Below, piece after piece: positions 1-64,000 of a DNA stretch of 64,000 nucleotides. Both the position numbers and the translations under genes were made by a program. The stretch is from positions 1 to 64,000 of the IMG/VR virus record IMGVR_UViG_3300027899_000001, one strand, 5' to 3'. The number at the start of each line of letters is the position of its first letter. Within the stretch, counting starts at the first letter, position 1. A model generated the notes under the pieces. It saw only the letters and a program-made list of their open reading frames with translations, had not been told where the DNA came from and did no database searches.

Positions 1-2
1 GT

Positions 3-1934
3 GCTCAAGGAATCCAAGGCCAACAAGGCATTCAAGGCCAACAAGGCATTCAAGGTCAACAAGGAATCCAAGGAACTCAGGGAACACAAGGAACTCAGGG
101 AACACAAGGTGCTCAAGGCATTCAAGGAATTCAGGGAACACAAGGAACTCAAGGAACACAAGGTGCTCAAGGCATTCAAGGAACTCAGGGAACACAAGGT
201 GCTCAAGGCATTCAAGGAATTCAGGGAACACAAGGAACACAAGGAACACAAGGTGCTCAAGGTCAACAAGGCATTCAAGGTCAACAAGGAATTCAAGGTC
301 AACAAGGAATCCAAGGAACTCAGGGAACACAAGGAACTCAGGGAACACAAGGTGCTCAAGGCATTCAAGGAACTCAAGGAACACAAGGAACACAAGGTGC
401 TCAAGGAATTCAAGGTCAACAAGGAATCCAAGGTGTATCAGGTACTCAAGGAACACAAGGTGCTACTGGTTCTCAAGGAATACAAGGTCAACAAGGAACT
501 CAAGGTGCTCAAGGAATAACTGGTTCTCAAGGAACACAAGGAATAACTGGTTCTCAAGGAATTCAAGGTATTCAAGGTATTCAAGGTATAGGCTTACAAG
601 GAATTCAAGGTATTCAAGGAACTTCTTTTAATGATGCGTCTTTAGCTTTATATGTAAAAGAAGCTTCTTTAGGAACTTCATTTATTTGGGAATCTGGATA
701 TCTTGATGTAAGTGTTATAGGAGGTTCTGGTGTTTCTCAAGCATATGTAGATGGTTCTCTTATTTATATTAAATCAACTTATATTCCAGATATATCTCTT
801 AATCAATCTACGTTTAAATGGGTTGGAGGTTATCTTGAACCCAGTGTATCTGGAGCTGTAGCTGGTGTATATGTAAAAGAATCTTCTTTAGGTGCAGATT
901 TTTATTGGAATATAAATAATTTATTAGAAATTTCTACAGGAAATGCAATAGATTATTTTGTTACTAATTCTTCTCTTGGAAATGATTTTTACTGGGAGTT
1001 TGGATTTCTTGAAGTAAGTGGGGGTTTTGGTGTTCAAGGAATTCAAGGAATTCAAGGAATTCAGGGTTTAGGTTCTCAAGGAATTCAAGGTGCTCAAGGA
1101 ACTCAAGGTATTCAAGGAACTCAAGGAACACAAGGTACTCAAGGTATTCAAGGTATTCAAGGTGCTCAAGGAATTCAAGGACGTCAAGGAATTCAAGGAA
1201 TTCAAGGAACTCAGGGAACACAAGGAACACAAGGAACACAAGGAACTCAGGGAACACAGGGTGCTCAAGGAATTCAAGGTCAACAAGGAATTCAAGGTAC
1301 TCAAGGAACACAAGGAACACAAGGTGCTCAAGGAATTCAAGGTCAACAAGGAATCCAAGGAACTCAGGGAACTCAAGGAACACAAGGTGCTCAAGGAATT
1401 CAAGGTCAACAAGGAATCCAAGGTGTATCAGGTACTCAAGGAACACAAGGAACTCAAGGAACACAAGGTACTCAAGGTGCTCAAGGAATCCAAGGTATAT
1501 CAGGTACTCAAGGAACACAAGGAACTCAAGGAACACAAGGTACTCAAGGTGCTCAAGGAATCCAAGGTATATCAGGTACTCAAGGAACACAAGGAATAAT
1601 TGGACCACAAGGTGTTCAAGGTATTACTGCTGATTACAATAGAGTTGTATATTCTTTTATTGCTACAGATGCACAGACCGTATTTTCTCCAGTTCAATAT
1701 ACTATTACATTATTAGATGTATATTATAATGGTGTACGTTTACAATCTACAGAATATGTAGCAACAAATGGAACTTCTGTGACTCTAGTAGTTGGAGCAG
1801 AATTAGGAGCAGTAATAGATATAATAGCATTTACTCCAGGCGCAGCAGGAATTACTACAGGATTTACTGGAACATTTTTAGCTGATGGTTCTACTGTAAC
1901 AGTTACAAACGGATTAATTATATCAGTAGTTTAA
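3..1934 (+). CDS. Collagen-like (Gly-X-Gln) virion fibre protein, 5'-truncated by window edge
   Basis: Frame +3 is open from base 3 to TAA at 1932-1934; the ORF track missed it because it has no ATG. It has two GXQ tracts separated by a ~140-aa insert with YVKExSLGxxFxW repeats. The C-terminal domain FIATDAQTVF...LDVYYNGVRL..EYVATNGTSVTL resembles a common phage fibre/structural module. Confidence 0.85.
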   Translation, partial: AQGIQGQQGIQGQQGIQGQQGIQGTQGTQGTQGTQGAQGIQGIQGTQGTQGTQGAQGIQGTQGTQGAQGIQGIQGTQGTQGTQGAQGQQGIQGQQGIQGQQGIQGTQGTQGTQGTQGAQGIQGTQGTQGTQGAQGIQGQQGIQGVSGTQGTQGATGSQGIQGQQGTQGAQGITGSQGTQGITGSQGIQGIQGIQGIGLQGIQGIQGTSFNDASLALYVKEASLGTSFIWESGYLDVSVIGGSGVSQAYVDGSLIYIKSTYIPDISLNQSTFKWVGGYLEPSVSGAVAGVYVKESSLGADFYWNINNLLEISTGNAIDYFVTNSSLGNDFYWEFGFLEVSGGFGVQGIQGIQGIQGLGSQGIQGAQGTQGIQGTQGTQGTQGIQGIQGAQGIQGRQGIQGIQGTQGTQGTQGTQGTQGTQGAQGIQGQQGIQGTQGTQGTQGAQGIQGQQGIQGTQGTQGTQGAQGIQGQQGIQGVSGTQGTQGTQGTQGTQGAQGIQGISGTQGTQGTQGTQGTQGAQGIQGISGTQGTQGIIGPQGVQGITADYNRVVYSFIATDAQTVFSPVQYTITLLDVYYNGVRLQSTEYVATNGTSVTLVVGAELGAVIDIIAFTPGAAGITTGFTGTFLADGSTVTVTNGLIISVV

Positions 1935-1958
1935 TAATAATGTATAATATAAAATTTA

Positions 1959-3176
1959 ATGGGTAATACAAGAAAAATATCAACTATAGGTGATGTAGAA
2001 ATAGATGCAAGTGGATATCTATTTTTTGATGCAAATACATCTAAATGGTATATTAGATATGATTCTTCTATAAATGTAGATGGACCTACTGGAATTCAAG
2101 GAATTCAAGGAATTGATAATGATGCACAAGGAATAATAGGAAGTCAAGGTGCTCAAGGAAGTCAAGGAATTTTAGGAAGTCAAGGAACAGAAGGTGTTCA
2201 AGGAATTTCAGGAATTCAAGGTACTCAAGGTGCTCAAGGAATTCAAGGTACTCAGGGAACTCAAGGTACACAAGGAACACAAGGTGTTCAAGGAACTCAA
2301 GGTGCTCAAGGAATTCAAGGAACTCAAGGAGCTCAAGGAAATCAAGGAATACAAGGTGCTCAAGGTATTCAAGGAACACAGGGAACACAAGGTGCTCAAG
2401 GAGTTCAAGGTTCTCAAGGAAATCAAGGAATTCAAGGAACACAAGGAACACAAGGAATTCAAGGAACTCAAGGAACTCAAGGAACACAAGGTGTTCAGGG
2501 AATTCAAGGATATCAAGGAGTTCAAGGAGTTCAAGGAACTCAAGGATATCAAGGAGTTCAAGGAATACAAGGCGCTCAAGGAACACAGGGTATTCAAGGA
2601 ATAGCTGGAGTACAAGGACTTGAAAATAGTGACAAAGGATCTCAGGGAACACAAGGAACACAAGGAACACAGGGAGCTCAAGGAACTCAAGGTGCTCAAG
2701 GAACTCAAGGTACTCAAGGAATACAAGGACTTCAAGGAATACAGGGTCAAACAGGAATACAAGGTGCTCAAGGACGTCAAGGAACTCAAGGAACTTCTGG
2801 TTCTGATATACGTCTTAAAAAGAATATACGACCTTTTTTAGAGGGTATTCAAACTGTTATGAAAATAAATCCTGTTATTTATCAATGGAATGGTTTAGCA
2901 GGACATGAATATGAAAATGAAGATATTGTTGGTATTATAGGTAATGAAATTGAAACTATATTACCGTATTCTGTTAAAAGAGCAACAGGAAAATTAGAAA
3001 TTGATGGACCAGATTCTGAAGTTATTGAGTTTAATATTGATTCAGTAGTTTTTACACTTGTTAATTCTGTAAAAGAATTAAAACTTAAACTTGAAAAACT
3101 TAAAGAAAAAACTGATAGTTTGACATTGAAAAATATTCAAAGTATTCAAAGTATTCAAAATATAAACTATTTTTAA
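1959..3176 (+). CDS. Collagen-like fibre protein with C-terminal Peptidase_S74 intramolecular chaperone (paralog 1)
   Basis: MGNTRK head, long GXQ tract, then [15 protein letters not shown]...[11 protein letters not shown] and a terminal coiled coil. Confidence 0.85.
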
Positions 3177-3178
3177 TT

Positions 3179-4363
3179 ATGGGAAATACAAGAAAATTAG
3201 GAGATGTTGGTGATGTAAAAATAGATATAAGTAGTTTTTTATATTTTGATGTAGATGTTTCTATTTGGTATAATTTATATGATGTTTCATTAGCAGCAAA
3301 GCTTCAAGGTATTCAAGGTATTCAAGGAATACAGGGAACACAAGGAACACAAGGTGCTCAAGGAAAAGAAGGAGAACAGGGAGAAGAAGGTATAGATGGA
3401 ATTCAAGGAGCTCAAGGTATACAAGGAACTCAAGGTGCACAAGGTACTCAAGGAATTTTAGGAGATGAAGGCATTCAAGGTACTCAAGGTACTCAAGGTA
3501 CTCAAGGTGCTCAGGGTGTTCAAGGTGTACAAGGTTCTCAAGGTTCTCAAGGAATTCAAGGTTCTCAAGGAATTTCAGGTATACAAGGAACTCAAGGAAC
3601 TCAGGGTTCACAAGGTATTCAAGGTCTTCAAGGAATTTTAGGAATTCAAGGTTCTCAAGGAATAATAGGTGTTCAAGGAATTCAAGGAATTTTAGGTGTT
3701 CAAGGTGTTCAAGGAACTCAAGGTGCTCAAGGAATTCAAGGTGTTCAAGGAATTCAAGGAACACAAGGATCTCAAGGTGCTCAAGGAATTTCAGGTATAC
3801 AAGGTGCTCAAGGAACTCAAGGTGCTCAAGGAACTCAAGGTGCTCAAGGAACTCAAGGTGCTCAAGGAACACAAGGAACACAAGGAACACAAGGTGCTCA
3901 AGGAACTCAGGGAACTCAAGGAACACAAGGAACACAAGGTGCTCAAGGAATACAGGGAAGACAAGGTACTCAAGGTGTACAAGGAATTCAAGGAATTCAA
4001 GGAATTCAAGGAAGAACAGGATCTTCTGATATACGTCTAAAGAAAAATATACGTCCTTTTTTAGAAGGAGTTCAAACTGTTACAAAAATAAATCCTGTAA
4101 TTTATCAATGGAATGGTTTAGGAGAATATCCACATGAAAATGAAGATATTATTGGTATAATTGGTAATGAACTTGAAAGATTTATGCCTTATGCTATTAA
4201 AAGAAGAACTGGAAAATTGGAAATAGACGGGCCAGATTCTGAAATTATGCAATTTGATATATCTCCCATAGTTTTTTCTCTTGTTAATGCAGTAAAAGAA
4301 TTAGAAGGAGAAATTATTTATATGGAACACTTGGTTCAAACATTAAATGGATCGATAAATTAA
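3179..4363 (+). CDS. Collagen-like fibre protein with C-terminal Peptidase_S74 chaperone (paralog 2)
   Basis: Same architecture as 1959-3176; SDIRLKKNI motif present. Confidence 0.85.
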
Positions 4364-4375
4364 ATATATGATATA

Positions 4376-5590
4376 ATGTACAATACTACAAAAATAGGAT
4401 TAATTGGTGATACAAATGTAGATGTAAGTGGATGTTTATATTTTAATGCTGAAGCTTCTATTTGGTATATAGTATATGATGCTTCTTTACCACAAGGAAC
4501 ACAAGGTATTCAAGGAGCTCAAGGATTTTATGGAACACAAGGAACACAAGGAACACAAGGAACACAAGGAACACAAGGTACTCAAGGAACACAAGGTGCT
4601 CAAGGTGCTCAAGGTGCTCAAGGTATTCAAGGTGAACAAGGTATACAAGGTACTCAAGGAACACAAGGTGCTCAAGGTGCTCAAGGAACTCAAGGTACTC
4701 AAGGTGCTCAAGGTGCTCAAGGTATAATAGGTTATCAAGGAATTCAAGGTATTCAAGGAATTCAAGGTATTCAAGGAATTCAAGGTACACAAGGAACTCA
4801 AGGAAGACAAGGTACACAAGGAACTCAGGGAAATACTAATACAATTCAAGGTGCTCAAGGAATTCAAGGAACACAAGGTCGTCAAGGAATTCAAGGTACT
4901 CAAGGTACTCAAGGTACTCAAGGTGCTCAAAGTGCTCAAGGAACACAAGGTCGTCAAGGAATTCAAGGAACTCAAGGTACTCAAGGTGCTCAAGGTGCTC
5001 AAGGAACACAAGGAGCGCAAGGATATCAAGGAATTCAAGGAACACAAGGAACACAAGGAACACAAGGAACACAAGGAACACAAGGAACACAAGGTACTCA
5101 AGGAGATCAAGGAGAAGAAGGAACACAAGGAACACAAGGAACACAAGGAATTCAATCACCTCAAGGAGTTGTAGGAAGTCAAGGTCGTCAAGGAATTCAA
5201 GGAAGAAGAGGTGCATCAGCATCAGATATACGTTTAAAGAAAAATATACGTCCTTTTTTAGAAGGCGTTCAAACTGTTACAAAAATAAATCCTGTTATTT
5301 ATCAATGGGTAGGATTATGGAATTATCCACATGAAAATGAAGATATTGTTGGTATTATAGGTAATGAACTTGAAAAATTTATGCCTTATGCTATTAAAAG
5401 AAGACCTGTAAATTTACAAAATGATGTACCAGATTCACAGGTTATTGAATTTAATCTTGAACCTGTAATTTATACTCTTGTTAATGCAATAAAAGAATTA
5501 AACATAGAAAAAGATAATATCAAAAAACAAATTAAAATGTTGATAAATATACAAAGAAATAAAGAATTGCAAGGAATACAAGGAATTTAA
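4376..5590 (+). CDS. Collagen-like fibre protein with C-terminal Peptidase_S74 chaperone (paralog 3)
   Basis: Same architecture; SDIRLKKNI motif present. Confidence 0.85.
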   Translation: MYNTTKIGLIGDTNVDVSGCLYFNAEASIWYIVYDASLPQGTQGIQGAQGFYGTQGTQGTQGTQGTQGTQGTQGAQGAQGAQGIQGEQGIQGTQGTQGAQGAQGTQGTQGAQGAQGIIGYQGIQGIQGIQGIQGIQGTQGTQGRQGTQGTQGNTNTIQGAQGIQGTQGRQGIQGTQGTQGTQGAQSAQGTQGRQGIQGTQGTQGAQGAQGTQGAQGYQGIQGTQGTQGTQGTQGTQGTQGTQGDQGEEGTQGTQGTQGIQSPQGVVGSQGRQGIQGRRGASASDIRLKKNIRPFLEGVQTVTKINPVIYQWVGLWNYPHENEDIVGIIGNELEKFMPYAIKRRPVNLQNDVPDSQVIEFNLEPVIYTLVNAIKELNIEKDNIKKQIKMLINIQRNKELQGIQGI

Positions 5591-5610
5591 CAATTAAAAA
5601 AATAAATATT

Positions 5611-5841
5611 ATGATTGATTTAAAACGTTATTATCGATTAAAACCACAAGGTTTATGTTGGGTAGAAAAATATAAAGAAGATTACGTTGTATTATTTAAA
5701 AGATTTGATAATGAAAACGGAAAAGAACTTACACATGAACCTAATTATGTTACTATAGAAAATCTTGAAAAAGATAAACAAGAACTTACAATACAATTAG
5801 AAGCATTAAATTCTATTTTAGAAGATATTAAGAAATTATAA
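5611..5841 (+). CDS. Hypothetical protein with C-terminal coiled coil
   Basis: 76-aa ORF; its stop overlaps the next start (TAATG). Confidence 0.65.
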   Translation: MIDLKRYYRLKPQGLCWVEKYKEDYVVLFKRFDNENGKELTHEPNYVTIENLEKDKQELTIQLEALNSILEDIKKL

Positions 5842-6323
5842 TGGCAATACCAAGATTAAATATATCATGTGCTTCAACTAATCTAAATAGTATGCCGTAT
5901 ACTTTATGGGGAAATATATATTATCCTCAAAATGGTGTTAGTTTTCGTACGCTATTTAACACAAGAAATGTTAGTACAGGACGATGTGATGTAAGTACAA
6001 TGGGTGGATTAACTGTTAGTTTTTCTACGAATCCTACTGGAACAATGCATTGGAATCAAAATAATTTTAATCCTCAAACAGTTACTGTAACTGCAAATTG
6101 TGCATGGACACCAGTTTTAACAGCAGAAAATCCATCAGGATCTTTTACAATAAATAATGTAACAGGAACAGCACAATTAGGAGGTAATTACGTAGGAGGT
6201 AACGGAAGTTTTCAGCCTAGACATATGGCAAATGGAAACGGAAGCACAGGAACAATTACTATTTATTATTCTAATGGATCTGGCGGAATATCCACACAAA
6301 CTATATTATTAGCTGTACCGTAA
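5841..6323 (+). CDS. Hypothetical N/G/T/S-rich beta-structured protein, possibly fibre-associated
   Basis: 160-aa ORF coupled to the upstream gene; composition typical of virion appendage proteins. Confidence 0.6.
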   Translation: MAIPRLNISCASTNLNSMPYTLWGNIYYPQNGVSFRTLFNTRNVSTGRCDVSTMGGLTVSFSTNPTGTMHWNQNNFNPQTVTVTANCAWTPVLTAENPSGSFTINNVTGTAQLGGNYVGGNGSFQPRHMANGNGSTGTITIYYSNGSGGISTQTILLAVP

Positions 6324-6387
6324 AATATAAAACTTTCTAAATAATTCTATATATAATAATTAAAGTTTATACTTAAAACTAATATAA

Positions 6388-9054
6388 ATGAATAGAAACC
6401 TATGTAAAAAAGTTCTATCAGAGGGTGGAAAACTTATACCATTAATCATACCTAGTTCATCTTCTAAAGGACTTGGATTAATGAATCCATCAATACTTTT
6501 AGATACAACAAAAATTTTACTTAATCTCAGAAATATAAATTATACTCTTTATCATTCTGAGAACAAACAAGTGTTTAACAACAGATTCGGACCATTAGTA
6601 TATCTAAATCCTGAAAATGATCTTCATTTAAGAACATTTAATTTTTATTGTGAACTTGATACAGAAAAATTAAATATAGTTAAACATTATCCTATTGATA
6701 CATCAACGTTTGATAAAGAACCTCTTTGGGAATTTGTAGGATTAGAAGATGCGCGTTATGTAAGATGGGATGGAAAACTTTTTGCTTGTGGTGTAAGAAG
6801 AGATACTACTACTAATGGACAAGGCCGTATGGAATTATCAGAATTAATTGAAAAAAACGAATCTGAATTAAAACCAGGAGAAAGTCCTATTAAAGAAATA
6901 AATAGATTTCGTATTGAGCCGCCAGGGCCTTCTACATATTGCGAAAAAAATTGGATGCCTATATTAGATATGCCTTATCATTTTGTTAAATGGTGTAATC
7001 CTACTCAAGTTGTTAAAGTTAATACAAAAACTCTTACATCTGAAACTGTATTTTTAAGTAATAGTCATATACCAAATATTCCTGATTTTAGAGGAAGTTC
7101 CCAAGTAATAAACTATAAAGATTATAGAATGTGTCTTATTCATGAAGTTAATCTTTTTAATAATAAGCTTCAGCAAAAAGATGCAACGTATATGCATCGA
7201 TTTGTAGTATGGGATAAAAATTGGAACATTGTTAAAATATCAGAACCATTTTCATTTATGGATGGTGAAATTGAATTTTGTTGCGGCATGGCTTTATATA
7301 AAAAAGATTTATTAATATCTTTTGGATTTCAAGATAATGCTGCATATATATTAAAAGTTCCAGAAAATATTATTGATGAAATTATTGGATTTAAACAATC
7401 AGATTTTGATTGGGGTTTAATAGAAAAAAATCCTTGGTTTAAATCTGTTCTTATAGATGAAATTTTTATAAATGATGATTATCAAAAGTTTTTTAAAGTT
7501 GAAAAAGATGACGTTGTTGTAGATGTAGGTGCAAGTGTTGGGCCATTTACATATAATATTTTAAATAAAAAACCTAAACGTGTATTTTGTTTAGAACCTT
7601 CGAGAGAATTATTTCCAACTTTATTAAAAAATGCTAAAGATCATTCAATCATATGTATAAATAAAGGAATATCAAATGAAGATGATATAGATACATTAGA
7701 TGGTGTGTATAATTCTGAATCAAATGAAATGTTTAATTCTTCATATTATGCAGATACTATTAAATTTAAAACCTTTATAAATAAATATAATATCTCAAAA
7801 ATAGATTTTCTTAAAACTGATTGTGAAGGAGGAGAATACGATATATTTAATGATGAAAATTTTGATTGGATTAAATCAAATGTTAAAAAAATAGCAGGTG
7901 AATTTCATTTATCAAATTTTAAATATAAAGAAAAATTTAAAAAATTCAGAGAGACATATTTAAAAACATTTACAAATGCTAAAATATATTCTATGGATGG
8001 AATAGATATTAAATGGGATTTATGGAGTGATCATTTTTTAGAATTTTATGGACAAATACTTGTGTATATTGATAATACAATTCCTTCAATTGAAATTAAA
8101 AAAGAAGAAATACCAGTTATTAAAAAAATTGAACCAGTTTCTCCAATTGTAAAAAAAGATAAAAAGAAAAAAAACTATTGGAAAACTGCAAAATGGGCTA
8201 CATTTGAAATAACTACAAATATCCTTTCAAAAGGATGTATAATGAATTGTGTATTTTGTCCTCAAAAAACATTATTAAGTAAATATAAAGGGGAAAGAAT
8301 GTTATCATATGATAATTTTGTAAAAATACTAGATAAAATTCCTAAAGATATTGCCATTATATTTTCAGGTTTTTCTGAACCTTGGTTAAATAAGAAATGC
8401 ACAGATATGCTTTTATATGCTCATAAAAAAGGCCATCAAATATCATTGTTTACAACAGGAATAGGTATGGAGATAGAAGATTTTGAGAAAATAAAACATA
8501 TACCATTTGCATCAGGCCCAAAAGAACCTCAAGTAGGATATCTGGGATTTCCTATTAATAATGGGGGATTTACTCTACATCTTCCTGATAATGAATTATA
8601 TGCTAAACATCCTATTACAGAAAAATATATTAAATTACTAAATCATATTAAAGAACACGAGAATGAAATAGCCAATTTTACTCTAACATGTATGGGTACT
8701 GTGCATGATAAAGTAAAAGATATATTTCCGACAGCATATAAAACAGATATATGGTCTCGTGGAGAAAATGTAGTAAAAGAAAAAACTTTTCGTCCTGAGA
8801 TAGTATCTGTAATAGATGGAAATTTTAAATCAGGATATCAATGGGAAGAACCTGCAACATGTAGATGTGATGAACATCTTTATCATAATGTGTTACTTCC
8901 TAATGGAGATGTTGTATTATGCTGTATGGATTATAGTTTAGAACATGTTCTCGGAAATTTATATACTCAAGAATATGATGAAATACTTCCTGCACCCAAT
9001 ACTACTTTTGATTTATGTAAATTGTGTGAAAATGGATTACCACTTAAAAAATAA
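6388..9054 (+). CDS. Fusion of GH130-like beta-propeller, FkbM-type methyltransferase and radical SAM/SPASM domains
   Basis: N-terminal MNPSI/GLEDAR/EKNW/EFCCG propeller motifs; VVVDVGASVG and KIDFLKTDCEGGEY methyltransferase motifs; CIMNCVFC (CxxxCxxC) plus VLLPNGDVVLCC and CKLC. Confidence 0.75.
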   Translation: MNRNLCKKVLSEGGKLIPLIIPSSSSKGLGLMNPSILLDTTKILLNLRNINYTLYHSENKQVFNNRFGPLVYLNPENDLHLRTFNFYCELDTEKLNIVKHYPIDTSTFDKEPLWEFVGLEDARYVRWDGKLFACGVRRDTTTNGQGRMELSELIEKNESELKPGESPIKEINRFRIEPPGPSTYCEKNWMPILDMPYHFVKWCNPTQVVKVNTKTLTSETVFLSNSHIPNIPDFRGSSQVINYKDYRMCLIHEVNLFNNKLQQKDATYMHRFVVWDKNWNIVKISEPFSFMDGEIEFCCGMALYKKDLLISFGFQDNAAYILKVPENIIDEIIGFKQSDFDWGLIEKNPWFKSVLIDEIFINDDYQKFFKVEKDDVVVDVGASVGPFTYNILNKKPKRVFCLEPSRELFPTLLKNAKDHSIICINKGISNEDDIDTLDGVYNSESNEMFNSSYYADTIKFKTFINKYNISKIDFLKTDCEGGEYDIFNDENFDWIKSNVKKIAGEFHLSNFKYKEKFKKFRETYLKTFTNAKIYSMDGIDIKWDLWSDHFLEFYGQILVYIDNTIPSIEIKKEEIPVIKKIEPVSPIVKKDKKKKNYWKTAKWATFEITTNILSKGCIMNCVFCPQKTLLSKYKGERMLSYDNFVKILDKIPKDIAIIFSGFSEPWLNKKCTDMLLYAHKKGHQISLFTTGIGMEIEDFEKIKHIPFASGPKEPQVGYLGFPINNGGFTLHLPDNELYAKHPITEKYIKLLNHIKEHENEIANFTLTCMGTVHDKVKDIFPTAYKTDIWSRGENVVKEKTFRPEIVSVIDGNFKSGYQWEEPATCRCDEHLYHNVLLPNGDVVLCCMDYSLEHVLGNLYTQEYDEILPAPNTTFDLCKLCENGLPLKK

Positions 9055-9060
9055 AAATTT

Positions 9061-10296
9061 ATGCTACCAAACTTAGATTCAGCTTTATCAAATTATATAT
9101 CAGACCCAAAAAATCCTGATTATAATTTTATACTTGGACAAATTTATGAAAATATGGGACATACTGCTGCAGCAGCGTCTTTTTATATAAGAACTACAGA
9201 ATTTGGAATAGAAGATTTATTATCATATGAAGCTTTATTACGATTAGCTTTATGTTTTGATAGACAAGGATCAAGAGTATTTACAGTGAAGGGTATTCTT
9301 CTACGTGCAGTTGCTTTAATTCCTACTAGACCCGAAGCATATTTTTTATTAAGTAGAATATATGAAAATTCTAGAGATTGGCAAGAGTGTTATGCTATTG
9401 CCAGTATTGCAGAACAAATGATTAAAGACCCTGATGTATTATTACAGACTAATGTTGAGTATCCTGGAAGATATGGAGTAACTTTTGAAAAAGCAGTAGC
9501 TGCATGGTGGATAGGATTATATGATGAATCTATACATATATTTAAAGAATTAGAAAAAAGATCAGATATTCAAGAAATTCATAGAATAGTATCTCGTAAT
9601 AATATAATAAATCTTGCAGGTAATTTATGGAAAAATCCTATAACATATTTTAATTATCTTTATGAACATTTACGAGTTAAATTTCCAGGAGCAGAATATA
9701 TTTCACAAAATTATTCTCAATGTTATCAAGATATGTTTGTTTTAACGATGTTAAATGGAAAAAGAGAAGGAAAATTTTTAGAAGTTGGATGTGCTGGACC
9801 TTATTTTGGAAACAATACAGCATTATTAGAAAAATCTTTTGCGTGGACAGGAATTTCCATTGATATAGATCAAAATTCTATAAACGAATTTTCATCAGAA
9901 CGAATTAGTAAAGCTATTTGTGCTGATGCTACAAAAGTAGATTATTCAAATTTATTAGAAGGAGATTATGATTATTTACAATTAGATTGCGATCCTCCTT
10001 TAATAACATATCAAACTTTATTAAAAATACCATTTGAGCAACATAGATTTGCTGTTATAACATTTGAACATGATCATTATGCAGATGAAAATAGTAAAAT
10101 TCGTGATAAATCAAGAAAATATTTAGAATCTCATGGATATGAATTAGTTGTAGCAAACATAGCGCCTGATTTATATTCTCCATATGAAGATTGGTGGGTT
10201 CATCCTGATCTAGTTGATAGATATATAATAAATATAATGAAAGATGTTTCTGATGCTCCAAAACGATCAGATAATTATATGTTAAAAAGAAAATAG
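9061..10296 (+). CDS. TPR-repeat protein fused to a SAM-dependent (FkbM-like) methyltransferase
   Basis: N-terminal TPR-like helices (PTRPEAYFLLS); C-terminal SQCYQDMFV, FLEVGCA, DYLQLDCD, ITFEHD and EDWWV motifs. Confidence 0.7.
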   Translation: MLPNLDSALSNYISDPKNPDYNFILGQIYENMGHTAAAASFYIRTTEFGIEDLLSYEALLRLALCFDRQGSRVFTVKGILLRAVALIPTRPEAYFLLSRIYENSRDWQECYAIASIAEQMIKDPDVLLQTNVEYPGRYGVTFEKAVAAWWIGLYDESIHIFKELEKRSDIQEIHRIVSRNNIINLAGNLWKNPITYFNYLYEHLRVKFPGAEYISQNYSQCYQDMFVLTMLNGKREGKFLEVGCAGPYFGNNTALLEKSFAWTGISIDIDQNSINEFSSERISKAICADATKVDYSNLLEGDYDYLQLDCDPPLITYQTLLKIPFEQHRFAVITFEHDHYADENSKIRDKSRKYLESHGYELVVANIAPDLYSPYEDWWVHPDLVDRYIINIMKDVSDAPKRSDNYMLKRK

Positions 10297-10301
10297 GATG
10301 C

Positions 10302-10547
10302 ATGATAAAACAGATATTAAAGGGTTACATTTTATGGGTATGGTATTATTTATATAAACCTTACAGAGATAAACGAAAAGAAGATGCGGAAAAACGAATA
10401 AAAATTTGTGAAGCTTGCGAATTTTTTTGGAAGTCAGGACGAAATTGTATATTGTGTGGGTGTTATATGGATGTAAAAACTAAAATGCGATTTGATTTAG
10501 ATGAACACGGAAAAAGTATAGATGGCTGTAAAGAAAAAAAATGGTAA
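10302..10547 (+). CDS. Small Cys-rich protein
   Basis: CEAC...CILCGC...C..KKW pattern seen in small phage proteins. Confidence 0.7.
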   Translation: MIKQILKGYILWVWYYLYKPYRDKRKEDAEKRIKICEACEFFWKSGRNCILCGCYMDVKTKMRFDLDEHGKSIDGCKEKKW

Positions 10548-10569
10548 GGAGCTTAACGCTCCTTTTTTT
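10546..10569 (+). terminator. Rho-independent terminator
   Basis: AAGGAGC-TTAAC-GCTCCTT hairpin followed by a T run. Confidence 0.8.
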
Positions 10570-10591
10570 ATGAATATATAACTTATAAAAG

Positions 10592-13500
10592 ATGAAATCT
10601 ATAAAAAGATTAATTTTAACAATAATTTTAACCTTTGTATTAGGAGTACAATTACTTATGGCAATATTAACAGTAACAGGACAAACAATTATTAATTCCG
10701 ATACAACATGGAACGGATATTATGTTGATCGTTATGAACCTATGACTTTCACGTTTAGTAATAATTCTATAACATCTCAAAATTATTCTAATTACATGCT
10801 TCAGGCGGGAGATGAAGATATTCAACCAACTAATAATAATCTTGCGGGAGAAGTAATAACTGGTAATAGGTTAACATGGAACGGAACCGATATGACAAGT
10901 ATTTGTCATGGAGTATTTACAGGATGTAATATCAACGTTGTAATTAAATATAATTATCTTGAAAAAGTTCCTATGGGTCTTATACGCAAATCAGCAAGTA
11001 ATATGGTTAATACTTCTGGCGGCGTTGCATATAATATACTTAATAAAACATTCATAGGAACAGTAGTTAAAGGCATATCTAATGTTAATATCTATAATAA
11101 TACTTATTATTCAGATCGTACTTTTGCTAATACTCAATACGGAAGAGCATTAATAGATGTTTATACAAATACAGATCTTGTTCCTAATTCTGTAGCACAT
11201 AATACTAAGATTAAGAATAATATATTTTATACTAAATATCAAATAAATAATATACGTGTACTTGATAATGAAAGTTTAATTGGATTTGAATCTGATTATA
11301 ATTTATTTTATTGTGAATCAGGAACTCCTATGTTTGAAATATCAGGAACACAAATAACTTTTGCACAGTGGCAGGCATTAGGATATGATACTCATTCTGT
11401 AGTAGTTAATCCCAATTTTATAGACTTTGTTAATTTTGTTCCAACTACTAGACTAAATTATGGAACTAATTTAGGTTCTACTTGGCAAACTGGCTTATCT
11501 ACTTCAGCTGTTTGGATAGTTGGTTCTACTCCTACTACAAGTGATCAAAATGGTACTTGGCAGGTTGGTGCAAGAGTTTATGCTTCTTCAGCAACTGCAC
11601 CTACAGTAACAACTACTGCTGTCACATCTATAACTAGTACTACTGCTATTAGTGGTGGAAATGTGACTAGTGATGGTGGATCTGCAGTGACTGCCCGTGG
11701 CGTTTGTTGGAACACAAGCACTAATCCCACTATTGCTAATTCAAAAACTAGTAACGGAACTGGAACAGGATCTTATAGCAGTTCATTGACAGGATTATCA
11801 AATGGCGTAACGTATTACGTAAGAGCTTATGCTACTAATTCAGTGGGAACTGCATATGGTAGTAATGTATCATTTGTAGCTGAAAATGCTGTGGCTGGAA
11901 CTTATTATGTATCAACTACTGGTAACGATGCAAATTCAGGCACAATAAGTCAACCCTTTTTTACATTAAATAAAGCATGGACAGTAATTGGCCCAGGCGA
12001 TATTGTTTATGTGAGAGGTGGAACTTACCAATATTTAACATCGCAAGAATGTGTTGGTAAAAATGGAACTGCAGGAAATCTTATAAAAATTTGGGCTTAT
12101 CCGGGAGAGACACCTGTAATAACAAAAGCAGTGGGGTGGACGTATACTCATAGAGCAGGCATTTATTTTGTAGGTAGTTATTTCCATTGGAAAGGAATTG
12201 AAGTTAGTGGATTTACACAGATAGACGATAATGAATACGCAGGTTTTAATGTAGATGATGGTACAAATCATAACATATTTGAACTTCTTAATATTCACCA
12301 TAATGGTGGAAGTAATAGATTGATAAATCAAGACTGTGATGATAATTTGGTGTTAAATTGTGACTTTCATCATAATTACGATCCTCTTACTACTGTTCCT
12401 AGCGCTTATGGAAATGCAGATGGTATGGCAGCAAATCCTAGAGCTGGAACTACTAACACTATAAGAGGTTGTAGATTTTGGTCTAATTGCGATGATGGAT
12501 TGGATTTATATGGAGCGAACGGATTAGTGATTGTTGACAAATGCTGGGCGTGGAGTAACGGTTACAGAGAAGACGGTGTTACAAAAGGAGGTGATGGTAA
12601 CGGTATTAAATTAGGAGGCACCACCGGAGATTATTCTACAACTCATTTACGAACCGTCACCAATTCTTTAGCTTTTCATAATAGAAATGCTGGATTTACA
12701 CAGAACGTAGCGCGATGCATATCTCACATTTATAACAATACAGCCTATCACAATGCTGATGGTGCTGATGTATATAATTTAGGATTTGAATTTGAAGAAA
12801 CTTCTATCGTACATATTTTAAGAAATAATGTAGCTCATGCGAACCAACATCCTACAAATTTACAAGCAAATTACGGTAACTGTATTACATCAAATAATAC
12901 ATGGAATGGTCTTGTTACAGTCACTGATGCTGATTTTACAACTATTAGCTCTACAGGAGTTGATGGAAGCAGACAGTCAGATGGAAATTTACCAGCACTG
13001 TCATTCTTGCATTTGATAACAGGATCTGATTTAATTGCAGCAGGTACAAATGTAGGATTAATAACAGATGGAGATGGTGTTGCTTGGAATAATCCACCAT
13101 CAATGGGTGCATATGAGTATGTAAGTGGAAGTGTAGTAATACCTACAGTAACAACTACTGCTGTCACATCTATAACTAGTACTACTGCTATTAGTGGTGG
13201 AAATGTGACTAGTGATGGTGGATCTGCAGTGACTGCCCGTGGCGTTTGTTGGAACACAAGCACTAATCCCACTATTGCTAATTCAAAAACTAGTAACGGA
13301 ACTGGAACAGGTTCATATGTTAGTTCATTGACAGGGTTGTCTAATGGTGTGACGTACTATGTCAGAGCTTATGCTACTAATTCAGTGGGAACTACATATG
13401 GTAGTAATGTATCATTTGTAGCTGCAAATTCTGCTCCAGGAACTTATTATGTTAAAAACGGTGGTAATAATAATTTAGATGGATTATCAGATGCTACAGC

Positions 13501-16500
13501 ATGGGAAACAATAGATAAAGTTAATTCAACTATTACAGGAGGAAATACTGTTTTATTTAAGCGTGGTAGCACATGGCGTAATCAACAAATAAGACCTGTT
13601 GCTGGTTCAGCAGGAGCTTACACGACTTATGGAGCATATGGAACTGGAGCAAAACCAAAAATTTTAGGTTCTTTAACTGCAAATTCAGGATGGACTAATG
13701 TTAGTGGTAATATATGGCAAACTACCGGATGGACAAAAGATGTGGGAAATATCATTTTTAACAATGAACAAAGCTGTGGTCGTAAATTCATGACTGCTAC
13801 ACCTACACTTACTACTCAGGGGGATTTTTGGTACGATTACGTGAATGACAGAGTACGAATGTATTCTGTAGGAAATCCTGCATCTTATTATACTAATATT
13901 GAATTTGCTTTAAGTCAAGATGCTGTTGTTACAAGTTATAATGCTCCATATATAATCATTGAAGATTTAGACTTCCGTTACTGGGGAAATTGTGTTATAC
14001 AGAATGCTCGTAATTATAGTATTTATCGTAGATTAGATATAAGTTACATAGGTGGTGGAGATGCAGGAGAAACGCAAGGCGCTGCCTGGTATGATACACG
14101 ATGGGGTAATGGAATTCAGATGTGGGAAGGCGACGGATCTTATATTACAGTAGAAAGTTGTAAAATTGATCAAGTTTATGATGCTGGTATTTCACCTCAA
14201 GGCCAAGCGGGTTCTTGGACTATGCATGATATTTTTATAAGAAATAACATTGTAACTAATTGCGAGTATAATTTTGAATTTTGGTTAAGGGCTGGAGCCA
14301 CAGCTTACAATATCTATGTTGAACATAATGTATTTGCTTATGCTGGATATGGGTTTGCACATAATCAACGTCCAGATGCAATTCAAGGGCATAATTTGCA
14401 GATGGGAGGCATGCAAGCTACCAGAAATAATATTTATTTACGTAATAATATTTTTTATATGTCTTTGAATTATAATTATAGTGCATGGTGGTATAATCCT
14501 GGGCCAGGAACAACTCCTCCGGGTCCAAGTACTTATGATGATCTATATAATATCACATTTGATTATAATTTATATTACACTCCGGGCGTATATATAGGTT
14601 TTTTTGATGCACTTCCTACTATATTTAATACATTTGCACAATGGCAAGCAGCTTTTCAAGTAGATGAATCACACGGAAAGGGTGTTGATCCATTATTCGT
14701 TGATCCAGCAAATGGAGATTTTCATTTACAACCGGGTTCTCCTGCCATTGCAGCCGGATTAGCAGTAGCAGGAGTAACAACAGATTTTGATGGAGTTTCT
14801 TATGCAAGTACTCCATCAATGGGAGCGTTGGAATATGTTAGTCCTACTAATAATACTTATTATGTAAAAAATGGAGGAAATGATAATTTAAATGGATTAT
14901 CTGATTCTACAGCATGGGAAACTATATCTAAAGTAAATTCATTTATTAAAGGTGGTGATAAGGTTTTATTCAAACGCGATAGTGTTTGGCGTAATGAAGC
15001 TATATCTGTTGTTAATGGTTCAGCTGGAGCTTATACCACTTATGGAGCATATGGAACTGGGGCAAAACCTCGTATATTAGGCTCTGTTCAATTAAACTCT
15101 GGATGGACAAATGTAAGTGGTAATATATGGCAAAATAGTAATGCTGCTGTGTTAGCTAAACAAGTAGGAAATCTTATTTTTAATAATGAACAAAGTGTAG
15201 GTGTAAAAGTTGCCTCTGAAGCATTATTAAACGCACAGGGCAGATTTTATTGGAATTTTAGTACAGGTGTATTAAGAATGTACTCTGTAGGCAATCCTGC
15301 TCTTTATTACTCTAACATTGAAGCAGCTTTACAACAACAGACGGCTGATGTGTACGGACATTCATATATTAAGTTTGAAAATCTTGATTTTAGATATAGC
15401 GGTGAAGGGACTATTTTTGGGGATAGTAATTATATACAAGTGTATGATTGCAATATAAGCTATAACGGAGGAGCTTATACAGATGTAGGAGGGGGCACAA
15501 GAATAGGAGGAGGAATTGGTACATGGGATAATGCATCATATTGGGAAATATTAAGATGTAGGATTAGTAACGAATATGATGCAGGAATAACCATGCAAGG
15601 GACTGGTGTTACATTAATTCATGATATGATAATAAGAAATAATATTATTGAAAAATGTGAATATAATTTTGAATTTTGGGAAAGACCCAATACTGGACAA
15701 ATGTATAATATATGGTTTGAACACAATACGTTAGCATATGCAGGATATGGTTGGTCTCACACTCAACGTCCAGATTCTCAACAAGGGCATAGCATATATA
15801 TGGGAGGAATGTCAGTTCAAAGACATGACATATACATAAGAAATAATATTTTTTATTCAAGTATCAATGATAATATAGCGTTCTCTTATTACAATGATGG
15901 TTCTTATGATGATTTAATAAATATCACCTTTGATTATAATTTATATTACAATCCTGGAGTTAATACTGCTTTTGCAGATGCTCATGATATCATTTTTCTT
16001 ACATTTGCAAATTGGCAAGCAGCTGTAAGTGTAGATGAATCGCATGGAATAGGAACTAATCCTTTATTTGTTAATGCTGCTGGAGGTGATTATCATCTAA
16101 GTATAGGTTCGCCCGCTATTGCAGCTGGATTAGCAGTAACAGGAGTAACTACTGATTTTGATGGAGTTTCTTACAACTCTTCACCTGCAATGGGCGCATA
16201 TGAATATGTTCCAGGATCTTCTAACATATATTACATAGATCCAACTGGCGCAGATTCTGCAGGAAGAAATGGATCAAATGTAGCAGGACAACAATGGCTT
16301 ACACTTGCATATGCTATAAGTCGTGTTACTACAGGCGATACTATTCATGTTAATCCGGGAACATATAATATAAGTTCGCAAATTACTGTTCCTATTGGAA
16401 TAAGTATAGAAGGAGATGGAATTACTTCAATTTTACGTTCTACATATACAAGTGGTCCTACATTAAATTTAGCTAATTCAGTATTGGGAAGTGGAAATCA

Positions 16501-19500
16501 ATATATAGCTAATATTAAAATGGATGGTGTTTCTACTACCGCGCATACTGCTGTAAATGTATATAGAAGATCAAATGTATCAATATATAATTGTACATTT
16601 GTAGATTTTTTACAATGGGGTGTAAGATATAGAGGGCAAGATGCTGGTGAAGTAGAACCTACTTTGTGGGCAACTGGTAATTCATTTCATGATAATTCTG
16701 TTAATAATTGCTCTATGTATTATTATCCAGGTGGAGATGCTGATGTTGATAAACGAAACGGAAATGGACAAGGTCTTTTAGAAATAAGTGAACAACAAGG
16801 AATGAGAGTATATAATAATACTCTTATACAAACAGGTAGAACTACTTGGCATAATGGATACTGTATAAAAGGCATAATGGGTTATAATAAAGATATTAAG
16901 ATTTATAATAATATCATGACTAAAGCTGCATATACAGAAGCATATGGAATAACATGGGATTTTGTTTTAGAATTTTGGGAAAGTCGAGGAGGAATAGAAG
17001 TTTATGGAAATACTATTACTGGTGGATCTCTTGATTTTTCAGGAAGTGGAACTGAAAATGATACTACAACTCAAAAAGGAATATATGATTATGCTGTATG
17101 GATTCATGATAATTCTATAATGAATACTACTTTAAGCGCATACTCTAATACTCATGGAATATTAATAGAACAAAGCGCAACAGATGTAATTATTGAAAGA
17201 AACTGGATAGAAAATGTATGGGCTGGAATTTATTTTCCACTTACACCAAAAAGTAATCCTATGTATGGAACTATATTTAATAACATAACTGTAAGATATA
17301 ATGTAATAAAAAATGTAGGAACATCTGGAAATAATTTACAAGGGTTTGGAATTCATGGGCCTTATGCTGTTACAAATATGACAGGCAATAACATTCAATA
17401 TTATAATAATACTATAATTGGAAGAAGTGGTTCTAATTCATGGGGTATTCAAATTCCTGTATTAGGAACTTTAACAAATGTGTATGTAAGAAATAATATT
17501 GTACAAGGATTCTCAGGTGCTGGAAGTGCTGGTATATATTGCTATAACTATGGTACAGTTAACTATGCTTGGGTGCAATATAATAATTTGTATCAATGCG
17601 CAAATAGTAATGCACCATTATATGGTTTAAGTATATCTAATCTTACATCAGAAAGTGCGTATGCTGGTACAGTTCCTCCATTCGTATCTACTACAGATTA
17701 TCATTTAACTACAAGTAAAGATGGAATATATATAACTTCAGGCTTGACAGATAAAGATGGCGTTACGCCATCAAATCCTCCAGACATAGGAGCATATGAA
17801 TATGCACTAGTAAATGGTGTTTATTATATAGATCCAACTGGCGCAGATTCTGCAGGAAGAAATGGATCAAATGTAGCAGGACAACAATGGCTTACACTTG
17901 CATATGCTATAAGTCGTGTTACTACAGGCGATACTATTCATGTTAATCCGGGAACATATACAGTAACTACTCAAACAAGTGTACCAATAGGCATAAATAT
18001 TGAAGGAAATGGCATAGGTAGTTCTATTATTAGATCGCATTATATAGCAGGTGATGGAAATCTAAATAACGCATGTTTAGTGTTATCTGGAGGAACAAAT
18101 ACTGATCAACATATTAGTGGACTTACATTAGATGGAGATTCTTTATGGGGAGATAACGCTATAGTTGTATATAATAGAAGTAATGTAAGCATTTATAATT
18201 GTCAAGTAGTTAATTTTTTAACTCAAGGAATTAGATTTGATGGAAGTTCTCCAAGTTTAAGTGTAAATAACAGTCTTTATGGTTGCACAATAACTAATTC
18301 TGGCGGTATAGATACATCTGATAGACGAGCTAATATATTTATAAGAAATAATACAAGCCTACGTATTTATAATAATACTCTTAATCAAACTCTTAGAGTT
18401 TCAAATACAGGGTTAGGAATTAGATTAGAAGATGGAGTTTATGGTTGTAAGATATACAATAATTATTTATATGGAATACAACCTGGCGCTGATTGGTCAT
18501 TTACAATGGAATGTTGGTGTGCTGATACTGTTAATGGTGTAGGTTGGGGATTAGAAATATATGGAAATACTATAACAGGATTAATTGACTTTGGTTCTGG
18601 AGTAAGTAAAGGAACAGGTTCTTATACTTATGCTGTAAGTTTTCATGATAATGTAATGGGAACAGATGTTGCTCATGCTGTTACAGATTATCAACACGGT
18701 TTATTATTTGAATTAAATGGAAGCGATATTATTATTTATAATAACGAATTTAAATTTCTTGATCGTCCTATTTATTTTACATCAGGACAATTTAGTAATA
18801 TAGATATACATTCTAATATAATTAGAAATGTTCCAGCCAGTTATTCTGATGGAGCAGGTATTTTATTTATCGGAAGTGGGTCGCCTACATCAGAACAGAA
18901 TGTATATATACGAAATAATACTATTATTGCTCATACTGGTGGAGTAGGACCGGCACAATATGGCATTTTATTTGATGCAAGAGGTACAGTAAATAATTTT
19001 TACATACAAAATAATATTATTCAAGGATTTTCTTCTGCTCCGTATGAAAGTTATGGAACCACAGGATCTATAGGAACTTTGGTTGTTCAAAAAAATGTTC
19101 TTTATCTTAATGGAAATAGTAATAATATTAAATTAACATTAACACCTACATCTCTTACAAATGATTTAGGGCTTAAATATGATCCAGTGTTTGTAAATGC
19201 AGCTGCATATAATTTTCATATACAATCAACATCGCCTGCATTAAGAGCAGGTTTATATGTAGGATTAGTTTTTGATTATGATGATCAGTTTTGGAATAAT
19301 CCACCTTCTATAGGAGCATATGAATATATGGGTGCTCTTCCTTCATCTATTCCATCAGTTACAACTTCTTCTATTACTAATATTCTTGCAACTACTGCTT
19401 CTGGCGGTGGTACTGTAACACATGACGGAAGTTTAGCATTATCTTCTAGAGGTATATGTTGGAATACTTCAACAAATCCAACTGTGTTAAATTCTTCAAC

Positions 19501-22500
19501 AAATAATGGAGTATCAGAAGGGGTATTTACGAGTTCACTTGTAGGATTAAATCCAAGTACTCATTATTATGTTAGAGCATATGCTGCAAATTCATTAGGA
19601 GTAGGATATGGAGCAAATGTTGAATTTGATACTCTAAAAAATACATCAATTCCAATTGTTACTACTACAGCAATTACTGATATAAGTACTTTTACTGCAA
19701 CTGGAGGCGGAAATGTAACTCATGATGGAAGTTTAGCAGTAACTTCAAAGGGTGTTTGTTGGTCTGTTTTACCAAGTCCTACTATTGATAATACATTTAA
19801 TACTAGTGGTACAGGAGAAGGGTCGTATGTTAGTTATTTAACTGGATTAAATGCATCAACACATTATTATGTAAGAGCATACGCTATTAACGCAGAAGGA
19901 GTTGGATATGGATATGATGTTTCATTTAATACATTAGGTTCAGGAATTTCTTTAGTTAATGGACTTATGGGATATTGGAAATTAAATGAAACAACAGGAA
20001 GCGCGTTAGATTCTGTAGGAAGCATAAATGGTGCCGTTTTTGGTGCTACACAAGGAGTTCCTGGTAAAATAAGTACTGCATATCGTTTTAATGCAGCAAC
20101 AAATAGTTATATTGATTTAGGAATTTCTTGTAAACCTACAACTGCAATATCTTTTGCCGTATGGCTTAATCCAAGCACATTTAACGATATTTATTCAGGA
20201 GTAATAAATAATACTACTTGGGTTAATCCGACAGAACAATATGGCTATAATGTATTTCTTGATAGTAGTAAAATGTTATTTGAATTATTTAATGGCGATG
20301 TTCAAAATTCATTATGGAGCAATGCTACAATAACACCAAATACTTGGCATTTTATTGTTGGAACATGGGATGGCGCAAAAATGAAACTTTATATTAATAA
20401 TGTACTTGATGCAAGCCAAGCTAGAACAACTACTATAGGATACGATCTAGCATCTGTTTTAAGATTTGGTTCTCATTCTGCACCATATGATTATACAGGT
20501 GTTATTGATGAAATAGGAATTTGGAATAGAGCTTTGACTATTTCTGAAGTATCTACATTATATAATAGTAGTAACGGATTAACTTATCCATTCGATGCTT
20601 CAACCAATATTAGTATTCCTACTGTTACAACTTCTTCAGTTACAAATATATTTACAACTAGTGCATCTTGTGGTGGTAATGTAACTCATGATGGAAGCAC
20701 TGCAGTAACAGCTAAAGGTGTATGTTGGAATACATCAATAAATCCAACTGTATTAAATTCTTCAACAAATAATGGAACAGGAACAGGAGTATTTACAAGC
20801 GCAATAACAGGATTAAATCCGAGCACACATTATTATGTTAGAGCTTATGCAACTAACGCAGTTGGAACTGCTTATGGTTCTAATGTTCAATTTGATACAT
20901 CTACATCTCCTATAGTAACCTCAATTCCTACCGTTACAACTTCTTCAGTTACAAATATATTTACAACTAGTGCATCTTGTGGTGGTAATGTAACTCATGA
21001 TGGAAGCACAGCAGTAATAGCTAAAGGTGTATGTTGGAGTATTTTATCAAATCCAACTATTAGTAGTGCATTAACTAATGATGGCACCGGTGAGGGATCA
21101 TTTACAAGCGCAATAACAGGATTAAATCCGAGCACACATTATTATGTTAGAGCTTATGCAACTAATGCAGTAGGAACGGGATATGGAAATCAAATTACAT
21201 TTGATAGTAGTATTCCAGTTTCAGTTATTTCAACTTATTACATAAATGCTATAAATGGAAATGATGCTAGTGCAGGAACTACACAAAATACAGCCTGGAA
21301 AACAGTTGCAAAAGTTAATGCATATACATTTATTCCAGGAGATACTGTTTTATTTAGAAGAGGTGATACATGGAATGAAAGATTGGTTGTAGCACAAAGT
21401 GGTATAAGTGGATATCCTATAACATATTCTAATTATGGTGTTGGCGCTAATCCTATATTTAATGCACAAAATATTCGTCCTAATGGAATTAGAATTGAGG
21501 GCGTATCTTATATAATCATTGATGGTATTGATACCATAAATAGTACTGAAGAAGGAATTGTAGTATTTGACTGGAATGAAATAGGATCATCTAATGTAAC
21601 AATTAAAAACCTTACATCTTTTAATAATGTAAAGGCTGGAATTTATATGTCTATACCTTATGGAACAATAATGGATTGTTCTACAATAAATAATGGTCTT
21701 ACTACACAACATCATGGTATATATATGGGAAGATCTTCTATCTTAAATAATATATATGCTGATAATTGGTTAATAGAAAGATGCCATTCATATGGCAATA
21801 CCGGTGCAGGATATCAAATTTATAATAGTGGATCCGGCACACTAAGATATTCTGTAACAAATAATAATGGGGGCACATCTGGTGGATGGGGTGCAGTAAT
21901 TGATACATTAGCTCCTAATAAAAATGTAAATGTTTATTATAATGTTTTATATAACAATGATTATTGGGGATTAGAAGTAGCTAATCTTAATAGTGGTGAT
22001 GCTGTAAACATTTATAATAATGTTATGTATAATAATGGACAAGCAGATTATGGCGCAGGTTTACATGTAGCTAACAATGATAATGTAACTGATGGCTCAA
22101 TTAAAATAAAAAATAATTTAATTTTTTCAAATGTATATTATGATTTTCAACAATCACAAAGTATATCAAAATATACAGTATCTAATAATGATTATTGGAA
22201 ATCCTTTGGAAATATAATTGTATGGAATTCAATTACATATCCACAAACTCAATTTGCATCATATCAAGTTGCATCTGGCGATATATTATCAATATCAAAA
22301 GATCCTTCAGTTGTAAATGCTGCAGCTTATAATTTTAATTTAACTTCTTCATCTTCATGTAAAAATGCAGGAGTAAATGTAGGATTAACTACAGATTTTA
22401 TTGGAACTGGAATAATAAATTTCCCAGATATTGGTGCTTATGAATTTATAGAACTTAATATTTCAACCCCTACTGTTACTACATCTTTAATAACAAATAT

Positions 22501-25500
22501 TGCAATTACTAGTGCATCTTGTGGTGGTAATGTATCTCATGATGGAAGTACAGCAGTTACAGCTAAAGGTATTTGTTGGAATACTTTTTCAAATCCTACA
22601 ATATACGATTCTTCTACAACAAATGATGGAATAGGAGAAGGAATATTTTATAGCGCGCTAACTAACTTAAATCCAAGTACTCATTATTATGTTAGAGCTT
22701 ATGCAACAAATGAAATGGGAACAGCATATGGAAACGAAGTAACTCTTGATACAAGTAAAAATTCATATTATGTAAATATTGTTAATGGAAATGACTTAAA
22801 TAGTGGAACTACAGAAAATACTGCGTGGAAAACTATAACAAGAGTTAACACAGCATTAACAACTCTTCCTGCTGGTTATGCTATACGTTTTAGAAAAGGA
22901 GATACATGGTATGGAACAATAAATATTGGAAAATCCGGAGCTGCTAATTTTCCAATTACTATAGGTTCTTATGGAACTGGCGCTAATCCAGTAATAACTG
23001 GATTTACTACAGCATCCTCATGGACAAATGCAGGAAATGGTATATATTATACGTCTTTAACTGCGGAATCTTCAACGTTAATGGTATCATTAGATGGTTA
23101 TCAAGCACAAATGGGTAAATGGCCTGCAATAGGTTGGAATCATATAGAAAGTACAAATGGAACAAGTACAATAACTGACACAGCTATAACAAGTACTTAT
23201 AACTGGATAGGTGCACAAGTAGTTATAAGAAAAAATCGTTGGGTTATTGATAAATGTATAATAACTAATCAAAGTGGAAATACAATAACATACAATGATC
23301 CAGATGCGGGATCTTATCAAGCAGTAGCAGGATGGGGATATTTTATACAAGCAGATTTAAGTACATTAGTATCTTATGGAAATTGGTATCATGATCATAG
23401 TGCAAATAGATTTTATATGTATTTTGGCGCTGAACTTCCCGCAAATCATGTTGTAAAAATAAGTTCTTTAGATAGATGTATTTATAATAGTAATTATGAT
23501 CATATAACAATTGATGGTCTTACGCTTGAAGGTGCTAACATAGATGGCTACTATGGATATAATAGTGCATCAAATCATATTATTCAAAATTGTAATATTG
23601 GTTTTTCTGGTCGTCATGGAATATATTTACAATATCCATCAAATTGTATTGTACAAAATTGTAGTATTTATAGTTCAAATGATCATGCCGTTTATTCAAC
23701 TTCTCAAGTTGGTGTAAGTGGACCGTTTACTATTAGTAGAAATACTATCACAAATACTTTTATATTTCCTGGAACTACAGATAGCGGTGATAATCATGGA
23801 AATGCATTATATTCTTGTGCAGATAATACATTAATTCAAAATAATAGAATTCTTAATACAGGACATCTTCCAATTAATTGGGGAGGAACTAATTCAATAA
23901 TAAGAAATAATATTATAGATACATTTTGTTTTACAACTGATAATGGTGCGGGTATTTATACTTATGGTGATAGAAATACTGGAAAACAAGTTATTGGTAA
24001 TATAGTATTAAATGCTATTAGTGCTACAGACGGTACCGATATAAATGATCCTTTATATCCTAATACTCATTTTTCTCATGGCTTATATACTGATGGATTT
24101 AGTGCACATGTTTCATTTATAGGAAATACTGTTGGCAATGTAAATGCATTTGGTATTCGTATGAGTGCTAGTACTAATATTGTACTTAAAGATAATACAT
24201 TTTATCAATCTTATGGATTTGTTTCAGTTTTAAGATCTGATACTCTTATAAGAGATATAAGTGTGTATAATAATGTATTTATATCTAATAATTTAGATGA
24301 ACATTCTCCAGAAGGTATTAAATATGAATCTTATTTTACTCCTATTTCTAGTTCAACTGCAACATCTGAAATTCAAGGATGGGGCTATTGGAATAATAAT
24401 TATTATTATACAAATACTGAAACTGCAATGGTAGTATATGGTACAGATACTGGTCAATGTGCTCCAAAAAGTTTAGAAAAATGGAAAACAAAATATAATC
24501 ATGACACAACTTCTGTATTTTATCCTAAGTTTTCAAGCTATACAATAAATTCATCAGGAACGAACATGTTATCTAATTCTAGATTTGATTCAGATATTAA
24601 TAACTGGACAGGAACATCATTAGCTTCAATATCTTGGGTATCTAATTCTAGTCTTGATGGTGGTGCATTGAAACTTAGAACAAATAAAAAAGATTATAAT
24701 TGGAATTGGTGGGATTCTGATGATTATTTCTATTCATCAATTGGCGCAGTGGAAAGTAATAAAACATATATAATTAAGCTTTTAGGAAAATCTGAATTAG
24801 CAAATAAAACTATTTCTGTTCGTATGTATCAAACAAGTACGGGAAATTCTATTCAACAATTTTTTACTTTACCAAGCACAAGTGTCAATAAAGAGATATT
24901 ATTCAAATATCCTCAAACAGATCCTGCTGCTTCATTACGTTTTGCTGGTGGAGACGGTGATGCATCAGTATATTTTGATAATATTTATTGCTATGAAGCA
25001 AGTGTAAATCTTATAGACGTTGCTGCTACTAATTTTCATTTTATTTATAATACATCAGAAAATATAAATAAGACATATAGTTTAAGCGCTCCAATGAATG
25101 ACATAAAAGGTAATTATTATGCTGCTGGAATGTTAGATTTATCTACATGGAATTCATTAGTTCTTTTTGGAACAGGTACTGTTACTGAAGGAAGCACTGC
25201 AATTACATATGTTCCTACTGTTACTACATCTCCAGTTACAAATATATTTTTAACTAGTGCTTCTACTGGAGGTAATGTAACTAATGGTGGCGGATTAACT
25301 GTTACATCAAGAGGCGTATGTTGGAATACATCTATAAATCCAACTATATTAAATTCTTCAACAAATAATGGAACAGGAACCGGAGTATTTACAAGTGCAT
25401 TAAGTAACTTAAATCCAAGTACTCATTATTATGTTAGAGCTTATGCTGAAAATTCACAAGGTATAGGATATGGTTCTAATGTTCAATTTGATACGTCACC

Positions 25501-27163
25501 AAATATTTCACTTGCAACTGTTACAACTGGAACAATATCTAATATATTTACAACTAGCGCTTCTTCAGGAGGTACAGTTGTACATGATGGAAGTACATTA
25601 GTTACAGCTAGAGGAGTATGTTGGAATAATTTAATTAATCCTACAATATTAAATAGTAAATCTATAGATGGTACCGGAGAAGGTGTATTTACAAGTGCTT
25701 TAATTAATTTGAATGCAAGTACACATTATTATGTTAGGGCATATGCAACTAATGCGGTTGGAACTGCTTATGGTTCTAATGTTCAATTTGATACAAGTAC
25801 ATTAGATGTCTCCATTAGTATTTCGCTTCCTGTTGTTAGTACAATTGCAGTAACAAACATATTATTAACTAGTGCTTCTTGTAGATGTGATATAACATCA
25901 GATGGCAGTGCTAGTGTTACAGCTAGAGGTGCATGTTGGAATACATCAATAAACCCAACAGTTTCTAATTCTCACACAGTAGATGGATCTGGAACAGGAA
26001 TATACACAAGTTCTTTATTAGCATTAAATCCAAGCACACACTATTATGTTAGAGCTTATGCTACAAACGTAGCAGGAACAGCATATGGACTCAATGTTCA
26101 ATTTGATACTAATGCTATTTCCGTTCCTACTATATTTACAAATATTATAACAGATATTAGTTTATTTACAGCAACTGGAGGAGGAAATGTAACTCATGAT
26201 GGAAGTTCTGCTGTAATAACAAAAGGAATATGTTGGTCAATTTCTTCAAATCCTACAATCTTAAATCCGTCAACAAATGATGGAAGTGGTACAGGTTCTT
26301 ACATTAGTTATTTAACAGGATTAAATTCAAGCACTTATTATTATGTTAGAGGTTATGCTACAAATTCTGCAGGTGTTGGCTATGGACAAGTTGTAACATT
26401 TAGTACTTTATCAGCACCAGGAAATTCTTTATTTAGTGGGCTTATGGGATATTGGGCATTAGATGAAATTTCTGGACCTGTGTTAGATTCTTATGGAAGT
26501 ATAAATGGAACAAATTATGGAGCAACGCCAAATGTTCCTGGAAAACTTAATACTGGATATTATTTCGATGCATTAGAACATGATTATATTTCATTTGGAA
26601 ATGTATGTAAACCAACAGCAGGTTTAAGTTTTTCTATGTGGATAAAGGCTCCCGCTCAAAATGATATATTTGCCGGTGTAATAAATAATAATTATTGGTA
26701 TAGCGCCGGAAATCAGGCAGGCTATAATATTTTTATAGATAGTAGCAAATTATTGTTTGAATTATCTAATGGCGCATCAACTTCTTTATATAGTAATAAA
26801 CTAGTTGATGATAATGAATGGCATTTTGTAGCTGGAACTTGGGATGGTTCAATAATGAAAATTTATATTGATAGTTCTGTTGCTGATGCTAGTTTAAGTA
26901 GAACAACTCCATTGGCATATGATGTAACATCAACATTGCGTTTTGGATCTCATTCTGCACCATACGATTATACAGGTATTCTTGATGAAGTTGGAATATG
27001 GAATAGAGCATTAACTCCAACAGAAATAGGTACTTTATATAATGATGGAAATGGTTTAGGATATCCATTTGCAACTCAGGAAGTTAGTACATCATTACGT
27101 TTCTTAACAAATGATGGAAAATACTTAACCTCGAATGATAAAATGATATTCGCAAATACATAA
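10592..27163 (+). CDS. Giant 5523-aa mosaic protein: about 8 right-handed beta-helix modules (one PL9-like), 11 FN3-like repeats and 2 LamG domains
   Basis: Eleven PTVTT...GGNVT.DG...VT..GVCW...NPT...YYVRAYA.N..G..YG repeats; beta-helix NN ladders with GAYEY ends; two GIIDE(I/V)GIWNRALT-type LamG ends; hydrophobic N-terminus. Confidence 0.85.
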   Translation: MKSIKRLILTIILTFVLGVQLLMAILTVTGQTIINSDTTWNGYYVDRYEPMTFTFSNNSITSQNYSNYMLQAGDEDIQPTNNNLAGEVITGNRLTWNGTDMTSICHGVFTGCNINVVIKYNYLEKVPMGLIRKSASNMVNTSGGVAYNILNKTFIGTVVKGISNVNIYNNTYYSDRTFANTQYGRALIDVYTNTDLVPNSVAHNTKIKNNIFYTKYQINNIRVLDNESLIGFESDYNLFYCESGTPMFEISGTQITFAQWQALGYDTHSVVVNPNFIDFVNFVPTTRLNYGTNLGSTWQTGLSTSAVWIVGSTPTTSDQNGTWQVGARVYASSATAPTVTTTAVTSITSTTAISGGNVTSDGGSAVTARGVCWNTSTNPTIANSKTSNGTGTGSYSSSLTGLSNGVTYYVRAYATNSVGTAYGSNVSFVAENAVAGTYYVSTTGNDANSGTISQPFFTLNKAWTVIGPGDIVYVRGGTYQYLTSQECVGKNGTAGNLIKIWAYPGETPVITKAVGWTYTHRAGIYFVGSYFHWKGIEVSGFTQIDDNEYAGFNVDDGTNHNIFELLNIHHNGGSNRLINQDCDDNLVLNCDFHHNYDPLTTVPSAYGNADGMAANPRAGTTNTIRGCRFWSNCDDGLDLYGANGLVIVDKCWAWSNGYREDGVTKGGDGNGIKLGGTTGDYSTTHLRTVTNSLAFHNRNAGFTQNVARCISHIYNNTAYHNADGADVYNLGFEFEETSIVHILRNNVAHANQHPTNLQANYGNCITSNNTWNGLVTVTDADFTTISSTGVDGSRQSDGNLPALSFLHLITGSDLIAAGTNVGLITDGDGVAWNNPPSMGAYEYVSGSVVIPTVTTTAVTSITSTTAISGGNVTSDGGSAVTARGVCWNTSTNPTIANSKTSNGTGTGSYVSSLTGLSNGVTYYVRAYATNSVGTTYGSNVSFVAANSAPGTYYVKNGGNNNLDGLSDATAWETIDKVNSTITGGNTVLFKRGSTWRNQQIRPVAGSAGAYTTYGAYGTGAKPKILGSLTANSGWTNVSGNIWQTTGWTKDVGNIIFNNEQSCGRKFMTATPTLTTQGDFWYDYVNDRVRMYSVGNPASYYTNIEFALSQDAVVTSYNAPYIIIEDLDFRYWGNCVIQNARNYSIYRRLDISYIGGGDAGETQGAAWYDTRWGNGIQMWEGDGSYITVESCKIDQVYDAGISPQGQAGSWTMHDIFIRNNIVTNCEYNFEFWLRAGATAYNIYVEHNVFAYAGYGFAHNQRPDAIQGHNLQMGGMQATRNNIYLRNNIFYMSLNYNYSAWWYNPGPGTTPPGPSTYDDLYNITFDYNLYYTPGVYIGFFDALPTIFNTFAQWQAAFQVDESHGKGVDPLFVDPANGDFHLQPGSPAIAAGLAVAGVTTDFDGVSYASTPSMGALEYVSPTNNTYYVKNGGNDNLNGLSDSTAWETISKVNSFIKGGDKVLFKRDSVWRNEAISVVNGSAGAYTTYGAYGTGAKPRILGSVQLNSGWTNVSGNIWQNSNAAVLAKQVGNLIFNNEQSVGVKVASEALLNAQGRFYWNFSTGVLRMYSVGNPALYYSNIEAALQQQTADVYGHSYIKFENLDFRYSGEGTIFGDSNYIQVYDCNISYNGGAYTDVGGGTRIGGGIGTWDNASYWEILRCRISNEYDAGITMQGTGVTLIHDMIIRNNIIEKCEYNFEFWERPNTGQMYNIWFEHNTLAYAGYGWSHTQRPDSQQGHSIYMGGMSVQRHDIYIRNNIFYSSINDNIAFSYYNDGSYDDLINITFDYNLYYNPGVNTAFADAHDIIFLTFANWQAAVSVDESHGIGTNPLFVNAAGGDYHLSIGSPAIAAGLAVTGVTTDFDGVSYNSSPAMGAYEYVPGSSNIYYIDPTGADSAGRNGSNVAGQQWLTLAYAISRVTTGDTIHVNPGTYNISSQITVPIGISIEGDGITSILRSTYTSGPTLNLANSVLGSGNQYIANIKMDGVSTTAHTAVNVYRRSNVSIYNCTFVDFLQWGVRYRGQDAGEVEPTLWATGNSFHDNSVNNCSMYYYPGGDADVDKRNGNGQGLLEISEQQGMRVYNNTLIQTGRTTWHNGYCIKGIMGYNKDIKIYNNIMTKAAYTEAYGITWDFVLEFWESRGGIEVYGNTITGGSLDFSGSGTENDTTTQKGIYDYAVWIHDNSIMNTTLSAYSNTHGILIEQSATDVIIERNWIENVWAGIYFPLTPKSNPMYGTIFNNITVRYNVIKNVGTSGNNLQGFGIHGPYAVTNMTGNNIQYYNNTIIGRSGSNSWGIQIPVLGTLTNVYVRNNIVQGFSGAGSAGIYCYNYGTVNYAWVQYNNLYQCANSNAPLYGLSISNLTSESAYAGTVPPFVSTTDYHLTTSKDGIYITSGLTDKDGVTPSNPPDIGAYEYALVNGVYYIDPTGADSAGRNGSNVAGQQWLTLAYAISRVTTGDTIHVNPGTYTVTTQTSVPIGINIEGNGIGSSIIRSHYIAGDGNLNNACLVLSGGTNTDQHISGLTLDGDSLWGDNAIVVYNRSNVSIYNCQVVNFLTQGIRFDGSSPSLSVNNSLYGCTITNSGGIDTSDRRANIFIRNNTSLRIYNNTLNQTLRVSNTGLGIRLEDGVYGCKIYNNYLYGIQPGADWSFTMECWCADTVNGVGWGLEIYGNTITGLIDFGSGVSKGTGSYTYAVSFHDNVMGTDVAHAVTDYQHGLLFELNGSDIIIYNNEFKFLDRPIYFTSGQFSNIDIHSNIIRNVPASYSDGAGILFIGSGSPTSEQNVYIRNNTIIAHTGGVGPAQYGILFDARGTVNNFYIQNNIIQGFSSAPYESYGTTGSIGTLVVQKNVLYLNGNSNNIKLTLTPTSLTNDLGLKYDPVFVNAAAYNFHIQSTSPALRAGLYVGLVFDYDDQFWNNPPSIGAYEYMGALPSSIPSVTTSSITNILATTASGGGTVTHDGSLALSSRGICWNTSTNPTVLNSSTNNGVSEGVFTSSLVGLNPSTHYYVRAYAANSLGVGYGANVEFDTLKNTSIPIVTTTAITDISTFTATGGGNVTHDGSLAVTSKGVCWSVLPSPTIDNTFNTSGTGEGSYVSYLTGLNASTHYYVRAYAINAEGVGYGYDVSFNTLGSGISLVNGLMGYWKLNETTGSALDSVGSINGAVFGATQGVPGKISTAYRFNAATNSYIDLGISCKPTTAISFAVWLNPSTFNDIYSGVINNTTWVNPTEQYGYNVFLDSSKMLFELFNGDVQNSLWSNATITPNTWHFIVGTWDGAKMKLYINNVLDASQARTTTIGYDLASVLRFGSHSAPYDYTGVIDEIGIWNRALTISEVSTLYNSSNGLTYPFDASTNISIPTVTTSSVTNIFTTSASCGGNVTHDGSTAVTAKGVCWNTSINPTVLNSSTNNGTGTGVFTSAITGLNPSTHYYVRAYATNAVGTAYGSNVQFDTSTSPIVTSIPTVTTSSVTNIFTTSASCGGNVTHDGSTAVIAKGVCWSILSNPTISSALTNDGTGEGSFTSAITGLNPSTHYYVRAYATNAVGTGYGNQITFDSSIPVSVISTYYINAINGNDASAGTTQNTAWKTVAKVNAYTFIPGDTVLFRRGDTWNERLVVAQSGISGYPITYSNYGVGANPIFNAQNIRPNGIRIEGVSYIIIDGIDTINSTEEGIVVFDWNEIGSSNVTIKNLTSFNNVKAGIYMSIPYGTIMDCSTINNGLTTQHHGIYMGRSSILNNIYADNWLIERCHSYGNTGAGYQIYNSGSGTLRYSVTNNNGGTSGGWGAVIDTLAPNKNVNVYYNVLYNNDYWGLEVANLNSGDAVNIYNNVMYNNGQADYGAGLHVANNDNVTDGSIKIKNNLIFSNVYYDFQQSQSISKYTVSNNDYWKSFGNIIVWNSITYPQTQFASYQVASGDILSISKDPSVVNAAAYNFNLTSSSSCKNAGVNVGLTTDFIGTGIINFPDIGAYEFIELNISTPTVTTSLITNIAITSASCGGNVSHDGSTAVTAKGICWNTFSNPTIYDSSTTNDGIGEGIFYSALTNLNPSTHYYVRAYATNEMGTAYGNEVTLDTSKNSYYVNIVNGNDLNSGTTENTAWKTITRVNTALTTLPAGYAIRFRKGDTWYGTINIGKSGAANFPITIGSYGTGANPVITGFTTASSWTNAGNGIYYTSLTAESSTLMVSLDGYQAQMGKWPAIGWNHIESTNGTSTITDTAITSTYNWIGAQVVIRKNRWVIDKCIITNQSGNTITYNDPDAGSYQAVAGWGYFIQADLSTLVSYGNWYHDHSANRFYMYFGAELPANHVVKISSLDRCIYNSNYDHITIDGLTLEGANIDGYYGYNSASNHIIQNCNIGFSGRHGIYLQYPSNCIVQNCSIYSSNDHAVYSTSQVGVSGPFTISRNTITNTFIFPGTTDSGDNHGNALYSCADNTLIQNNRILNTGHLPINWGGTNSIIRNNIIDTFCFTTDNGAGIYTYGDRNTGKQVIGNIVLNAISATDGTDINDPLYPNTHFSHGLYTDGFSAHVSFIGNTVGNVNAFGIRMSASTNIVLKDNTFYQSYGFVSVLRSDTLIRDISVYNNVFISNNLDEHSPEGIKYESYFTPISSSTATSEIQGWGYWNNNYYYTNTETAMVVYGTDTGQCAPKSLEKWKTKYNHDTTSVFYPKFSSYTINSSGTNMLSNSRFDSDINNWTGTSLASISWVSNSSLDGGALKLRTNKKDYNWNWWDSDDYFYSSIGAVESNKTYIIKLLGKSELANKTISVRMYQTSTGNSIQQFFTLPSTSVNKEILFKYPQTDPAASLRFAGGDGDASVYFDNIYCYEASVNLIDVAATNFHFIYNTSENINKTYSLSAPMNDIKGNYYAAGMLDLSTWNSLVLFGTGTVTEGSTAITYVPTVTTSPVTNIFLTSASTGGNVTNGGGLTVTSRGVCWNTSINPTILNSSTNNGTGTGVFTSALSNLNPSTHYYVRAYAENSQGIGYGSNVQFDTSPNISLATVTTGTISNIFTTSASSGGTVVHDGSTLVTARGVCWNNLINPTILNSKSIDGTGEGVFTSALINLNASTHYYVRAYATNAVGTAYGSNVQFDTSTLDVSISISLPVVSTIAVTNILLTSASCRCDITSDGSASVTARGACWNTSINPTVSNSHTVDGSGTGIYTSSLLALNPSTHYYVRAYATNVAGTAYGLNVQFDTNAISVPTIFTNIITDISLFTATGGGNVTHDGSSAVITKGICWSISSNPTILNPSTNDGSGTGSYISYLTGLNSSTYYYVRGYATNSAGVGYGQVVTFSTLSAPGNSLFSGLMGYWALDEISGPVLDSYGSINGTNYGATPNVPGKLNTGYYFDALEHDYISFGNVCKPTAGLSFSMWIKAPAQNDIFAGVINNNYWYSAGNQAGYNIFIDSSKLLFELSNGASTSLYSNKLVDDNEWHFVAGTWDGSIMKIYIDSSVADASLSRTTPLAYDVTSTLRFGSHSAPYDYTGILDEVGIWNRALTPTEIGTLYNDGNGLGYPFATQEVSTSLRFLTNDGKYLTSNDKMIFANT
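11599..11769 (+). repeat. 171-bp exact direct repeat (second copy 13141-13311)
   Basis: FN3 copies 1 and 2 are nucleotide-identical over this span by manual alignment. Confidence 0.85.
16235..16367 (+). repeat. 133-bp exact direct repeat (second copy 17828-17960)
   Basis: Identical N-caps (IDPTGADSAGRNGSNVAGQQWLTLAYAISRVTTGDTIHVNPGTY) of two otherwise divergent beta-helix modules. Confidence 0.85.
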
Positions 27164-27165
27164 TC

Positions 27166-27180
27166 GAATATATAAATAAA
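27166..27180 (+). promoter_or_regulatory. Putative phage late promoter GAATATATAAATAAA (representative of at least 14 copies)
   Basis: GA(A)TATATAA recurs upstream of starts on both strands; this copy contains the T4 late consensus TATAAATA. Confidence 0.65.
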
Positions 27181-27190
27181 ATCATTATAT

Positions 27191-28921
27191 ATGGCTGAAT
27201 CATGTCCAGATAACAATAAACCTTTAAGTGTTGCATATCCTGACACAACAAAAAGTTCAATAGTAGCAGATCCAAAAACTATATCTGCTGCTACTCCGTT
27301 ATATGATGTTGTGAATAAAATGTCCTCAGCAGCAAGAGATTATTCAGCAATAAATGGAGTAGTAAATCAATTACTTGGATATGATGTAAGATGGTTTAGA
27401 GCAATTCCACAACAACGTTCAAAAGATGTTATATTTCAAGAATATACATTGTCAAATGTTGAAGAACAACCATTATGTGTAAAAACAATTCTTCCCACAG
27501 GAATGCCGCCTGATAGCAAATATAATTTTGATTTAATGGGTCTTGAGTATGAAGTTCCTTTAGAAATACAAATTGATAAAAAATACTGGGAATCTATTGC
27601 AGGATTTGGATCAGCACCACAGAAAAAAGATATTGTATATTTTGTTATATCTAATAAATTATATGAAGTAGAATCTTCATATTTGTTCAGAGGATTTATG
27701 GAACAAGAAACAACATGGAAATGTAATCTTATTAAATATCAGCCAAAAGCTTCCAGAAAAGAATCTGCAGCACTTCAAGAAACTATTGATCAATACACTG
27801 TTAGCGTTGAAGAATTATTTGGTCAAGCAATTGATAATGATGTTGCAAAATTAGTAGATGATCAACAAATGAATGCACTCAATTCAACTTCTAAAGATAA
27901 ATATAAATCATTTGATGTATCATTGAATACTATTAACAAAACAATGAGTATATACGGAACTGTGGTTGCACAATCATTTTATGATATGCAATCTCCTATT
28001 TGGTATAATGCTGTAACATATAATACTGAAGATCTTCTCGGTACTACTTCAAATAGAGCAGTAATGGCTTGGATTCAACCTCGTACTATACCTGCAATTC
28101 ATAAAGAATACAATGTCAGTTCAATAACTCCAATTGTAGGAACATTAGATATTTCAACTATGTATCAATATGATGCATCTTTATATAGTGCTGCTAACTA
28201 TACTATAACACTTAACACTCCTATATCATTATCTAACATTCAAATAGGAAATACTGTAGTTGTATCTCGTCAAGGAGCTCTTAATTTTTATGCAAAAGTT
28301 GTAGCTATAAGTATAAATCCATTAAAACTTTATTGTGCAATAAACGCATTTGTTTTAGAAGATTTAAATACTATTAAATCAGATTGGAATATTCAAACCG
28401 GATATAAATTAATGCTCAAAGAACCTATTTCTGTTATAGATGGCGTTAATGATTTTGGCGAACATGTGTTATCTGTGAATATTTGTGCTAATCAATATAT
28501 TGCTATTAGTTATGGACATACTTGGAATGATAGTAATGATTCATATAACGCATATGTTGTAAGAATGGATGATAAATTAAATGATAGCGAATGGTATGGA
28601 ATTGTAGTAAATATTGGTAATAGCTGGAAACAATATAGTGCGTATGTTTGGAAAAGACACGATTCAGATAAAAATGCTAAGTTACAAAATATATTTTATG
28701 AAACTCTTAGGCTTTATCCAGAAGATATTGCAGTAAATCAATATTCGATAAACAAATCTCCTTCTTATTTAACTAATTTAAGATTATTTAATACAACAAT
28801 TGAGCAAGAAAAACAAAGTTTAGAGCTTCTTTCTTATTTTACTCGCGATGCCGATCAAGCTATAATTTTAGATAATGCAGATCCACTAATGCACATACCT
28901 TATATTTCACGTCAAAGATAA
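27191..28921 (+). CDS. Virion structural protein, possibly neck/head-closure (T4 gp14-like N-terminus) with C-terminal beta-sandwich
   Basis: PQKKDIVYF...LYEV...W.CNL.KY segment resembles head-closure proteins; lies in the structural operon before terminase. Confidence 0.45.
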   Translation: MAESCPDNNKPLSVAYPDTTKSSIVADPKTISAATPLYDVVNKMSSAARDYSAINGVVNQLLGYDVRWFRAIPQQRSKDVIFQEYTLSNVEEQPLCVKTILPTGMPPDSKYNFDLMGLEYEVPLEIQIDKKYWESIAGFGSAPQKKDIVYFVISNKLYEVESSYLFRGFMEQETTWKCNLIKYQPKASRKESAALQETIDQYTVSVEELFGQAIDNDVAKLVDDQQMNALNSTSKDKYKSFDVSLNTINKTMSIYGTVVAQSFYDMQSPIWYNAVTYNTEDLLGTTSNRAVMAWIQPRTIPAIHKEYNVSSITPIVGTLDISTMYQYDASLYSAANYTITLNTPISLSNIQIGNTVVVSRQGALNFYAKVVAISINPLKLYCAINAFVLEDLNTIKSDWNIQTGYKLMLKEPISVIDGVNDFGEHVLSVNICANQYIAISYGHTWNDSNDSYNAYVVRMDDKLNDSEWYGIVVNIGNSWKQYSAYVWKRHDSDKNAKLQNIFYETLRLYPEDIAVNQYSINKSPSYLTNLRLFNTTIEQEKQSLELLSYFTRDADQAIILDNADPLMHIPYISRQR

Positions 28922-28922
28922 T

Positions 28923-29013
28923 GAATATATAAAATATAGTAGTTAGATTAATGCTAGAACATTAATCAACACTTGGATAGATTGAAATGCTGTCCTACTA
29001 TAATCTATATATT
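28923..29013 (+). ncRNA. Structured leader/inverted-repeat element A upstream of an HNH gene
   Basis: AATATATA..TATAGTAG pairs with CTACTATA..TATATATT; internal hairpin GATTAATG/CATTAATC; homologous to 55127-55213 with compensatory changes. Confidence 0.55.
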
Positions 29014-29034
29014 TTAAAATAACGGATAGAAATC

Positions 29035-29772
29035 ATGAATCATCAAAAAGTCTATGATGCTATAATTCAGAAAGCAAAATCTGAAAATAGAATTAAATTA
29101 CAAAAAAATCAAGAAGGTTATGTTTATTATGAAAATCATCATATATTACCAAAATGTTTAGGCGGAAGTAATGATGAAGAAAATTTAGTTTTATTAATCG
29201 CAAAAGAACATTTTGTTTGCCACAAATTACTTACATATATCTACAAAGAAAATATATCATTAATATATGCGTTTTTTATGTTATCTCATTTTGAAAAATA
29301 TAAAATATACATTTCATCAAGAGATTATGAAAATATAAGAAATTTAATTGCAATTACCCCTATAACTGATGAAAAAAGAATAAATTTAAAATTAGGTGTT
29401 AAAAAAAGAAAACCTATTTCAGAAAATACTCGTAAAAAGATGAGTGATTTAAAAAAAGGAAAAATACCTTGGAATAAAGGAAAAAAACATTCTGAAGAAT
29501 CAAAGAAAAAAATGAGTGAATCACAATTGAAACGTGAAAGTTTTTCGCAAAAAACACGGGAAAAAATGAGCGAATCACACAAAGGAAAACCCATAGGTAA
29601 AGGACGACAATTATCAAAAAAACATAAAGAAAATATAAGTAAATATAGAAAAGGAAAGATTGCAAATAATAAAGGAAAAATTGCTATATATAAAGATAAT
29701 AAAAAATATTTTATAAATGAAAATAGATTAGAAGAATATATACAAAAAGGCTATATTACAAAACAACGTTAA
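29035..29772 (+). CDS. Free-standing HNH homing endonuclease with NUMOD3-type repeats
   Basis: YYENHHILPKCLGGSNDEENLVLL.AKEHFVCH; KGKKHSEESKKKMSES repeats. Confidence 0.85.
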   Translation: MNHQKVYDAIIQKAKSENRIKLQKNQEGYVYYENHHILPKCLGGSNDEENLVLLIAKEHFVCHKLLTYIYKENISLIYAFFMLSHFEKYKIYISSRDYENIRNLIAITPITDEKRINLKLGVKKRKPISENTRKKMSDLKKGKIPWNKGKKHSEESKKKMSESQLKRESFSQKTREKMSESHKGKPIGKGRQLSKKHKENISKYRKGKIANNKGKIAIYKDNKKYFINENRLEEYIQKGYITKQR

Positions 29773-29774
29773 TA

Positions 29775-30173
29775 ATGAGAGCAAAATTCATATATGAAAA
29801 ATTTTCAGAAGATTCAGATCCTGTTCATGATTTAGGAATTGGTATAATGCATGCTATTAAACATTTTCTTACAAAAGAATCTCGATATAAAACAGAACCA
29901 ATCATATATCCTAAAGATTATTTATGGATGTGTGCAGCTGAAGAAAAAATAGACTATATTAAAGCTTTACTTAATATGGGTTATGATGTAAATGACGATG
30001 GATCTAGAGCTCTTCGTTGTGCTATAGTTACTCAAAATGCACCATTAGTAAAATTTTTATTACAAAAAGGCGCTGGATTTGAACCCAATGATAAATGGCA
30101 TCGTGATTGGTCTTATGAAACAGCTGAACGTAATGAAGAAATTACAAGATTATTGAAAGAATATAATATATAG
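29775..30173 (+). CDS. Ankyrin-repeat protein with shared EKF-SDP-DMGIG leader
   Basis: MRAKFIYEKFSEDSDPVHDLGIG leader; ALLNMGYDVN...ALRCAI...LVKFLLQKGA ankyrin-like repeats. Confidence 0.7.
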   Translation: MRAKFIYEKFSEDSDPVHDLGIGIMHAIKHFLTKESRYKTEPIIYPKDYLWMCAAEEKIDYIKALLNMGYDVNDDGSRALRCAIVTQNAPLVKFLLQKGAGFEPNDKWHRDWSYETAERNEEITRLLKEYNI

Positions 30174-30195
30174 TATACAATTAAAATAAAATATT

Positions 30196-30852
30196 ATGAA
30201 AATTCGAGAAGAACGAGAAGATTTAAGAAAAATGTTAGATAATTCTCCTGAAAAAATTAACAAAAATGTTGCAGTTACAGGAGAAGATATACCTGAATTA
30301 CAGCCAGAACCGTTAATGAATGTCAATCTTGGCGATGTTAAAAAACAATGTGAAAAAGAAGCACGAACAATGATAAAAAATGCCATCTCTTTTATGGTAC
30401 CTATGGATATGATTAAATCTAACAAATATCTAAAAGATAAATTTAAAGTAGATGTTATGTCATTAGCAGGTATGATTTATCAACTTAGAAGTAATGAAAT
30501 TATGCAAAAGGCTCTTATGGAACAAATTAACCTTGGCCTTACACATCCAAGATATTGGGAAGTATATTCTGGGATGTCAAAAACTATTGGAGATTTGAAT
30601 AAACAATTATTACAAACAGTAGAAGCTATACGAGAAACATATAGAAATTTTAAAAATGATGTTAAAGAACAAAGAACTGAAGCACTGGGTCCCCAAATGA
30701 ATAATTCTTCAGGTATGTTAACTGCTGGAGATGGAAGTGTAGTTACAAGAGGAACTAAGGAATTAATAAATCGCGTTAAACAATTTAAAAATGATAAAAA
30801 TAACGCTCAGTATATTGATTCGGAAAAATTAATTCCAAATATCCCCATATAA
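30196..30852 (+). CDS. Helical protein, candidate terminase small subunit
   Basis: Helical/coiled-coil 218-aa ORF directly upstream of terL, separated only by an HNH gene; the assignment is positional. Confidence 0.4.
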   Translation: MKIREEREDLRKMLDNSPEKINKNVAVTGEDIPELQPEPLMNVNLGDVKKQCEKEARTMIKNAISFMVPMDMIKSNKYLKDKFKVDVMSLAGMIYQLRSNEIMQKALMEQINLGLTHPRYWEVYSGMSKTIGDLNKQLLQTVEAIRETYRNFKNDVKEQRTEALGPQMNNSSGMLTAGDGSVVTRGTKELINRVKQFKNDKNNAQYIDSEKLIPNIPI

Positions 30853-30854
30853 AA

Positions 30855-31403
30855 ATGAATCATTTAAAAATTTATAATTCAATAATTGATAATGCTAAAT
30901 TAAAAAATAGAGTTAAATTTAACAAATCTAATGCAAATTATGTTTATTATGAAAATCATCACATTATTCCGAAGTGTTTAGGCGGAAATGGTAATAAAGA
31001 AAATTTAATTTTATTAACAGCAAAAGAACATTATGTATGTCATAAATTATTAACCTATATCTATAAAGAAAATAGAAAAATTGTTAATGCATTTCATAGA
31101 ATGACTTTTGATAAAAAAGGAAAACATAATATTTCATCAAGAGATTATGCTTATGCACGAGAATTAAAATCAAATACTCCCGTTTCTGAAGAATCAAAAG
31201 AAAAAAATCGTCAAACACATTTAAAAAACCCTCTTTACGAAGAAAAGAAACAAAAACAAAAAGAAAACAATTTTAGAGAAAATAATCCAATGTATGGAAG
31301 AAAACAGTCGAAAGAAACGATAGAAAAAAGAAAAAAAACTTGCGAAGAAAGATATGGAATAAATTGTTCTTTAAATTTTAGAAAAATAAATAAAATAAAA
31401 TAA
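30855..31403 (+). CDS. HNH homing endonuclease
   Basis: YYENHHIIPKCLGGNGNKENLILLTAKEHYVCH; NPMYGRKQSKETIEK tail. Confidence 0.85.
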   Translation: MNHLKIYNSIIDNAKLKNRVKFNKSNANYVYYENHHIIPKCLGGNGNKENLILLTAKEHYVCHKLLTYIYKENRKIVNAFHRMTFDKKGKHNISSRDYAYARELKSNTPVSEESKEKNRQTHLKNPLYEEKKQKQKENNFRENNPMYGRKQSKETIEKRKKTCEERYGINCSLNFRKINKIK

Positions 31404-31406
31404 TTT

Positions 31407-33371
31407 ATGGAATCATCATCGCCTGTATGGAACAGCATGCTTATACAGCAATGTCTAGAAAAACTTAGAATGGGAATGCCTGTTAATATGGGAGCATTTC
31501 ATATGAATGATATTGAGTTAAAAGCAGATAATATATTATATCAATTAACAGCAGACGAAGTAGAAGAATTTCATAAATGTTCTGAAGATATTGTATATTT
31601 TGTTGAAACATATTGCAGATTTATGACAGATAAAGGACGTAAAACTGTTCCATTAAGAGAATATCAGAAAAAAATTCTTAGAGCATTAGCAGAAGAAGGC
31701 TATATTAAAATTCTTGATGAACTTGGACCTAAAAATAGAAATTTAATAATTATGGCTTCACGTCAAACAGGAAAAACAACTACAATATCTGCATTTTTTT
31801 CTTGGTATATGTGTTTTCATAATGATAGAAATTTAGCTATTCTTGCTAACAAACAAGAAACTGCATTTGAAATTGTAAAAAAAGTTACTGATGTATTTAA
31901 AGGATTGCCATTCTTTTTAAAACCCGGAATAACACATATTACAGGAGGAGGCATGAGACTTGATAATGGATGTCAGTTAATGTCTCAAGCAACAACAAAA
32001 ACTGCACAAATCGGTTATACGATTCACGTTCTTTATGCTGATGAATTTGCTCATATTCAACCAGGAATTGTAAATGATTTTTGGAGATCAGTTTATCCTA
32101 CTCTTGCTTCTTCTGAAATATCACAGTGTATAATAACATCGACCCCTTTTAGTGAATATGATTTATTTTATGAAATTTGGAGCAAAGCATTATTATCACA
32201 AAATTCCTTTAAAGCTTTTAGAGTTGATTATAATGAAGTGCCAGAGCATGATGATGCATGGGCAGAAAGAACTCGACGAGATTTTGGTCCAGAAAGATTT
32301 GCACAAGAATTTGAACTTTTATTTAATAGAGGCGATTCTTTATTATTGAGTGCAAGTGATTTTAATTTACTTACAAAAATAGAAACAGAATATATTTTTC
32401 ATGATTTAAATAAAACTGATTTAGATGAAAGTTTATATCGTAATCTTAAATGGCATCCATCTTTTGATCCTAATGCAGAATTTGACAAAAAAACTACAAG
32501 ATTTGTTTTAAGTATAGATACAGGAGAAGGAAAAGAAGAAGATGAAAAAAAAGATAATGATTACAATGTTTGTAATATATTTAAAGTAGAAGTAAGAAGT
32601 TTATCGCAATTAAAAAGACTTAGAAAGGATGAGTATAAGCTCAAGAATATGTTCAGACTGTCGCAAGTAGGTCTGTATAGGGATAATATAAAAGATGAAG
32701 AAAATTGCGCCAAGGTCGCTAGATCACTTATTTTTGATCAATTAGGAGAAGACTTTTGTAAAGTTTTAGTTGAAATGAATTTTAATGGAAAACATTTTCT
32801 TGATAAATTTTCAGATCATGATAAATTTGATGATAATGTTTTATTAAAAACTTATCATACAAAACCTATTGTTGGAGAAAAGCCTCCTCATAAAAAAGCA
32901 GGATTTAGAGTTGGACAAGATAAAGAATTTTTCTGCAAATTAGGAAAACAGTTAATGACAAAAAAACTTTTACTTGTTAATGAAACAGAAACAGCAAAGG
33001 AATTTAGAGGATTTGGAAAAGATAAAAGAGGAAAATACAGGGGAATAGGAACTCATGATGATATCGTAATGAGCACATTAAATATAGCCCGTTTATATGA
33101 AGAAACGCAATATGAAGAATGGTTAAATGATTTTTTTGAAGACATGCCTATTAGTAAAACTAAACAATTAATAAGTACTTTAATAGAAGAATATGTTGAA
33201 ACAAATGAAATTGAAGATAATTTATTTAAAATGATGCATGAAGAAGCTGAAAAAGAAATGACTGAAGCAAGTATTTTAAAAATGATAAATAATAACGAAG
33301 GGAATATACGATATACTCCTAGTTCTACTTTGAATAGAAGCGGATACAATTTTCCATGGAGAAAAAGTTAA
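31407..33371 (+). CDS. terL: Terminase large subunit (T4 gp17-like)
   Basis: DIVYFVETYC, LREYQ, Walker A SRQTGKTT, ILANK, Walker B LYADEFA; nuclease SIDTGEG and DDIVMS. Confidence 0.92.
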   Translation: MESSSPVWNSMLIQQCLEKLRMGMPVNMGAFHMNDIELKADNILYQLTADEVEEFHKCSEDIVYFVETYCRFMTDKGRKTVPLREYQKKILRALAEEGYIKILDELGPKNRNLIIMASRQTGKTTTISAFFSWYMCFHNDRNLAILANKQETAFEIVKKVTDVFKGLPFFLKPGITHITGGGMRLDNGCQLMSQATTKTAQIGYTIHVLYADEFAHIQPGIVNDFWRSVYPTLASSEISQCIITSTPFSEYDLFYEIWSKALLSQNSFKAFRVDYNEVPEHDDAWAERTRRDFGPERFAQEFELLFNRGDSLLLSASDFNLLTKIETEYIFHDLNKTDLDESLYRNLKWHPSFDPNAEFDKKTTRFVLSIDTGEGKEEDEKKDNDYNVCNIFKVEVRSLSQLKRLRKDEYKLKNMFRLSQVGLYRDNIKDEENCAKVARSLIFDQLGEDFCKVLVEMNFNGKHFLDKFSDHDKFDDNVLLKTYHTKPIVGEKPPHKKAGFRVGQDKEFFCKLGKQLMTKKLLLVNETETAKEFRGFGKDKRGKYRGIGTHDDIVMSTLNIARLYEETQYEEWLNDFFEDMPISKTKQLISTLIEEYVETNEIEDNLFKMMHEEAEKEMTEASILKMINNNEGNIRYTPSSTLNRSGYNFPWRKS

Positions 33372-33452
33372 TTTTATCTTATGAAAATTATGATATATAA
33401 TAAAAAAGAGCATTCTTTTCAAGAATAAATAGAATAAAAATAATAGAATAAT

Positions 33453-35912
33453 ATGGCAAAAATAGCATTAGACTTATCACAATTTAAATCCGCTGGAGTT
33501 TATACGGTTGAAATTGACAATTCAGAACGTATAACTGTTTCCACTCAATCTTTGAGATTGGTGCCGGGTTTTGCAATGCAAGGACCATTTAACACACCTG
33601 TTTTTATAAGATCAACAAGAGACATTGAAAAATTTTATGGACCAAATGATATTAAATTAGAAAGAAAAGGCTCCTTTTTTCAAAGATCACTTACGACATG
33701 TTTGTTAACTGCTCCAGTATTTGCTATTAACTTATTAAAAGTAGATGAAGATCCTGCAACAAGCACAGATAAAGTAGATTTAATAGGATTTGGATTAGAT
33801 TCAAGTGCAGTAGCACCAACAATTTATGATGATCTATTTGTTAATTTCTTTAATCGTCAAAGATTTTGGACACCTGATACTGAATATCTTCAAGGAGTAG
33901 TTGTTAATAAATATGGATCAAGTGATATCTATAACGCACCTTTATTACAATTAGTTAATGTTGGAACTAAAACTCTATCATTTATAATTAGAAAAGCGCA
34001 AAATTTAACACAATATAGTGTTTATGCAACACAATGGTATGGCGGAGTAGCAAATATTCCTTATGAATGGATTCGTGAATATGATTATATTAAAGATTAT
34101 TTTATTCAAGTTATTGCAATAGAAGGCGATTGGACTAATTATGATAGTTTATCGACAGATCCATATTATTCACAGTTCTTTAGTATAGATGGTGTTATAC
34201 CAACACAACTTAATAACTTTATGAATTCTGCAAATGTTAATTTAGTAGGTTCATGGACTGGATGTATTATACCTGATTTTAAAGATCAAACTGGTTCAGA
34301 ACAATATATTGAAACTGTTATTAACGCAGCTACTGCTTTAACAGGTATTTTATGTAATGTTAATCAACAAGCTCTTGATCAATTAAATTGGAATGAAGAT
34401 GTTAACCTATGGACTCTTGGAGAAGGAACAACAGCAGCTCCATATAAAGTAGATTTAGTTGGACATGATTTAATAACACAAACAAGCGGTATACACAGTT
34501 CATTTTTAAGCTATGATATTAGCATACTTGATGCTGATATTCATGATTATATACAACTTTCTGTTTATCCAAGCGATACTACATATAGAAAATTTGTTGT
34601 TAGTCCAGATAATTCTACACTTGCAGCATTTGTAACTGTGGGTTCTCTTATTCAAAAATCATCAACAGAAATTCAAGGAGTAACTCGTGTAACAGAAAAA
34701 TATTTTGTTAATAATACAGATGTTTCTAGTTCTTATGTTATTGAAACTGCTGAAGCATTAGATCCTGCTTTATTAACAAGCATAGCTATTCAAAAACCAA
34801 TAGATGATCCATCAGTATGTATAGCATATAAATTCAAAAAACTTGATGGATTAACACTTGGTTACAAACATCTTCCAGGATTCGATGAACATGGCGCACC
34901 AAATGCAGAAGAAGGCGTTAGAAAAGTATATGGAATGTTAGAAGATCCTGGTGTTAATAGAGGATTACTTAATCCTGATATGATAAATTATCGTTATATT
35001 GTTGATACAATGGCGTATGGACTTCAATATGAAATGGGAGGCAAATCTTATCTTTCTAAATTAGCAAAAGAAAGAGGCAAGACAACTGCTATTCTTAATG
35101 CTCCTGCAATTTCACAATTTGTATCTTCTACAAATCCTTATTTTTGCGATACATTTGTAAACGGTGTAGATCCTACTCCAATATTCAATACAGAATATAT
35201 TCCAATGGGTGGAAACCCTGATATGCCAAGATCATTTAGATTTAGTTTTCCAACAGAAGAAAACGGTTCTAAATATTGTGGAGTATTTGGTCCATTCCTT
35301 AAGTATAATGAAGGCGGAAAGCTTATTAATATTCCTCCTGCTGCAGATGTTGCTAATGCTTATGTAAGAAAATTCTTAGGTGGCAATCCATTTGCAATTA
35401 TAGCTAATAGAAATGGTATTCTTTCGAATCCAAATCTTGCTGGTGTAGAATATATGATTGATAAAGTTGACAGAGATTCACTTGAACCTTTTGGATACAA
35501 TTCAATTATTGAAAGACCTGCTACAGGACAAATAATGATTTACTCTAACGCAACAGCATTCCAAGTTGTTAAAAGCGATTTTAATAATTTACATGTTAGA
35601 GAATTACTTAACACTATAGAATTACAAGTTGAAGAAGTACTTAAACAATATGTATTTGATTTCAACAATCCAATAACTAGATTAAACATTATCAATTCAG
35701 TAACTCCAATTCTTGAAACAACAAGAGATGCTGGCGCACTTACAAAATATGAAGTTGTTATGGATGAAACCAATAACACACCAGAATTAATTGCTGATGG
35801 ATTTGGAATAATTGATATTAATCTTTGGGTAACTGGAGCTCTTACTAAGATTATTAATAGAATTACTGTTAATAAAAATACAGGAGTTAGTTCAGGAGGA
35901 TTTGTATTTTAA
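33453..35912 (+). CDS. Tail sheath protein (gp18-like)
   Basis: SAGVYTVEID N-terminus; IPPAADVA, LHVRELL, FDFNN and DETNNTPELI C-terminal sheath motifs. Confidence 0.92.
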   Translation: MAKIALDLSQFKSAGVYTVEIDNSERITVSTQSLRLVPGFAMQGPFNTPVFIRSTRDIEKFYGPNDIKLERKGSFFQRSLTTCLLTAPVFAINLLKVDEDPATSTDKVDLIGFGLDSSAVAPTIYDDLFVNFFNRQRFWTPDTEYLQGVVVNKYGSSDIYNAPLLQLVNVGTKTLSFIIRKAQNLTQYSVYATQWYGGVANIPYEWIREYDYIKDYFIQVIAIEGDWTNYDSLSTDPYYSQFFSIDGVIPTQLNNFMNSANVNLVGSWTGCIIPDFKDQTGSEQYIETVINAATALTGILCNVNQQALDQLNWNEDVNLWTLGEGTTAAPYKVDLVGHDLITQTSGIHSSFLSYDISILDADIHDYIQLSVYPSDTTYRKFVVSPDNSTLAAFVTVGSLIQKSSTEIQGVTRVTEKYFVNNTDVSSSYVIETAEALDPALLTSIAIQKPIDDPSVCIAYKFKKLDGLTLGYKHLPGFDEHGAPNAEEGVRKVYGMLEDPGVNRGLLNPDMINYRYIVDTMAYGLQYEMGGKSYLSKLAKERGKTTAILNAPAISQFVSSTNPYFCDTFVNGVDPTPIFNTEYIPMGGNPDMPRSFRFSFPTEENGSKYCGVFGPFLKYNEGGKLINIPPAADVANAYVRKFLGGNPFAIIANRNGILSNPNLAGVEYMIDKVDRDSLEPFGYNSIIERPATGQIMIYSNATAFQVVKSDFNNLHVRELLNTIELQVEEVLKQYVFDFNNPITRLNIINSVTPILETTRDAGALTKYEVVMDETNNTPELIADGFGIIDINLWVTGALTKIINRITVNKNTGVSSGGFVF

Positions 35913-35938
35913 TTAATAAATAAAATAAAGAAACACAC

Positions 35939-36535
35939 ATGGCAGATTTTACTTCCCAAGGCTCATTCGGCTTATCACATTTTAGAAATTCTCGTGCATC
36001 ACAGGAATTATTCGAACCCGTATATTTGAACTTGTTCACAGTACAGCTTCAATTACCAGATGGTGTTGGATCTACTCCTGAGAATACTAATCTATTATTA
36101 GAGAATGTTCAGAAAATTAGTGGATTAGTTTCACATAAGTTTCCTTCTTCACCCCTTTCACAGTATTACAAGTGGGCAGCTAGAAGATTTGCTGGTGCTA
36201 AGCCTGATACAACAACTATGGACTTAACTTTAGATTTTGAAGTTAACATAGATAAAACTCAAAGTGCTTATGTACTTAAAACACTTCGTAAATGGTGTGA
36301 TTTAGTATATGATCCACTTACTGGACGTACTGGTATTAAAGCTGATTATGTTGCACCTTGGATGTTAATTACAATGTATGACAGAGCAGCTAGGCCATTC
36401 TGGCAATGGAAATGTTACAACGTATTTCCAATGACTGCATTACCTGCACCTGAATTAGATTATCAAGCAACTGAATTATATAAGATAGCAGGATTTGGAA
36501 TTGCAGTAGATTACTGGGATGAAACTATTGTATAA
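35939..36535 (+). CDS. Tail tube protein (gp19-like)
   Basis: Follows sheath; EPVYLNLFTV, LRKWCDLVYDPLTG and WKCYNVFP motifs. Confidence 0.85.
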   Translation: MADFTSQGSFGLSHFRNSRASQELFEPVYLNLFTVQLQLPDGVGSTPENTNLLLENVQKISGLVSHKFPSSPLSQYYKWAARRFAGAKPDTTTMDLTLDFEVNIDKTQSAYVLKTLRKWCDLVYDPLTGRTGIKADYVAPWMLITMYDRAARPFWQWKCYNVFPMTALPAPELDYQATELYKIAGFGIAVDYWDETIV

Positions 36536-36568
36536 TTTAGAAAAACATCAAACAAAATTATATATTTT

Positions 36569-36594
36569 AGGGATAAAGAAATTTATCCCTTTTT
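36569..36594 (+). terminator. Rho-independent terminator
   Basis: AGGGATAAA-GAAA-TTTATCCCT followed by TTTT. Confidence 0.8.
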
Positions 36595-36642
36595 GTGTCT
36601 ATTTGCTAAAACTTTATGTGGGATGAGATATATAAAATAAAA

Positions 36643-37356
36643 ATGAATCATCTAAAAATCTACTACTCTATAATTAAAAAAGCAAAATCTGAAAATAGAA
36701 GTAAAAGTTGTGATATTTATTACGAAAATCATCATATAATTCCAAAATGTTTAAGCGGTAATAATGATAAAGAAAATTTAGTTTTATTAACTTCACGAGA
36801 GCATTATATATGTCATAAATTACTAACATATATTTATCCTAAAAATAGAAAAATTGCATGTGCATATCATAAAATGACATATGGAAATAGCAACAAATAT
36901 ATTAAATCTTCAAGAGATTACGCATATGCAATAGAATTAATTAAAACTACTATAATTTCTGAAGAGACACGAATTAAAAAAAGTACTTCTCTTGGTAATA
37001 TTTTAGCTAAACAAGGTGATATTAACCCAGCTAAACGTTTAGATGTTAAACAAACTATATCAAAAAAGCTCAAAGGAAAATTTCTTGGTGAAAAAAACCC
37101 AATGGCTAAAACTTCAAGAAAACGAAATAATCTAAAAAATTTAGAAAATAATGGCATAATATTAAAGGGTGATATACATGAATATCTTCGTAAAAAAATT
37201 AAATGTGTCAATATAGAAACAAATGAAATTATTATTTTTGATGGAGTGCAAGAATTATTAAAAATACTAAAAATAAATAAACGAAAATATTATTCTCATC
37301 TAAAAAATAAAAAACCAATTCTTAACAAATTTACGTGTGAAGTATTGAATATATAA
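36643..37356 (+). CDS. HNH homing endonuclease (start moved to MNHLK)
   Basis: YYENHHIIPKCLSGNNDKENLVLLTSREHYICH; the N-terminus matches its paralogs from 36643, and the promoter motif lies just upstream. Confidence 0.85.
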   Translation: MNHLKIYYSIIKKAKSENRSKSCDIYYENHHIIPKCLSGNNDKENLVLLTSREHYICHKLLTYIYPKNRKIACAYHKMTYGNSNKYIKSSRDYAYAIELIKTTIISEETRIKKSTSLGNILAKQGDINPAKRLDVKQTISKKLKGKFLGEKNPMAKTSRKRNNLKNLENNGIILKGDIHEYLRKKIKCVNIETNEIIIFDGVQELLKILKINKRKYYSHLKNKKPILNKFTCEVLNI

Positions 37357-37373
37357 AATAAAATATATTTAGT

Positions 37374-37730
37374 ATGAAATATGTTAAAGAATATTTAAAC
37401 GAAGAATGGATTTCCACAGATACGGGAATAGATCGTTATGCAGATTCTTTTTCACAACACGGCGAAATGGAAGAGCCTTCAGATTTCAAAGAAATGGTTC
37501 CTCCATCTACTATGAAATTTACAGCTGAAGATTTTGAAGAATACATACAGGGTTTAATAGAAGAAGTAATACCGCAGTCTCCTGTATTAGCTCTTAACAT
37601 TTTTAAAGAAGTAATAAAAGAACATCCTTATTTGAAAAAAAGACCCATAGGATTTAACGCAGTTAATCCTTATGAACCAACAATTCATAAATTTTTACAA
37701 ACATTCGAAAAAGTAATAAAAGGAGTTTAA
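37374..37730 (+). CDS. Hypothetical protein with MKYVKEYLNE leader
   Basis: 118-aa ORF with its own promoter motif and terminator. Confidence 0.7.
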   Translation: MKYVKEYLNEEWISTDTGIDRYADSFSQHGEMEEPSDFKEMVPPSTMKFTAEDFEEYIQGLIEEVIPQSPVLALNIFKEVIKEHPYLKKRPIGFNAVNPYEPTIHKFLQTFEKVIKGV

Positions 37731-37742
37731 ACTCCTTTTTTT
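37718..37742 (+). terminator. Rho-independent terminator
   Basis: AAAAGGAGT-TTAA-ACTCCTTTT followed by further Ts. Confidence 0.8.
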
Positions 37743-37808
37743 ATGAAACTTTGACGGTTTTTCACTATACTATAATATATAAACTATACTAATATAAAAA
37801 ATATAAAT

Positions 37809-38759
37809 ATGAGTACAGAAAAATCAGATCAAGAAAAAATATTAAAAGATTTTGTCGAAAAACAAGAAGGAACTGGAGTACCACAAGTAGGACCTAAAAT
37901 AACAGAAATTCCGGGCGCACAATTGCCTTGGCAAAAAGAACAACGCCCTATAGCAAATCAAATTGGATGGATTCCTTTACCTATTGGTGATCTTCCAACG
38001 AGAGGATTATTTTATCCAACTGATACAGTTATAGCTATTCGTTCTGCTACAGGAGGAGAAATTAGACACTGGTCTACATTACAAGAAGAAGATCTTTCAG
38101 CATTAGATGATATGCTTAATTATGTTATTGAACGTTGTGTTACAATAAAATCGGGAAATGATCAAGGATTACGTTTATCATGGAAAGATATTAAAGAAGT
38201 GGATAGATTTTATCTTCTTTTAGCAGTTCACGAATTAACATTTCCAAGCGGAGAAAATAAACTTGAAATTAAACTTTCAGAAACAAAAAAAATAGATGTT
38301 AAAAAGGATATGGTGAATTATATTTCACTTGATCCTAAATTAATGCAATATTATGATGAAGCTGAAAGATGTTTTATTCTTAAATTTAAAGATGGCAGAG
38401 AACTTAAATTAGATATTCCAAGTGTAGGAGTAACGCAATGGTTGAAACAATATATAATTAAGAAACAAAGAGCTCAAGAAACTTTTGATGAAGATTATTT
38501 ATCATTTGCGCCATTTGTTATTAGAAACTGGAGAGGTCTCTCTGATGATTCATATCATAAATTTGTTGAAGATTCTCACGGATGGGATATAACTGTTATA
38601 TCTTTATTAGTTCATGTTAGAAAACTTTTTAGTGACACTATAAACCCAGTTGTTAAATATATTGATGAAGGGGGTACGGAGCAATCAGCTCCCTTGAACT
38701 TTCAGGGCGGGATTAAATCTATTTTCCTTATTTCAGATCCATTTGGACAATTGGAATAG
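37809..38759 (+). CDS. Baseplate-hub/tail assembly chaperone (T4 gp26-like)
   Basis: LPTRGLFYP...IRSAT..E motif; lies between tail tube and tape measure. Confidence 0.65.
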   Translation: MSTEKSDQEKILKDFVEKQEGTGVPQVGPKITEIPGAQLPWQKEQRPIANQIGWIPLPIGDLPTRGLFYPTDTVIAIRSATGGEIRHWSTLQEEDLSALDDMLNYVIERCVTIKSGNDQGLRLSWKDIKEVDRFYLLLAVHELTFPSGENKLEIKLSETKKIDVKKDMVNYISLDPKLMQYYDEAERCFILKFKDGRELKLDIPSVGVTQWLKQYIIKKQRAQETFDEDYLSFAPFVIRNWRGLSDDSYHKFVEDSHGWDITVISLLVHVRKLFSDTINPVVKYIDEGGTEQSAPLNFQGGIKSIFLISDPFGQLE

Positions 38760-39009
38760 TATTGAATTTATTTTTACTTTCAAACTTCATATATCTCCAA
38801 AAGAATTAGAGAGATTAGAATTTTATAGAATAGAATATATTCTTAAAAAATATGAAGAACATGTAGAAAAAGAAAATAAAGAATACGAAAAACAACAAAA
38901 AGAAGCAGATAAACAATCTAAATCTTCAGGTTCTTCTGCTCCTAATTATGGACAATCGTATAAGCTTCCAAAATATGAAATGCCTAAATTTACACTACCT
39001 AAATTTTAA
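38743..39009 (+). CDS. Small tail chaperone partner (gp51-like); no good ATG, possibly reached by frameshift
   Basis: F.F..H.S..ELE.L.FY..EY pattern; +1 frame relative to the upstream gene, open from 38698. Confidence 0.6.
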   Translation: MDNWNSIEFIFTFKLHISPKELERLEFYRIEYILKKYEEHVEKENKEYEKQQKEADKQSKSSGSSAPNYGQSYKLPKYEMPKFTLPKF

Positions 39010-39030
39010 AGACGCTACGGCGTCTTTTTT
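39008..39030 (+). terminator. Rho-independent terminator
   Basis: AAAGACGC-TACG-GCGTCTTT followed by TTT. Confidence 0.8.
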
Positions 39031-39068
39031 ATTTTGTATAGATATATAAAATAAATTAAATAGTATTG

Positions 39069-41978
39069 ATGAAAACATCTCCTGAATTATTAAGTGATAT
39101 ATTAAATGTACTTGGGAAAATAAATTCTAATATAGAATCTATAAAAGGTACAGGAGGAAAATCTTCAACAGGAAAAGAAACAAAGGGTTCAAAAGAATCA
39201 AAAGCTGCAGCAGGAATGAGTATGAATTTGGGAGATCTTGCAAGTGGTAAAAAAACACACGAAGGAGTAAAAGATACTGCATCAGCTATAAAAGATTTAT
39301 CAACTTCATTGGGCCCATTATCATCAGGCCTTATAAAATTTGGTTTAGTTCCCAATAGATATAAATTAGGCCTTACTGATTTTATTAATACATTATTACA
39401 GCAATCCACTATTAATAATATCAACGCTAAAGTACGTGCTAAAGAAATTGCTGAGGCAATAGGCATTATATCTGATTCTTTACCAAAATTAGTTAAAGGA
39501 CTTTTTATGTTTGGGCTGCTTCCTGGAAGTTTTAAACGATCATTATTTGTTTTTATGAAAGATATATTGCAGTTAGGAACTTCATCAACTGTAAAAAAGG
39601 CAAAAACTTCAGCAGAAGCAATGAATATTTTAGGAGAAGCATTACCTAAATTAGCTAAAGGCGTATTTGTATTTGGAATAGCACAAAAAATAGGATTGGT
39701 AAGTGCTACTAGTAAAGGATTAAAATCTTTATATGATGTATTTCTTTTTATAGGTAATCCGGCAACTCAAGAAATTGTAGTTGTAGCTGCTTTATCAATA
39801 GCAGCAGTGGGTGTTGCATTAATAGGACTTTCAAAAGTATTGAGTAGTATAGCAAAAGTTATTCTTGCATTTTCTGCTGCTATAGTGATTATAGTAGGAG
39901 CAATATGGTTAGCAACAAAATTATTTACTACAGCAGAAGGAAAAAAAATAGGTCCATTAGCAGCCATGGGAATAATAATAGGTTCCATTGGCATACTTGC
40001 TGCTGGCTTTGCTATTATAGGTGCATTGGGCGGCCTTATTGCATTAGGAGGAATAGCAATAGCATCAATGGGAAAAGGCTTAATGTGGGCAGCAGGAGGT
40101 TTATTATCAATAGTAGGCGCGTTTTGGTTAATGAATAAAATGACAAAAGATGACACTGGTGAAAAAGCAAAAGAGTTTTTATGGATAGGTGCTGGTGCGA
40201 TAGGATTATTTGGTTTAATGTTTGTAGGATTAGGTTTATTTCACGGAAAAATAAAAGATGGTGGTAAAGCAACACAAGAAATGGGCAAAGGCATGGTTTG
40301 GATTGCTGGAGGATTATTAGCTTTAGGCGGCGTATATGCATTATTGACTAAAGTATTTAAATTAGATTTTGGAGAAACCATATCAAATTTAGCAGTAGGA
40401 ATAGCAATATTAGGTCTAACATTCGCAGGATTGGGGCTATTTAGTCTTTTAATAATTCCTGGAACTGTAGCATTAATTGCTATGGGAATTTCTATTGGTA
40501 TATTTGCGTTAATAGCATGGGGTGTAGGTGCAGTTATTAAAGAAATAGGTGGAACAAAAGGATTAGAAGATATGTCTACTAATATTGAATTATTAATTGG
40601 AGGTGTTTTAACAGGAGTAATAAAAGGAGTTAAAAAAGGATTATTAGGAGATACAAGTTCAACAGGTATATTCAAAATTTTTGATGTAGCAAAAAATGTT
40701 GCAGTTCTTATTGGCGCAGTTTTTATGTTAATGGCAGTTTCATATGCTCTTATGATGTTTGCATTTACTATAAAAGCATTTACAACAGCAGGAGTAATAA
40801 AAACTGTTACAGGATATGATGCTAATGGTAATCCAATATATGGTGATTCTGTTAATGTAGTTTCTGCTGGAGAAAATATTGCAAAATCTATAGGAGCGTT
40901 CTTTTCAACATTAACAAAAACATTTAAAGATCCTACTATTATTCCTAAAAAGGAAGATATGATAAAAATAAGTGATATTTTAATAGGAGAACAAGGCGCT
41001 CGTTATTTATTTAGTCAAAAACGAGTTCAAAAAACTCCAAGTTTAATTGATGTTTTAGCTAAATTTGCAAATGTAATTTCAATATTTGCAAAAGTTAAAC
41101 AGATGCCGGTATATGATATAGATGCAAAAGGAAATACGAAATTAGTTGGATATGTTAAGCCTGAAACTATAGCTACAAATATGGTTGATACTATTAAAGC
41201 ATTTTTTAAAGCATTTGATGGTAAAAAAACAGAATTATCAAATTTATCTACTGAAACATCATATAATATTGCTGAAGTTCTTTTAGGAAAATCTGCGTTT
41301 AAACTTTTTGGTTTAAAATTTGGAAGAGCTGAAGGCAAACCTGGAATTATAGATGCTCTTCAGAAATTTTCAGAAGTTATTATGACATATTCAAGATTTG
41401 GAACTGAAAATAAAATATATACAGAATTTAATGATGATGGAACGCCTAAGCCGGGAAGTGGCGTAGCAGTTACTGATGTTGCAAATAATATGGTCAAAGG
41501 AATTTCTTCTTTTTTAAGCGCATTCCTTAATGCATTTAGCATAAATAGAATGGGTCAAAATAGTAGTATAGAAACTGTATCTCAAACTATAATTTCAAAG
41601 ATGACAAAATTTTCAGATATGATTAGTAAACTTAATGATGTTGGAAAAAATGTAGATGGTATTGATAAACTTGCAGCATCATTAGGAGCATTAGGAACTA
41701 ATATAGGTGTATTGCAAACAAATATGGGAGCATTGAATACAGATAATCTTGAAAAATTGTCTAAAGTTACTGCAGAATATGCTATAAAAACTAAAGGAAT
41801 TACTCCCGTTACTATTGAGCAATCACAAACTGCTATTCAAGCATCTCAACCTGATTGGGATGCAATTGCTGAAAAAATTGGACAAAAAGTTGCTGAAAAA
41901 ATGGTTGGACTTAATACTGGAGAATTCAAATTTCAGTTCATGGATACTAATGTAGGTAATTTATCAATTAAACGATAA
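39069..41978 (+). CDS. Tape-measure-like protein
   Basis: About 970 aa, Ala/Gly/Ile-rich amphipathic helices with a hydrophobic middle; follows the tail chaperones. Confidence 0.7.
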   Translation: MKTSPELLSDILNVLGKINSNIESIKGTGGKSSTGKETKGSKESKAAAGMSMNLGDLASGKKTHEGVKDTASAIKDLSTSLGPLSSGLIKFGLVPNRYKLGLTDFINTLLQQSTINNINAKVRAKEIAEAIGIISDSLPKLVKGLFMFGLLPGSFKRSLFVFMKDILQLGTSSTVKKAKTSAEAMNILGEALPKLAKGVFVFGIAQKIGLVSATSKGLKSLYDVFLFIGNPATQEIVVVAALSIAAVGVALIGLSKVLSSIAKVILAFSAAIVIIVGAIWLATKLFTTAEGKKIGPLAAMGIIIGSIGILAAGFAIIGALGGLIALGGIAIASMGKGLMWAAGGLLSIVGAFWLMNKMTKDDTGEKAKEFLWIGAGAIGLFGLMFVGLGLFHGKIKDGGKATQEMGKGMVWIAGGLLALGGVYALLTKVFKLDFGETISNLAVGIAILGLTFAGLGLFSLLIIPGTVALIAMGISIGIFALIAWGVGAVIKEIGGTKGLEDMSTNIELLIGGVLTGVIKGVKKGLLGDTSSTGIFKIFDVAKNVAVLIGAVFMLMAVSYALMMFAFTIKAFTTAGVIKTVTGYDANGNPIYGDSVNVVSAGENIAKSIGAFFSTLTKTFKDPTIIPKKEDMIKISDILIGEQGARYLFSQKRVQKTPSLIDVLAKFANVISIFAKVKQMPVYDIDAKGNTKLVGYVKPETIATNMVDTIKAFFKAFDGKKTELSNLSTETSYNIAEVLLGKSAFKLFGLKFGRAEGKPGIIDALQKFSEVIMTYSRFGTENKIYTEFNDDGTPKPGSGVAVTDVANNMVKGISSFLSAFLNAFSINRMGQNSSIETVSQTIISKMTKFSDMISKLNDVGKNVDGIDKLAASLGALGTNIGVLQTNMGALNTDNLEKLSKVTAEYAIKTKGITPVTIEQSQTAIQASQPDWDAIAEKIGQKVAEKMVGLNTGEFKFQFMDTNVGNLSIKR

Positions 41979-42039
41979 TCTTTTAACAATTTCTTAAAAC
42001 TCTTTTTCATGTCTTTATATAATATTTAAATGATATTAT

Positions 42040-43113
42040 ATGAAACAATATTTAGATTTGTTACAAAATATACTTGATAATGGAGTAGAAAAAGAGTCAG
42101 GACGTACTAATATGCCAAATACTATAGGTATTTCTTATGGAAATATTCGTATGGATATGGCTGATGGATTTCCATTATTGACTACAAAGAAAATGTATCT
42201 TAAGGGTATTATTCATGAACTTCTTTGGTTCTTAAGAGGAGATACAAACATCAAATATCTTATAGATAATAACGTAAACATCTGGAACGGAGATGCATAC
42301 AGATGGTTTTTAAAACATTATGAAGAAGAATATGGAGATAAAGAATATAGAGAAGAACCTATTTCTCAAGAAGAATTTGTTAAAGTAATTAAAGAATGTG
42401 ATTATCCATTTGAATCTAATTCTAAAACTGGATATATGTTGGGTGATCTTGGAAAAGTTTATGGCTACCAATGGAGAAACCAAAATGGTGTCGATCAAAT
42501 TAAAGATGTTGTTGAAGGATTAAAAACAAATCCTTATTCTCGTTATCACATCATTGATGGTTGGAATAAAGCAGATTTTCCAGAAATGGCGCTTCCTCCA
42601 TGTCACTTACTGTATCAATTTATTGTAAGACCGTTAAGTCTTAAAGAGAGGAGTGATCTTGTAAAATCTAATATACTTGAAGTAAGTGAAAATATAAAAT
42701 GGCAACTAAGAGTTAGCCATGATGATCCATTTCATAAAATTTTAGATGAACAAAATATTCCTAAGTTTTATCTTGATCTTAATATGTATCAAAGATCTTG
42801 TGATACTTTCCTTGGAGTTCCTTTTAATATTGCATCGATGTCTACGCTTCTTATGATTATGGCAAAAGTATCTAATATGATACCAGGTATTGCAAATTGG
42901 ATAGGCGGAGATACTCATCTTTATGTTGATCACATTCCACAAGTAAAAGAACAATTAACAAGAGAACCTATTGATTTACCAACATTAATAATTGCTAAAA
43001 ATTTAAAAAATTTGGAAGATATACTTTCTTTAACAGTTGATGATTTTAAATTATTAGCATATGTAAGCCATGATACAATTAAAGCTGAATTATTTACAGG
43101 ATTAAAAAAATAA
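42040..43113 (+). CDS. thyA: Thymidylate synthase
   Basis: FPLLTTKK, ELLWFLRG, DLGKVYGYQWR, ALPPCH, YQRSCD and GDTHLY motifs. Confidence 0.95.
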   Translation: MKQYLDLLQNILDNGVEKESGRTNMPNTIGISYGNIRMDMADGFPLLTTKKMYLKGIIHELLWFLRGDTNIKYLIDNNVNIWNGDAYRWFLKHYEEEYGDKEYREEPISQEEFVKVIKECDYPFESNSKTGYMLGDLGKVYGYQWRNQNGVDQIKDVVEGLKTNPYSRYHIIDGWNKADFPEMALPPCHLLYQFIVRPLSLKERSDLVKSNILEVSENIKWQLRVSHDDPFHKILDEQNIPKFYLDLNMYQRSCDTFLGVPFNIASMSTLLMIMAKVSNMIPGIANWIGGDTHLYVDHIPQVKEQLTREPIDLPTLIIAKNLKNLEDILSLTVDDFKLLAYVSHDTIKAELFTGLKK

Positions 43114-43118
43114 AAAAT

Positions 43119-43295
43119 ATGGCGGCAGAAGAAATGGACAAATGCGTTATATGCAAACAGGATACTATTTATCCAAAAAATATGCATATTGATTTTCGTG
43201 AATATTATATTGAAGGGGCTGGACAACTTTGTAAGAATTGTCACGATAAGATATATAACATAAACGATGTTAGAAAGGATATTTCAAGCGATTAA
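43119..43295 (+). CDS. Small zinc-ribbon protein (58 aa, below ORF track cutoff)
   Basis: Translated manually: MAAEEMDKCVICKQDT...HIDFREYYIEGAGQLCKNC, with two CxxC motifs. Confidence 0.7.
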   Translation: MAAEEMDKCVICKQDTIYPKNMHIDFREYYIEGAGQLCKNCHDKIYNINDVRKDISSD

Positions 43296-43503
43296 AGAAT
43301 TCTATATTAGCCACGCACAACATTCATGGTTAGAAAGACATTTGTTATATTTTTTTATATTAGGCGCAATCGCAGCAATTATTTTAATTGCAATTATAAT
43401 TTTAAAAACAAATAGAGAAATTAAAAAAATGAATAAAGAAAAAAGAAGAAGAGATAAAAATCTTTTAAAATTTTTAAGTGATAAAAAAAATAAAACATGG
43501 TAA
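43267..43503 (+). CDS. Small single-pass membrane protein
   Basis: Hydrophobic segment LLYFFILGAIAAIILIAIIIL followed by a basic tail. Confidence 0.6.
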   Translation: MLERIFQAIKEFYISHAQHSWLERHLLYFFILGAIAAIILIAIIILKTNREIKKMNKEKRRRDKNLLKFLSDKKNKTW

Positions 43504-43528
43504 AAAATAAAACACTAATAATTAAAAT

Positions 43529-44359
43529 ATGGCAAAAATAAAAAAACTTGCAATGACCATAAATGCGTTTGACGCGTCAGAGCTTCTTGAATCATTAATA
43601 TCAGAAATACGCGATCAACTTGATTATGTTGCAGCATTTTATCAAAAAAGATCATATTGTGGAAATCCAATGGACCCTAAAGATTTTGAAGAATTGAAAC
43701 GTTTAAATTCTTTAGGATTAATTGATGAACTAATAGAATTTCCAACAAATTTTAATAAGCCTCATAGAGAACAAGAGACGGATAAAAGAAATATGGGTAT
43801 TAATATGATGAAAGAAAAAGGATTTTCTCACATATTAAATATCGATGCAGATGAATTTTATGATAAAGATCAATTTAGAGAAGCTAAAAAACAAATAGAT
43901 GAAAATGGATGGCCAATTACTTATTGGAGTTATGTAAATTATTATCGAGATTTTGAACATTATCTAGTTTATCCATTTAGACCTTTCGTTCCAGGTATAC
44001 ATTCAACGTACTTTACATATACCTTCAACGGGCCAGCTCCAGGACCCACAGACCCCACTCGGCGCATCTTAAACCCTATGAATATAGGTACATACCTCTT
44101 CCCAGACGAAGTGATTAGAATGGGGCACGGTGCATGGGTGCGTAAAGATATTAGAAAGAAATTAGAGAACTGGAGTGCTAAAGATCATTTTCCAAAATCG
44201 CTTATCGATACTGCGGTACACAGATGGGAGAATTGGAAAGAAGGTGATAATGCTATCATGTTATTCAATGTCCCTGATAACAATGTATATGTACGAAAAT
44301 TAGATGTTAAAATACATAAATTTGAAGTACCATGGTTAAAACAAACAAAAGAGGCTTAA
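43529..44359 (+). CDS. GT-A fold (family 2-like) glycosyltransferase
   Basis: N-terminal Rossmann-like strand, ETDKRN and ILNIDADEFY (DxD) motifs. Confidence 0.7.
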   Translation: MAKIKKLAMTINAFDASELLESLISEIRDQLDYVAAFYQKRSYCGNPMDPKDFEELKRLNSLGLIDELIEFPTNFNKPHREQETDKRNMGINMMKEKGFSHILNIDADEFYDKDQFREAKKQIDENGWPITYWSYVNYYRDFEHYLVYPFRPFVPGIHSTYFTYTFNGPAPGPTDPTRRILNPMNIGTYLFPDEVIRMGHGAWVRKDIRKKLENWSAKDHFPKSLIDTAVHRWENWKEGDNAIMLFNVPDNNVYVRKLDVKIHKFEVPWLKQTKEA

Positions 44360-44370
44360 TCCTCTTTTTT
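44347..44370. terminator. Bidirectional terminator at the convergence of the + and - gene blocks
   Basis: AAAAGAGG-CTTAAT-CCTCTTTT with A and T runs on either side. Confidence 0.7.
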
Positions 44371-44832
44371 CTTTAATGGAAGTTCTATTCCAAGTTCCTT
44401 ACATTTTTTATTAAATTTCCAGTCTAAACTGTGTATTGTTCTTGCACCTATATTTCCTTCCCATCTACCAGTATTTTCTATAATTTGAATATAAATCATT
44501 TTTCCTGGACCAGAAGTTTGAAAATTAAATGTATGCCCTTTTAATTCAACTGATGCAAATGTGCTTCCCATTTCAGCATTAGGATTATTTTTAAGATAAA
44601 AGGCGTATTTTCTATTAAAATAAAATGCAACACTATATCTAACTATTTTTTTAAGATTATCTAAGGTTTCTATGACTTCTGAAAAATCTAAATCATCTAC
44701 TTGCAATCCTATATATTGTTCTAGTTTTTTATGATTATCTTGCATTTCTGCATATTCAGGGTGTCCAATACCCATATCATGAATAGCATCAGATTCTTCT
44801 GTAAATTTTTCGTTTATATAACGTGCTTTCAT
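44356..44832 (-). CDS. Hypothetical protein with shared EKF-SDP-DMGIG leader
   Basis: MKARYINEKFTEESDAIHDMGIG N-terminus. Confidence 0.75.
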   Translation of the reverse strand: MKARYINEKFTEESDAIHDMGIGHPEYAEMQDNHKKLEQYIGLQVDDLDFSEVIETLDNLKKIVRYSVAFYFNRKYAFYLKNNPNAEMGSTFASVELKGHTFNFQTSGPGKMIYIQIIENTGRWEGNIGARTIHSLDWKFNKKCKELGIELPLKKKED

Positions 44833-45371
44833 TAAATTTTTTTGATTTTCATTGATTCGTCCAACGATTCAGGAACTAATTTATTTTCTTTAACTGGGCC
44901 TTTTTTTCTTTCCAGTCTTCTACTTGGAGTAACATCAGTTGCATCTGCATAATATTGTATTGGTTCTGGTATAATAAGTTTAACTGTTAAAGGATCTATT
45001 TTTATATTTCTTTGCGTTGCTTCATCTTGAATAACATAATATTTAATAGCACCATTATCAGTAATAATTATTTTATTAACAATACCTTTCACTTCTTTCT
45101 TTGATGGATTTGCGTTAGATCTTATAGGCTGTCCTGTAATAACTGAACCTATTTGTATTTGTGAAACTTGATCATTTGTAACTGTAGGCAATTGTTCTAA
45201 TGTATGATTAAGAGGTTTAATTTCATAAGTATACATTAAATTTGGCCCACCCATATTAGAGGCTCCACCGAATCCTCCACGAGAAGTTGCACCCATTCCA
45301 CCAATTCTTCCTGATGTAAATGAGAATCCAGCGCCGTAACCTTCTTTAAGTTTCTTTTTCTTCTTAATCAT
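44832..45371 (-). CDS. Hypothetical Gly-rich protein with SH3-like region (start moved to MIKKKKKLKEG)
   Basis: The promoter motif at 45391-45399 lies inside the longer ORF call, so the ATG at 45371 is preferred. Confidence 0.65.
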   Translation of the reverse strand: MIKKKKKLKEGYGAGFSFTSGRIGGMGATSRGGFGGASNMGGPNLMYTYEIKPLNHTLEQLPTVTNDQVSQIQIGSVITGQPIRSNANPSKKEVKGIVNKIIITDNGAIKYYVIQDEATQRNIKIDPLTVKLIIPEPIQYYADATDVTPSRRLERKKGPVKENKLVPESLDESMKIKKI

Positions 45372-45418
45372 TGATAAAAAGTATTTTTTATATATATTCT
45401 TTTCTTTATGATTCAAAT

Positions 45419-45445
45419 AACAAAAGGATCCGAAGATCCTTTGTT
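45419..45445 (-). terminator. Terminator hairpin with UUCG loop
   Basis: Minus strand AACAAAGGATC-TTCG-GATCCTTTTGTT. Confidence 0.8.
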
Positions 45446-45464
45446 AATATTTTAAGAATAAATG

Positions 45465-47117
45465 TTATTGCATTACATCTTCTCTTTTTCCCATTTTAAA
45501 TCCCGGAAATGCTTGTCTAAACATATCCATAGCTTTTTTGTACTTATCATGTTTACCATCTTTAATATCACCGGTTTGTTCGTGTATATAATCATGTGTT
45601 TCAACAATAAGGAATAAAGCTTTAGCTGCTAATGATGCATCTCCAAGATCAATGAAATATTGAACATAATTCTCAAGTTGTTGAGCAGTTAATGTCATAT
45701 CTCTTGAATTAGAACAAGCTGCTCCAATTAAAGCGTTTGCTTGTGCAATATCAAATCCTGTTCCTTTTTTCTTTGGTTTGGGTGCTTTCGCAGGATTGGT
45801 AAAGATTAATTTAATTTCTTCGGGTCTAAATGATTCAAGAAGAGTTAAAAATGCCATAAATGATTCAACTGTTTTTGAATGAATTGTTCCACCAATTAAA
45901 TCTTCCATATCAGCTCTGTTAAATACAATATCACCATATTCTTGACAAGCACCTAACATATCTGAAAGTGCTTCCCATGTACGAGGAGTTGTATTAACTT
46001 TAGTTTGGTTATCAAATAGATAGAAATGATCACGGTTAAAATCGATAAAGTCTGTGATTCTTGAATCAATTTTCTTTCCTTTTGCCCATGTAATCCATTC
46101 GTCTACGGTAGGAACAAAGTTAAAGTGTTGGAAACGGTTTGCAAGTGCAGAACCAATTTCTGTTTGGCCGCCTTCCGGGTCATCTAATGGACGGTTTGTT
46201 GCAGCAACTATAGCCCATTTGCTTCCTAATACTCTATCACCAATAACTCTTTCATTAACAAGTTTTAAGCAAGTATTTTGTACTTCTTCTTTAGCTCTTG
46301 AAAGTTCATCTAAGAATATAATTCCGCCATTACCCATATTAGCTACATCATTTCTTCTTGCATTTTCTTCAGGATCATCACTTGGTTCATAAACTGGAAG
46401 CCAGTTTTTAGGAATATCAATAGCCATTTTTGTTCCTGTATCTGTAACACTTACAATTGCGGGAAGTGCCCAGTCATCTGGCATCATCTTTGCAGTTTGA
46501 ACGTCTATAAGTCTATAGCCAGGTCCTAATGATTTAATAACTCCACCAGTGATAGCTGTTTTTCCAATTCCAGGAGCGCCCCAAAGAAGTGGAGGCATAA
46601 GTTTTGGATTTCTAACTTGCATGATAATTCTTTTAACAAGAAAATCCGAATGCACGTTTCTCATTTTATCTTCACCTGAATATTTTGTTCCAACAACTGC
46701 TTCAAAAAGTTTTGCTTCTCTTCTATAAGATGTACTTTCTCTTAGTTTAAGTCTTCCTCTTGTTTTATTTTTTGCAGCTTGTTCTAGATATTCTTTATGA
46801 ACTCTATCCATAATAGCCTGTCCACTTTTATATTTAGCTAAAGCGGGTTCTAATTTAATATCTTCATCATTTGGTATGTAATCAACAAAGCCATCTATTT
46901 TTCCTTGTGAATATAATATACCTATATTTACTGGAGCCATAGCGGGAATAGCTTTATCACCAAAAAATCCGATAAAGAATTTTCCGATTTTCTTAAAAAG
47001 CCCTCCAATAAGACCTTTAGCTTTACCAACCACATCTCCAAATTTACCTTCATTAAGGGATTGTCCTCCTTTTATTTGTAAGGTTTCTTCAATTGATTCA
47101 GGAACAAGTTTTTTCAT
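45465..47117 (-). CDS. MoxR-like AAA+ ATPase
   Basis: Walker A GAPGIGKT, Walker B IIFLDE, sensor AATN, ANRF arginine finger and TPRTWE. Confidence 0.85.
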   Translation of the reverse strand: MKKLVPESIEETLQIKGGQSLNEGKFGDVVGKAKGLIGGLFKKIGKFFIGFFGDKAIPAMAPVNIGILYSQGKIDGFVDYIPNDEDIKLEPALAKYKSGQAIMDRVHKEYLEQAAKNKTRGRLKLRESTSYRREAKLFEAVVGTKYSGEDKMRNVHSDFLVKRIIMQVRNPKLMPPLLWGAPGIGKTAITGGVIKSLGPGYRLIDVQTAKMMPDDWALPAIVSVTDTGTKMAIDIPKNWLPVYEPSDDPEENARRNDVANMGNGGIIFLDELSRAKEEVQNTCLKLVNERVIGDRVLGSKWAIVAATNRPLDDPEGGQTEIGSALANRFQHFNFVPTVDEWITWAKGKKIDSRITDFIDFNRDHFYLFDNQTKVNTTPRTWEALSDMLGACQEYGDIVFNRADMEDLIGGTIHSKTVESFMAFLTLLESFRPEEIKLIFTNPAKAPKPKKKGTGFDIAQANALIGAACSNSRDMTLTAQQLENYVQYFIDLGDASLAAKALFLIVETHDYIHEQTGDIKDGKHDKYKKAMDMFRQAFPGFKMGKREDVMQ

Positions 47118-47163
47118 AATGTTATTTTTATTATTTTTATTTTATATATTCTTTATTTATTTA

Positions 47164-49200
47164 TTAAATATCACTAACAGATGTATGTATTACCTTTCCG
47201 AATGGTGCTTCCCACTGGAAGTTATCGTATATAACCCAAATGAATTTTCTAAAATATTTAGGAACTCTTGGATTTGATGCATAACCATCAGTTAAGAAAA
47301 TACAAAGATTAATAGCATCATTGAAATTATCTCTAATCCAATCAAGTGGTTTCTGGAAGTCTGTGCCTCCACCACCTTTGATATTCTTTGGTCTCCACAC
47401 TTTAGCACCATGAGGTTTAACTGTTTGAACAGAACCTGGATCTACTCCATCATCAAAGAATATAACTGTAACTTCTTTAATTTTCTTTGCAAATATGATA
47501 TCATTCACTTCACCAATAAGTTTATCAAATGTATTTCCATGAAACATTGATCCTGAAACGTCTACAGCTACAACAACTTTCTTTATTGCATCTACTTTAG
47601 GTTTCATACCACGTTTTAGATATTCATCGCTTTTATATAAGTGTTTTTTAGCACCAATTCTAAATTGTTTTTCTGGTGATAATGCACTTCCTACGAATAG
47701 TTTTAATTGTGCTCTCCAGTCTACAGTTCCTTTAAGGAGTTTTCCTAATTTATTAATAAGAGCATCGCCTCTACCACTTCCAGCTTGTTTTAGTTTTTCA
47801 GCAGTTTTTTGAATTTCTCTTGCATTTGATTCCCATTTAGCTCTTCCAGATTCGCCAGCTTTCATTTCTTCATCATCATATCCAGAAGCTCTTGCTATTT
47901 GTTCTCCTAATTTAGGATCAATAAATCCCCCCGCTCTACCGCGATCTGCATTTTGCATTCTTCTTGAAAGACCAGCTTGTTCTTCAGTTAATCCAGATTT
48001 TTTATCTGCTATTTGCATTTCGCCCGTTTGACTAGCAATTGCTTTAGCAGTTTCTTTAGATCCACCGGGTTTACTTTCTTTTCCTTCACCTTTGTCTCCG
48101 CCTTCGCCTTCTCCTGAACCGCTACCTTTACCTGGTTTTGATTCACCCGGTTTTGGTTCTCCTTTTTTACCCTTACCTTGGCCTTCACCTTCACCGCCTT
48201 CTTCACCTTCTTCTCCTGGCTCTTGTTCATATTCACCTTGAATATCTATGCCGCCACCACCGCCACCGCCACCTTGTGATTTAGGTGGAGGAGGAAGAAT
48301 AGGTATAAGATCTTCTGCTTTATAGCTTTCATTAATAAATGGGTGCATTATATAAGCTTCATTAATAGGATCAACTTCAAATGTTCCATCAGGATTAATA
48401 CTTTTAATAATACCCTTTCCACCTGTAGCTTTAATTCTAACTTTAGTTCCTGGAGTTAATTCAATTTCACCTTTTTGTGGTGGTTGAGGAGGTCCTGGAG
48501 GTCCTGGAGGTGGAGCGGTTTTAGGTAATTTAGTAGGATCAATCTTAATTGGAGGAGGCGGTGGAGGCAATGGAGGCATATTTTTAATTATGTCATGATA
48601 AATTTGCTCCACAGGAAGATTAAGATATTTTTTATCATATAATCCTTTAATTTCATCTTTAACAAATTTTTCGTCAAAGTCATCAGTTGTATCAACAATG
48701 ATTGTATTAATTTCAAAATCTCCTGCAATATTAAATACTTCTTGATTAAATCCCGCTCCTCTTTCCATATGCATTAAAATACAATGGTAAATTTCATGAA
48801 TAAGAACAAATATCTTAGCCATCCAAGAAAGACTATCTGCGAATTCTGGATTAACAAATAATCTAACTCCATCAGTTGCCATTGTCTGAACTGCCCAAGT
48901 ATAGATAATTGGATCAAATTCATGAATAAAGGGACGATAAAGAGGAGATTGAGTTACGATTTTATATTTAGCAGCTTCCATATCCTTTTTAACTTTCTTT
49001 ACATTTATAGTTTTTCCAGTATAAGGTGAAACACATTCTTCCATATCCTCAATTCTTGGAATTTTAGCAGCTTGATCTGCTAACATCGCTCCAGTCATTT
49101 TTGGTTGTGTTGCTTCATTAATCTTTCCAGAAGGATTTAACTTTTTTAGAAAGTCCTCTAACAATGGATAAAAATTGTAATTTATTTCTTCTTTTTTCAT
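47164..49200 (-). CDS. DUF2201-like metallopeptidase plus VWA domain protein (MoxR partner)
   Basis: TMATDG, HEIYH (HExxH), Pro/Gly-rich linker, MIDAS DVSGS, GGGTDF and LTDG. Confidence 0.85.
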   Translation of the reverse strand: MKKEEINYNFYPLLEDFLKKLNPSGKINEATQPKMTGAMLADQAAKIPRIEDMEECVSPYTGKTINVKKVKKDMEAAKYKIVTQSPLYRPFIHEFDPIIYTWAVQTMATDGVRLFVNPEFADSLSWMAKIFVLIHEIYHCILMHMERGAGFNQEVFNIAGDFEINTIIVDTTDDFDEKFVKDEIKGLYDKKYLNLPVEQIYHDIIKNMPPLPPPPPPIKIDPTKLPKTAPPPGPPGPPQPPQKGEIELTPGTKVRIKATGGKGIIKSINPDGTFEVDPINEAYIMHPFINESYKAEDLIPILPPPPKSQGGGGGGGGIDIQGEYEQEPGEEGEEGGEGEGQGKGKKGEPKPGESKPGKGSGSGEGEGGDKGEGKESKPGGSKETAKAIASQTGEMQIADKKSGLTEEQAGLSRRMQNADRGRAGGFIDPKLGEQIARASGYDDEEMKAGESGRAKWESNAREIQKTAEKLKQAGSGRGDALINKLGKLLKGTVDWRAQLKLFVGSALSPEKQFRIGAKKHLYKSDEYLKRGMKPKVDAIKKVVVAVDVSGSMFHGNTFDKLIGEVNDIIFAKKIKEVTVIFFDDGVDPGSVQTVKPHGAKVWRPKNIKGGGGTDFQKPLDWIRDNFNDAINLCIFLTDGYASNPRVPKYFRKFIWVIYDNFQWEAPFGKVIHTSVSDI

Positions 49201-49209
49201 TTTTATTTT

Positions 49210-49860
49210 TTATTTTTCAATTGATATTAGCATTCCTCCGATTTTACAACCACGAGTTATTATTTCTTTTGTTAAATATTCTGATTCTGTAAAAAGTATA
49301 TTTCCTGTAACTTCTCCAGGAAAATGTTTTAGTGATTGTATAGGATTATTAAATATATGTAAATCTCCTGTCACACGTCTAGGAATATATTTAAGATCTG
49401 TTAAATTATTATCATTTATATAAATTGATCCAGTTATTATTTCTGCTATTCCTTGAAGAGTTTCTAATTGATTATGACTTGCGCCATAAGATTCTTTAAC
49501 TATTCTAGGACTAAATTTTAATGTAGTTAATTTATTATTGCTACACATAAAAGATCCTGAAACACTATAAGGAACTCCTTGTAAAGATATTAAATTATTA
49601 TTACTTATATGAAATCCCCCCATAATATGATTAAATATTATATAATCTGGAAGATTATTTAAATTTTTATGATCTAATAAAACAGATTTATATACATTTA
49701 TTAAAAATTTTTTGGTTAATTTATATTCGTCTATGTTCATAGAATCTAACCAATTCTCAATACTTTTTTTAGCGCCTATTCCCATATCGTTAACAGGATC
49801 GCCAGTTTCTGTAAAGCTCATATAATTATTTTCATATAATATTTCTTTTACCAATTTCAT
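49210..49860 (-). CDS. LRR-like/pentapeptide-type repeat protein with degenerate shared leader
   Basis: SFTETGDPVNDMGIG leader; repeats of L.SL.G.P..V.G.F.C..N. Confidence 0.7.
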   Translation of the reverse strand: MKLVKEILYENNYMSFTETGDPVNDMGIGAKKSIENWLDSMNIDEYKLTKKFLINVYKSVLLDHKNLNNLPDYIIFNHIMGGFHISNNNLISLQGVPYSVSGSFMCSNNKLTTLKFSPRIVKESYGASHNQLETLQGIAEIITGSIYINDNNLTDLKYIPRRVTGDLHIFNNPIQSLKHFPGEVTGNILFTESEYLTKEIITRGCKIGGMLISIEK

Positions 49861-50867
49861 TATAATATAGTCATGTATTCAATTTGAACTGCAAATGTTT
49901 GTGGATTAAATAAATAAAAGCCTTTAATTAAGTTTTTAGTATTTGAATTCTCCGGATCTTGAGCAGCTAACCATGCTCTCAATATTCCTACTTTTTCCCA
50001 TTTTTGATTTGTTTGTACATAATCAAGATAATCTGCTGCAGACATTACTTCATCTGTGCTTTGTGCATTCATTCCAACATCTACTTGTTTTTCATATCTT
50101 ACATAAGAATCAGTAAGTCCTGTACTTGGTTCATAATAAACTAACGTATCAGGAGTATGATTAATATCAATATATAATGTTGCTTCATCAGTTATTGAAG
50201 TAGGATAAGTCACTTTAAGTAAATAACCTAACATTGCACCATTTGAATATTTAAAAGCAGGAATAGCAGATGATGCATCTTCATTTAATAATTGGCTTGC
50301 AATCGATGTATCTGGTAAGAATAAACTTACATCTACTCCTGTTATATTATAATTGTAACCTAATTGTGTACCTGTAAAAGATAAAGAACTTGCATCATAA
50401 GTTGCTGTTACACTTATTCCTCTTGTTCCAAATTCAATATTAAGAGCATCTTCTATATCTATACCATTTACATAATCTCCAGTAGCATGTATTAATGTTT
50501 GATAATATCTAAAATTAGTATAGTAGTTAATAGAAAGATCTACACTCATATAAAAAGCATCATCGGAACCTACATAAGCAACTGATCCATCTAATAAAAA
50601 TTTTTGATATTTATAAGAAATTCCTTTTGTTAGTCCTTGAATATAAATAACTTCTCCTGGTTGTAAAACTTGAGTTTGTTTAACCCAAGATGTTACAATT
50701 TGAGATATGTCTGATAAATCTATCGCGCCTAAAATAGAACTTCCCGATACTATTCCAGCTTGACGATTAGGTAAAAATTCAAAATTCATAGAATCTGAAT
50801 CGCCTGGGCATGATGGTAAATCAGGATTAATATAATCATTAGAAGTGTTATTGAATAAATCTGCCAT
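49860..50867 (-). CDS. Hypothetical beta-rich protein, probably structural
   Basis: 335-aa ORF rich in D-x-S, like the virion proteins of this window. Confidence 0.6.
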   Translation of the reverse strand: MADLFNNTSNDYINPDLPSCPGDSDSMNFEFLPNRQAGIVSGSSILGAIDLSDISQIVTSWVKQTQVLQPGEVIYIQGLTKGISYKYQKFLLDGSVAYVGSDDAFYMSVDLSINYYTNFRYYQTLIHATGDYVNGIDIEDALNIEFGTRGISVTATYDASSLSFTGTQLGYNYNITGVDVSLFLPDTSIASQLLNEDASSAIPAFKYSNGAMLGYLLKVTYPTSITDEATLYIDINHTPDTLVYYEPSTGLTDSYVRYEKQVDVGMNAQSTDEVMSAADYLDYVQTNQKWEKVGILRAWLAAQDPENSNTKNLIKGFYLFNPQTFAVQIEYMTIL

Positions 50868-50905
50868 AATGGTTTAATTATTTTATTTATTTATTCAAAT
50901 TCTAA

Positions 50906-51262
50906 TTACATATCTGAATCATTTTTTAGAGTAATATATTTCATTGAAGAAAACCATTTTCTAGTTTTTAAATAATTATAATTATTTTCATTTTTATATG
51001 CTTCTCTTTCAAAAGAAATATTCCTATATCCTTTTTTTCCATATATTATTGTTTTATAAACCCATTCTATTAAATACCATATATAAAAAGGAATTATTAA
51101 CATTTCTATTTGTTGTTTCCAGTGTATAGATTCATGAATAATCATATTTTGATGATTTAAATATTTGGATCTAAGAAAAATTCCAAAGGGTGCTAATGTT
51201 ATTCCTATAACATTTTCTTTAAGAAGAAACAAAAGAAAATTTCCCATTTTTTTAATTTTCAT
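50906..51262 (-). CDS. Small HExxH protein (putative zinc metallopeptidase-like)
   Basis: GITLAPFGIF...IHESIHWKQQ.E...ISFEREAY. Confidence 0.65.
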   Translation of the reverse strand: MKIKKMGNFLLFLLKENVIGITLAPFGIFLRSKYLNHQNMIIHESIHWKQQIEMLIIPFYIWYLIEWVYKTIIYGKKGYRNISFEREAYKNENNYNYLKTRKWFSSMKYITLKNDSDM

Positions 51263-52227
51263 AATAACGATTTTATATATTTTACAAATAAACCGTGTTC
51301 TTTTTCTCTTCTACTTTTTAATCCAGGAAATTTCTTTGATACGCTAGTAGTTTTTATACTATCAGCTGCTCCTTTATAATCTTTTTTTCTTAATTGTTGA
51401 GCAAATTGTGTTTGTCTAAATTTTGATACTCCCATATTAAATGCCATTGATACCATTGCATCAAACATACCTTGAGTTATTTTTGGCTTTATTCCTTTTT
51501 CTTGCCAATCTAATAACATCCTTTTTACTCCCTTTTCAGCTAATGATAAATCGCCTTTAAATAATTCTTCAGCTTGTTCTTTAGTAATTTTATCACCTTC
51601 TTTATAATTAGCGCTTGTTGCTGGCTCTGCGTGACCCCATCCAATAGTTATCATTCCATCTGATTTTTCTTTTATCTCGCCCGTTTTCTTATCTTTTACT
51701 TTATATCTATTTACATATGCAGTTAAATGAAGTTCTTCATGATATTTTATTAAATCTATTCCTTCTTGAGAAGTTTTTGCAGAATTAATATTTATGACCT
51801 TAATAGCTATATCTTTTTTAGTTTCACCCTTTATATCTCGTATTGCTTTTGGATTTATTAATGAAGAAGCAACATTTTTTACTTCTTTTATATTAATTTG
51901 ATTTGATTTTGAAAGTTTTTCAGCAGCTTGTTCTATTTTAATTTTTTGTGCGGGTCCAGTATTTGAAAGAACACTATTCTTGTTTATCATGTTCATTGAA
52001 AACAAGAATATTAAAATAGTAATTATATATTTTTTTGTTGTAAAATTATGTTCTTTATTGAACTGATTAATAAGTTTTTGTGCTGCAGCTTTTTTATCAG
52101 ATATCTTATTTAATAAATTAGTTATTTTAGTAAAATCCAAACTTTCGTTTAAAGATTCTTGTAATAATAAATTTAAATAATATTCATCATTTTGAATTGT
52201 ATATTCTTTATAAGAAATAAACTTCAT
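51259..52227 (-). CDS. GH24 phage lysozyme with long N-terminal extension
   Basis: TSQEGIDLIKYHE...DGMITIGWGH, FDAMVSMAFNMG and GLKSRREKE motifs. Confidence 0.88.
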   Translation of the reverse strand: MKFISYKEYTIQNDEYYLNLLLQESLNESLDFTKITNLLNKISDKKAAAQKLINQFNKEHNFTTKKYIITILIFLFSMNMINKNSVLSNTGPAQKIKIEQAAEKLSKSNQINIKEVKNVASSLINPKAIRDIKGETKKDIAIKVININSAKTSQEGIDLIKYHEELHLTAYVNRYKVKDKKTGEIKEKSDGMITIGWGHAEPATSANYKEGDKITKEQAEELFKGDLSLAEKGVKRMLLDWQEKGIKPKITQGMFDAMVSMAFNMGVSKFRQTQFAQQLRKKDYKGAADSIKTTSVSKKFPGLKSRREKEHGLFVKYIKSLL

Positions 52228-52249
52228 CGTTTTATTTTATTTATCTCAT

Positions 52250-52275
52250 AAAAAAAAGAGGCATTACGCCTCTTT
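52250..52275 (-). terminator. Rho-independent terminator
   Basis: Minus strand AAAGAGGC-GTAAT-GCCTCTTT followed by a T run. Confidence 0.8.
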
Positions 52276-52341
52276 ATATTCTATCAAAATTTTTACGTTC
52301 TCCTGGTCTTATTGGAATACCAAATTTATCTACTTCAGATT

Positions 52342-53538
52342 TTAATTTTTTTTTACTTCAGGCTTTGGAACTGCCTTAGCATCTATAACTTCTACTCCTC
52401 CTTGAACATATGGAGTACGGAGTTCAGGCGGTATCAGTATTGATTCCTGTGATATCTGTTCATCTTTTGTAGATTCAATAATAGATTCCATTTCTTTTTC
52501 TTTTTCTATGTTCTCGAGTAATTTAATGACTTCTTCTCCTTTAGAAGGTTTCATTATATCATCGATTTTAATAGTCTGTGTTTTAGTTTTCTTATTTAGA
52601 GGGTTTACGAATCTTCTTCTTTTTTCCGGAACCTTTACTTCCTCGACTGGTAGAGGCTCCTGCTCTTTTTTTGGTTCGACCACCGGTTCTTTTTCTTTAG
52701 GTGGTCGCCCTCGTTTTTTAATTTCAGCTTGTAATTTTTCTGCTTCTTGATGAGCTATTTGTTGTTCAAGAACTTTTTCTAATTTTGGATTAATTAAAGG
52801 CGATTGGTAATTCATAGGATACGAAAAATTTTCAACATCTCTATCTAAATTATCGCTTGCTTCTTCATCATATATTTCTTTCATAGTTTTAGTAAAATCT
52901 GGTCCAAATTTATCTTCATATTTTGATGGAACATGAAATTCTTCAACCGTCTTTTCTTTTAAAACTTCTTCTACTTTTTTATCAACTTCATTATTAATAA
53001 TCTCTTCTACTTGTTCATCTGGAATACTACCAACCTTTTCTGGTTCTTTTTCATATTCTTCTGTAGCCATTTTAATATTTTGTGCTACTAAAGCTGTCAT
53101 TCCTAAAGCAATAATTGGAAGTAAAGCACCTGATATCCAAGATATAATTACTTGATACATTTCAGGAGAAGTTGCTTGAACTCCAAACAATATTGATTTT
53201 TGCCAATATTGCCAATCTGTGCTTCCACTTGTCATCATATGTTTAAACGATGCATATACGTTCGCGGTTATTTGTAAACCTGTCAAAAGAAACATTAATG
53301 CCCAAGGTAAAAATCTTTCTTTATTTTTTGTCATTAAAATGCTAAATAATACAGATGCTTGACCAACTTCATATGCTACACCTAACAATATTGCTAAACT
53401 TATTGGATTTGCTAACTTAAAGAAATCTATTGCATGCAATGTTGATACAAAAGCAACAAAGACATAAAGTAATAAAAATGTTATTATTAAACCCCAATAA
53501 AGTCCTTTATTTGTTATTTTTAATTTTTGTAAATTCAT
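52342..53538 (-). CDS. Multi-pass membrane protein with long charged C-terminal region (possible -1 frame extension to 52274)
   Basis: Four hydrophobic helices in the first 150 aa, then an E/K/P-rich tail. Confidence 0.75.
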   Translation of the reverse strand: MNLQKLKITNKGLYWGLIITFLLLYVFVAFVSTLHAIDFFKLANPISLAILLGVAYEVGQASVLFSILMTKNKERFLPWALMFLLTGLQITANVYASFKHMMTSGSTDWQYWQKSILFGVQATSPEMYQVIISWISGALLPIIALGMTALVAQNIKMATEEYEKEPEKVGSIPDEQVEEIINNEVDKKVEEVLKEKTVEEFHVPSKYEDKFGPDFTKTMKEIYDEEASDNLDRDVENFSYPMNYQSPLINPKLEKVLEQQIAHQEAEKLQAEIKKRGRPPKEKEPVVEPKKEQEPLPVEEVKVPEKRRRFVNPLNKKTKTQTIKIDDIMKPSKGEEVIKLLENIEKEKEMESIIESTKDEQISQESILIPPELRTPYVQGGVEVIDAKAVPKPEVKKN

Positions 53539-53543
53539 AAATT

Positions 53544-53831
53544 TTATTTATTTTTCTGTTGTATTTCTACTAATTTATTTATTTCGTCTAAAGGATTTTC
53601 TGTGATATCTTTATCGCTAAATGCAACTAAATCATGTAGAATTATATCTTTTAAACTATCTATCCACACGTCATTTTCTTTAATATCATTTTTATTTGCG
53701 CCAAATATAATATCATCTTTAGCTTCTATAACAAGTGCATTATCAGCATTAGATAAAAATCCCTCGCTCCAATAATAATAGTCTCCTAATAATAATCTCC
53801 CCTTTATGACTATAATTGGATATTTTTTCAT
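53544..53831 (-). CDS. Hypothetical protein
   Basis: 95-aa ORF within the operon. Confidence 0.6.
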   Translation of the reverse strand: MKKYPIIVIKGRLLLGDYYYWSEGFLSNADNALVIEAKDDIIFGANKNDIKENDVWIDSLKDIILHDLVAFSDKDITENPLDEINKLVEIQQKNK

Positions 53832-53869
53832 ATCAATTGATATTTGTAATTTATTTACAGTATTATTTA

Positions 53870-54016
53870 TTAAAAAACATATATAATTGATACGTCATAA
53901 GTTTCTTTAATTACATTTTTCTTATCCTTACAACTACAGGATAAATCTAAATCATGATCTATACCCATTTCTTTTGCATCACGAGTAATTTTTTCACAAA
54001 AAATACATTTATTCAT
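53870..54016 (-). CDS. Small Cys-containing hypothetical protein (48 aa)
   Basis: Translated manually: MNKCIFCEK...SCSCK...; it fills the gap and starts 1 nt after the upstream stop. Confidence 0.4.
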   Translation of the reverse strand: MNKCIFCEKITRDAKEMGIDHDLDLSCSCKDKKNVIKETYDVSIIYVF

Positions 54017-54017
54017 A

Positions 54018-54374
54018 TTATTTTTTTATTTTAATTGTATCTAATTGTGCTCCACGAATATTAACAGTAGTATTAGATTTAAGTTTTTCAGCAACTGATT
54101 GAACTGCTGTTGCTTTTTCATTAGTTAATTTAGCAAATTGATTAGAAAGTTCTAACTCTTTTTGTAATTCACTGATTGTTTTAGACGTCTCTTTTTCCAA
54201 TATACTGTATTTATTTGTCAAAGAATCTATTGTATACGTATATTGTTTTCTTTCTAATGATAAAGTTACATTACGATTACAACTTTGCATTTTTGTAAGC
54301 GCTAATAAAATTAAGAGTGCAAGAGCAATCCATTTCATATTTTTTTCAAAAAATTGTTGAGGAGTCTGTGCCAT
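54018..54374 (-). CDS. Membrane-anchored coiled-coil protein (i-spanin-like architecture)
   Basis: N-terminal TM segment WIALALLILLAL followed by a coiled coil. Confidence 0.5.
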   Translation of the reverse strand: MAQTPQQFFEKNMKWIALALLILLALTKMQSCNRNVTLSLERKQYTYTIDSLTNKYSILEKETSKTISELQKELELSNQFAKLTNEKATAVQSVAEKLKSNTTVNIRGAQLDTIKIKK

Positions 54375-54468
54375 AATAAATGTTTTTTGTTATTATATAT
54401 TCTTCCTGAATATTATATAAAAACAAAAGGCCTAAGTTTTAGACCTTTTTATTTTTACATGAAAATAT

Positions 54469-55074
54469 TTATTCTTTTTTTGTTACATCTATTTCAACAG
54501 TATTTCCTTCTACTTGTGGAACTTCTTCTTTAGTGGGCTCAAGATCTGAAAGATAAAATCCCTGTTCAGCTGCTGCCCATCGTTCTTGAAGATATTGAAG
54601 ATTTTTTAATTCTACCCTAGCTTCTTCTACTTTAGTTCCAACCACTATTCCAATTTTAGAAAATTTATCAGCTTGTGCTTCAAATTCTTTTGCTTGTTTA
54701 AGTCCATATCCTCCGGGATTTGATAACATATATGCACAATATTCAAGCGCCTGATAGCCTAATCTAAATCCAGTAGTGTCATCAGCAAGTGCAATTGCTT
54801 TATCTATTTCTATTTCTAATTTAAGCATACCCATCCATTCCATTTTTGACCAGAATGCATATTTATTCATAAAATCTTTAAGATATAATCCTACATCATT
54901 GGCACCAAATTTTCCTATTTCACTAAGCTCCCATTTTTTTTCATCAAATTCTTTTAATGCAGCAGTAAATTCTTCTTTGTATTGCTGAACTTCTTCGGGA
55001 GTCGGTTTATTTAATTCTTGTTTAGGTTCTTCTTCTTTAACTACTGTTAACGGTGTATTTTTTTCTCTTGCCAT
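54469..55074 (-). CDS. Hypothetical acidic helical protein
   Basis: 201-aa ORF with a downstream hairpin at about 54425-54450. Confidence 0.7.
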   Translation of the reverse strand: MAREKNTPLTVVKEEEPKQELNKPTPEEVQQYKEEFTAALKEFDEKKWELSEIGKFGANDVGLYLKDFMNKYAFWSKMEWMGMLKLEIEIDKAIALADDTTGFRLGYQALEYCAYMLSNPGGYGLKQAKEFEAQADKFSKIGIVVGTKVEEARVELKNLQYLQERWAAAEQGFYLSDLEPTKEEVPQVEGNTVEIDVTKKE

Positions 55075-55126
55075 TTTTTATAAATTTATTTTTATTTTAT
55101 ATAATGTTTTGTTAAAAAGTTTTAAT

Positions 55127-55213
55127 GAATATATAATAAAAGCAGTAATCTTTACCTGACAAATAAAGAAACCGAAGAGGGATCAACGGCTGTCCTGCTT
55201 AAATTATATATTC
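55127..55213 (+). ncRNA. Structured leader/inverted-repeat element B upstream of an HNH gene
   Basis: GAATATATAAT..AAGCAG pairs with CTGCTT..ATTATATATTC; internal hairpins TCTTTA/TAAAGA and CCG/CGG; homologous to 28923-29013. Confidence 0.55.
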
Positions 55214-55233
55214 TTAAAATAATAGAGGGAATC

Positions 55234-55998
55234 ATGAATCATCAAAAAACTTATGACTATATAATTCAAAAAGCAAAATCTGAAAATAGAATTAAATTAA
55301 GAAAAAATCAAGAAGGTTATGTTTATTATGAAAATCATCATATTTTGCCTAAATGCTTAGGCGGAAATAATAATGAAGAAAATTTAGTTTTATTAACTGC
55401 AAAAGAACATTTTGTTTGTCATAAAGTATTAACATACATTTATAAAGAAAATAGAAAAATAGCCTGTGCTTTTCATAAAATGTCATTTGGAATACATAAT
55501 ATAGCATATAAAATATCTTCAAGAGATTATGCATATGCAAGAGAATTAATATCTATAACTCCAATTTCTAATGAAACTAGAGAAAAATTAAGTAAAGCTA
55601 CAAAAGGAAAACCTAGTAAAAAACGAGGCACTCATCTTTCAGATGAAACTAAAAGAAAATTAAGTGAAAAGGGAAAGGGAAGAAAGGTATCTCTTCAAAC
55701 TAGACAAAATATCAGTAACGGACAAAAAGGAAAAAAATTATCACAAGAACATAAAGAAAAATTACGTAAAACTAAATTAAGTAAACCTGGACATAAACAT
55801 ACTGAAAAATTTAAAAACAAAATATCAGAAAATAACAAAAAATATAAAACAGGAATTAAAGTTTCTACCCAAACTAGAATTAAAATGTCAATTACACGAA
55901 AGGGAGTTAAAAAAACAGAAGAGCACAAACGAAAAATACTTGAAGGACGTAAAAAATATTTTGAAAAAAGAAGACAAGAAAAATTATTACACGATTAA
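55234..55998 (+). CDS. HNH homing endonuclease with NUMOD3 repeats, inserted against the local gene orientation
   Basis: N-terminus nearly identical to 29035-29772; repeated LS.ET(K/R).K(L/I)S motifs. Confidence 0.88.
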   Translation: MNHQKTYDYIIQKAKSENRIKLRKNQEGYVYYENHHILPKCLGGNNNEENLVLLTAKEHFVCHKVLTYIYKENRKIACAFHKMSFGIHNIAYKISSRDYAYARELISITPISNETREKLSKATKGKPSKKRGTHLSDETKRKLSEKGKGRKVSLQTRQNISNGQKGKKLSQEHKEKLRKTKLSKPGHKHTEKFKNKISENNKKYKTGIKVSTQTRIKMSITRKGVKKTEEHKRKILEGRKKYFEKRRQEKLLHD

Positions 55999-56760
55999 AT
56001 ATTCTTGTGAATGTTTAATATGATATTCTTTGACTAATTCAATAAATTTTTGTTCATATGTTTCAAGTTCTACACCAGATAATATTATTTCTTGTAAAAT
56101 ATCAGATTGCTTATCAACACAAAGTATAGATGCTTTGTTTATTATTAAACCTTTTTCTTTATACATTTCTCGTAAACAATTTGCATATCCTCCTAACTGA
56201 TAGAAATATTTAATTTCTTTTGTGCTTCCTTTTTTAATTTTTCCATTAGAAGATTTAAAATCAGTAAGAGCTAAACCAAATATTTTATCTTTATAAAGAA
56301 TATCTAATTTTCCTCGATAAAATAAAGAAGGTGAATAAATTCCTAATTCTATTGCTAACATATCATTATACTGATTGGAGTAATCTGAATAATAGAATTT
56401 ATAGAATAAATTTCTCCCTTCTTCTATTTTATCGTTTGGAATATTATCTTCTTTTAATATTTTAGGACTTTCTTCTTGAGTATATTTTAATGCTTCGGAA
56501 ACATCTTTTGATAAAGAATATTTGGATATAAAGTTTTCTACAAATGTGTGCATAGATGAGCCTCTGTTACCTGCCGCGGTCATTATTTTATCTACTGCAG
56601 CTTGACCCATAGTTTCTACCCATTTATCATATTCTGGATCAGGAATCATCTCACCAAGAATTGTTGATACCGATGGAATTTTAATTTTATAGACTGCCTC
56701 CGGCAATCCATAAGATCCCTTTATCCATTTTACATTGTTTAAGTCAAATTCGAAACCCAC
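55987..56760 (-). CDS. PD-(D/E)XK exonuclease (RecB/Cas4-like superfamily)
   Basis: IPSVSTIL, RGSSMH, YRGKLDIL, LTDFKSS and YQLGGY motifs. Confidence 0.8.
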   Translation of the reverse strand: MGFEFDLNNVKWIKGSYGLPEAVYKIKIPSVSTILGEMIPDPEYDKWVETMGQAAVDKIMTAAGNRGSSMHTFVENFISKYSLSKDVSEALKYTQEESPKILKEDNIPNDKIEEGRNLFYKFYYSDYSNQYNDMLAIELGIYSPSLFYRGKLDILYKDKIFGLALTDFKSSNGKIKKGSTKEIKYFYQLGGYANCLREMYKEKGLIINKASILCVDKQSDILQEIILSGVELETYEQKFIELVKEYHIKHSQEYLIV

Positions 56761-57224
56761 GTTATTAAAAGGGGTATTAGTTTAAATTTAAGAACTACAA
56801 ATACTATTAATCCGTTAATAATAATAAATTTTAATAACCAAGATAAAGAAAGTTTATTAAAAATAAATCGATATACTATAAAATATGATAACGTTGGATT
56901 TCCTTTATCATCTTCAAATTGATTAAATTCACAACTTAAACATTCAGCAAATCCAAGTTCTTCATCTAAATAACGATTAAGGAGGTTTAAAGATTCTAAC
57001 ACCTTTGTACGTTTAATTACATCTGGCAAAACAGAATCAGAATCATCTAAAGTAATCGTAACAAAAATATCATATAATTTTGTACGTTCTAATTTCCATT
57101 TATTATATTTAGAATTAGGATTTGATTCTTCTTTTCGAATTATTCTTTTCCAGTCAGAAAAATTTTCAAAATCTCTATAGACTTTAACAATTCCCCAATT
57201 TCTTGGTTTTAAAAAATCTAACAT
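56739..57224 (-). CDS. Hypothetical protein with C-terminal hydrophobic segment
   Basis: 161-aa ORF within the operon. Confidence 0.65.
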   Translation of the reverse strand: MLDFLKPRNWGIVKVYRDFENFSDWKRIIRKEESNPNSKYNKWKLERTKLYDIFVTITLDDSDSVLPDVIKRTKVLESLNLLNRYLDEELGFAECLSCEFNQFEDDKGNPTLSYFIVYRFIFNKLSLSWLLKFIIINGLIVFVVLKFKLIPLLITWVSNLT

Positions 57225-57225
57225 G

Positions 57226-57426
57226 TTATTTTTTAATTTTTAATTTTCTTTTAATAAAAAAATCTACTCTTGCTTCAATTTCTTTTCTGAGAGCTGGTTT
57301 TTTAAATTTAAGTCCATATGTTTCTACATGGCCTTTTATATCACATCCATCATAACCTTCTTCCATCATTAATTGAGTTGCAAGAATTTTAAATTCTTTA
57401 GATTTAAGAACGTCTTCTTTTTTCAT
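57226..57426 (-). CDS. Small basic hypothetical protein (start moved to MKKEDV)
   Basis: The ATG at 57426 directly follows the sigma factor stop. Confidence 0.55.
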   Translation of the reverse strand: MKKEDVLKSKEFKILATQLMMEEGYDGCDIKGHVETYGLKFKKPALRKEIEARVDFFIKRKLKIKK

Positions 57427-57427
57427 G

Positions 57428-58060
57428 TTATTCTTCATTTTCATTTCCAAAATACGAATCCACTAAATCTGGATATTTTTTATAAAGACCATCAGCCACA
57501 TCTTTACGAGCTTTACGAAGTCTTGTTTTAACAGTTGAAAGATTCCAACCTAAATCATCTGCTATATCATTCAATTGTTTTTGATTAATTTCTCTTTCAA
57601 TCATTACAGTTTTATATGGTTCTTCTAATTGATTTATTGCAGAAATTGATGCATCAAATAATTGTTGTGTTAATTCTTCTCCGCTTGGACCCATACATTC
57701 AGTATTCATATTAAATACTGGATTATAATTTTGAAGTAATTTAGAATGATTACTCATATATCTATCATAAGATAGATTTCTACTGCCATTTCTTATAATA
57801 CCGAGCGCTTCATTTTTTGCAATTGCATATACCCATGTAGAGAAATTATATTGAATTTTATATTGTTCAATTTTTTCCCAAATAGCTATAAAAGTTTGTG
57901 CTACTACTTCTTTAGCTAAATCTCTATCTCTAACGTATTTGTATGCGAATGATGAAAGGCCTGGTTTTAAACGATTAATTAAGATTTCAAAATTTTTGTT
58001 ATTTTTTTCTTCTATAAAATTTAATGCAATAGTTTGGATACTAGGATTTTTCTTACTCAT
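57428..58060 (-). CDS. Sigma-70 family (ECF-like) RNA polymerase sigma factor
   Basis: Region 2: LAKEVVAQTFIAIWEKIEQY...FSTWVYAIAKNEAL. Region 4: LNDIADDLGWNLSTVKTRLRKAR. Confidence 0.88.
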   Translation of the reverse strand: MSKKNPSIQTIALNFIEEKNNKNFEILINRLKPGLSSFAYKYVRDRDLAKEVVAQTFIAIWEKIEQYKIQYNFSTWVYAIAKNEALGIIRNGSRNLSYDRYMSNHSKLLQNYNPVFNMNTECMGPSGEELTQQLFDASISAINQLEEPYKTVMIEREINQKQLNDIADDLGWNLSTVKTRLRKARKDVADGLYKKYPDLVDSYFGNENEE

Positions 58061-58112
58061 ACAATAATTTTAATTTAGTTTATGTGTTTATGTATTATGT
58101 TATCATAGAAAA

Positions 58113-58415
58113 TTAATCTTCTATAATTTGTTCTACGAAATTATTGATATTTTTCATCATAGCTTCTACTCTTACAAATGGAAATTGTCCAATAGCATTA
58201 ACAATTTGAGTTAAAGTTTGATGATCCATTTTTTCAACATCAATTGCTTGAATAAGTCCAGCGATTTCATTAAAAGGACGATCTCCTACTGCTTGTAAAA
58301 GAGCCTTTTTAAAATCGGGTTTAATTCTATATGTTGGAACATAAGCATTTGTTTCAACTTTTTGAGTTGCATCTACAGTAGGAGTAGCTGATACGGTTGG
58401 TTTTTCATTTGCCAT
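58113..58415 (-). CDS. Hypothetical protein
   Basis: 100-aa ORF with an internal duplication (RPFNEI / QFPFVRV). Confidence 0.65.
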   Translation of the reverse strand: MANEKPTVSATPTVDATQKVETNAYVPTYRIKPDFKKALLQAVGDRPFNEIAGLIQAIDVEKMDHQTLTQIVNAIGQFPFVRVEAMMKNINNFVEQIIED

Positions 58416-58542
58416 AATAATCTTTATTTTAGTTTTAAGTTTATATTTATTTTATTTTTATATATAAAAAATGTTAAAAAGTTTTGATTTGATATAATAC
58501 AATATAATACAAATGTGTGTTAATGATTTTTAATTTTGTTAA

Positions 58543-58821
58543 TTATTTGTTATTTTTAACTATATAGCCACTATTTTTTATATGTGATAGCCAATCTTCA
58601 ACATCTTTTTTAATTATCATACTAGAATCAGTAACTTCTCCAGATTTTGTTTTATAATACTTCACATGAACAAACCATTCATCATATTTATCTTCTATAA
58701 ATAATACTGATAAAGAAGAGTGCGGTTTACTTAACAGATATAACTGTTTATTATTTGAAAAATCTTTTATGTTTTCTGTAAGTTTTGTTTTTACTTTTGG
58801 TATAAGTTTTTTATAAGCCAT
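58543..58821 (-). CDS. Hypothetical protein
   Basis: 92-aa ORF within the operon. Confidence 0.6.
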   Translation of the reverse strand: MAYKKLIPKVKTKLTENIKDFSNNKQLYLLSKPHSSLSVLFIEDKYDEWFVHVKYYKTKSGEVTDSSMIIKKDVEDWLSHIKNSGYIVKNNK

Positions 58822-58822
58822 A

Positions 58823-59530
58823 TTATCGTATTAATAAAGTTTTATCTAATAAATATTTATATTCATCAAAAAGTTCAGTTGGTGTATACGTTTTTAAGTT
58901 TTCAATATTAGATTCTTCAGCTGATATACGTCGAGCACAATCAACAACTTCAAAATTATCATATGTTTTCAATGCAAGATAATTATCTCTAACTCTACTT
59001 TGAAATTCTATATCTGCTTCATGAATATCTTTTAAATGAGATTCATTTTCACTTCTATGCTGTAATCTTTCTTTGATAATATCAATAGGAACATCAAAAA
59101 AGATATTTAAATCTGGATATGGTAATTCTAAAAATCCAAATTCAAATTCATCAATCCATTCTCTTATTATACTAGATTGTATACTAGTATTATATTTAGC
59201 TCCTTGAAAAGCCATATTACAAAATACATATCTATCTAATAAAAGAACATCATTTTCTGCTAATTGTTTATTAAGAGTGGGAAGATATAAAAATCTATCC
59301 ATTGCATACATGTTTGCTATAAATACAGGATCTACTTTCTTTACATCACCATATTCTCCTCTTAAATAAGATGATATAACAATACTCGCTTCATTATCTC
59401 CATATTTTGGAAAATGAACATATTCAAATTTAAGATTTTTATCTGTGAGATATTGTTTTATTAATTCTACTTGTGTACTCTTGCCTGAAGCATCAAGACC
59501 TGATACGGCGATAAGTGTTGCGTTATACAT
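58823..59530 (-). CDS. tmk: Thymidylate kinase
   Basis: GLDASGKSTQ P-loop, HFPKY, LLDRYVFCN and PYPDLNIFFDV motifs. Confidence 0.92.
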   Translation of the reverse strand: MYNATLIAVSGLDASGKSTQVELIKQYLTDKNLKFEYVHFPKYGDNEASIVISSYLRGEYGDVKKVDPVFIANMYAMDRFLYLPTLNKQLAENDVLLLDRYVFCNMAFQGAKYNTSIQSSIIREWIDEFEFGFLELPYPDLNIFFDVPIDIIKERLQHRSENESHLKDIHEADIEFQSRVRDNYLALKTYDNFEVVDCARRISAEESNIENLKTYTPTELFDEYKYLLDKTLLIR

Positions 59531-59547
59531 AAAAAAAGTATTAAAGA

Positions 59548-59832
59548 TTATGGTTTATAAAAAATGTTTTCTATATATTGAAAAATAAAAACAACGGAAA
59601 GGCCTATGCACAATAGGCCCCAAATGTTCCAATCCGTTTTAAATATAAGTTTTAATGTGTATCCAAAAATAAAAGATTTAAATGGTATAATAAATAATAG
59701 GATAAATGAAGTAAAAAGATCTGCTAATGTATTAGTAAACTGTGTTTTAGTAGACTCAGTTTCTATAGATTTTTCACCTTTATTTTTAAATTCATTTAAT
59801 TTATTACTTAATGAATTATTACTCAGCGTCAT
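59548..59832 (-). CDS. Small membrane protein
   Basis: Two hydrophobic segments in the C-terminal half. Confidence 0.6.
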   Translation of the reverse strand: MTLSNNSLSNKLNEFKNKGEKSIETESTKTQFTNTLADLFTSFILLFIIPFKSFIFGYTLKLIFKTDWNIWGLLCIGLSVVFIFQYIENIFYKP

Positions 59833-60464
59833 TATTTTTTTGTTTTAAGATCTAATTTTTTTACTTTTGTATCGCCAGGAGCAGCTTTCTTTTCTTCTTT
59901 TTCTTCTTTTTCTTCAGATTCACCTGCTTCGTGTTCTTCTTTAGCTTCTTTTTCTTTAGATTCACCAGCTTCATGTTTTTCATGAGCTTTATCTTCTGGA
60001 GCTTTTCCTTTATCTTTTATATCACCGGGTTTGCCATCAGTTTTCGCTGCAGGACCTTTTTCACCTTCTCCTTTTGAAAAATTGGGAGATTCTTTCTTAG
60101 GATCGAGATTTCCTTTTTTCTCTGGTTCTTTTTCACCAGGAGCTCCATCTTCTTTTTCTCCAGGTTTTCCGCCAGCAGTTTTAACTTCACCAAACATTCC
60201 GGGTTTAAAGTCTTTAACTGAGTCAAGATCTGTTTGAAGATCGTATCCAGGTTCAAATTTAGAACCGCCCATATTCATTTCTACTTTAACTTCGACTTTT
60301 CCCTTTTGAAATTCTTTTTTAAGCCAATCATAAGATTTCTTATTTGTATCTGGAATAACTATTCCATCAGCATCAGTTAAGCCTTCGCCACCACTCATCA
60401 TTTGAGTAGATTCTTCGTAAAGTTTTTCTAAATAGTCGTTGATGTTAAAATTACCTGCTTTCAT
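59832..60464 (-). CDS. Highly charged E/K-rich protein, possibly prohead core/internal
   Basis: LEKLYEE N-terminal motif, low-complexity EK tail and its own promoter motif. Confidence 0.6.
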   Translation of the reverse strand: MKAGNFNINDYLEKLYEESTQMMSGGEGLTDADGIVIPDTNKKSYDWLKKEFQKGKVEVKVEMNMGGSKFEPGYDLQTDLDSVKDFKPGMFGEVKTAGGKPGEKEDGAPGEKEPEKKGNLDPKKESPNFSKGEGEKGPAAKTDGKPGDIKDKGKAPEDKAHEKHEAGESKEKEAKEEHEAGESEEKEEKEEKKAAPGDTKVKKLDLKTKK

Positions 60465-60496
60465 ATAATTAGTTTTATTTTATATATCTTATATAT

Positions 60497-60913
60497 TTAT
60501 CGTCCAAAAAGATTTTCTCCTGGTTTTGGCATTCTTTTTAATACCCACTTCTTTGTAATTGGATTTTTTACACAATATTTTGGTAATAAACCTGCTTGTC
60601 TATATGTTCCATAGAGTTGATCAGTCCAATAGCCTCTTTGTTGTCTTTGTTCTCCAATTTGACGTTGATATCCGTTGCTCCAATCGTATTTTGGTTCTTT
60701 TTTATAAAAGTCAGCTTTTGAATGTCCATTTAAAGTTACAAAAATATATTTCTGTATATCTGTAAAGCTTGCGCCTTCTTCTCTGTATTTTGCAATAAAC
60801 TGTAATAGTTTAAACGCTTTTGTTTTAACCATTTTTTCTCCATATCCTATATTCATATCTCTTATAGGATCTGATTCTTCTGAGAACTTTTCAAATACTC
60901 TTCTAGCCTTCAT
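60497..60913 (-). CDS. Hypothetical protein with shared leader and wHTH-like domain
   Basis: MKARRVFEKFSEESDPIRDMNIG; domain shared with the C-terminus of 61404-62234. Confidence 0.75.
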   Translation of the reverse strand: MKARRVFEKFSEESDPIRDMNIGYGEKMVKTKAFKLLQFIAKYREEGASFTDIQKYIFVTLNGHSKADFYKKEPKYDWSNGYQRQIGEQRQQRGYWTDQLYGTYRQAGLLPKYCVKNPITKKWVLKRMPKPGENLFGR

Positions 60914-60991
60914 TTAATAAATCCTGCATTTTTTTAGTTGTATATAAATAACTTTCGTATTTTTTTATAGATCTATCAAAACTCGATGCTG

Positions 60992-61396
60992 TTATTTTTT
61001 TATTTTAAAAATTTCTTTTATAACGCCTTTCATATCATATATATTTTTAATATAATAATATTTTCCTTCTGTGTTATAAATCCACCCCCATCTAGCGCCT
61101 TTTAATATAGCATTTCCCGCTTTATTATTCATAGCAAAATCTAATTGATTTGTTTCACTGTAAAGTAATTTAGCAGCTGGATGACTTCCATTTTCACAAA
61201 CAATAGTCATAACATCGTCTGTATTTATATCATAATAATGACCTACTTCATCATAATAAATATCCTTAAATTTAAAATATTCAGAAAAATCTTCAATAAA
61301 TTTTTCTAATATCTGTATGGGCTTTATTCCTATACCCATATCTCTTATAGGATCTGATTCTTCTGAAAACACTTCGTATATGTATTTAGATTTCAT
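60992..61396 (-). CDS. Hypothetical protein with shared leader
   Basis: MKSKYIYEVFSEESDPIRDMGIG N-terminus. Confidence 0.75.
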   Translation of the reverse strand: MKSKYIYEVFSEESDPIRDMGIGIKPIQILEKFIEDFSEYFKFKDIYYDEVGHYYDINTDDVMTIVCENGSHPAAKLLYSETNQLDFAMNNKAGNAILKGARWGWIYNTEGKYYYIKNIYDMKGVIKEIFKIKK

Positions 61397-61403
61397 TCAT
61401 TCT

Positions 61404-62234
61404 TTAATATTTTATTCCATCATCAAAATAAGGTCTATATTGATCTAAATAATTTTGTCCACTAGTATCAAGAATATAATTACCCGCTGAGTTTTTTCTT
61501 GTTTTGCCATTAATTAATCCATATGCAAATGCGCCAGAATAATATCCTCTATTAAGATTTTTATCAAATTTTCCCCTTCCGCTAGACATTTCATATGCAA
61601 ATTTTATTATATCTGTGTATCTTCTGCCTTCAAGCCCAGCTTCTTCAATAAATTCTAATATTTTCCAGATTTTATATCCTCTTGAAAAGGTTTTATCTCC
61701 CCATGATTTTTTTCCTGTAAGATGTGTTTTTCTTTGTTCTATAGGGCCCAACTCTTTATATCTTTTTCTACTTTCTTTTTTCTGTTCATAATCCCAATCA
61801 TGTATAGTTACTTTACCACCAACTTTGCAAATATTTCTTAATTTTTCTTCTGATGGTCTTATACCATTTTTAATAAAAACTAAATCACCCGTTACTTCTT
61901 TAGGAAAACCATGTAGAGATTTGAAGTTTTTTGAATTTGTAATAGAAAAATCTCCATTTATTTTATTAAATTCAATGAATTCAGGAAAATTATCAAATAG
62001 AAAAAATTGTATAGAACAATTATCAACATTTAATGTTCCATCTAAATTTATTGTTACATAATTCATTACGTCGAAATCATCAAAACCACTACGATCATTG
62101 GGTTTAAAATATTTATGTAAACCTGAGTTAATTTGATTTAGCCATTTTTTAATTTTTTGAGCTAAACCAATTCCCATATCCCATACAGGATCTGAATTTT
62201 CTACAAATTTTTCAAATACATATTGAGCTTTCAT
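61404..62234 (-). CDS. Shared-leader protein with LRR-like and wHTH-like domains
   Basis: MKAQYVFEKFVENSDPVWDMGIG; middle similar to 49210-49860, end similar to 60497-60913. Confidence 0.75.
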   Translation of the reverse strand: MKAQYVFEKFVENSDPVWDMGIGLAQKIKKWLNQINSGLHKYFKPNDRSGFDDFDVMNYVTINLDGTLNVDNCSIQFFLFDNFPEFIEFNKINGDFSITNSKNFKSLHGFPKEVTGDLVFIKNGIRPSEEKLRNICKVGGKVTIHDWDYEQKKESRKRYKELGPIEQRKTHLTGKKSWGDKTFSRGYKIWKILEFIEEAGLEGRRYTDIIKFAYEMSSGRGKFDKNLNRGYYSGAFAYGLINGKTRKNSAGNYILDTSGQNYLDQYRPYFDDGIKY

Positions 62235-62284
62235 AGAATGAATTACTTTTATTTATATATTCTTTATGTCTAAATTGAATTGAC

Positions 62285-62310
62285 AAAAAACCCCCACTGA
62301 GGCTGGGGGT
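62285..62310 (-). terminator. Terminator of the tmRNA transcript
   Basis: Minus strand ACCCCCA-GCCTCAG-TGGGGGT followed by TTTTT. Confidence 0.85.
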
Positions 62311-62434
62311 AAATCTCCTACCAACGAGTGCTTCTTAAGCAGCCATTTGTAATGCGTAACTATTTTCGCCGTTTACTTGCGTGTTGAGACATTCATTATT
62401 TCCCTTAGTATACAATCTAAACCAAATCATCCCC
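62311..62434 (-). ncRNA. ssrA: tmRNA coding piece (5' acceptor strand, P2 strand and tag ORF GENSYALQMAA*) of a permuted ssrA
   Basis: Starts GGGGATG-ATTTGGTTTAGA-TTGTATAC; tag ORF 62370-62335 follows GCAAGTAAAC; stop codon lies in hairpin TGCTT-AAG-AAGCA. Confidence 0.88.
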
Positions 62435-62466
62435 ATTAAAAGCAATATCTCTTTTATAAAGATTTG

Positions 62467-62545
62467 TGGAGATGGTGGGATCCGACCCCACGTCTTGCAT
62501 ACCTACTCTATAACTAGCTCTTGCGAGCATTCTCAATATCTTAAA
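62467..62545 (-). ncRNA. ssrA: tmRNA acceptor piece (P2 strand, GAC, T arm, 3' acceptor strand), upstream of the coding piece; 5' boundary approximate
   Basis: GTATGCAA-GAC-GTGGG-GTCGGAT-CCCAC-CATCTCC-A; forms a 7-bp acceptor stem with G3:U70 and an 8-bp P2 with the coding piece. Confidence 0.88.
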
Positions 62546-62548
62546 GAA

Positions 62549-62556
62549 CAAATATA
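62549..62556 (-). promoter_or_regulatory. Bacteroidota-type -7 promoter box TAnnTTTG (TATATTTG)
   Basis: Exact match to the consensus immediately upstream of the tmRNA acceptor piece; the -33 box is not clear. Confidence 0.55.
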
Positions 62557-62600
62557 ATACAAAATCTTACAATTTGTATCATATCTTTGTTAATTATTTG

Positions 62601-62951
62601 TTAAACTTTAGCTTTTGTTGCTCTTTTTCTTGGAGCTGTAACAGGTTTAACAGTTTCAACTGGTTGTGTTGGAGGTGCTGGAGGTGCTGGAGGATTAACT
62701 ACTTGAGGATCTTCAGTAGGCGTATTAAATAATTTATTAAGACCAAAAAATCTCCAAAGTACATAATAAATAACAAATATTGCTAACCAAATTCCTAATA
62801 CTCCATGAAGTAATCCTTTAGTAGCTACAAATGCAAAAAATAATATTAATATATTAACATATTGTACCCAATATTTTTTAAATTCCGGCAATGCTGTATT
62901 TATTGCCCATCCTTTTAATACTTCCCATAATTTTGTTAAAAAGTTTTTCAT
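62601..62951 (-). CDS. Two-TM membrane protein with Pro/Lys-rich tail (holin-like architecture possible)
   Basis: Two hydrophobic helices and a basic C-terminus. Confidence 0.55.
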   Translation of the reverse strand: MKNFLTKLWEVLKGWAINTALPEFKKYWVQYVNILILFFAFVATKGLLHGVLGIWLAIFVIYYVLWRFFGLNKLFNTPTEDPQVVNPPAPPAPPTQPVETVKPVTAPRKRATKAKV

Positions 62952-62973
62952 AGTTTTAAGTTTATTTTAAAGA

Positions 62974-63069
62974 TTATTTTTCTGATACTTTATCCCATAT
63001 AATAACTGCTAATAGGATAACTATTATACCCCCTAAGATAATAATAGTTTTTAAAAATGTTGTGTCCAT
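62974..63069 (-). CDS. 31-aa single-TM peptide
   Basis: Translated manually: MDTTFLKTIIILGGIIVILLAVIIWDKVSEK; fills the gap between the portal and the next gene. Confidence 0.5.
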   Translation of the reverse strand: MDTTFLKTIIILGGIIVILLAVIIWDKVSEK

Positions 63070-63086
63070 GCTATTAAATTTTAATT

Positions 63087-64000
63087 TTAAATTCCTAATG
63101 TTGTTCCACCGGCTTCAGGTGCTGTTTCTGTTCCTCCTGTTTCAGTGCCAGGTTCAGTAGGAGCGCCAAGGCCAAGATCTTCTCCCCCGCCACCCATACC
63201 TAAACCGCCGCCAAGATCCATTCCTCCGCCCATTCCACCAGTTGAAGTTCCAGGAACTCCTCCTTCTTCGCCTTGAGCTGCATTAATACGTTTAACATTT
63301 TGAGCAATACGAGTAAGTTGTTCTCTTCTTTCTTTCTTATATCTTTCATTTAATTTCATATCTTCTTCAGTAAAATCCATATATTTTTCAACTAAAAATT
63401 TTGGATCAAAATACATTCCATCTACTGTTATATTTCCTTCAGCATCAACTTCTTGTTGTTTAATATTCATTAATTCACCAACTATACCAGATCCTTGTCT
63501 AGCTATGTCTCTTTTCTTAGCCTCAGTAAATAAGTTTTCTTCAATGAATTCAAGACCAATAGCACCTTTTAATGCTTTATCTTTTGCAAACTCTGGATGT
63601 TTTAAACAAAATTGAATCCAAGTAGGTTTTAATAATATATCTTGAAGTATAGAACGAATACGATTAATAAAATAATTAAATCTTATTTCTTCTCTTGCAA
63701 TGCTTTCTCCGCCAGTTGTCCAATTAGAACCGCCAGATGCACCTTCTTCTCCACTACTTGAAAATCTATCTTTTGGAATTTTTGTTTCAATAATAAATCT
63801 TTTCCAAAAATAATCAAGAGCCATTGTTCCTGTTAAATCAAATCCCTGAGGAGCAAAAGAATCCACTTCAACTTGTCCACCACCTTCTTTTGATGGAAAG
63901 ATATATTGTTTTGCAAATGAAAAATTTGGAGTTCCATTAATTGTTACTTCACCACTGTGATAATCTATTGTAACATCTTCTTTATACATTGCACGTAATT
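63087..64000 (-). CDS. Portal protein (T4 gp20-like), C-terminal part; runs off the window
   Basis: QYIFPSKEGGGQVEV..., DYFWKRF...KIP.DR and REEIRFNYFINRIR align with gp20 motifs; the frame is open to the window edge. Confidence 0.85.
   Translation of the reverse strand, partial: LRAMYKEDVTIDYHSGEVTINGTPNFSFAKQYIFPSKEGGGQVEVDSFAPQGFDLTGTMALDYFWKRFIIETKIPKDRFSSSGEEGASGGSNWTTGGESIAREEIRFNYFINRIRSILQDILLKPTWIQFCLKHPEFAKDKALKGAIGLEFIEENLFTEAKKRDIARQGSGIVGELMNIKQQEVDAEGNITVDGMYFDPKFLVEKYMDFTEEDMKLNERYKKERREQLTRIAQNVKRINAAQGEEGGVPGTSTGGMGGGMDLGGGLGMGGGGEDLGLGAPTEPGTETGGTETAPEAGGTTLGI

What the first reader, a model, noticed from the sequence alone, without database searches (positions are those of the whole stretch)
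62311..62545. The tmRNA is extremely reduced and has a non-canonical T-loop
Seen: the two pieces total about 200 nt. Only ~37 nt separate P2 from the resume codon, with no obvious PK1, and PK2-4 appear replaced by a GCTC-GCAA-GAGC GNRA hairpin. A second inter-piece helix TCTCAA/TTGAGA is possible. The T-loop is GTCGGAT rather than TTCRANY. Known: standard tmRNAs are about 350 nt, and alphaproteobacterial two-piece tmRNAs also have a G-starting T-loop. Inference: a natural minimal trans-translation RNA, with convergent T-loop change linked to permutation.
Basis: partly seen in the sequence, partly recalled or inferred. Interest (0 to 1): 0.6.

Follow-up and report, generated by a model that had tools for sequence, protein, structure and literature searches.

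The report
Reduced two-piece tmRNA of a megaphage
A 405-kb bacteriophage carries a real, conserved, unusually small ribosome-rescue RNA (tmRNA), made in two pieces and lacking the usual first pseudoknot; it appears to have been rearranged from the tmRNA type of its likely Bacteroidota hosts, separately from the known bacterial two-piece tmRNAs.

Summary
The feature is real. It lies on the minus strand (about 62547-62285) of a complete 405,016-bp jumbo phage. ARAGORN and Rfam RF04321 both call a circularly permuted tmRNA with tag GENSYALQMAA. A portal-anchored search found 40 distinct homologues in related phage contigs, always downstream of the portal gene. Covariation supports these elements:
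- the acceptor and T stems
- P2a and P2b
- the tetraloop hairpin
- a long P5 with the stop codon in its loop

PK1 is absent throughout the family: only 12-18 nt separate the last helix from the resume codon. The mature size is about 84 + 149 nt, not about 200.

The T-loop GUCGGAU is confirmed. However, 34 of 40 relatives keep U54/A58, so the change is not tied to permutation. Four relatives have GGCRGAW together with a D-loop G-to-A change, the same solution found in alphaproteobacteria.

The tRNA-like domain, P2a and resume/tag region resemble Bacteroidota standard tmRNAs (tag GENNYALAA), not alphaproteobacterial two-piece forms. This suggests an independent permutation. The phage has no SmpB. 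Expression and processing are untested.

The parts
62554..62582 (-). Promoter-like site: -35 ATGATA, 17-nt spacer, -10 TATTAT. It predicts a transcript start near 62547.
   Evidence: consensus scan only. The motif TATTATATT...GTTCTTTAA recurs in relatives and upstream of the standard tmRNA of LR756500.1.
62466..62547 (-). Acceptor piece, about 84 nt after CCA completion. It comprises a 5' tail, the H2 strand, the hairpin, the P2b and P2a 3' strands, the T arm, the acceptor 3' strand, A73 and the first C only.
   Evidence: CCA is not encoded (the genome reads ACAA), as in 0 of 39 tRNA genes of this phage.
62531..62536 (-). H2, acceptor-piece strand UUGAGA. It pairs with 62389-62384.
   Evidence: Cognate versus non-cognate duplex test, p <= 0.0005; 39 of 40 relatives form 6-10 bp. 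Also in the cofold MFE structure.
62517..62528 (-). Hairpin GCUC-GCAA-GAGC, branching between H2 and P2b.
   Evidence: RNAalifold: 4 pairs, each with 2-6 double-sided changes. 28 distinct stems; loops are GNRA, UNCG-like or other.
62510..62514 (-). P2b 3' strand GUUAU. It pairs with AUAAU at 62399-62395.
   Evidence: UA, CG and GC types at each pair. Cognate test p = 0.0045.
62495..62502 (-). P2a 3' strand GUAUGCAA. It pairs with UUGUAUAC at 62415-62408.
   Evidence: (p <= 0.0005).
62475..62491 (-). T arm: stem GUGGG/CCCAC and the non-canonical 7-nt loop GUCGGAU (62486-62480; G54, U55, C56, G57, G58, A59, U60).
   Evidence: T-stem pairs covary strongly.
62467..62474 (-). Acceptor-stem 3' strand CAUCUCC plus discriminator A. 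U70 of the G3:U70 alanine identity pair is at 62470.
   Evidence: The G:U pair is invariant in 40 of 40.
62435..62465 (-). Intervening sequence, 31 nt, predicted to be removed.
   Evidence: Its length ranges from 15 to 166 nt and it is not conserved among 40 relatives. Processing is inferred, not shown.
62286..62434 (-). Coding piece, about 149 nt, starting at G1 = 62434 (GGGGAUG pairs with the acceptor 3' strand). The D-loop GG is at 62423-62422.
62384..62389 (-). H2, coding-piece strand UCUCAA, in the position where PK1 normally sits.
62371..62383 (-). Single-stranded 13-nt spacer CACGCAAGUAAAC ahead of the resume codon. It is too short for PK1.
   Evidence: mode 14 nt, range 12-18 in 39 of 40. 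No covarying partner.
62335..62370 (-). Tag reading frame GGC...GCU GCU UAA, encoding GENSYALQMAA plus stop.
   Evidence: The frame is kept in all 40 relatives. Two Bacteroidota tmRNAs encode GENNYALAA.
62320..62350 (-). P5: a long irregular hairpin holding the 3' half of the tag frame, with the stop codon UAA (62337-62335) in the loop.
   Evidence: pair c97:c103 is UA 14, GC 13, CG 8, AU 2.
62285..62319 (-). 3'-terminal pseudoknot plus terminator. AGG (62319-62317) pairs with CCU (62302-62300) in the loop of hairpin 62310-62290, followed by the T-run 62290-62285.
   Evidence: In L048 and L014 a separate terminator follows the hairpin, and in L025 a tRNA follows it, so it is not merely a terminator.

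Best explanation
This is a functional, phage-encoded, circularly permuted (two-piece) tmRNA gene.

Proposed pathway:
- One transcript runs from about 62547 to the terminator at about 62285.
- Host tRNA-processing enzymes are predicted to cut it: RNase P at G62434, and a 3' endonuclease or exonuclease after C62466.
- The host CCA-adding enzyme then completes the acceptor end.
- The products are an acceptor piece of about 84 nt and a coding piece of about 149 nt.

The two pieces are held together by four intermolecular helices: the acceptor stem, P2a, P2b and H2. The alanine-accepting tRNA-like domain keeps G3:U70 and A73. It is expected to be charged by host AlaRS and to enter stalled ribosomes with host SmpB and EF-Tu. 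Translation then resumes at GGC and adds GENSYALQMAA, close to the Bacteroidota tag GENNYALAA.

Instead of PK1, helix H2 and a branching hairpin sit 13 nt upstream of the resume codon. Instead of PK2-4 there is a single small 3'-terminal pseudoknot.

Shown here: the gene, its conservation, the secondary structure by covariation, and the lack of SmpB in the phage.
Inferred: processing, charging, tagging, and the benefit to the phage (keeping ribosomes free while host and phage mRNAs are degraded or cleaved during infection).
For: - Detection: ARAGORN; RF04321 at 64.5 bits against a gathering score of 47.
- Phage context: a 405,016-bp record with direct terminal repeats, terminase, sheath and T4-like portal genes, and 39 tRNAs.
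- Conservation: 40 distinct permuted tmRNAs downstream of the portal gene in related contigs with 60-93% portal identity.
- Structure: RNAalifold predicts 36 pairs, 26 with double-sided changes. The top mutual-information pairs are all helix pairs. Cognate duplex tests give H2 p <= 0.0005, P2a p <= 0.0005 and P2b p = 0.0045. The pseudoknot pair is GC in 29 and CG in 8, with at least two independent switches. The cofold MFE structure of the two pieces reproduces the model.
- Identity elements: G3:U70 in 40 of 40; the tag frame ends in AA (VA in one) plus a stop codon in all.
- Processing context: the intervening sequence varies from 15 to 166 nt. In L025 the gene sits inside a tRNA operon between tRNA-His and tRNA-Arg.
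- Dependence on the host: no SmpB, no CCA-adding enzyme, and no tRNA gene encodes CCA.
- Host clues: the nearest GenBank portals are from Prevotella Lak megaphages. Shine-Dalgarno-like motifs occur upstream of only 3% of long ORFs. The tag matches Bacteroidota GENNYALAA.
Against: - There is no expression, processing or aminoacylation evidence. No RNA run holds the sequence.
- The window's own T-loop carries G54 and G58 instead of the U54:A58 pair that 34 of 40 relatives keep. Its effect on folding, modification, or SmpB and EF-Tu binding is unknown.
- PK1 is absent, and it matters for E. coli tmRNA function (established knowledge).
- The RF04321 score (49-65 bits for the family) is far below that of sampled alphaproteobacterial members (113-162 bits). 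None of the lineage-specific models reaches its threshold (beta 44.1 against 84).
- The host is inferred, not shown.
Confidence: 0.8

Rival explanations
1. The RNA is a competitor or modifier of host trans-translation rather than a helper. It occupies host SmpB, or replaces the host tag with a variant (...QMAA instead of ...LAA) that the host proteases or adaptors read differently. Rescued proteins would then be spared, or degraded on the phage's terms.
For: - The phage has no SmpB and must share the host's.
- Phage-lineage tags mostly end in MAA, while the sampled GENNY-type Bacteroidota tags end in LAA.
- A CDS-less mycobacteriophage tmRNA inhibits host tmRNA in E. coli (reported in PMC11915505).
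Against: - The full tag frame, P5 and the stop codon are conserved in all 40, which an SmpB sponge would not need.
- Tags ending in AMAA also occur in cellular genomes of the same phylum, so MAA is not phage-specific.
- This rival differs from the best explanation only in the downstream effect, not in the molecular mechanism.
Confidence: 0.12
2. The window's copy is a decaying or inactive gene. The non-canonical T-loop and the loss of pseudoknots reflect relaxed selection.
For: - The window's T-loop has G54 and G58, a state seen in only 5 of 40 relatives.
- PK1 is missing.
- Expression is untested.
Against: - G54 and G58 change together in all five cases, with no half-changed loops.
- All helices and the tag frame are intact in the window, and the cofold reproduces the comparative model.
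- Compensatory changes run through the family.
- Loss of PK1 is shared by the whole conserved family, so it is an ancestral design, not decay.
Confidence: 0.05
3. Rival on origin: the gene was captured from one of the known two-piece lineages (Alphaproteobacteria, some Betaproteobacteria, Cyanobacteria), as in marine pelagiphages and cyanophages. Its tag later converged on that of a new host.
For: - Phage two-piece tmRNAs of alphaproteobacterial and cyanobacterial type are known (PMC9004378).
- The best lineage-specific Rfam match is beta_tmRNA.
- Four family members carry the alphaproteobacterial-type GGCRGAW T-loop and AG D-loop.
Against: - The beta model scores 44.1 against a threshold of 84, and the alpha and cyano models score lower still.
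- Identity of the tRNA-like domain/P2a 5' segment, the resume/tag region and the P2a 3' strand/T arm/acceptor end is highest to Bacteroidota standard tmRNAs (0.64/0.50/0.67) and lowest to 18 alphaproteobacterial permuted tmRNAs (0.48/0.39/0.55).
- Shared motifs UUUGAC-AGC, CUGUUUGGAC and UAAAC-GGCGAAAAUA-UACGC occur in Bacteroidota and the phage family but in 0 of 18 alphaproteobacterial sequences.
- PK1, kept in the known two-piece forms (PMC3985003), is absent.
- The alphaproteobacterial-type T-loops are found in 4 of 40 members whose nearest relatives have canonical loops.
- No beta or cyano sequences were compared directly.
Confidence: 0.15

Closest known systems
Alphaproteobacterial two-piece tmRNA (Rfam RF01849; Caulobacter crescentus, 213 + 83 nt)
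   Same: - Permuted gene order: acceptor piece, intervening sequence, coding piece.
- The break lies downstream of the tag frame.
- A hairpin lies in the 5' part of the acceptor piece (Caulobacter helix 11, a remnant of pk4, PMC1168896).
- There is a 3'-terminal pseudoknot on the coding piece.
- Some phage-family members share the GGCRG-type T-loop with an AG D-loop.
   Different: - The phage RNA is about 233 nt against 296 nt.
- It has no PK1.
- An extra intermolecular helix (H2) lies 5' of the hairpin, making a three-way junction.
- Most family members keep the canonical T-loop.
- Tags are GEN.Y...MAA rather than ANDN...
- RF04321 scores are 49-65 against 113-162 bits.
- Sequence is closest to Bacteroidota tmRNAs, not alphaproteobacterial ones.
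Standard one-piece tmRNA of Bacteroidota (RF00023; 347-405 nt, tag GENNYALAA in several)
   Same: - D-loop/P2a motif UUUGACAGC.
- P2a 3' strand CUGUUUGGAC.
- Resume context UAAAC-GGC GAA AAU and a near-identical tag.
- No CCA encoded.

   Different: - The Bacteroidota form is one piece with the full pseudoknot set, scoring 117-186 bits on RF00023.
- The phage gene is permuted, about 40% shorter, and lacks PK1.
- None of 30 sampled genomes of the phylum had a permuted form.
Two-piece tmRNAs of marine phages (OM43 phage Melnitz, pelagimyophages, cyanophages; PMC9004378)
   Same: Phage-borne, permuted, carrying a complete tag frame, and found in lytic myophages.
   Different: - Those group with the alphaproteobacterial or cyanobacterial lineages, and some carry a glutamine riboswitch.
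- This family is from freshwater, sediment and sludge megaphages related to Lak phages.
- It is Bacteroidota-like in sequence and has no riboswitch or other Rfam match.
- It has no blastn match in 50,697 GenBank phage records.
Standard tmRNAs of related megaphages (Prevotella phage Lak-A2; LR756500.1; contig L087)
   Same: - The gene is linked to the portal gene in Lak-A2 and L087.
- In L087 it sits in the same syntenic slot.
- Tags end in MAA in Lak-A2 and LR756500.1 (DDEIDFRMAA, GNNAEMRMAA); the L087 tag ends in VAA.
- No CCA is encoded.

   Different: - These are one-piece RNAs of 357-411 nt matching RF00023 (58-95 bits).
- On the portal tree L087 is nested among lineages bearing the permuted form, so genes in this slot are exchanged.

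Membership tests
tmRNA (any form) | tRNA-Ala-like acceptor stem of 7 bp with G3:U70 and discriminator A73 | tested here: met
   GGGGAUG pairs with CAUCUCC, followed by A. The G:U pair is invariant in 40 of 40 relatives.
tmRNA (any form) | T arm with a 5-bp stem and a canonical 7-nt T-loop (U54 U55 C56 R57 A58 N N) | tested here: not met
   The stem is met, with covariation. The loop is GUCGGAU (G54, G58). 34 of 40 relatives keep U54/A58. The same kind of departure is normal in alphaproteobacterial tmRNAs, so this does not exclude membership.
tmRNA (any form) | Encoded or added 3' CCA | not testable with these tools
   Only the first C is encoded (ACAA). 0 of 39 phage tRNA genes encode CCA, and the phage has no CCA-adding enzyme. 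Addition by the host is inferred.
tmRNA (any form) | Tag reading frame with a resume codon, a C-terminal hydrophobic ...AA, and the stop codon in the helix 5 loop | tested here: met
   GENSYALQMAA plus UAA lies in the P5 loop. The frame is kept in all 40.
tmRNA (any form) | Pseudoknot PK1 between helix 2 and the resume codon | tested here: not met
   The spacer after H2 is 12-18 nt in 39 of 40 and has no covarying partner.
tmRNA (any form) | Acts with SmpB | not testable with these tools
   PF01668 does not match the complete phage genome. Use of host SmpB is inferred.
Permuted tmRNA (Rfam RF04321) | Score at or above the gathering threshold, and gene order acceptor piece, intervening sequence, coding piece | tested here: met
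   64.5 bits against 47. Eight relatives score 48.9-64.7.
alpha_tmRNA / beta_tmRNA / cyano_tmRNA (RF01849-RF01851) | Score at or above the gathering threshold of the lineage-specific model (which includes PK1 and the lineage's own helices) | tested here: not met
   The best is beta_tmRNA at 44.1 bits against 84. The others scored lower and were dropped by clan competition. None was listed at gathering level for the window or for 12 related loci.
Alphaproteobacterial two-piece tmRNA | Signature T-loop GGCRGUA in all members | tested here: not met
   17 of 18 sampled alphaproteobacterial genes have GGCRG(U/A)A. Only 4 of 40 phage-family genes have GGCRGAW, and the window has GUCGGAU.

The most novel reading that the evidence does not exclude
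This family may be a further, independent origin of circularly permuted two-piece tmRNA. It would be the first to arise in a virus lineage and the first derived from a Bacteroidota-type tmRNA.

In the course of the rearrangement:
- PK1 was replaced by an intermolecular helix plus a hairpin.
- PK2-4 were reduced to one minimal pseudoknot.
- Some members then converged on the alphaproteobacterial solution for the tRNA elbow (T-loop GGCRGNA paired with a D-loop G-to-A change).

It would be the smallest natural design so far that keeps a full tag frame, usable to define the minimal requirements of trans-translation.
Probability: 0.5. Interest if true: 0.7.

Novelty: new variant of a known kind. 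Interest (0 to 1): 0.6.

Why it matters
Two-piece tmRNAs are the textbook case of a circularly permuted RNA gene. They are said to have arisen three times in bacteria, and once more in mitochondria by descent.

A separate origin in megaphages, from the tmRNA type of the host phylum, would show that the rearrangement recurs readily. It would also show that a virus can remodel a core translation RNA.

The family gives a natural experiment with 40 variants:
- Trans-translation machinery apparently tolerates complete loss of PK1, with a trans helix 12-18 nt upstream of the resume codon in its place.
- It tolerates reduction of the pseudoknot ring to one pseudoknot of about 3 bp.
- It tolerates T-loops of three kinds.

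The paired change of T-loop position 55 (U to G) and the D-loop (G to A), seen independently here and in Alphaproteobacteria, is a testable tertiary contact.

The finding also bears on what huge phages do to host translation. This phage supplies 39 tRNAs and a tmRNA but relies on host SmpB.

Tried and rejected
Searches and tests that gave nothing useful:
- Exact-pattern scans of viral contigs for the T arm found only the same phage again. A resume-region pattern found few contigs.
- blastn of the gene against 50,697 GenBank phage records found no match.
- A search for RNA evidence found only three DNA runs, from freshwater and sediment, and no RNA.
- GTDB species genomes gave no portal relative. 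The nine hits of the resume-region pattern were all chance matches with no tmRNA. The family was not found in cellular genomes at that sensitivity, which says nothing about more divergent copies.
- Rfam on the long intervening sequences of relatives gave nothing.
- Literature: Keiler 2000 and Sharkady & Williams 2004 are not held. The strings GGCRGUA and GENNYALAA are in no held paper. The alphaproteobacterial signature and the Bacteroidota tag were therefore read directly from genomes.

Ideas considered and set aside:
- The portal tree was meant to order the standard and permuted forms, but it could not. The careful search did not finish, Lak-A2 and LR756500.1 sit on very long branches, and tmRNA subtypes do not follow the portal tree.
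- The leader motif GTTCTTTAA shared with the standard tmRNA of LR756500.1 was considered as evidence for rearrangement in place. It was rejected because the motif occurs about 35 times in the genome, including in the tRNA region.
- A possible 3-4 bp mini-hairpin sequestering the resume codon (CGC with GCG) was considered. There is too little variation to test it.
- The conserved AGGAG was considered as a Shine-Dalgarno site. It was rejected because it covaries with the hairpin loop and the phage does not use Shine-Dalgarno motifs.

Tools not used:
- The count of structure pairs, because it needs a typed structure string several hundred characters long. The counts were made in scripts instead.
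- Protein folding and complex tools, which are not relevant to an RNA.
Full report
**What is there**

The window is the first 64 kb of a complete 405,016-bp virus record with direct terminal repeats. It encodes a T4-type terminase, a tail sheath and a T4-like portal. The whole genome has 39 tRNA genes.

On the minus strand ARAGORN calls one permuted tmRNA at 62244-62556 with tag GENSYALQMAA. Rfam RF04321 (tmRNA_permuted) matches 62335-62516 at 64.5 bits against a gathering score of 47. No standard tmRNA and no SmpB are found in the genome.

A promoter-like site ends at 62554 and an intrinsic terminator lies at 62310-62285. These bound a transcript of about 263 nt.

**Anatomy in the window**

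I number the acceptor piece a(n) = 62561 - n and the coding piece c(n) = 62435 - n.

The acceptor piece runs from about 62547 to 62466 and contains, in order:
- a 5' tail
- UUGAGA (H2 strand)
- the hairpin GCUC-GCAA-GAGC
- GUUAU (P2b)
- GUAUGCAA (P2a)
- the T arm GUGGG-GUCGGAU-CCCAC
- the acceptor strand CAUCUCC, then A and C

Only the first C of CCA is encoded. The same holds for all 39 tRNA genes of the phage, and the phage has no CCA-adding enzyme.

A 31-nt intervening sequence follows.

The coding piece starts at G62434 and contains, in order:
- GGGGAUG, with G3 opposite U70
- the D-loop GG
- UUGUAUAC (P2a)
- AUAAU (P2b)
- UCUCAA (H2)
- a 13-nt spacer
- the tag frame at 62370-62335
- a long P5 with the stop codon in its loop
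- AGGAGA
- the terminal hairpin and U-run

An energy-only cofold of the two pieces reproduces the acceptor stem, T stem, P2a, H2, the hairpin, P5 and the 3' hairpin.

**Relatives**

Exact-pattern scans found only the same phage. I therefore anchored on the adjacent portal gene.
- Thirteen viral contigs and 80 metagenome contigs encode portals 60-100% identical to the window's.
- ARAGORN and nhmmer recover 40 distinct permuted tmRNAs.
- All lie downstream of the portal on the same strand.
- The source environments named in the records and run labels include freshwater, sediment and activated sludge.
- Intervening sequences range from 15 to 166 nt.
- In L025 the gene sits inside a tRNA operon, directly after tRNA-His and directly before tRNA-Arg, with no terminator. 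This fits maturation by tRNA-processing enzymes.

**Covariation**

- RNAalifold on 14 genes with short intervening sequences predicts 36 pairs, 26 of them with double-sided changes. These cover the hairpin, P2b, P2a, the T stem, the acceptor stem and P5.
- On the 40-sequence alignment the highest mutual-information pairs are helix pairs.
- MAFFT shifts H2, so I tested it by pairing each acceptor piece with every coding piece. Cognate duplexes average -7.29 kcal/mol and non-cognate ones -4.19, permutation p <= 0.0005. 39 of 40 form 6-10 bp.
- The same test gives p <= 0.0005 for P2a and p = 0.0045 for P2b.
- The hairpin has 28 distinct stems. Its loop is GNRA in about half of the family and otherwise UNCG-like or irregular. 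A specific tetraloop contact is therefore unlikely to be essential.

Just 5' of the terminal hairpin, AGG (c116-118) can pair with CCU (c133-135) in the hairpin loop.
- Pair c117:c134 is G:C in 29, C:G in 8 and G:U in 2 of 40.
- Pair c118:c133 is G:C in 39 of 40.
- The C:G state occurs in L022, whose nearest relatives are all G:C. It also occurs in a separate group, within which L072's nearest relative L053 is G:C. That makes at least two independent double changes.
- In L048 and L014 a separate terminator follows this hairpin, and in L025 a tRNA follows it. The element therefore belongs to the mature RNA.
- The pseudoknot helix is short (2-3 Watson-Crick pairs), so it remains the least secure part of the model.

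**PK1**

Within those 37 nt, P2b and H2 pair with the acceptor piece. After H2 only 12-18 nt remain in 39 of 40 genes, and these bases have no covarying partner.

PK1 is thus absent from the whole family. Known two-piece tmRNAs keep PK1 and PK2 (PMC3985003). In a survey of tmRNAs only Oenococcus oeni and one plastid lacked the PK1 fold (PMC1168896).

By position, H2 and the hairpin take the place of PK1. The flanks of P2b resemble helix 2d of standard tmRNAs (CUA-G...UAGA). The hairpin stands where pk4 stands, like helix 11 of Caulobacter (PMC1168896). This correspondence is my inference from reading the sequences.

**Size**

The mature RNA is about 84 + 149 = 233 nt. For comparison:
- Caulobacter: 213 + 83 nt (PMC1168896)
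- 30 sampled genomes of the Bacteroidota phylum: 347-405 nt
- related megaphage standard tmRNAs: 357-411 nt

**T-loop**

GUCGGAU is confirmed. Across the family:
- Positions 54 and 58 are U/A in 34, G/G in 5 and C/A in 1.
- The two positions change together in all five G/G cases.
- Four of the five G/G genes also have G55 (GGCGGAU, GGCGGAA twice, GGCAGAA).
- Exactly those four have AG instead of GG in the D-loop: 4 of 4 against 0 of 36.

I then read 18 alphaproteobacterial two-piece tmRNAs directly. Seventeen have GGCRG(U/A)A, and all have AG at the same D-loop position, three bases before CGAC. PMC1168896 also notes G at these T-loop positions in Caulobacter and a mitochondrion.

The phage family has therefore reached the alphaproteobacterial elbow design at least twice (L038, and the L014/L032/L025 group). 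The window shows a third state: G54/G58 with U55 and a GG D-loop.

Since 34 of 40 permuted genes keep U54/A58, the change is not a consequence of permutation.

**Where the gene came from**

None of the lineage-specific Rfam models reaches its threshold; beta scores 44.1 against 84. The family scores 49-65 bits on RF04321, while sampled alphaproteobacterial genes score 113-162.

The tag is close to GENNYALAA, which I found in a Flavobacterium and a Bacteroidales genome and in four more genomes of the phylum.

I compared three segments: the 5' tRNA-like domain plus P2a; the resume context plus the first codons; and the P2a 3' strand plus T arm plus acceptor end. Mean identity to the phage family was:

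| Group | Segment 1 | Segment 2 | Segment 3 |
|---|---|---|---|
| Two Bacteroidota tmRNAs (best pairs 0.80-0.89) | 0.64 | 0.50 | 0.67 |
| Five other standard tmRNAs | 0.57 | 0.42 | 0.58 |
| Three megaphage standard tmRNAs | 0.58 | 0.45 | 0.64 |
| 18 alphaproteobacterial permuted tmRNAs | 0.48 | 0.39 | 0.55 |
| Within the phage family | 0.70 | 0.58 | 0.73 |

Other points:
- The motif UUUGA(C/U) replaces UUCGAC in 36 of 40 phage genes and in the Bacteroidota sequences, but in none of the other standard or alphaproteobacterial ones.
- UUGACAGC with UGUUUGGAC is shared by phage subtypes and five Bacteroidota genomes.
- All 30 sampled genomes of the phylum have one-piece genes.
- The tmRNA database counts 24,380 standard and 48 permuted genes among 29,415 Bacteroidota genomes (PMC11915505, Supplementary Table 2).

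Taken together, this points to a permutation of a Bacteroidota-type tmRNA that is separate from the alphaproteobacterial lineage.

Limits of this inference:
- The segments are short.
- Only two, then 30, Bacteroidota genomes were sampled.
- Beta and cyano two-piece genes were not compared directly.
- The permutation could have happened in an unsampled cellular lineage rather than in the phage.

**Context in related phages**

- The nearest GenBank portals (38-40% identity) belong to LR756500.1 and the Prevotella Lak megaphages.
- Both carry standard tmRNAs, with tags GNNAEMRMAA and DDEIDFRMAA. In Lak-A2 the tmRNA lies next to the portal gene.
- Contig L087 (portal 63% identical) has a standard 357-nt tmRNA in the same syntenic slot as the permuted genes.
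- On a quick portal tree L087 is nested among lineages bearing the permuted form. Sister phages (L014/L090, L015/L037) carry different tmRNA subtypes.
- The slot therefore exchanges tmRNA genes by recombination, and synteny alone cannot show rearrangement in place.

**Host**

The host is inferred to be Bacteroidota from three clues:
- the Lak relationship
- the tag
- the near absence of Shine-Dalgarno-like motifs upstream of genes (3% against a 9% background) with A-rich leaders

**What is known already**

- Huge phages are known to carry tmRNAs (PMC7162821).
- Two-piece tmRNAs are known in marine phages, of alphaproteobacterial or cyanobacterial type (PMC9004378).
- RF04321 was built from alpha, beta and cyano sequences (PMC11915505).
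- I found no description of this PK1-less, Bacteroidota-like family.
- The gene has no blastn match among 50,697 GenBank phage records.
- The family was not found in 185,579 species genomes, by portal search or by one resume-region pattern.

**Verdict**

This is a real and conserved gene.

It is best filed as a new structural variant of two-piece tmRNA, phage-borne and probably of independent origin. Function, processing and host remain to be shown experimentally.

Noticed in passing
L087:4395-4751 (metagenome contig Ga0164313_10011795): A related phage (portal 63% identical) carries a standard one-piece 357-nt tmRNA (RF00023, 85.8 bits; 22-residue tag DEKSTFTFEDAMAFVEGTAVAA). It sits in the same slot between the portal gene and the homologue of window ORF 59832-60464. 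tmRNA genes of different architecture therefore replace each other at this locus.
   Followed up: partly
L012:7144-7275, L090, L035, L037, L060, L023 (intervening sequences of 120-136 nt); L009 and L013 (a different insert): In some relatives the intervening sequence between the two tmRNA pieces is a conserved insert of about 130 nt, with four hairpins that show compensatory changes. L009 and L013 share another motif (CCAAUAGUGCCC...GGCCA.GGAU). Neither matches any Rfam family. They may be passenger small RNAs or processing elements.
   Followed up: partly
L025:1245-1643: In one relative the permuted tmRNA is embedded in a tRNA operon. tRNA-His ends 13 nt before the H2 strand, and tRNA-Arg starts 5 nt after the 3' pseudoknot hairpin, with no terminator.
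   Followed up: yes
Genome G000:C1:353926-353999 (outside the window); tRNA cluster at 313-361 kb: The phage has 39 tRNA genes, including one with anticodon CUA (an amber suppressor, which ARAGORN labels Pyl). This recalls the TAG recoding described for Lak megaphages. Table 11 ORFs in the window look intact, so any recoding would be partial or limited to late genes.
   Followed up: no
window 10592-27163 (+): A single open reading frame of 5,523 codons, uninterrupted under table 11.
   Followed up: no
window 6388-9054 (+): An 888-aa protein combining FkbM-type methyltransferase, radical SAM and SPASM domains (Pfam).
   Followed up: no
window 45465-49200 (-): An adjacent AAA (MoxR-like) ATPase and a DUF2201 metallopeptidase/VWA protein.
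   Followed up: no
window 62540-62559 (-); genome 382125 and 282597 (-); L108 upstream of the LR756500.1 tmRNA: The motif TATTATATT...GTTCTTT(A/G)A precedes both the permuted tmRNA here and the standard tmRNA of LR756500.1. GTTCTTTRA occurs about 35 times in the genome, several times in the tRNA region. It may be a promoter or leader element for stable-RNA genes of these phages. Other relatives instead have the inverted repeat CCTATAATTAAAATAGG upstream, which is also present in the window at 59603-59617.
   Followed up: partly
L011, L015, L013 (T arms): Three family members have a 6-nt T-loop (UUCGAU or UUCGAC) between intact 5-bp stems. This is a one-base deletion relative to the canonical 7-nt loop.
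   Followed up: no
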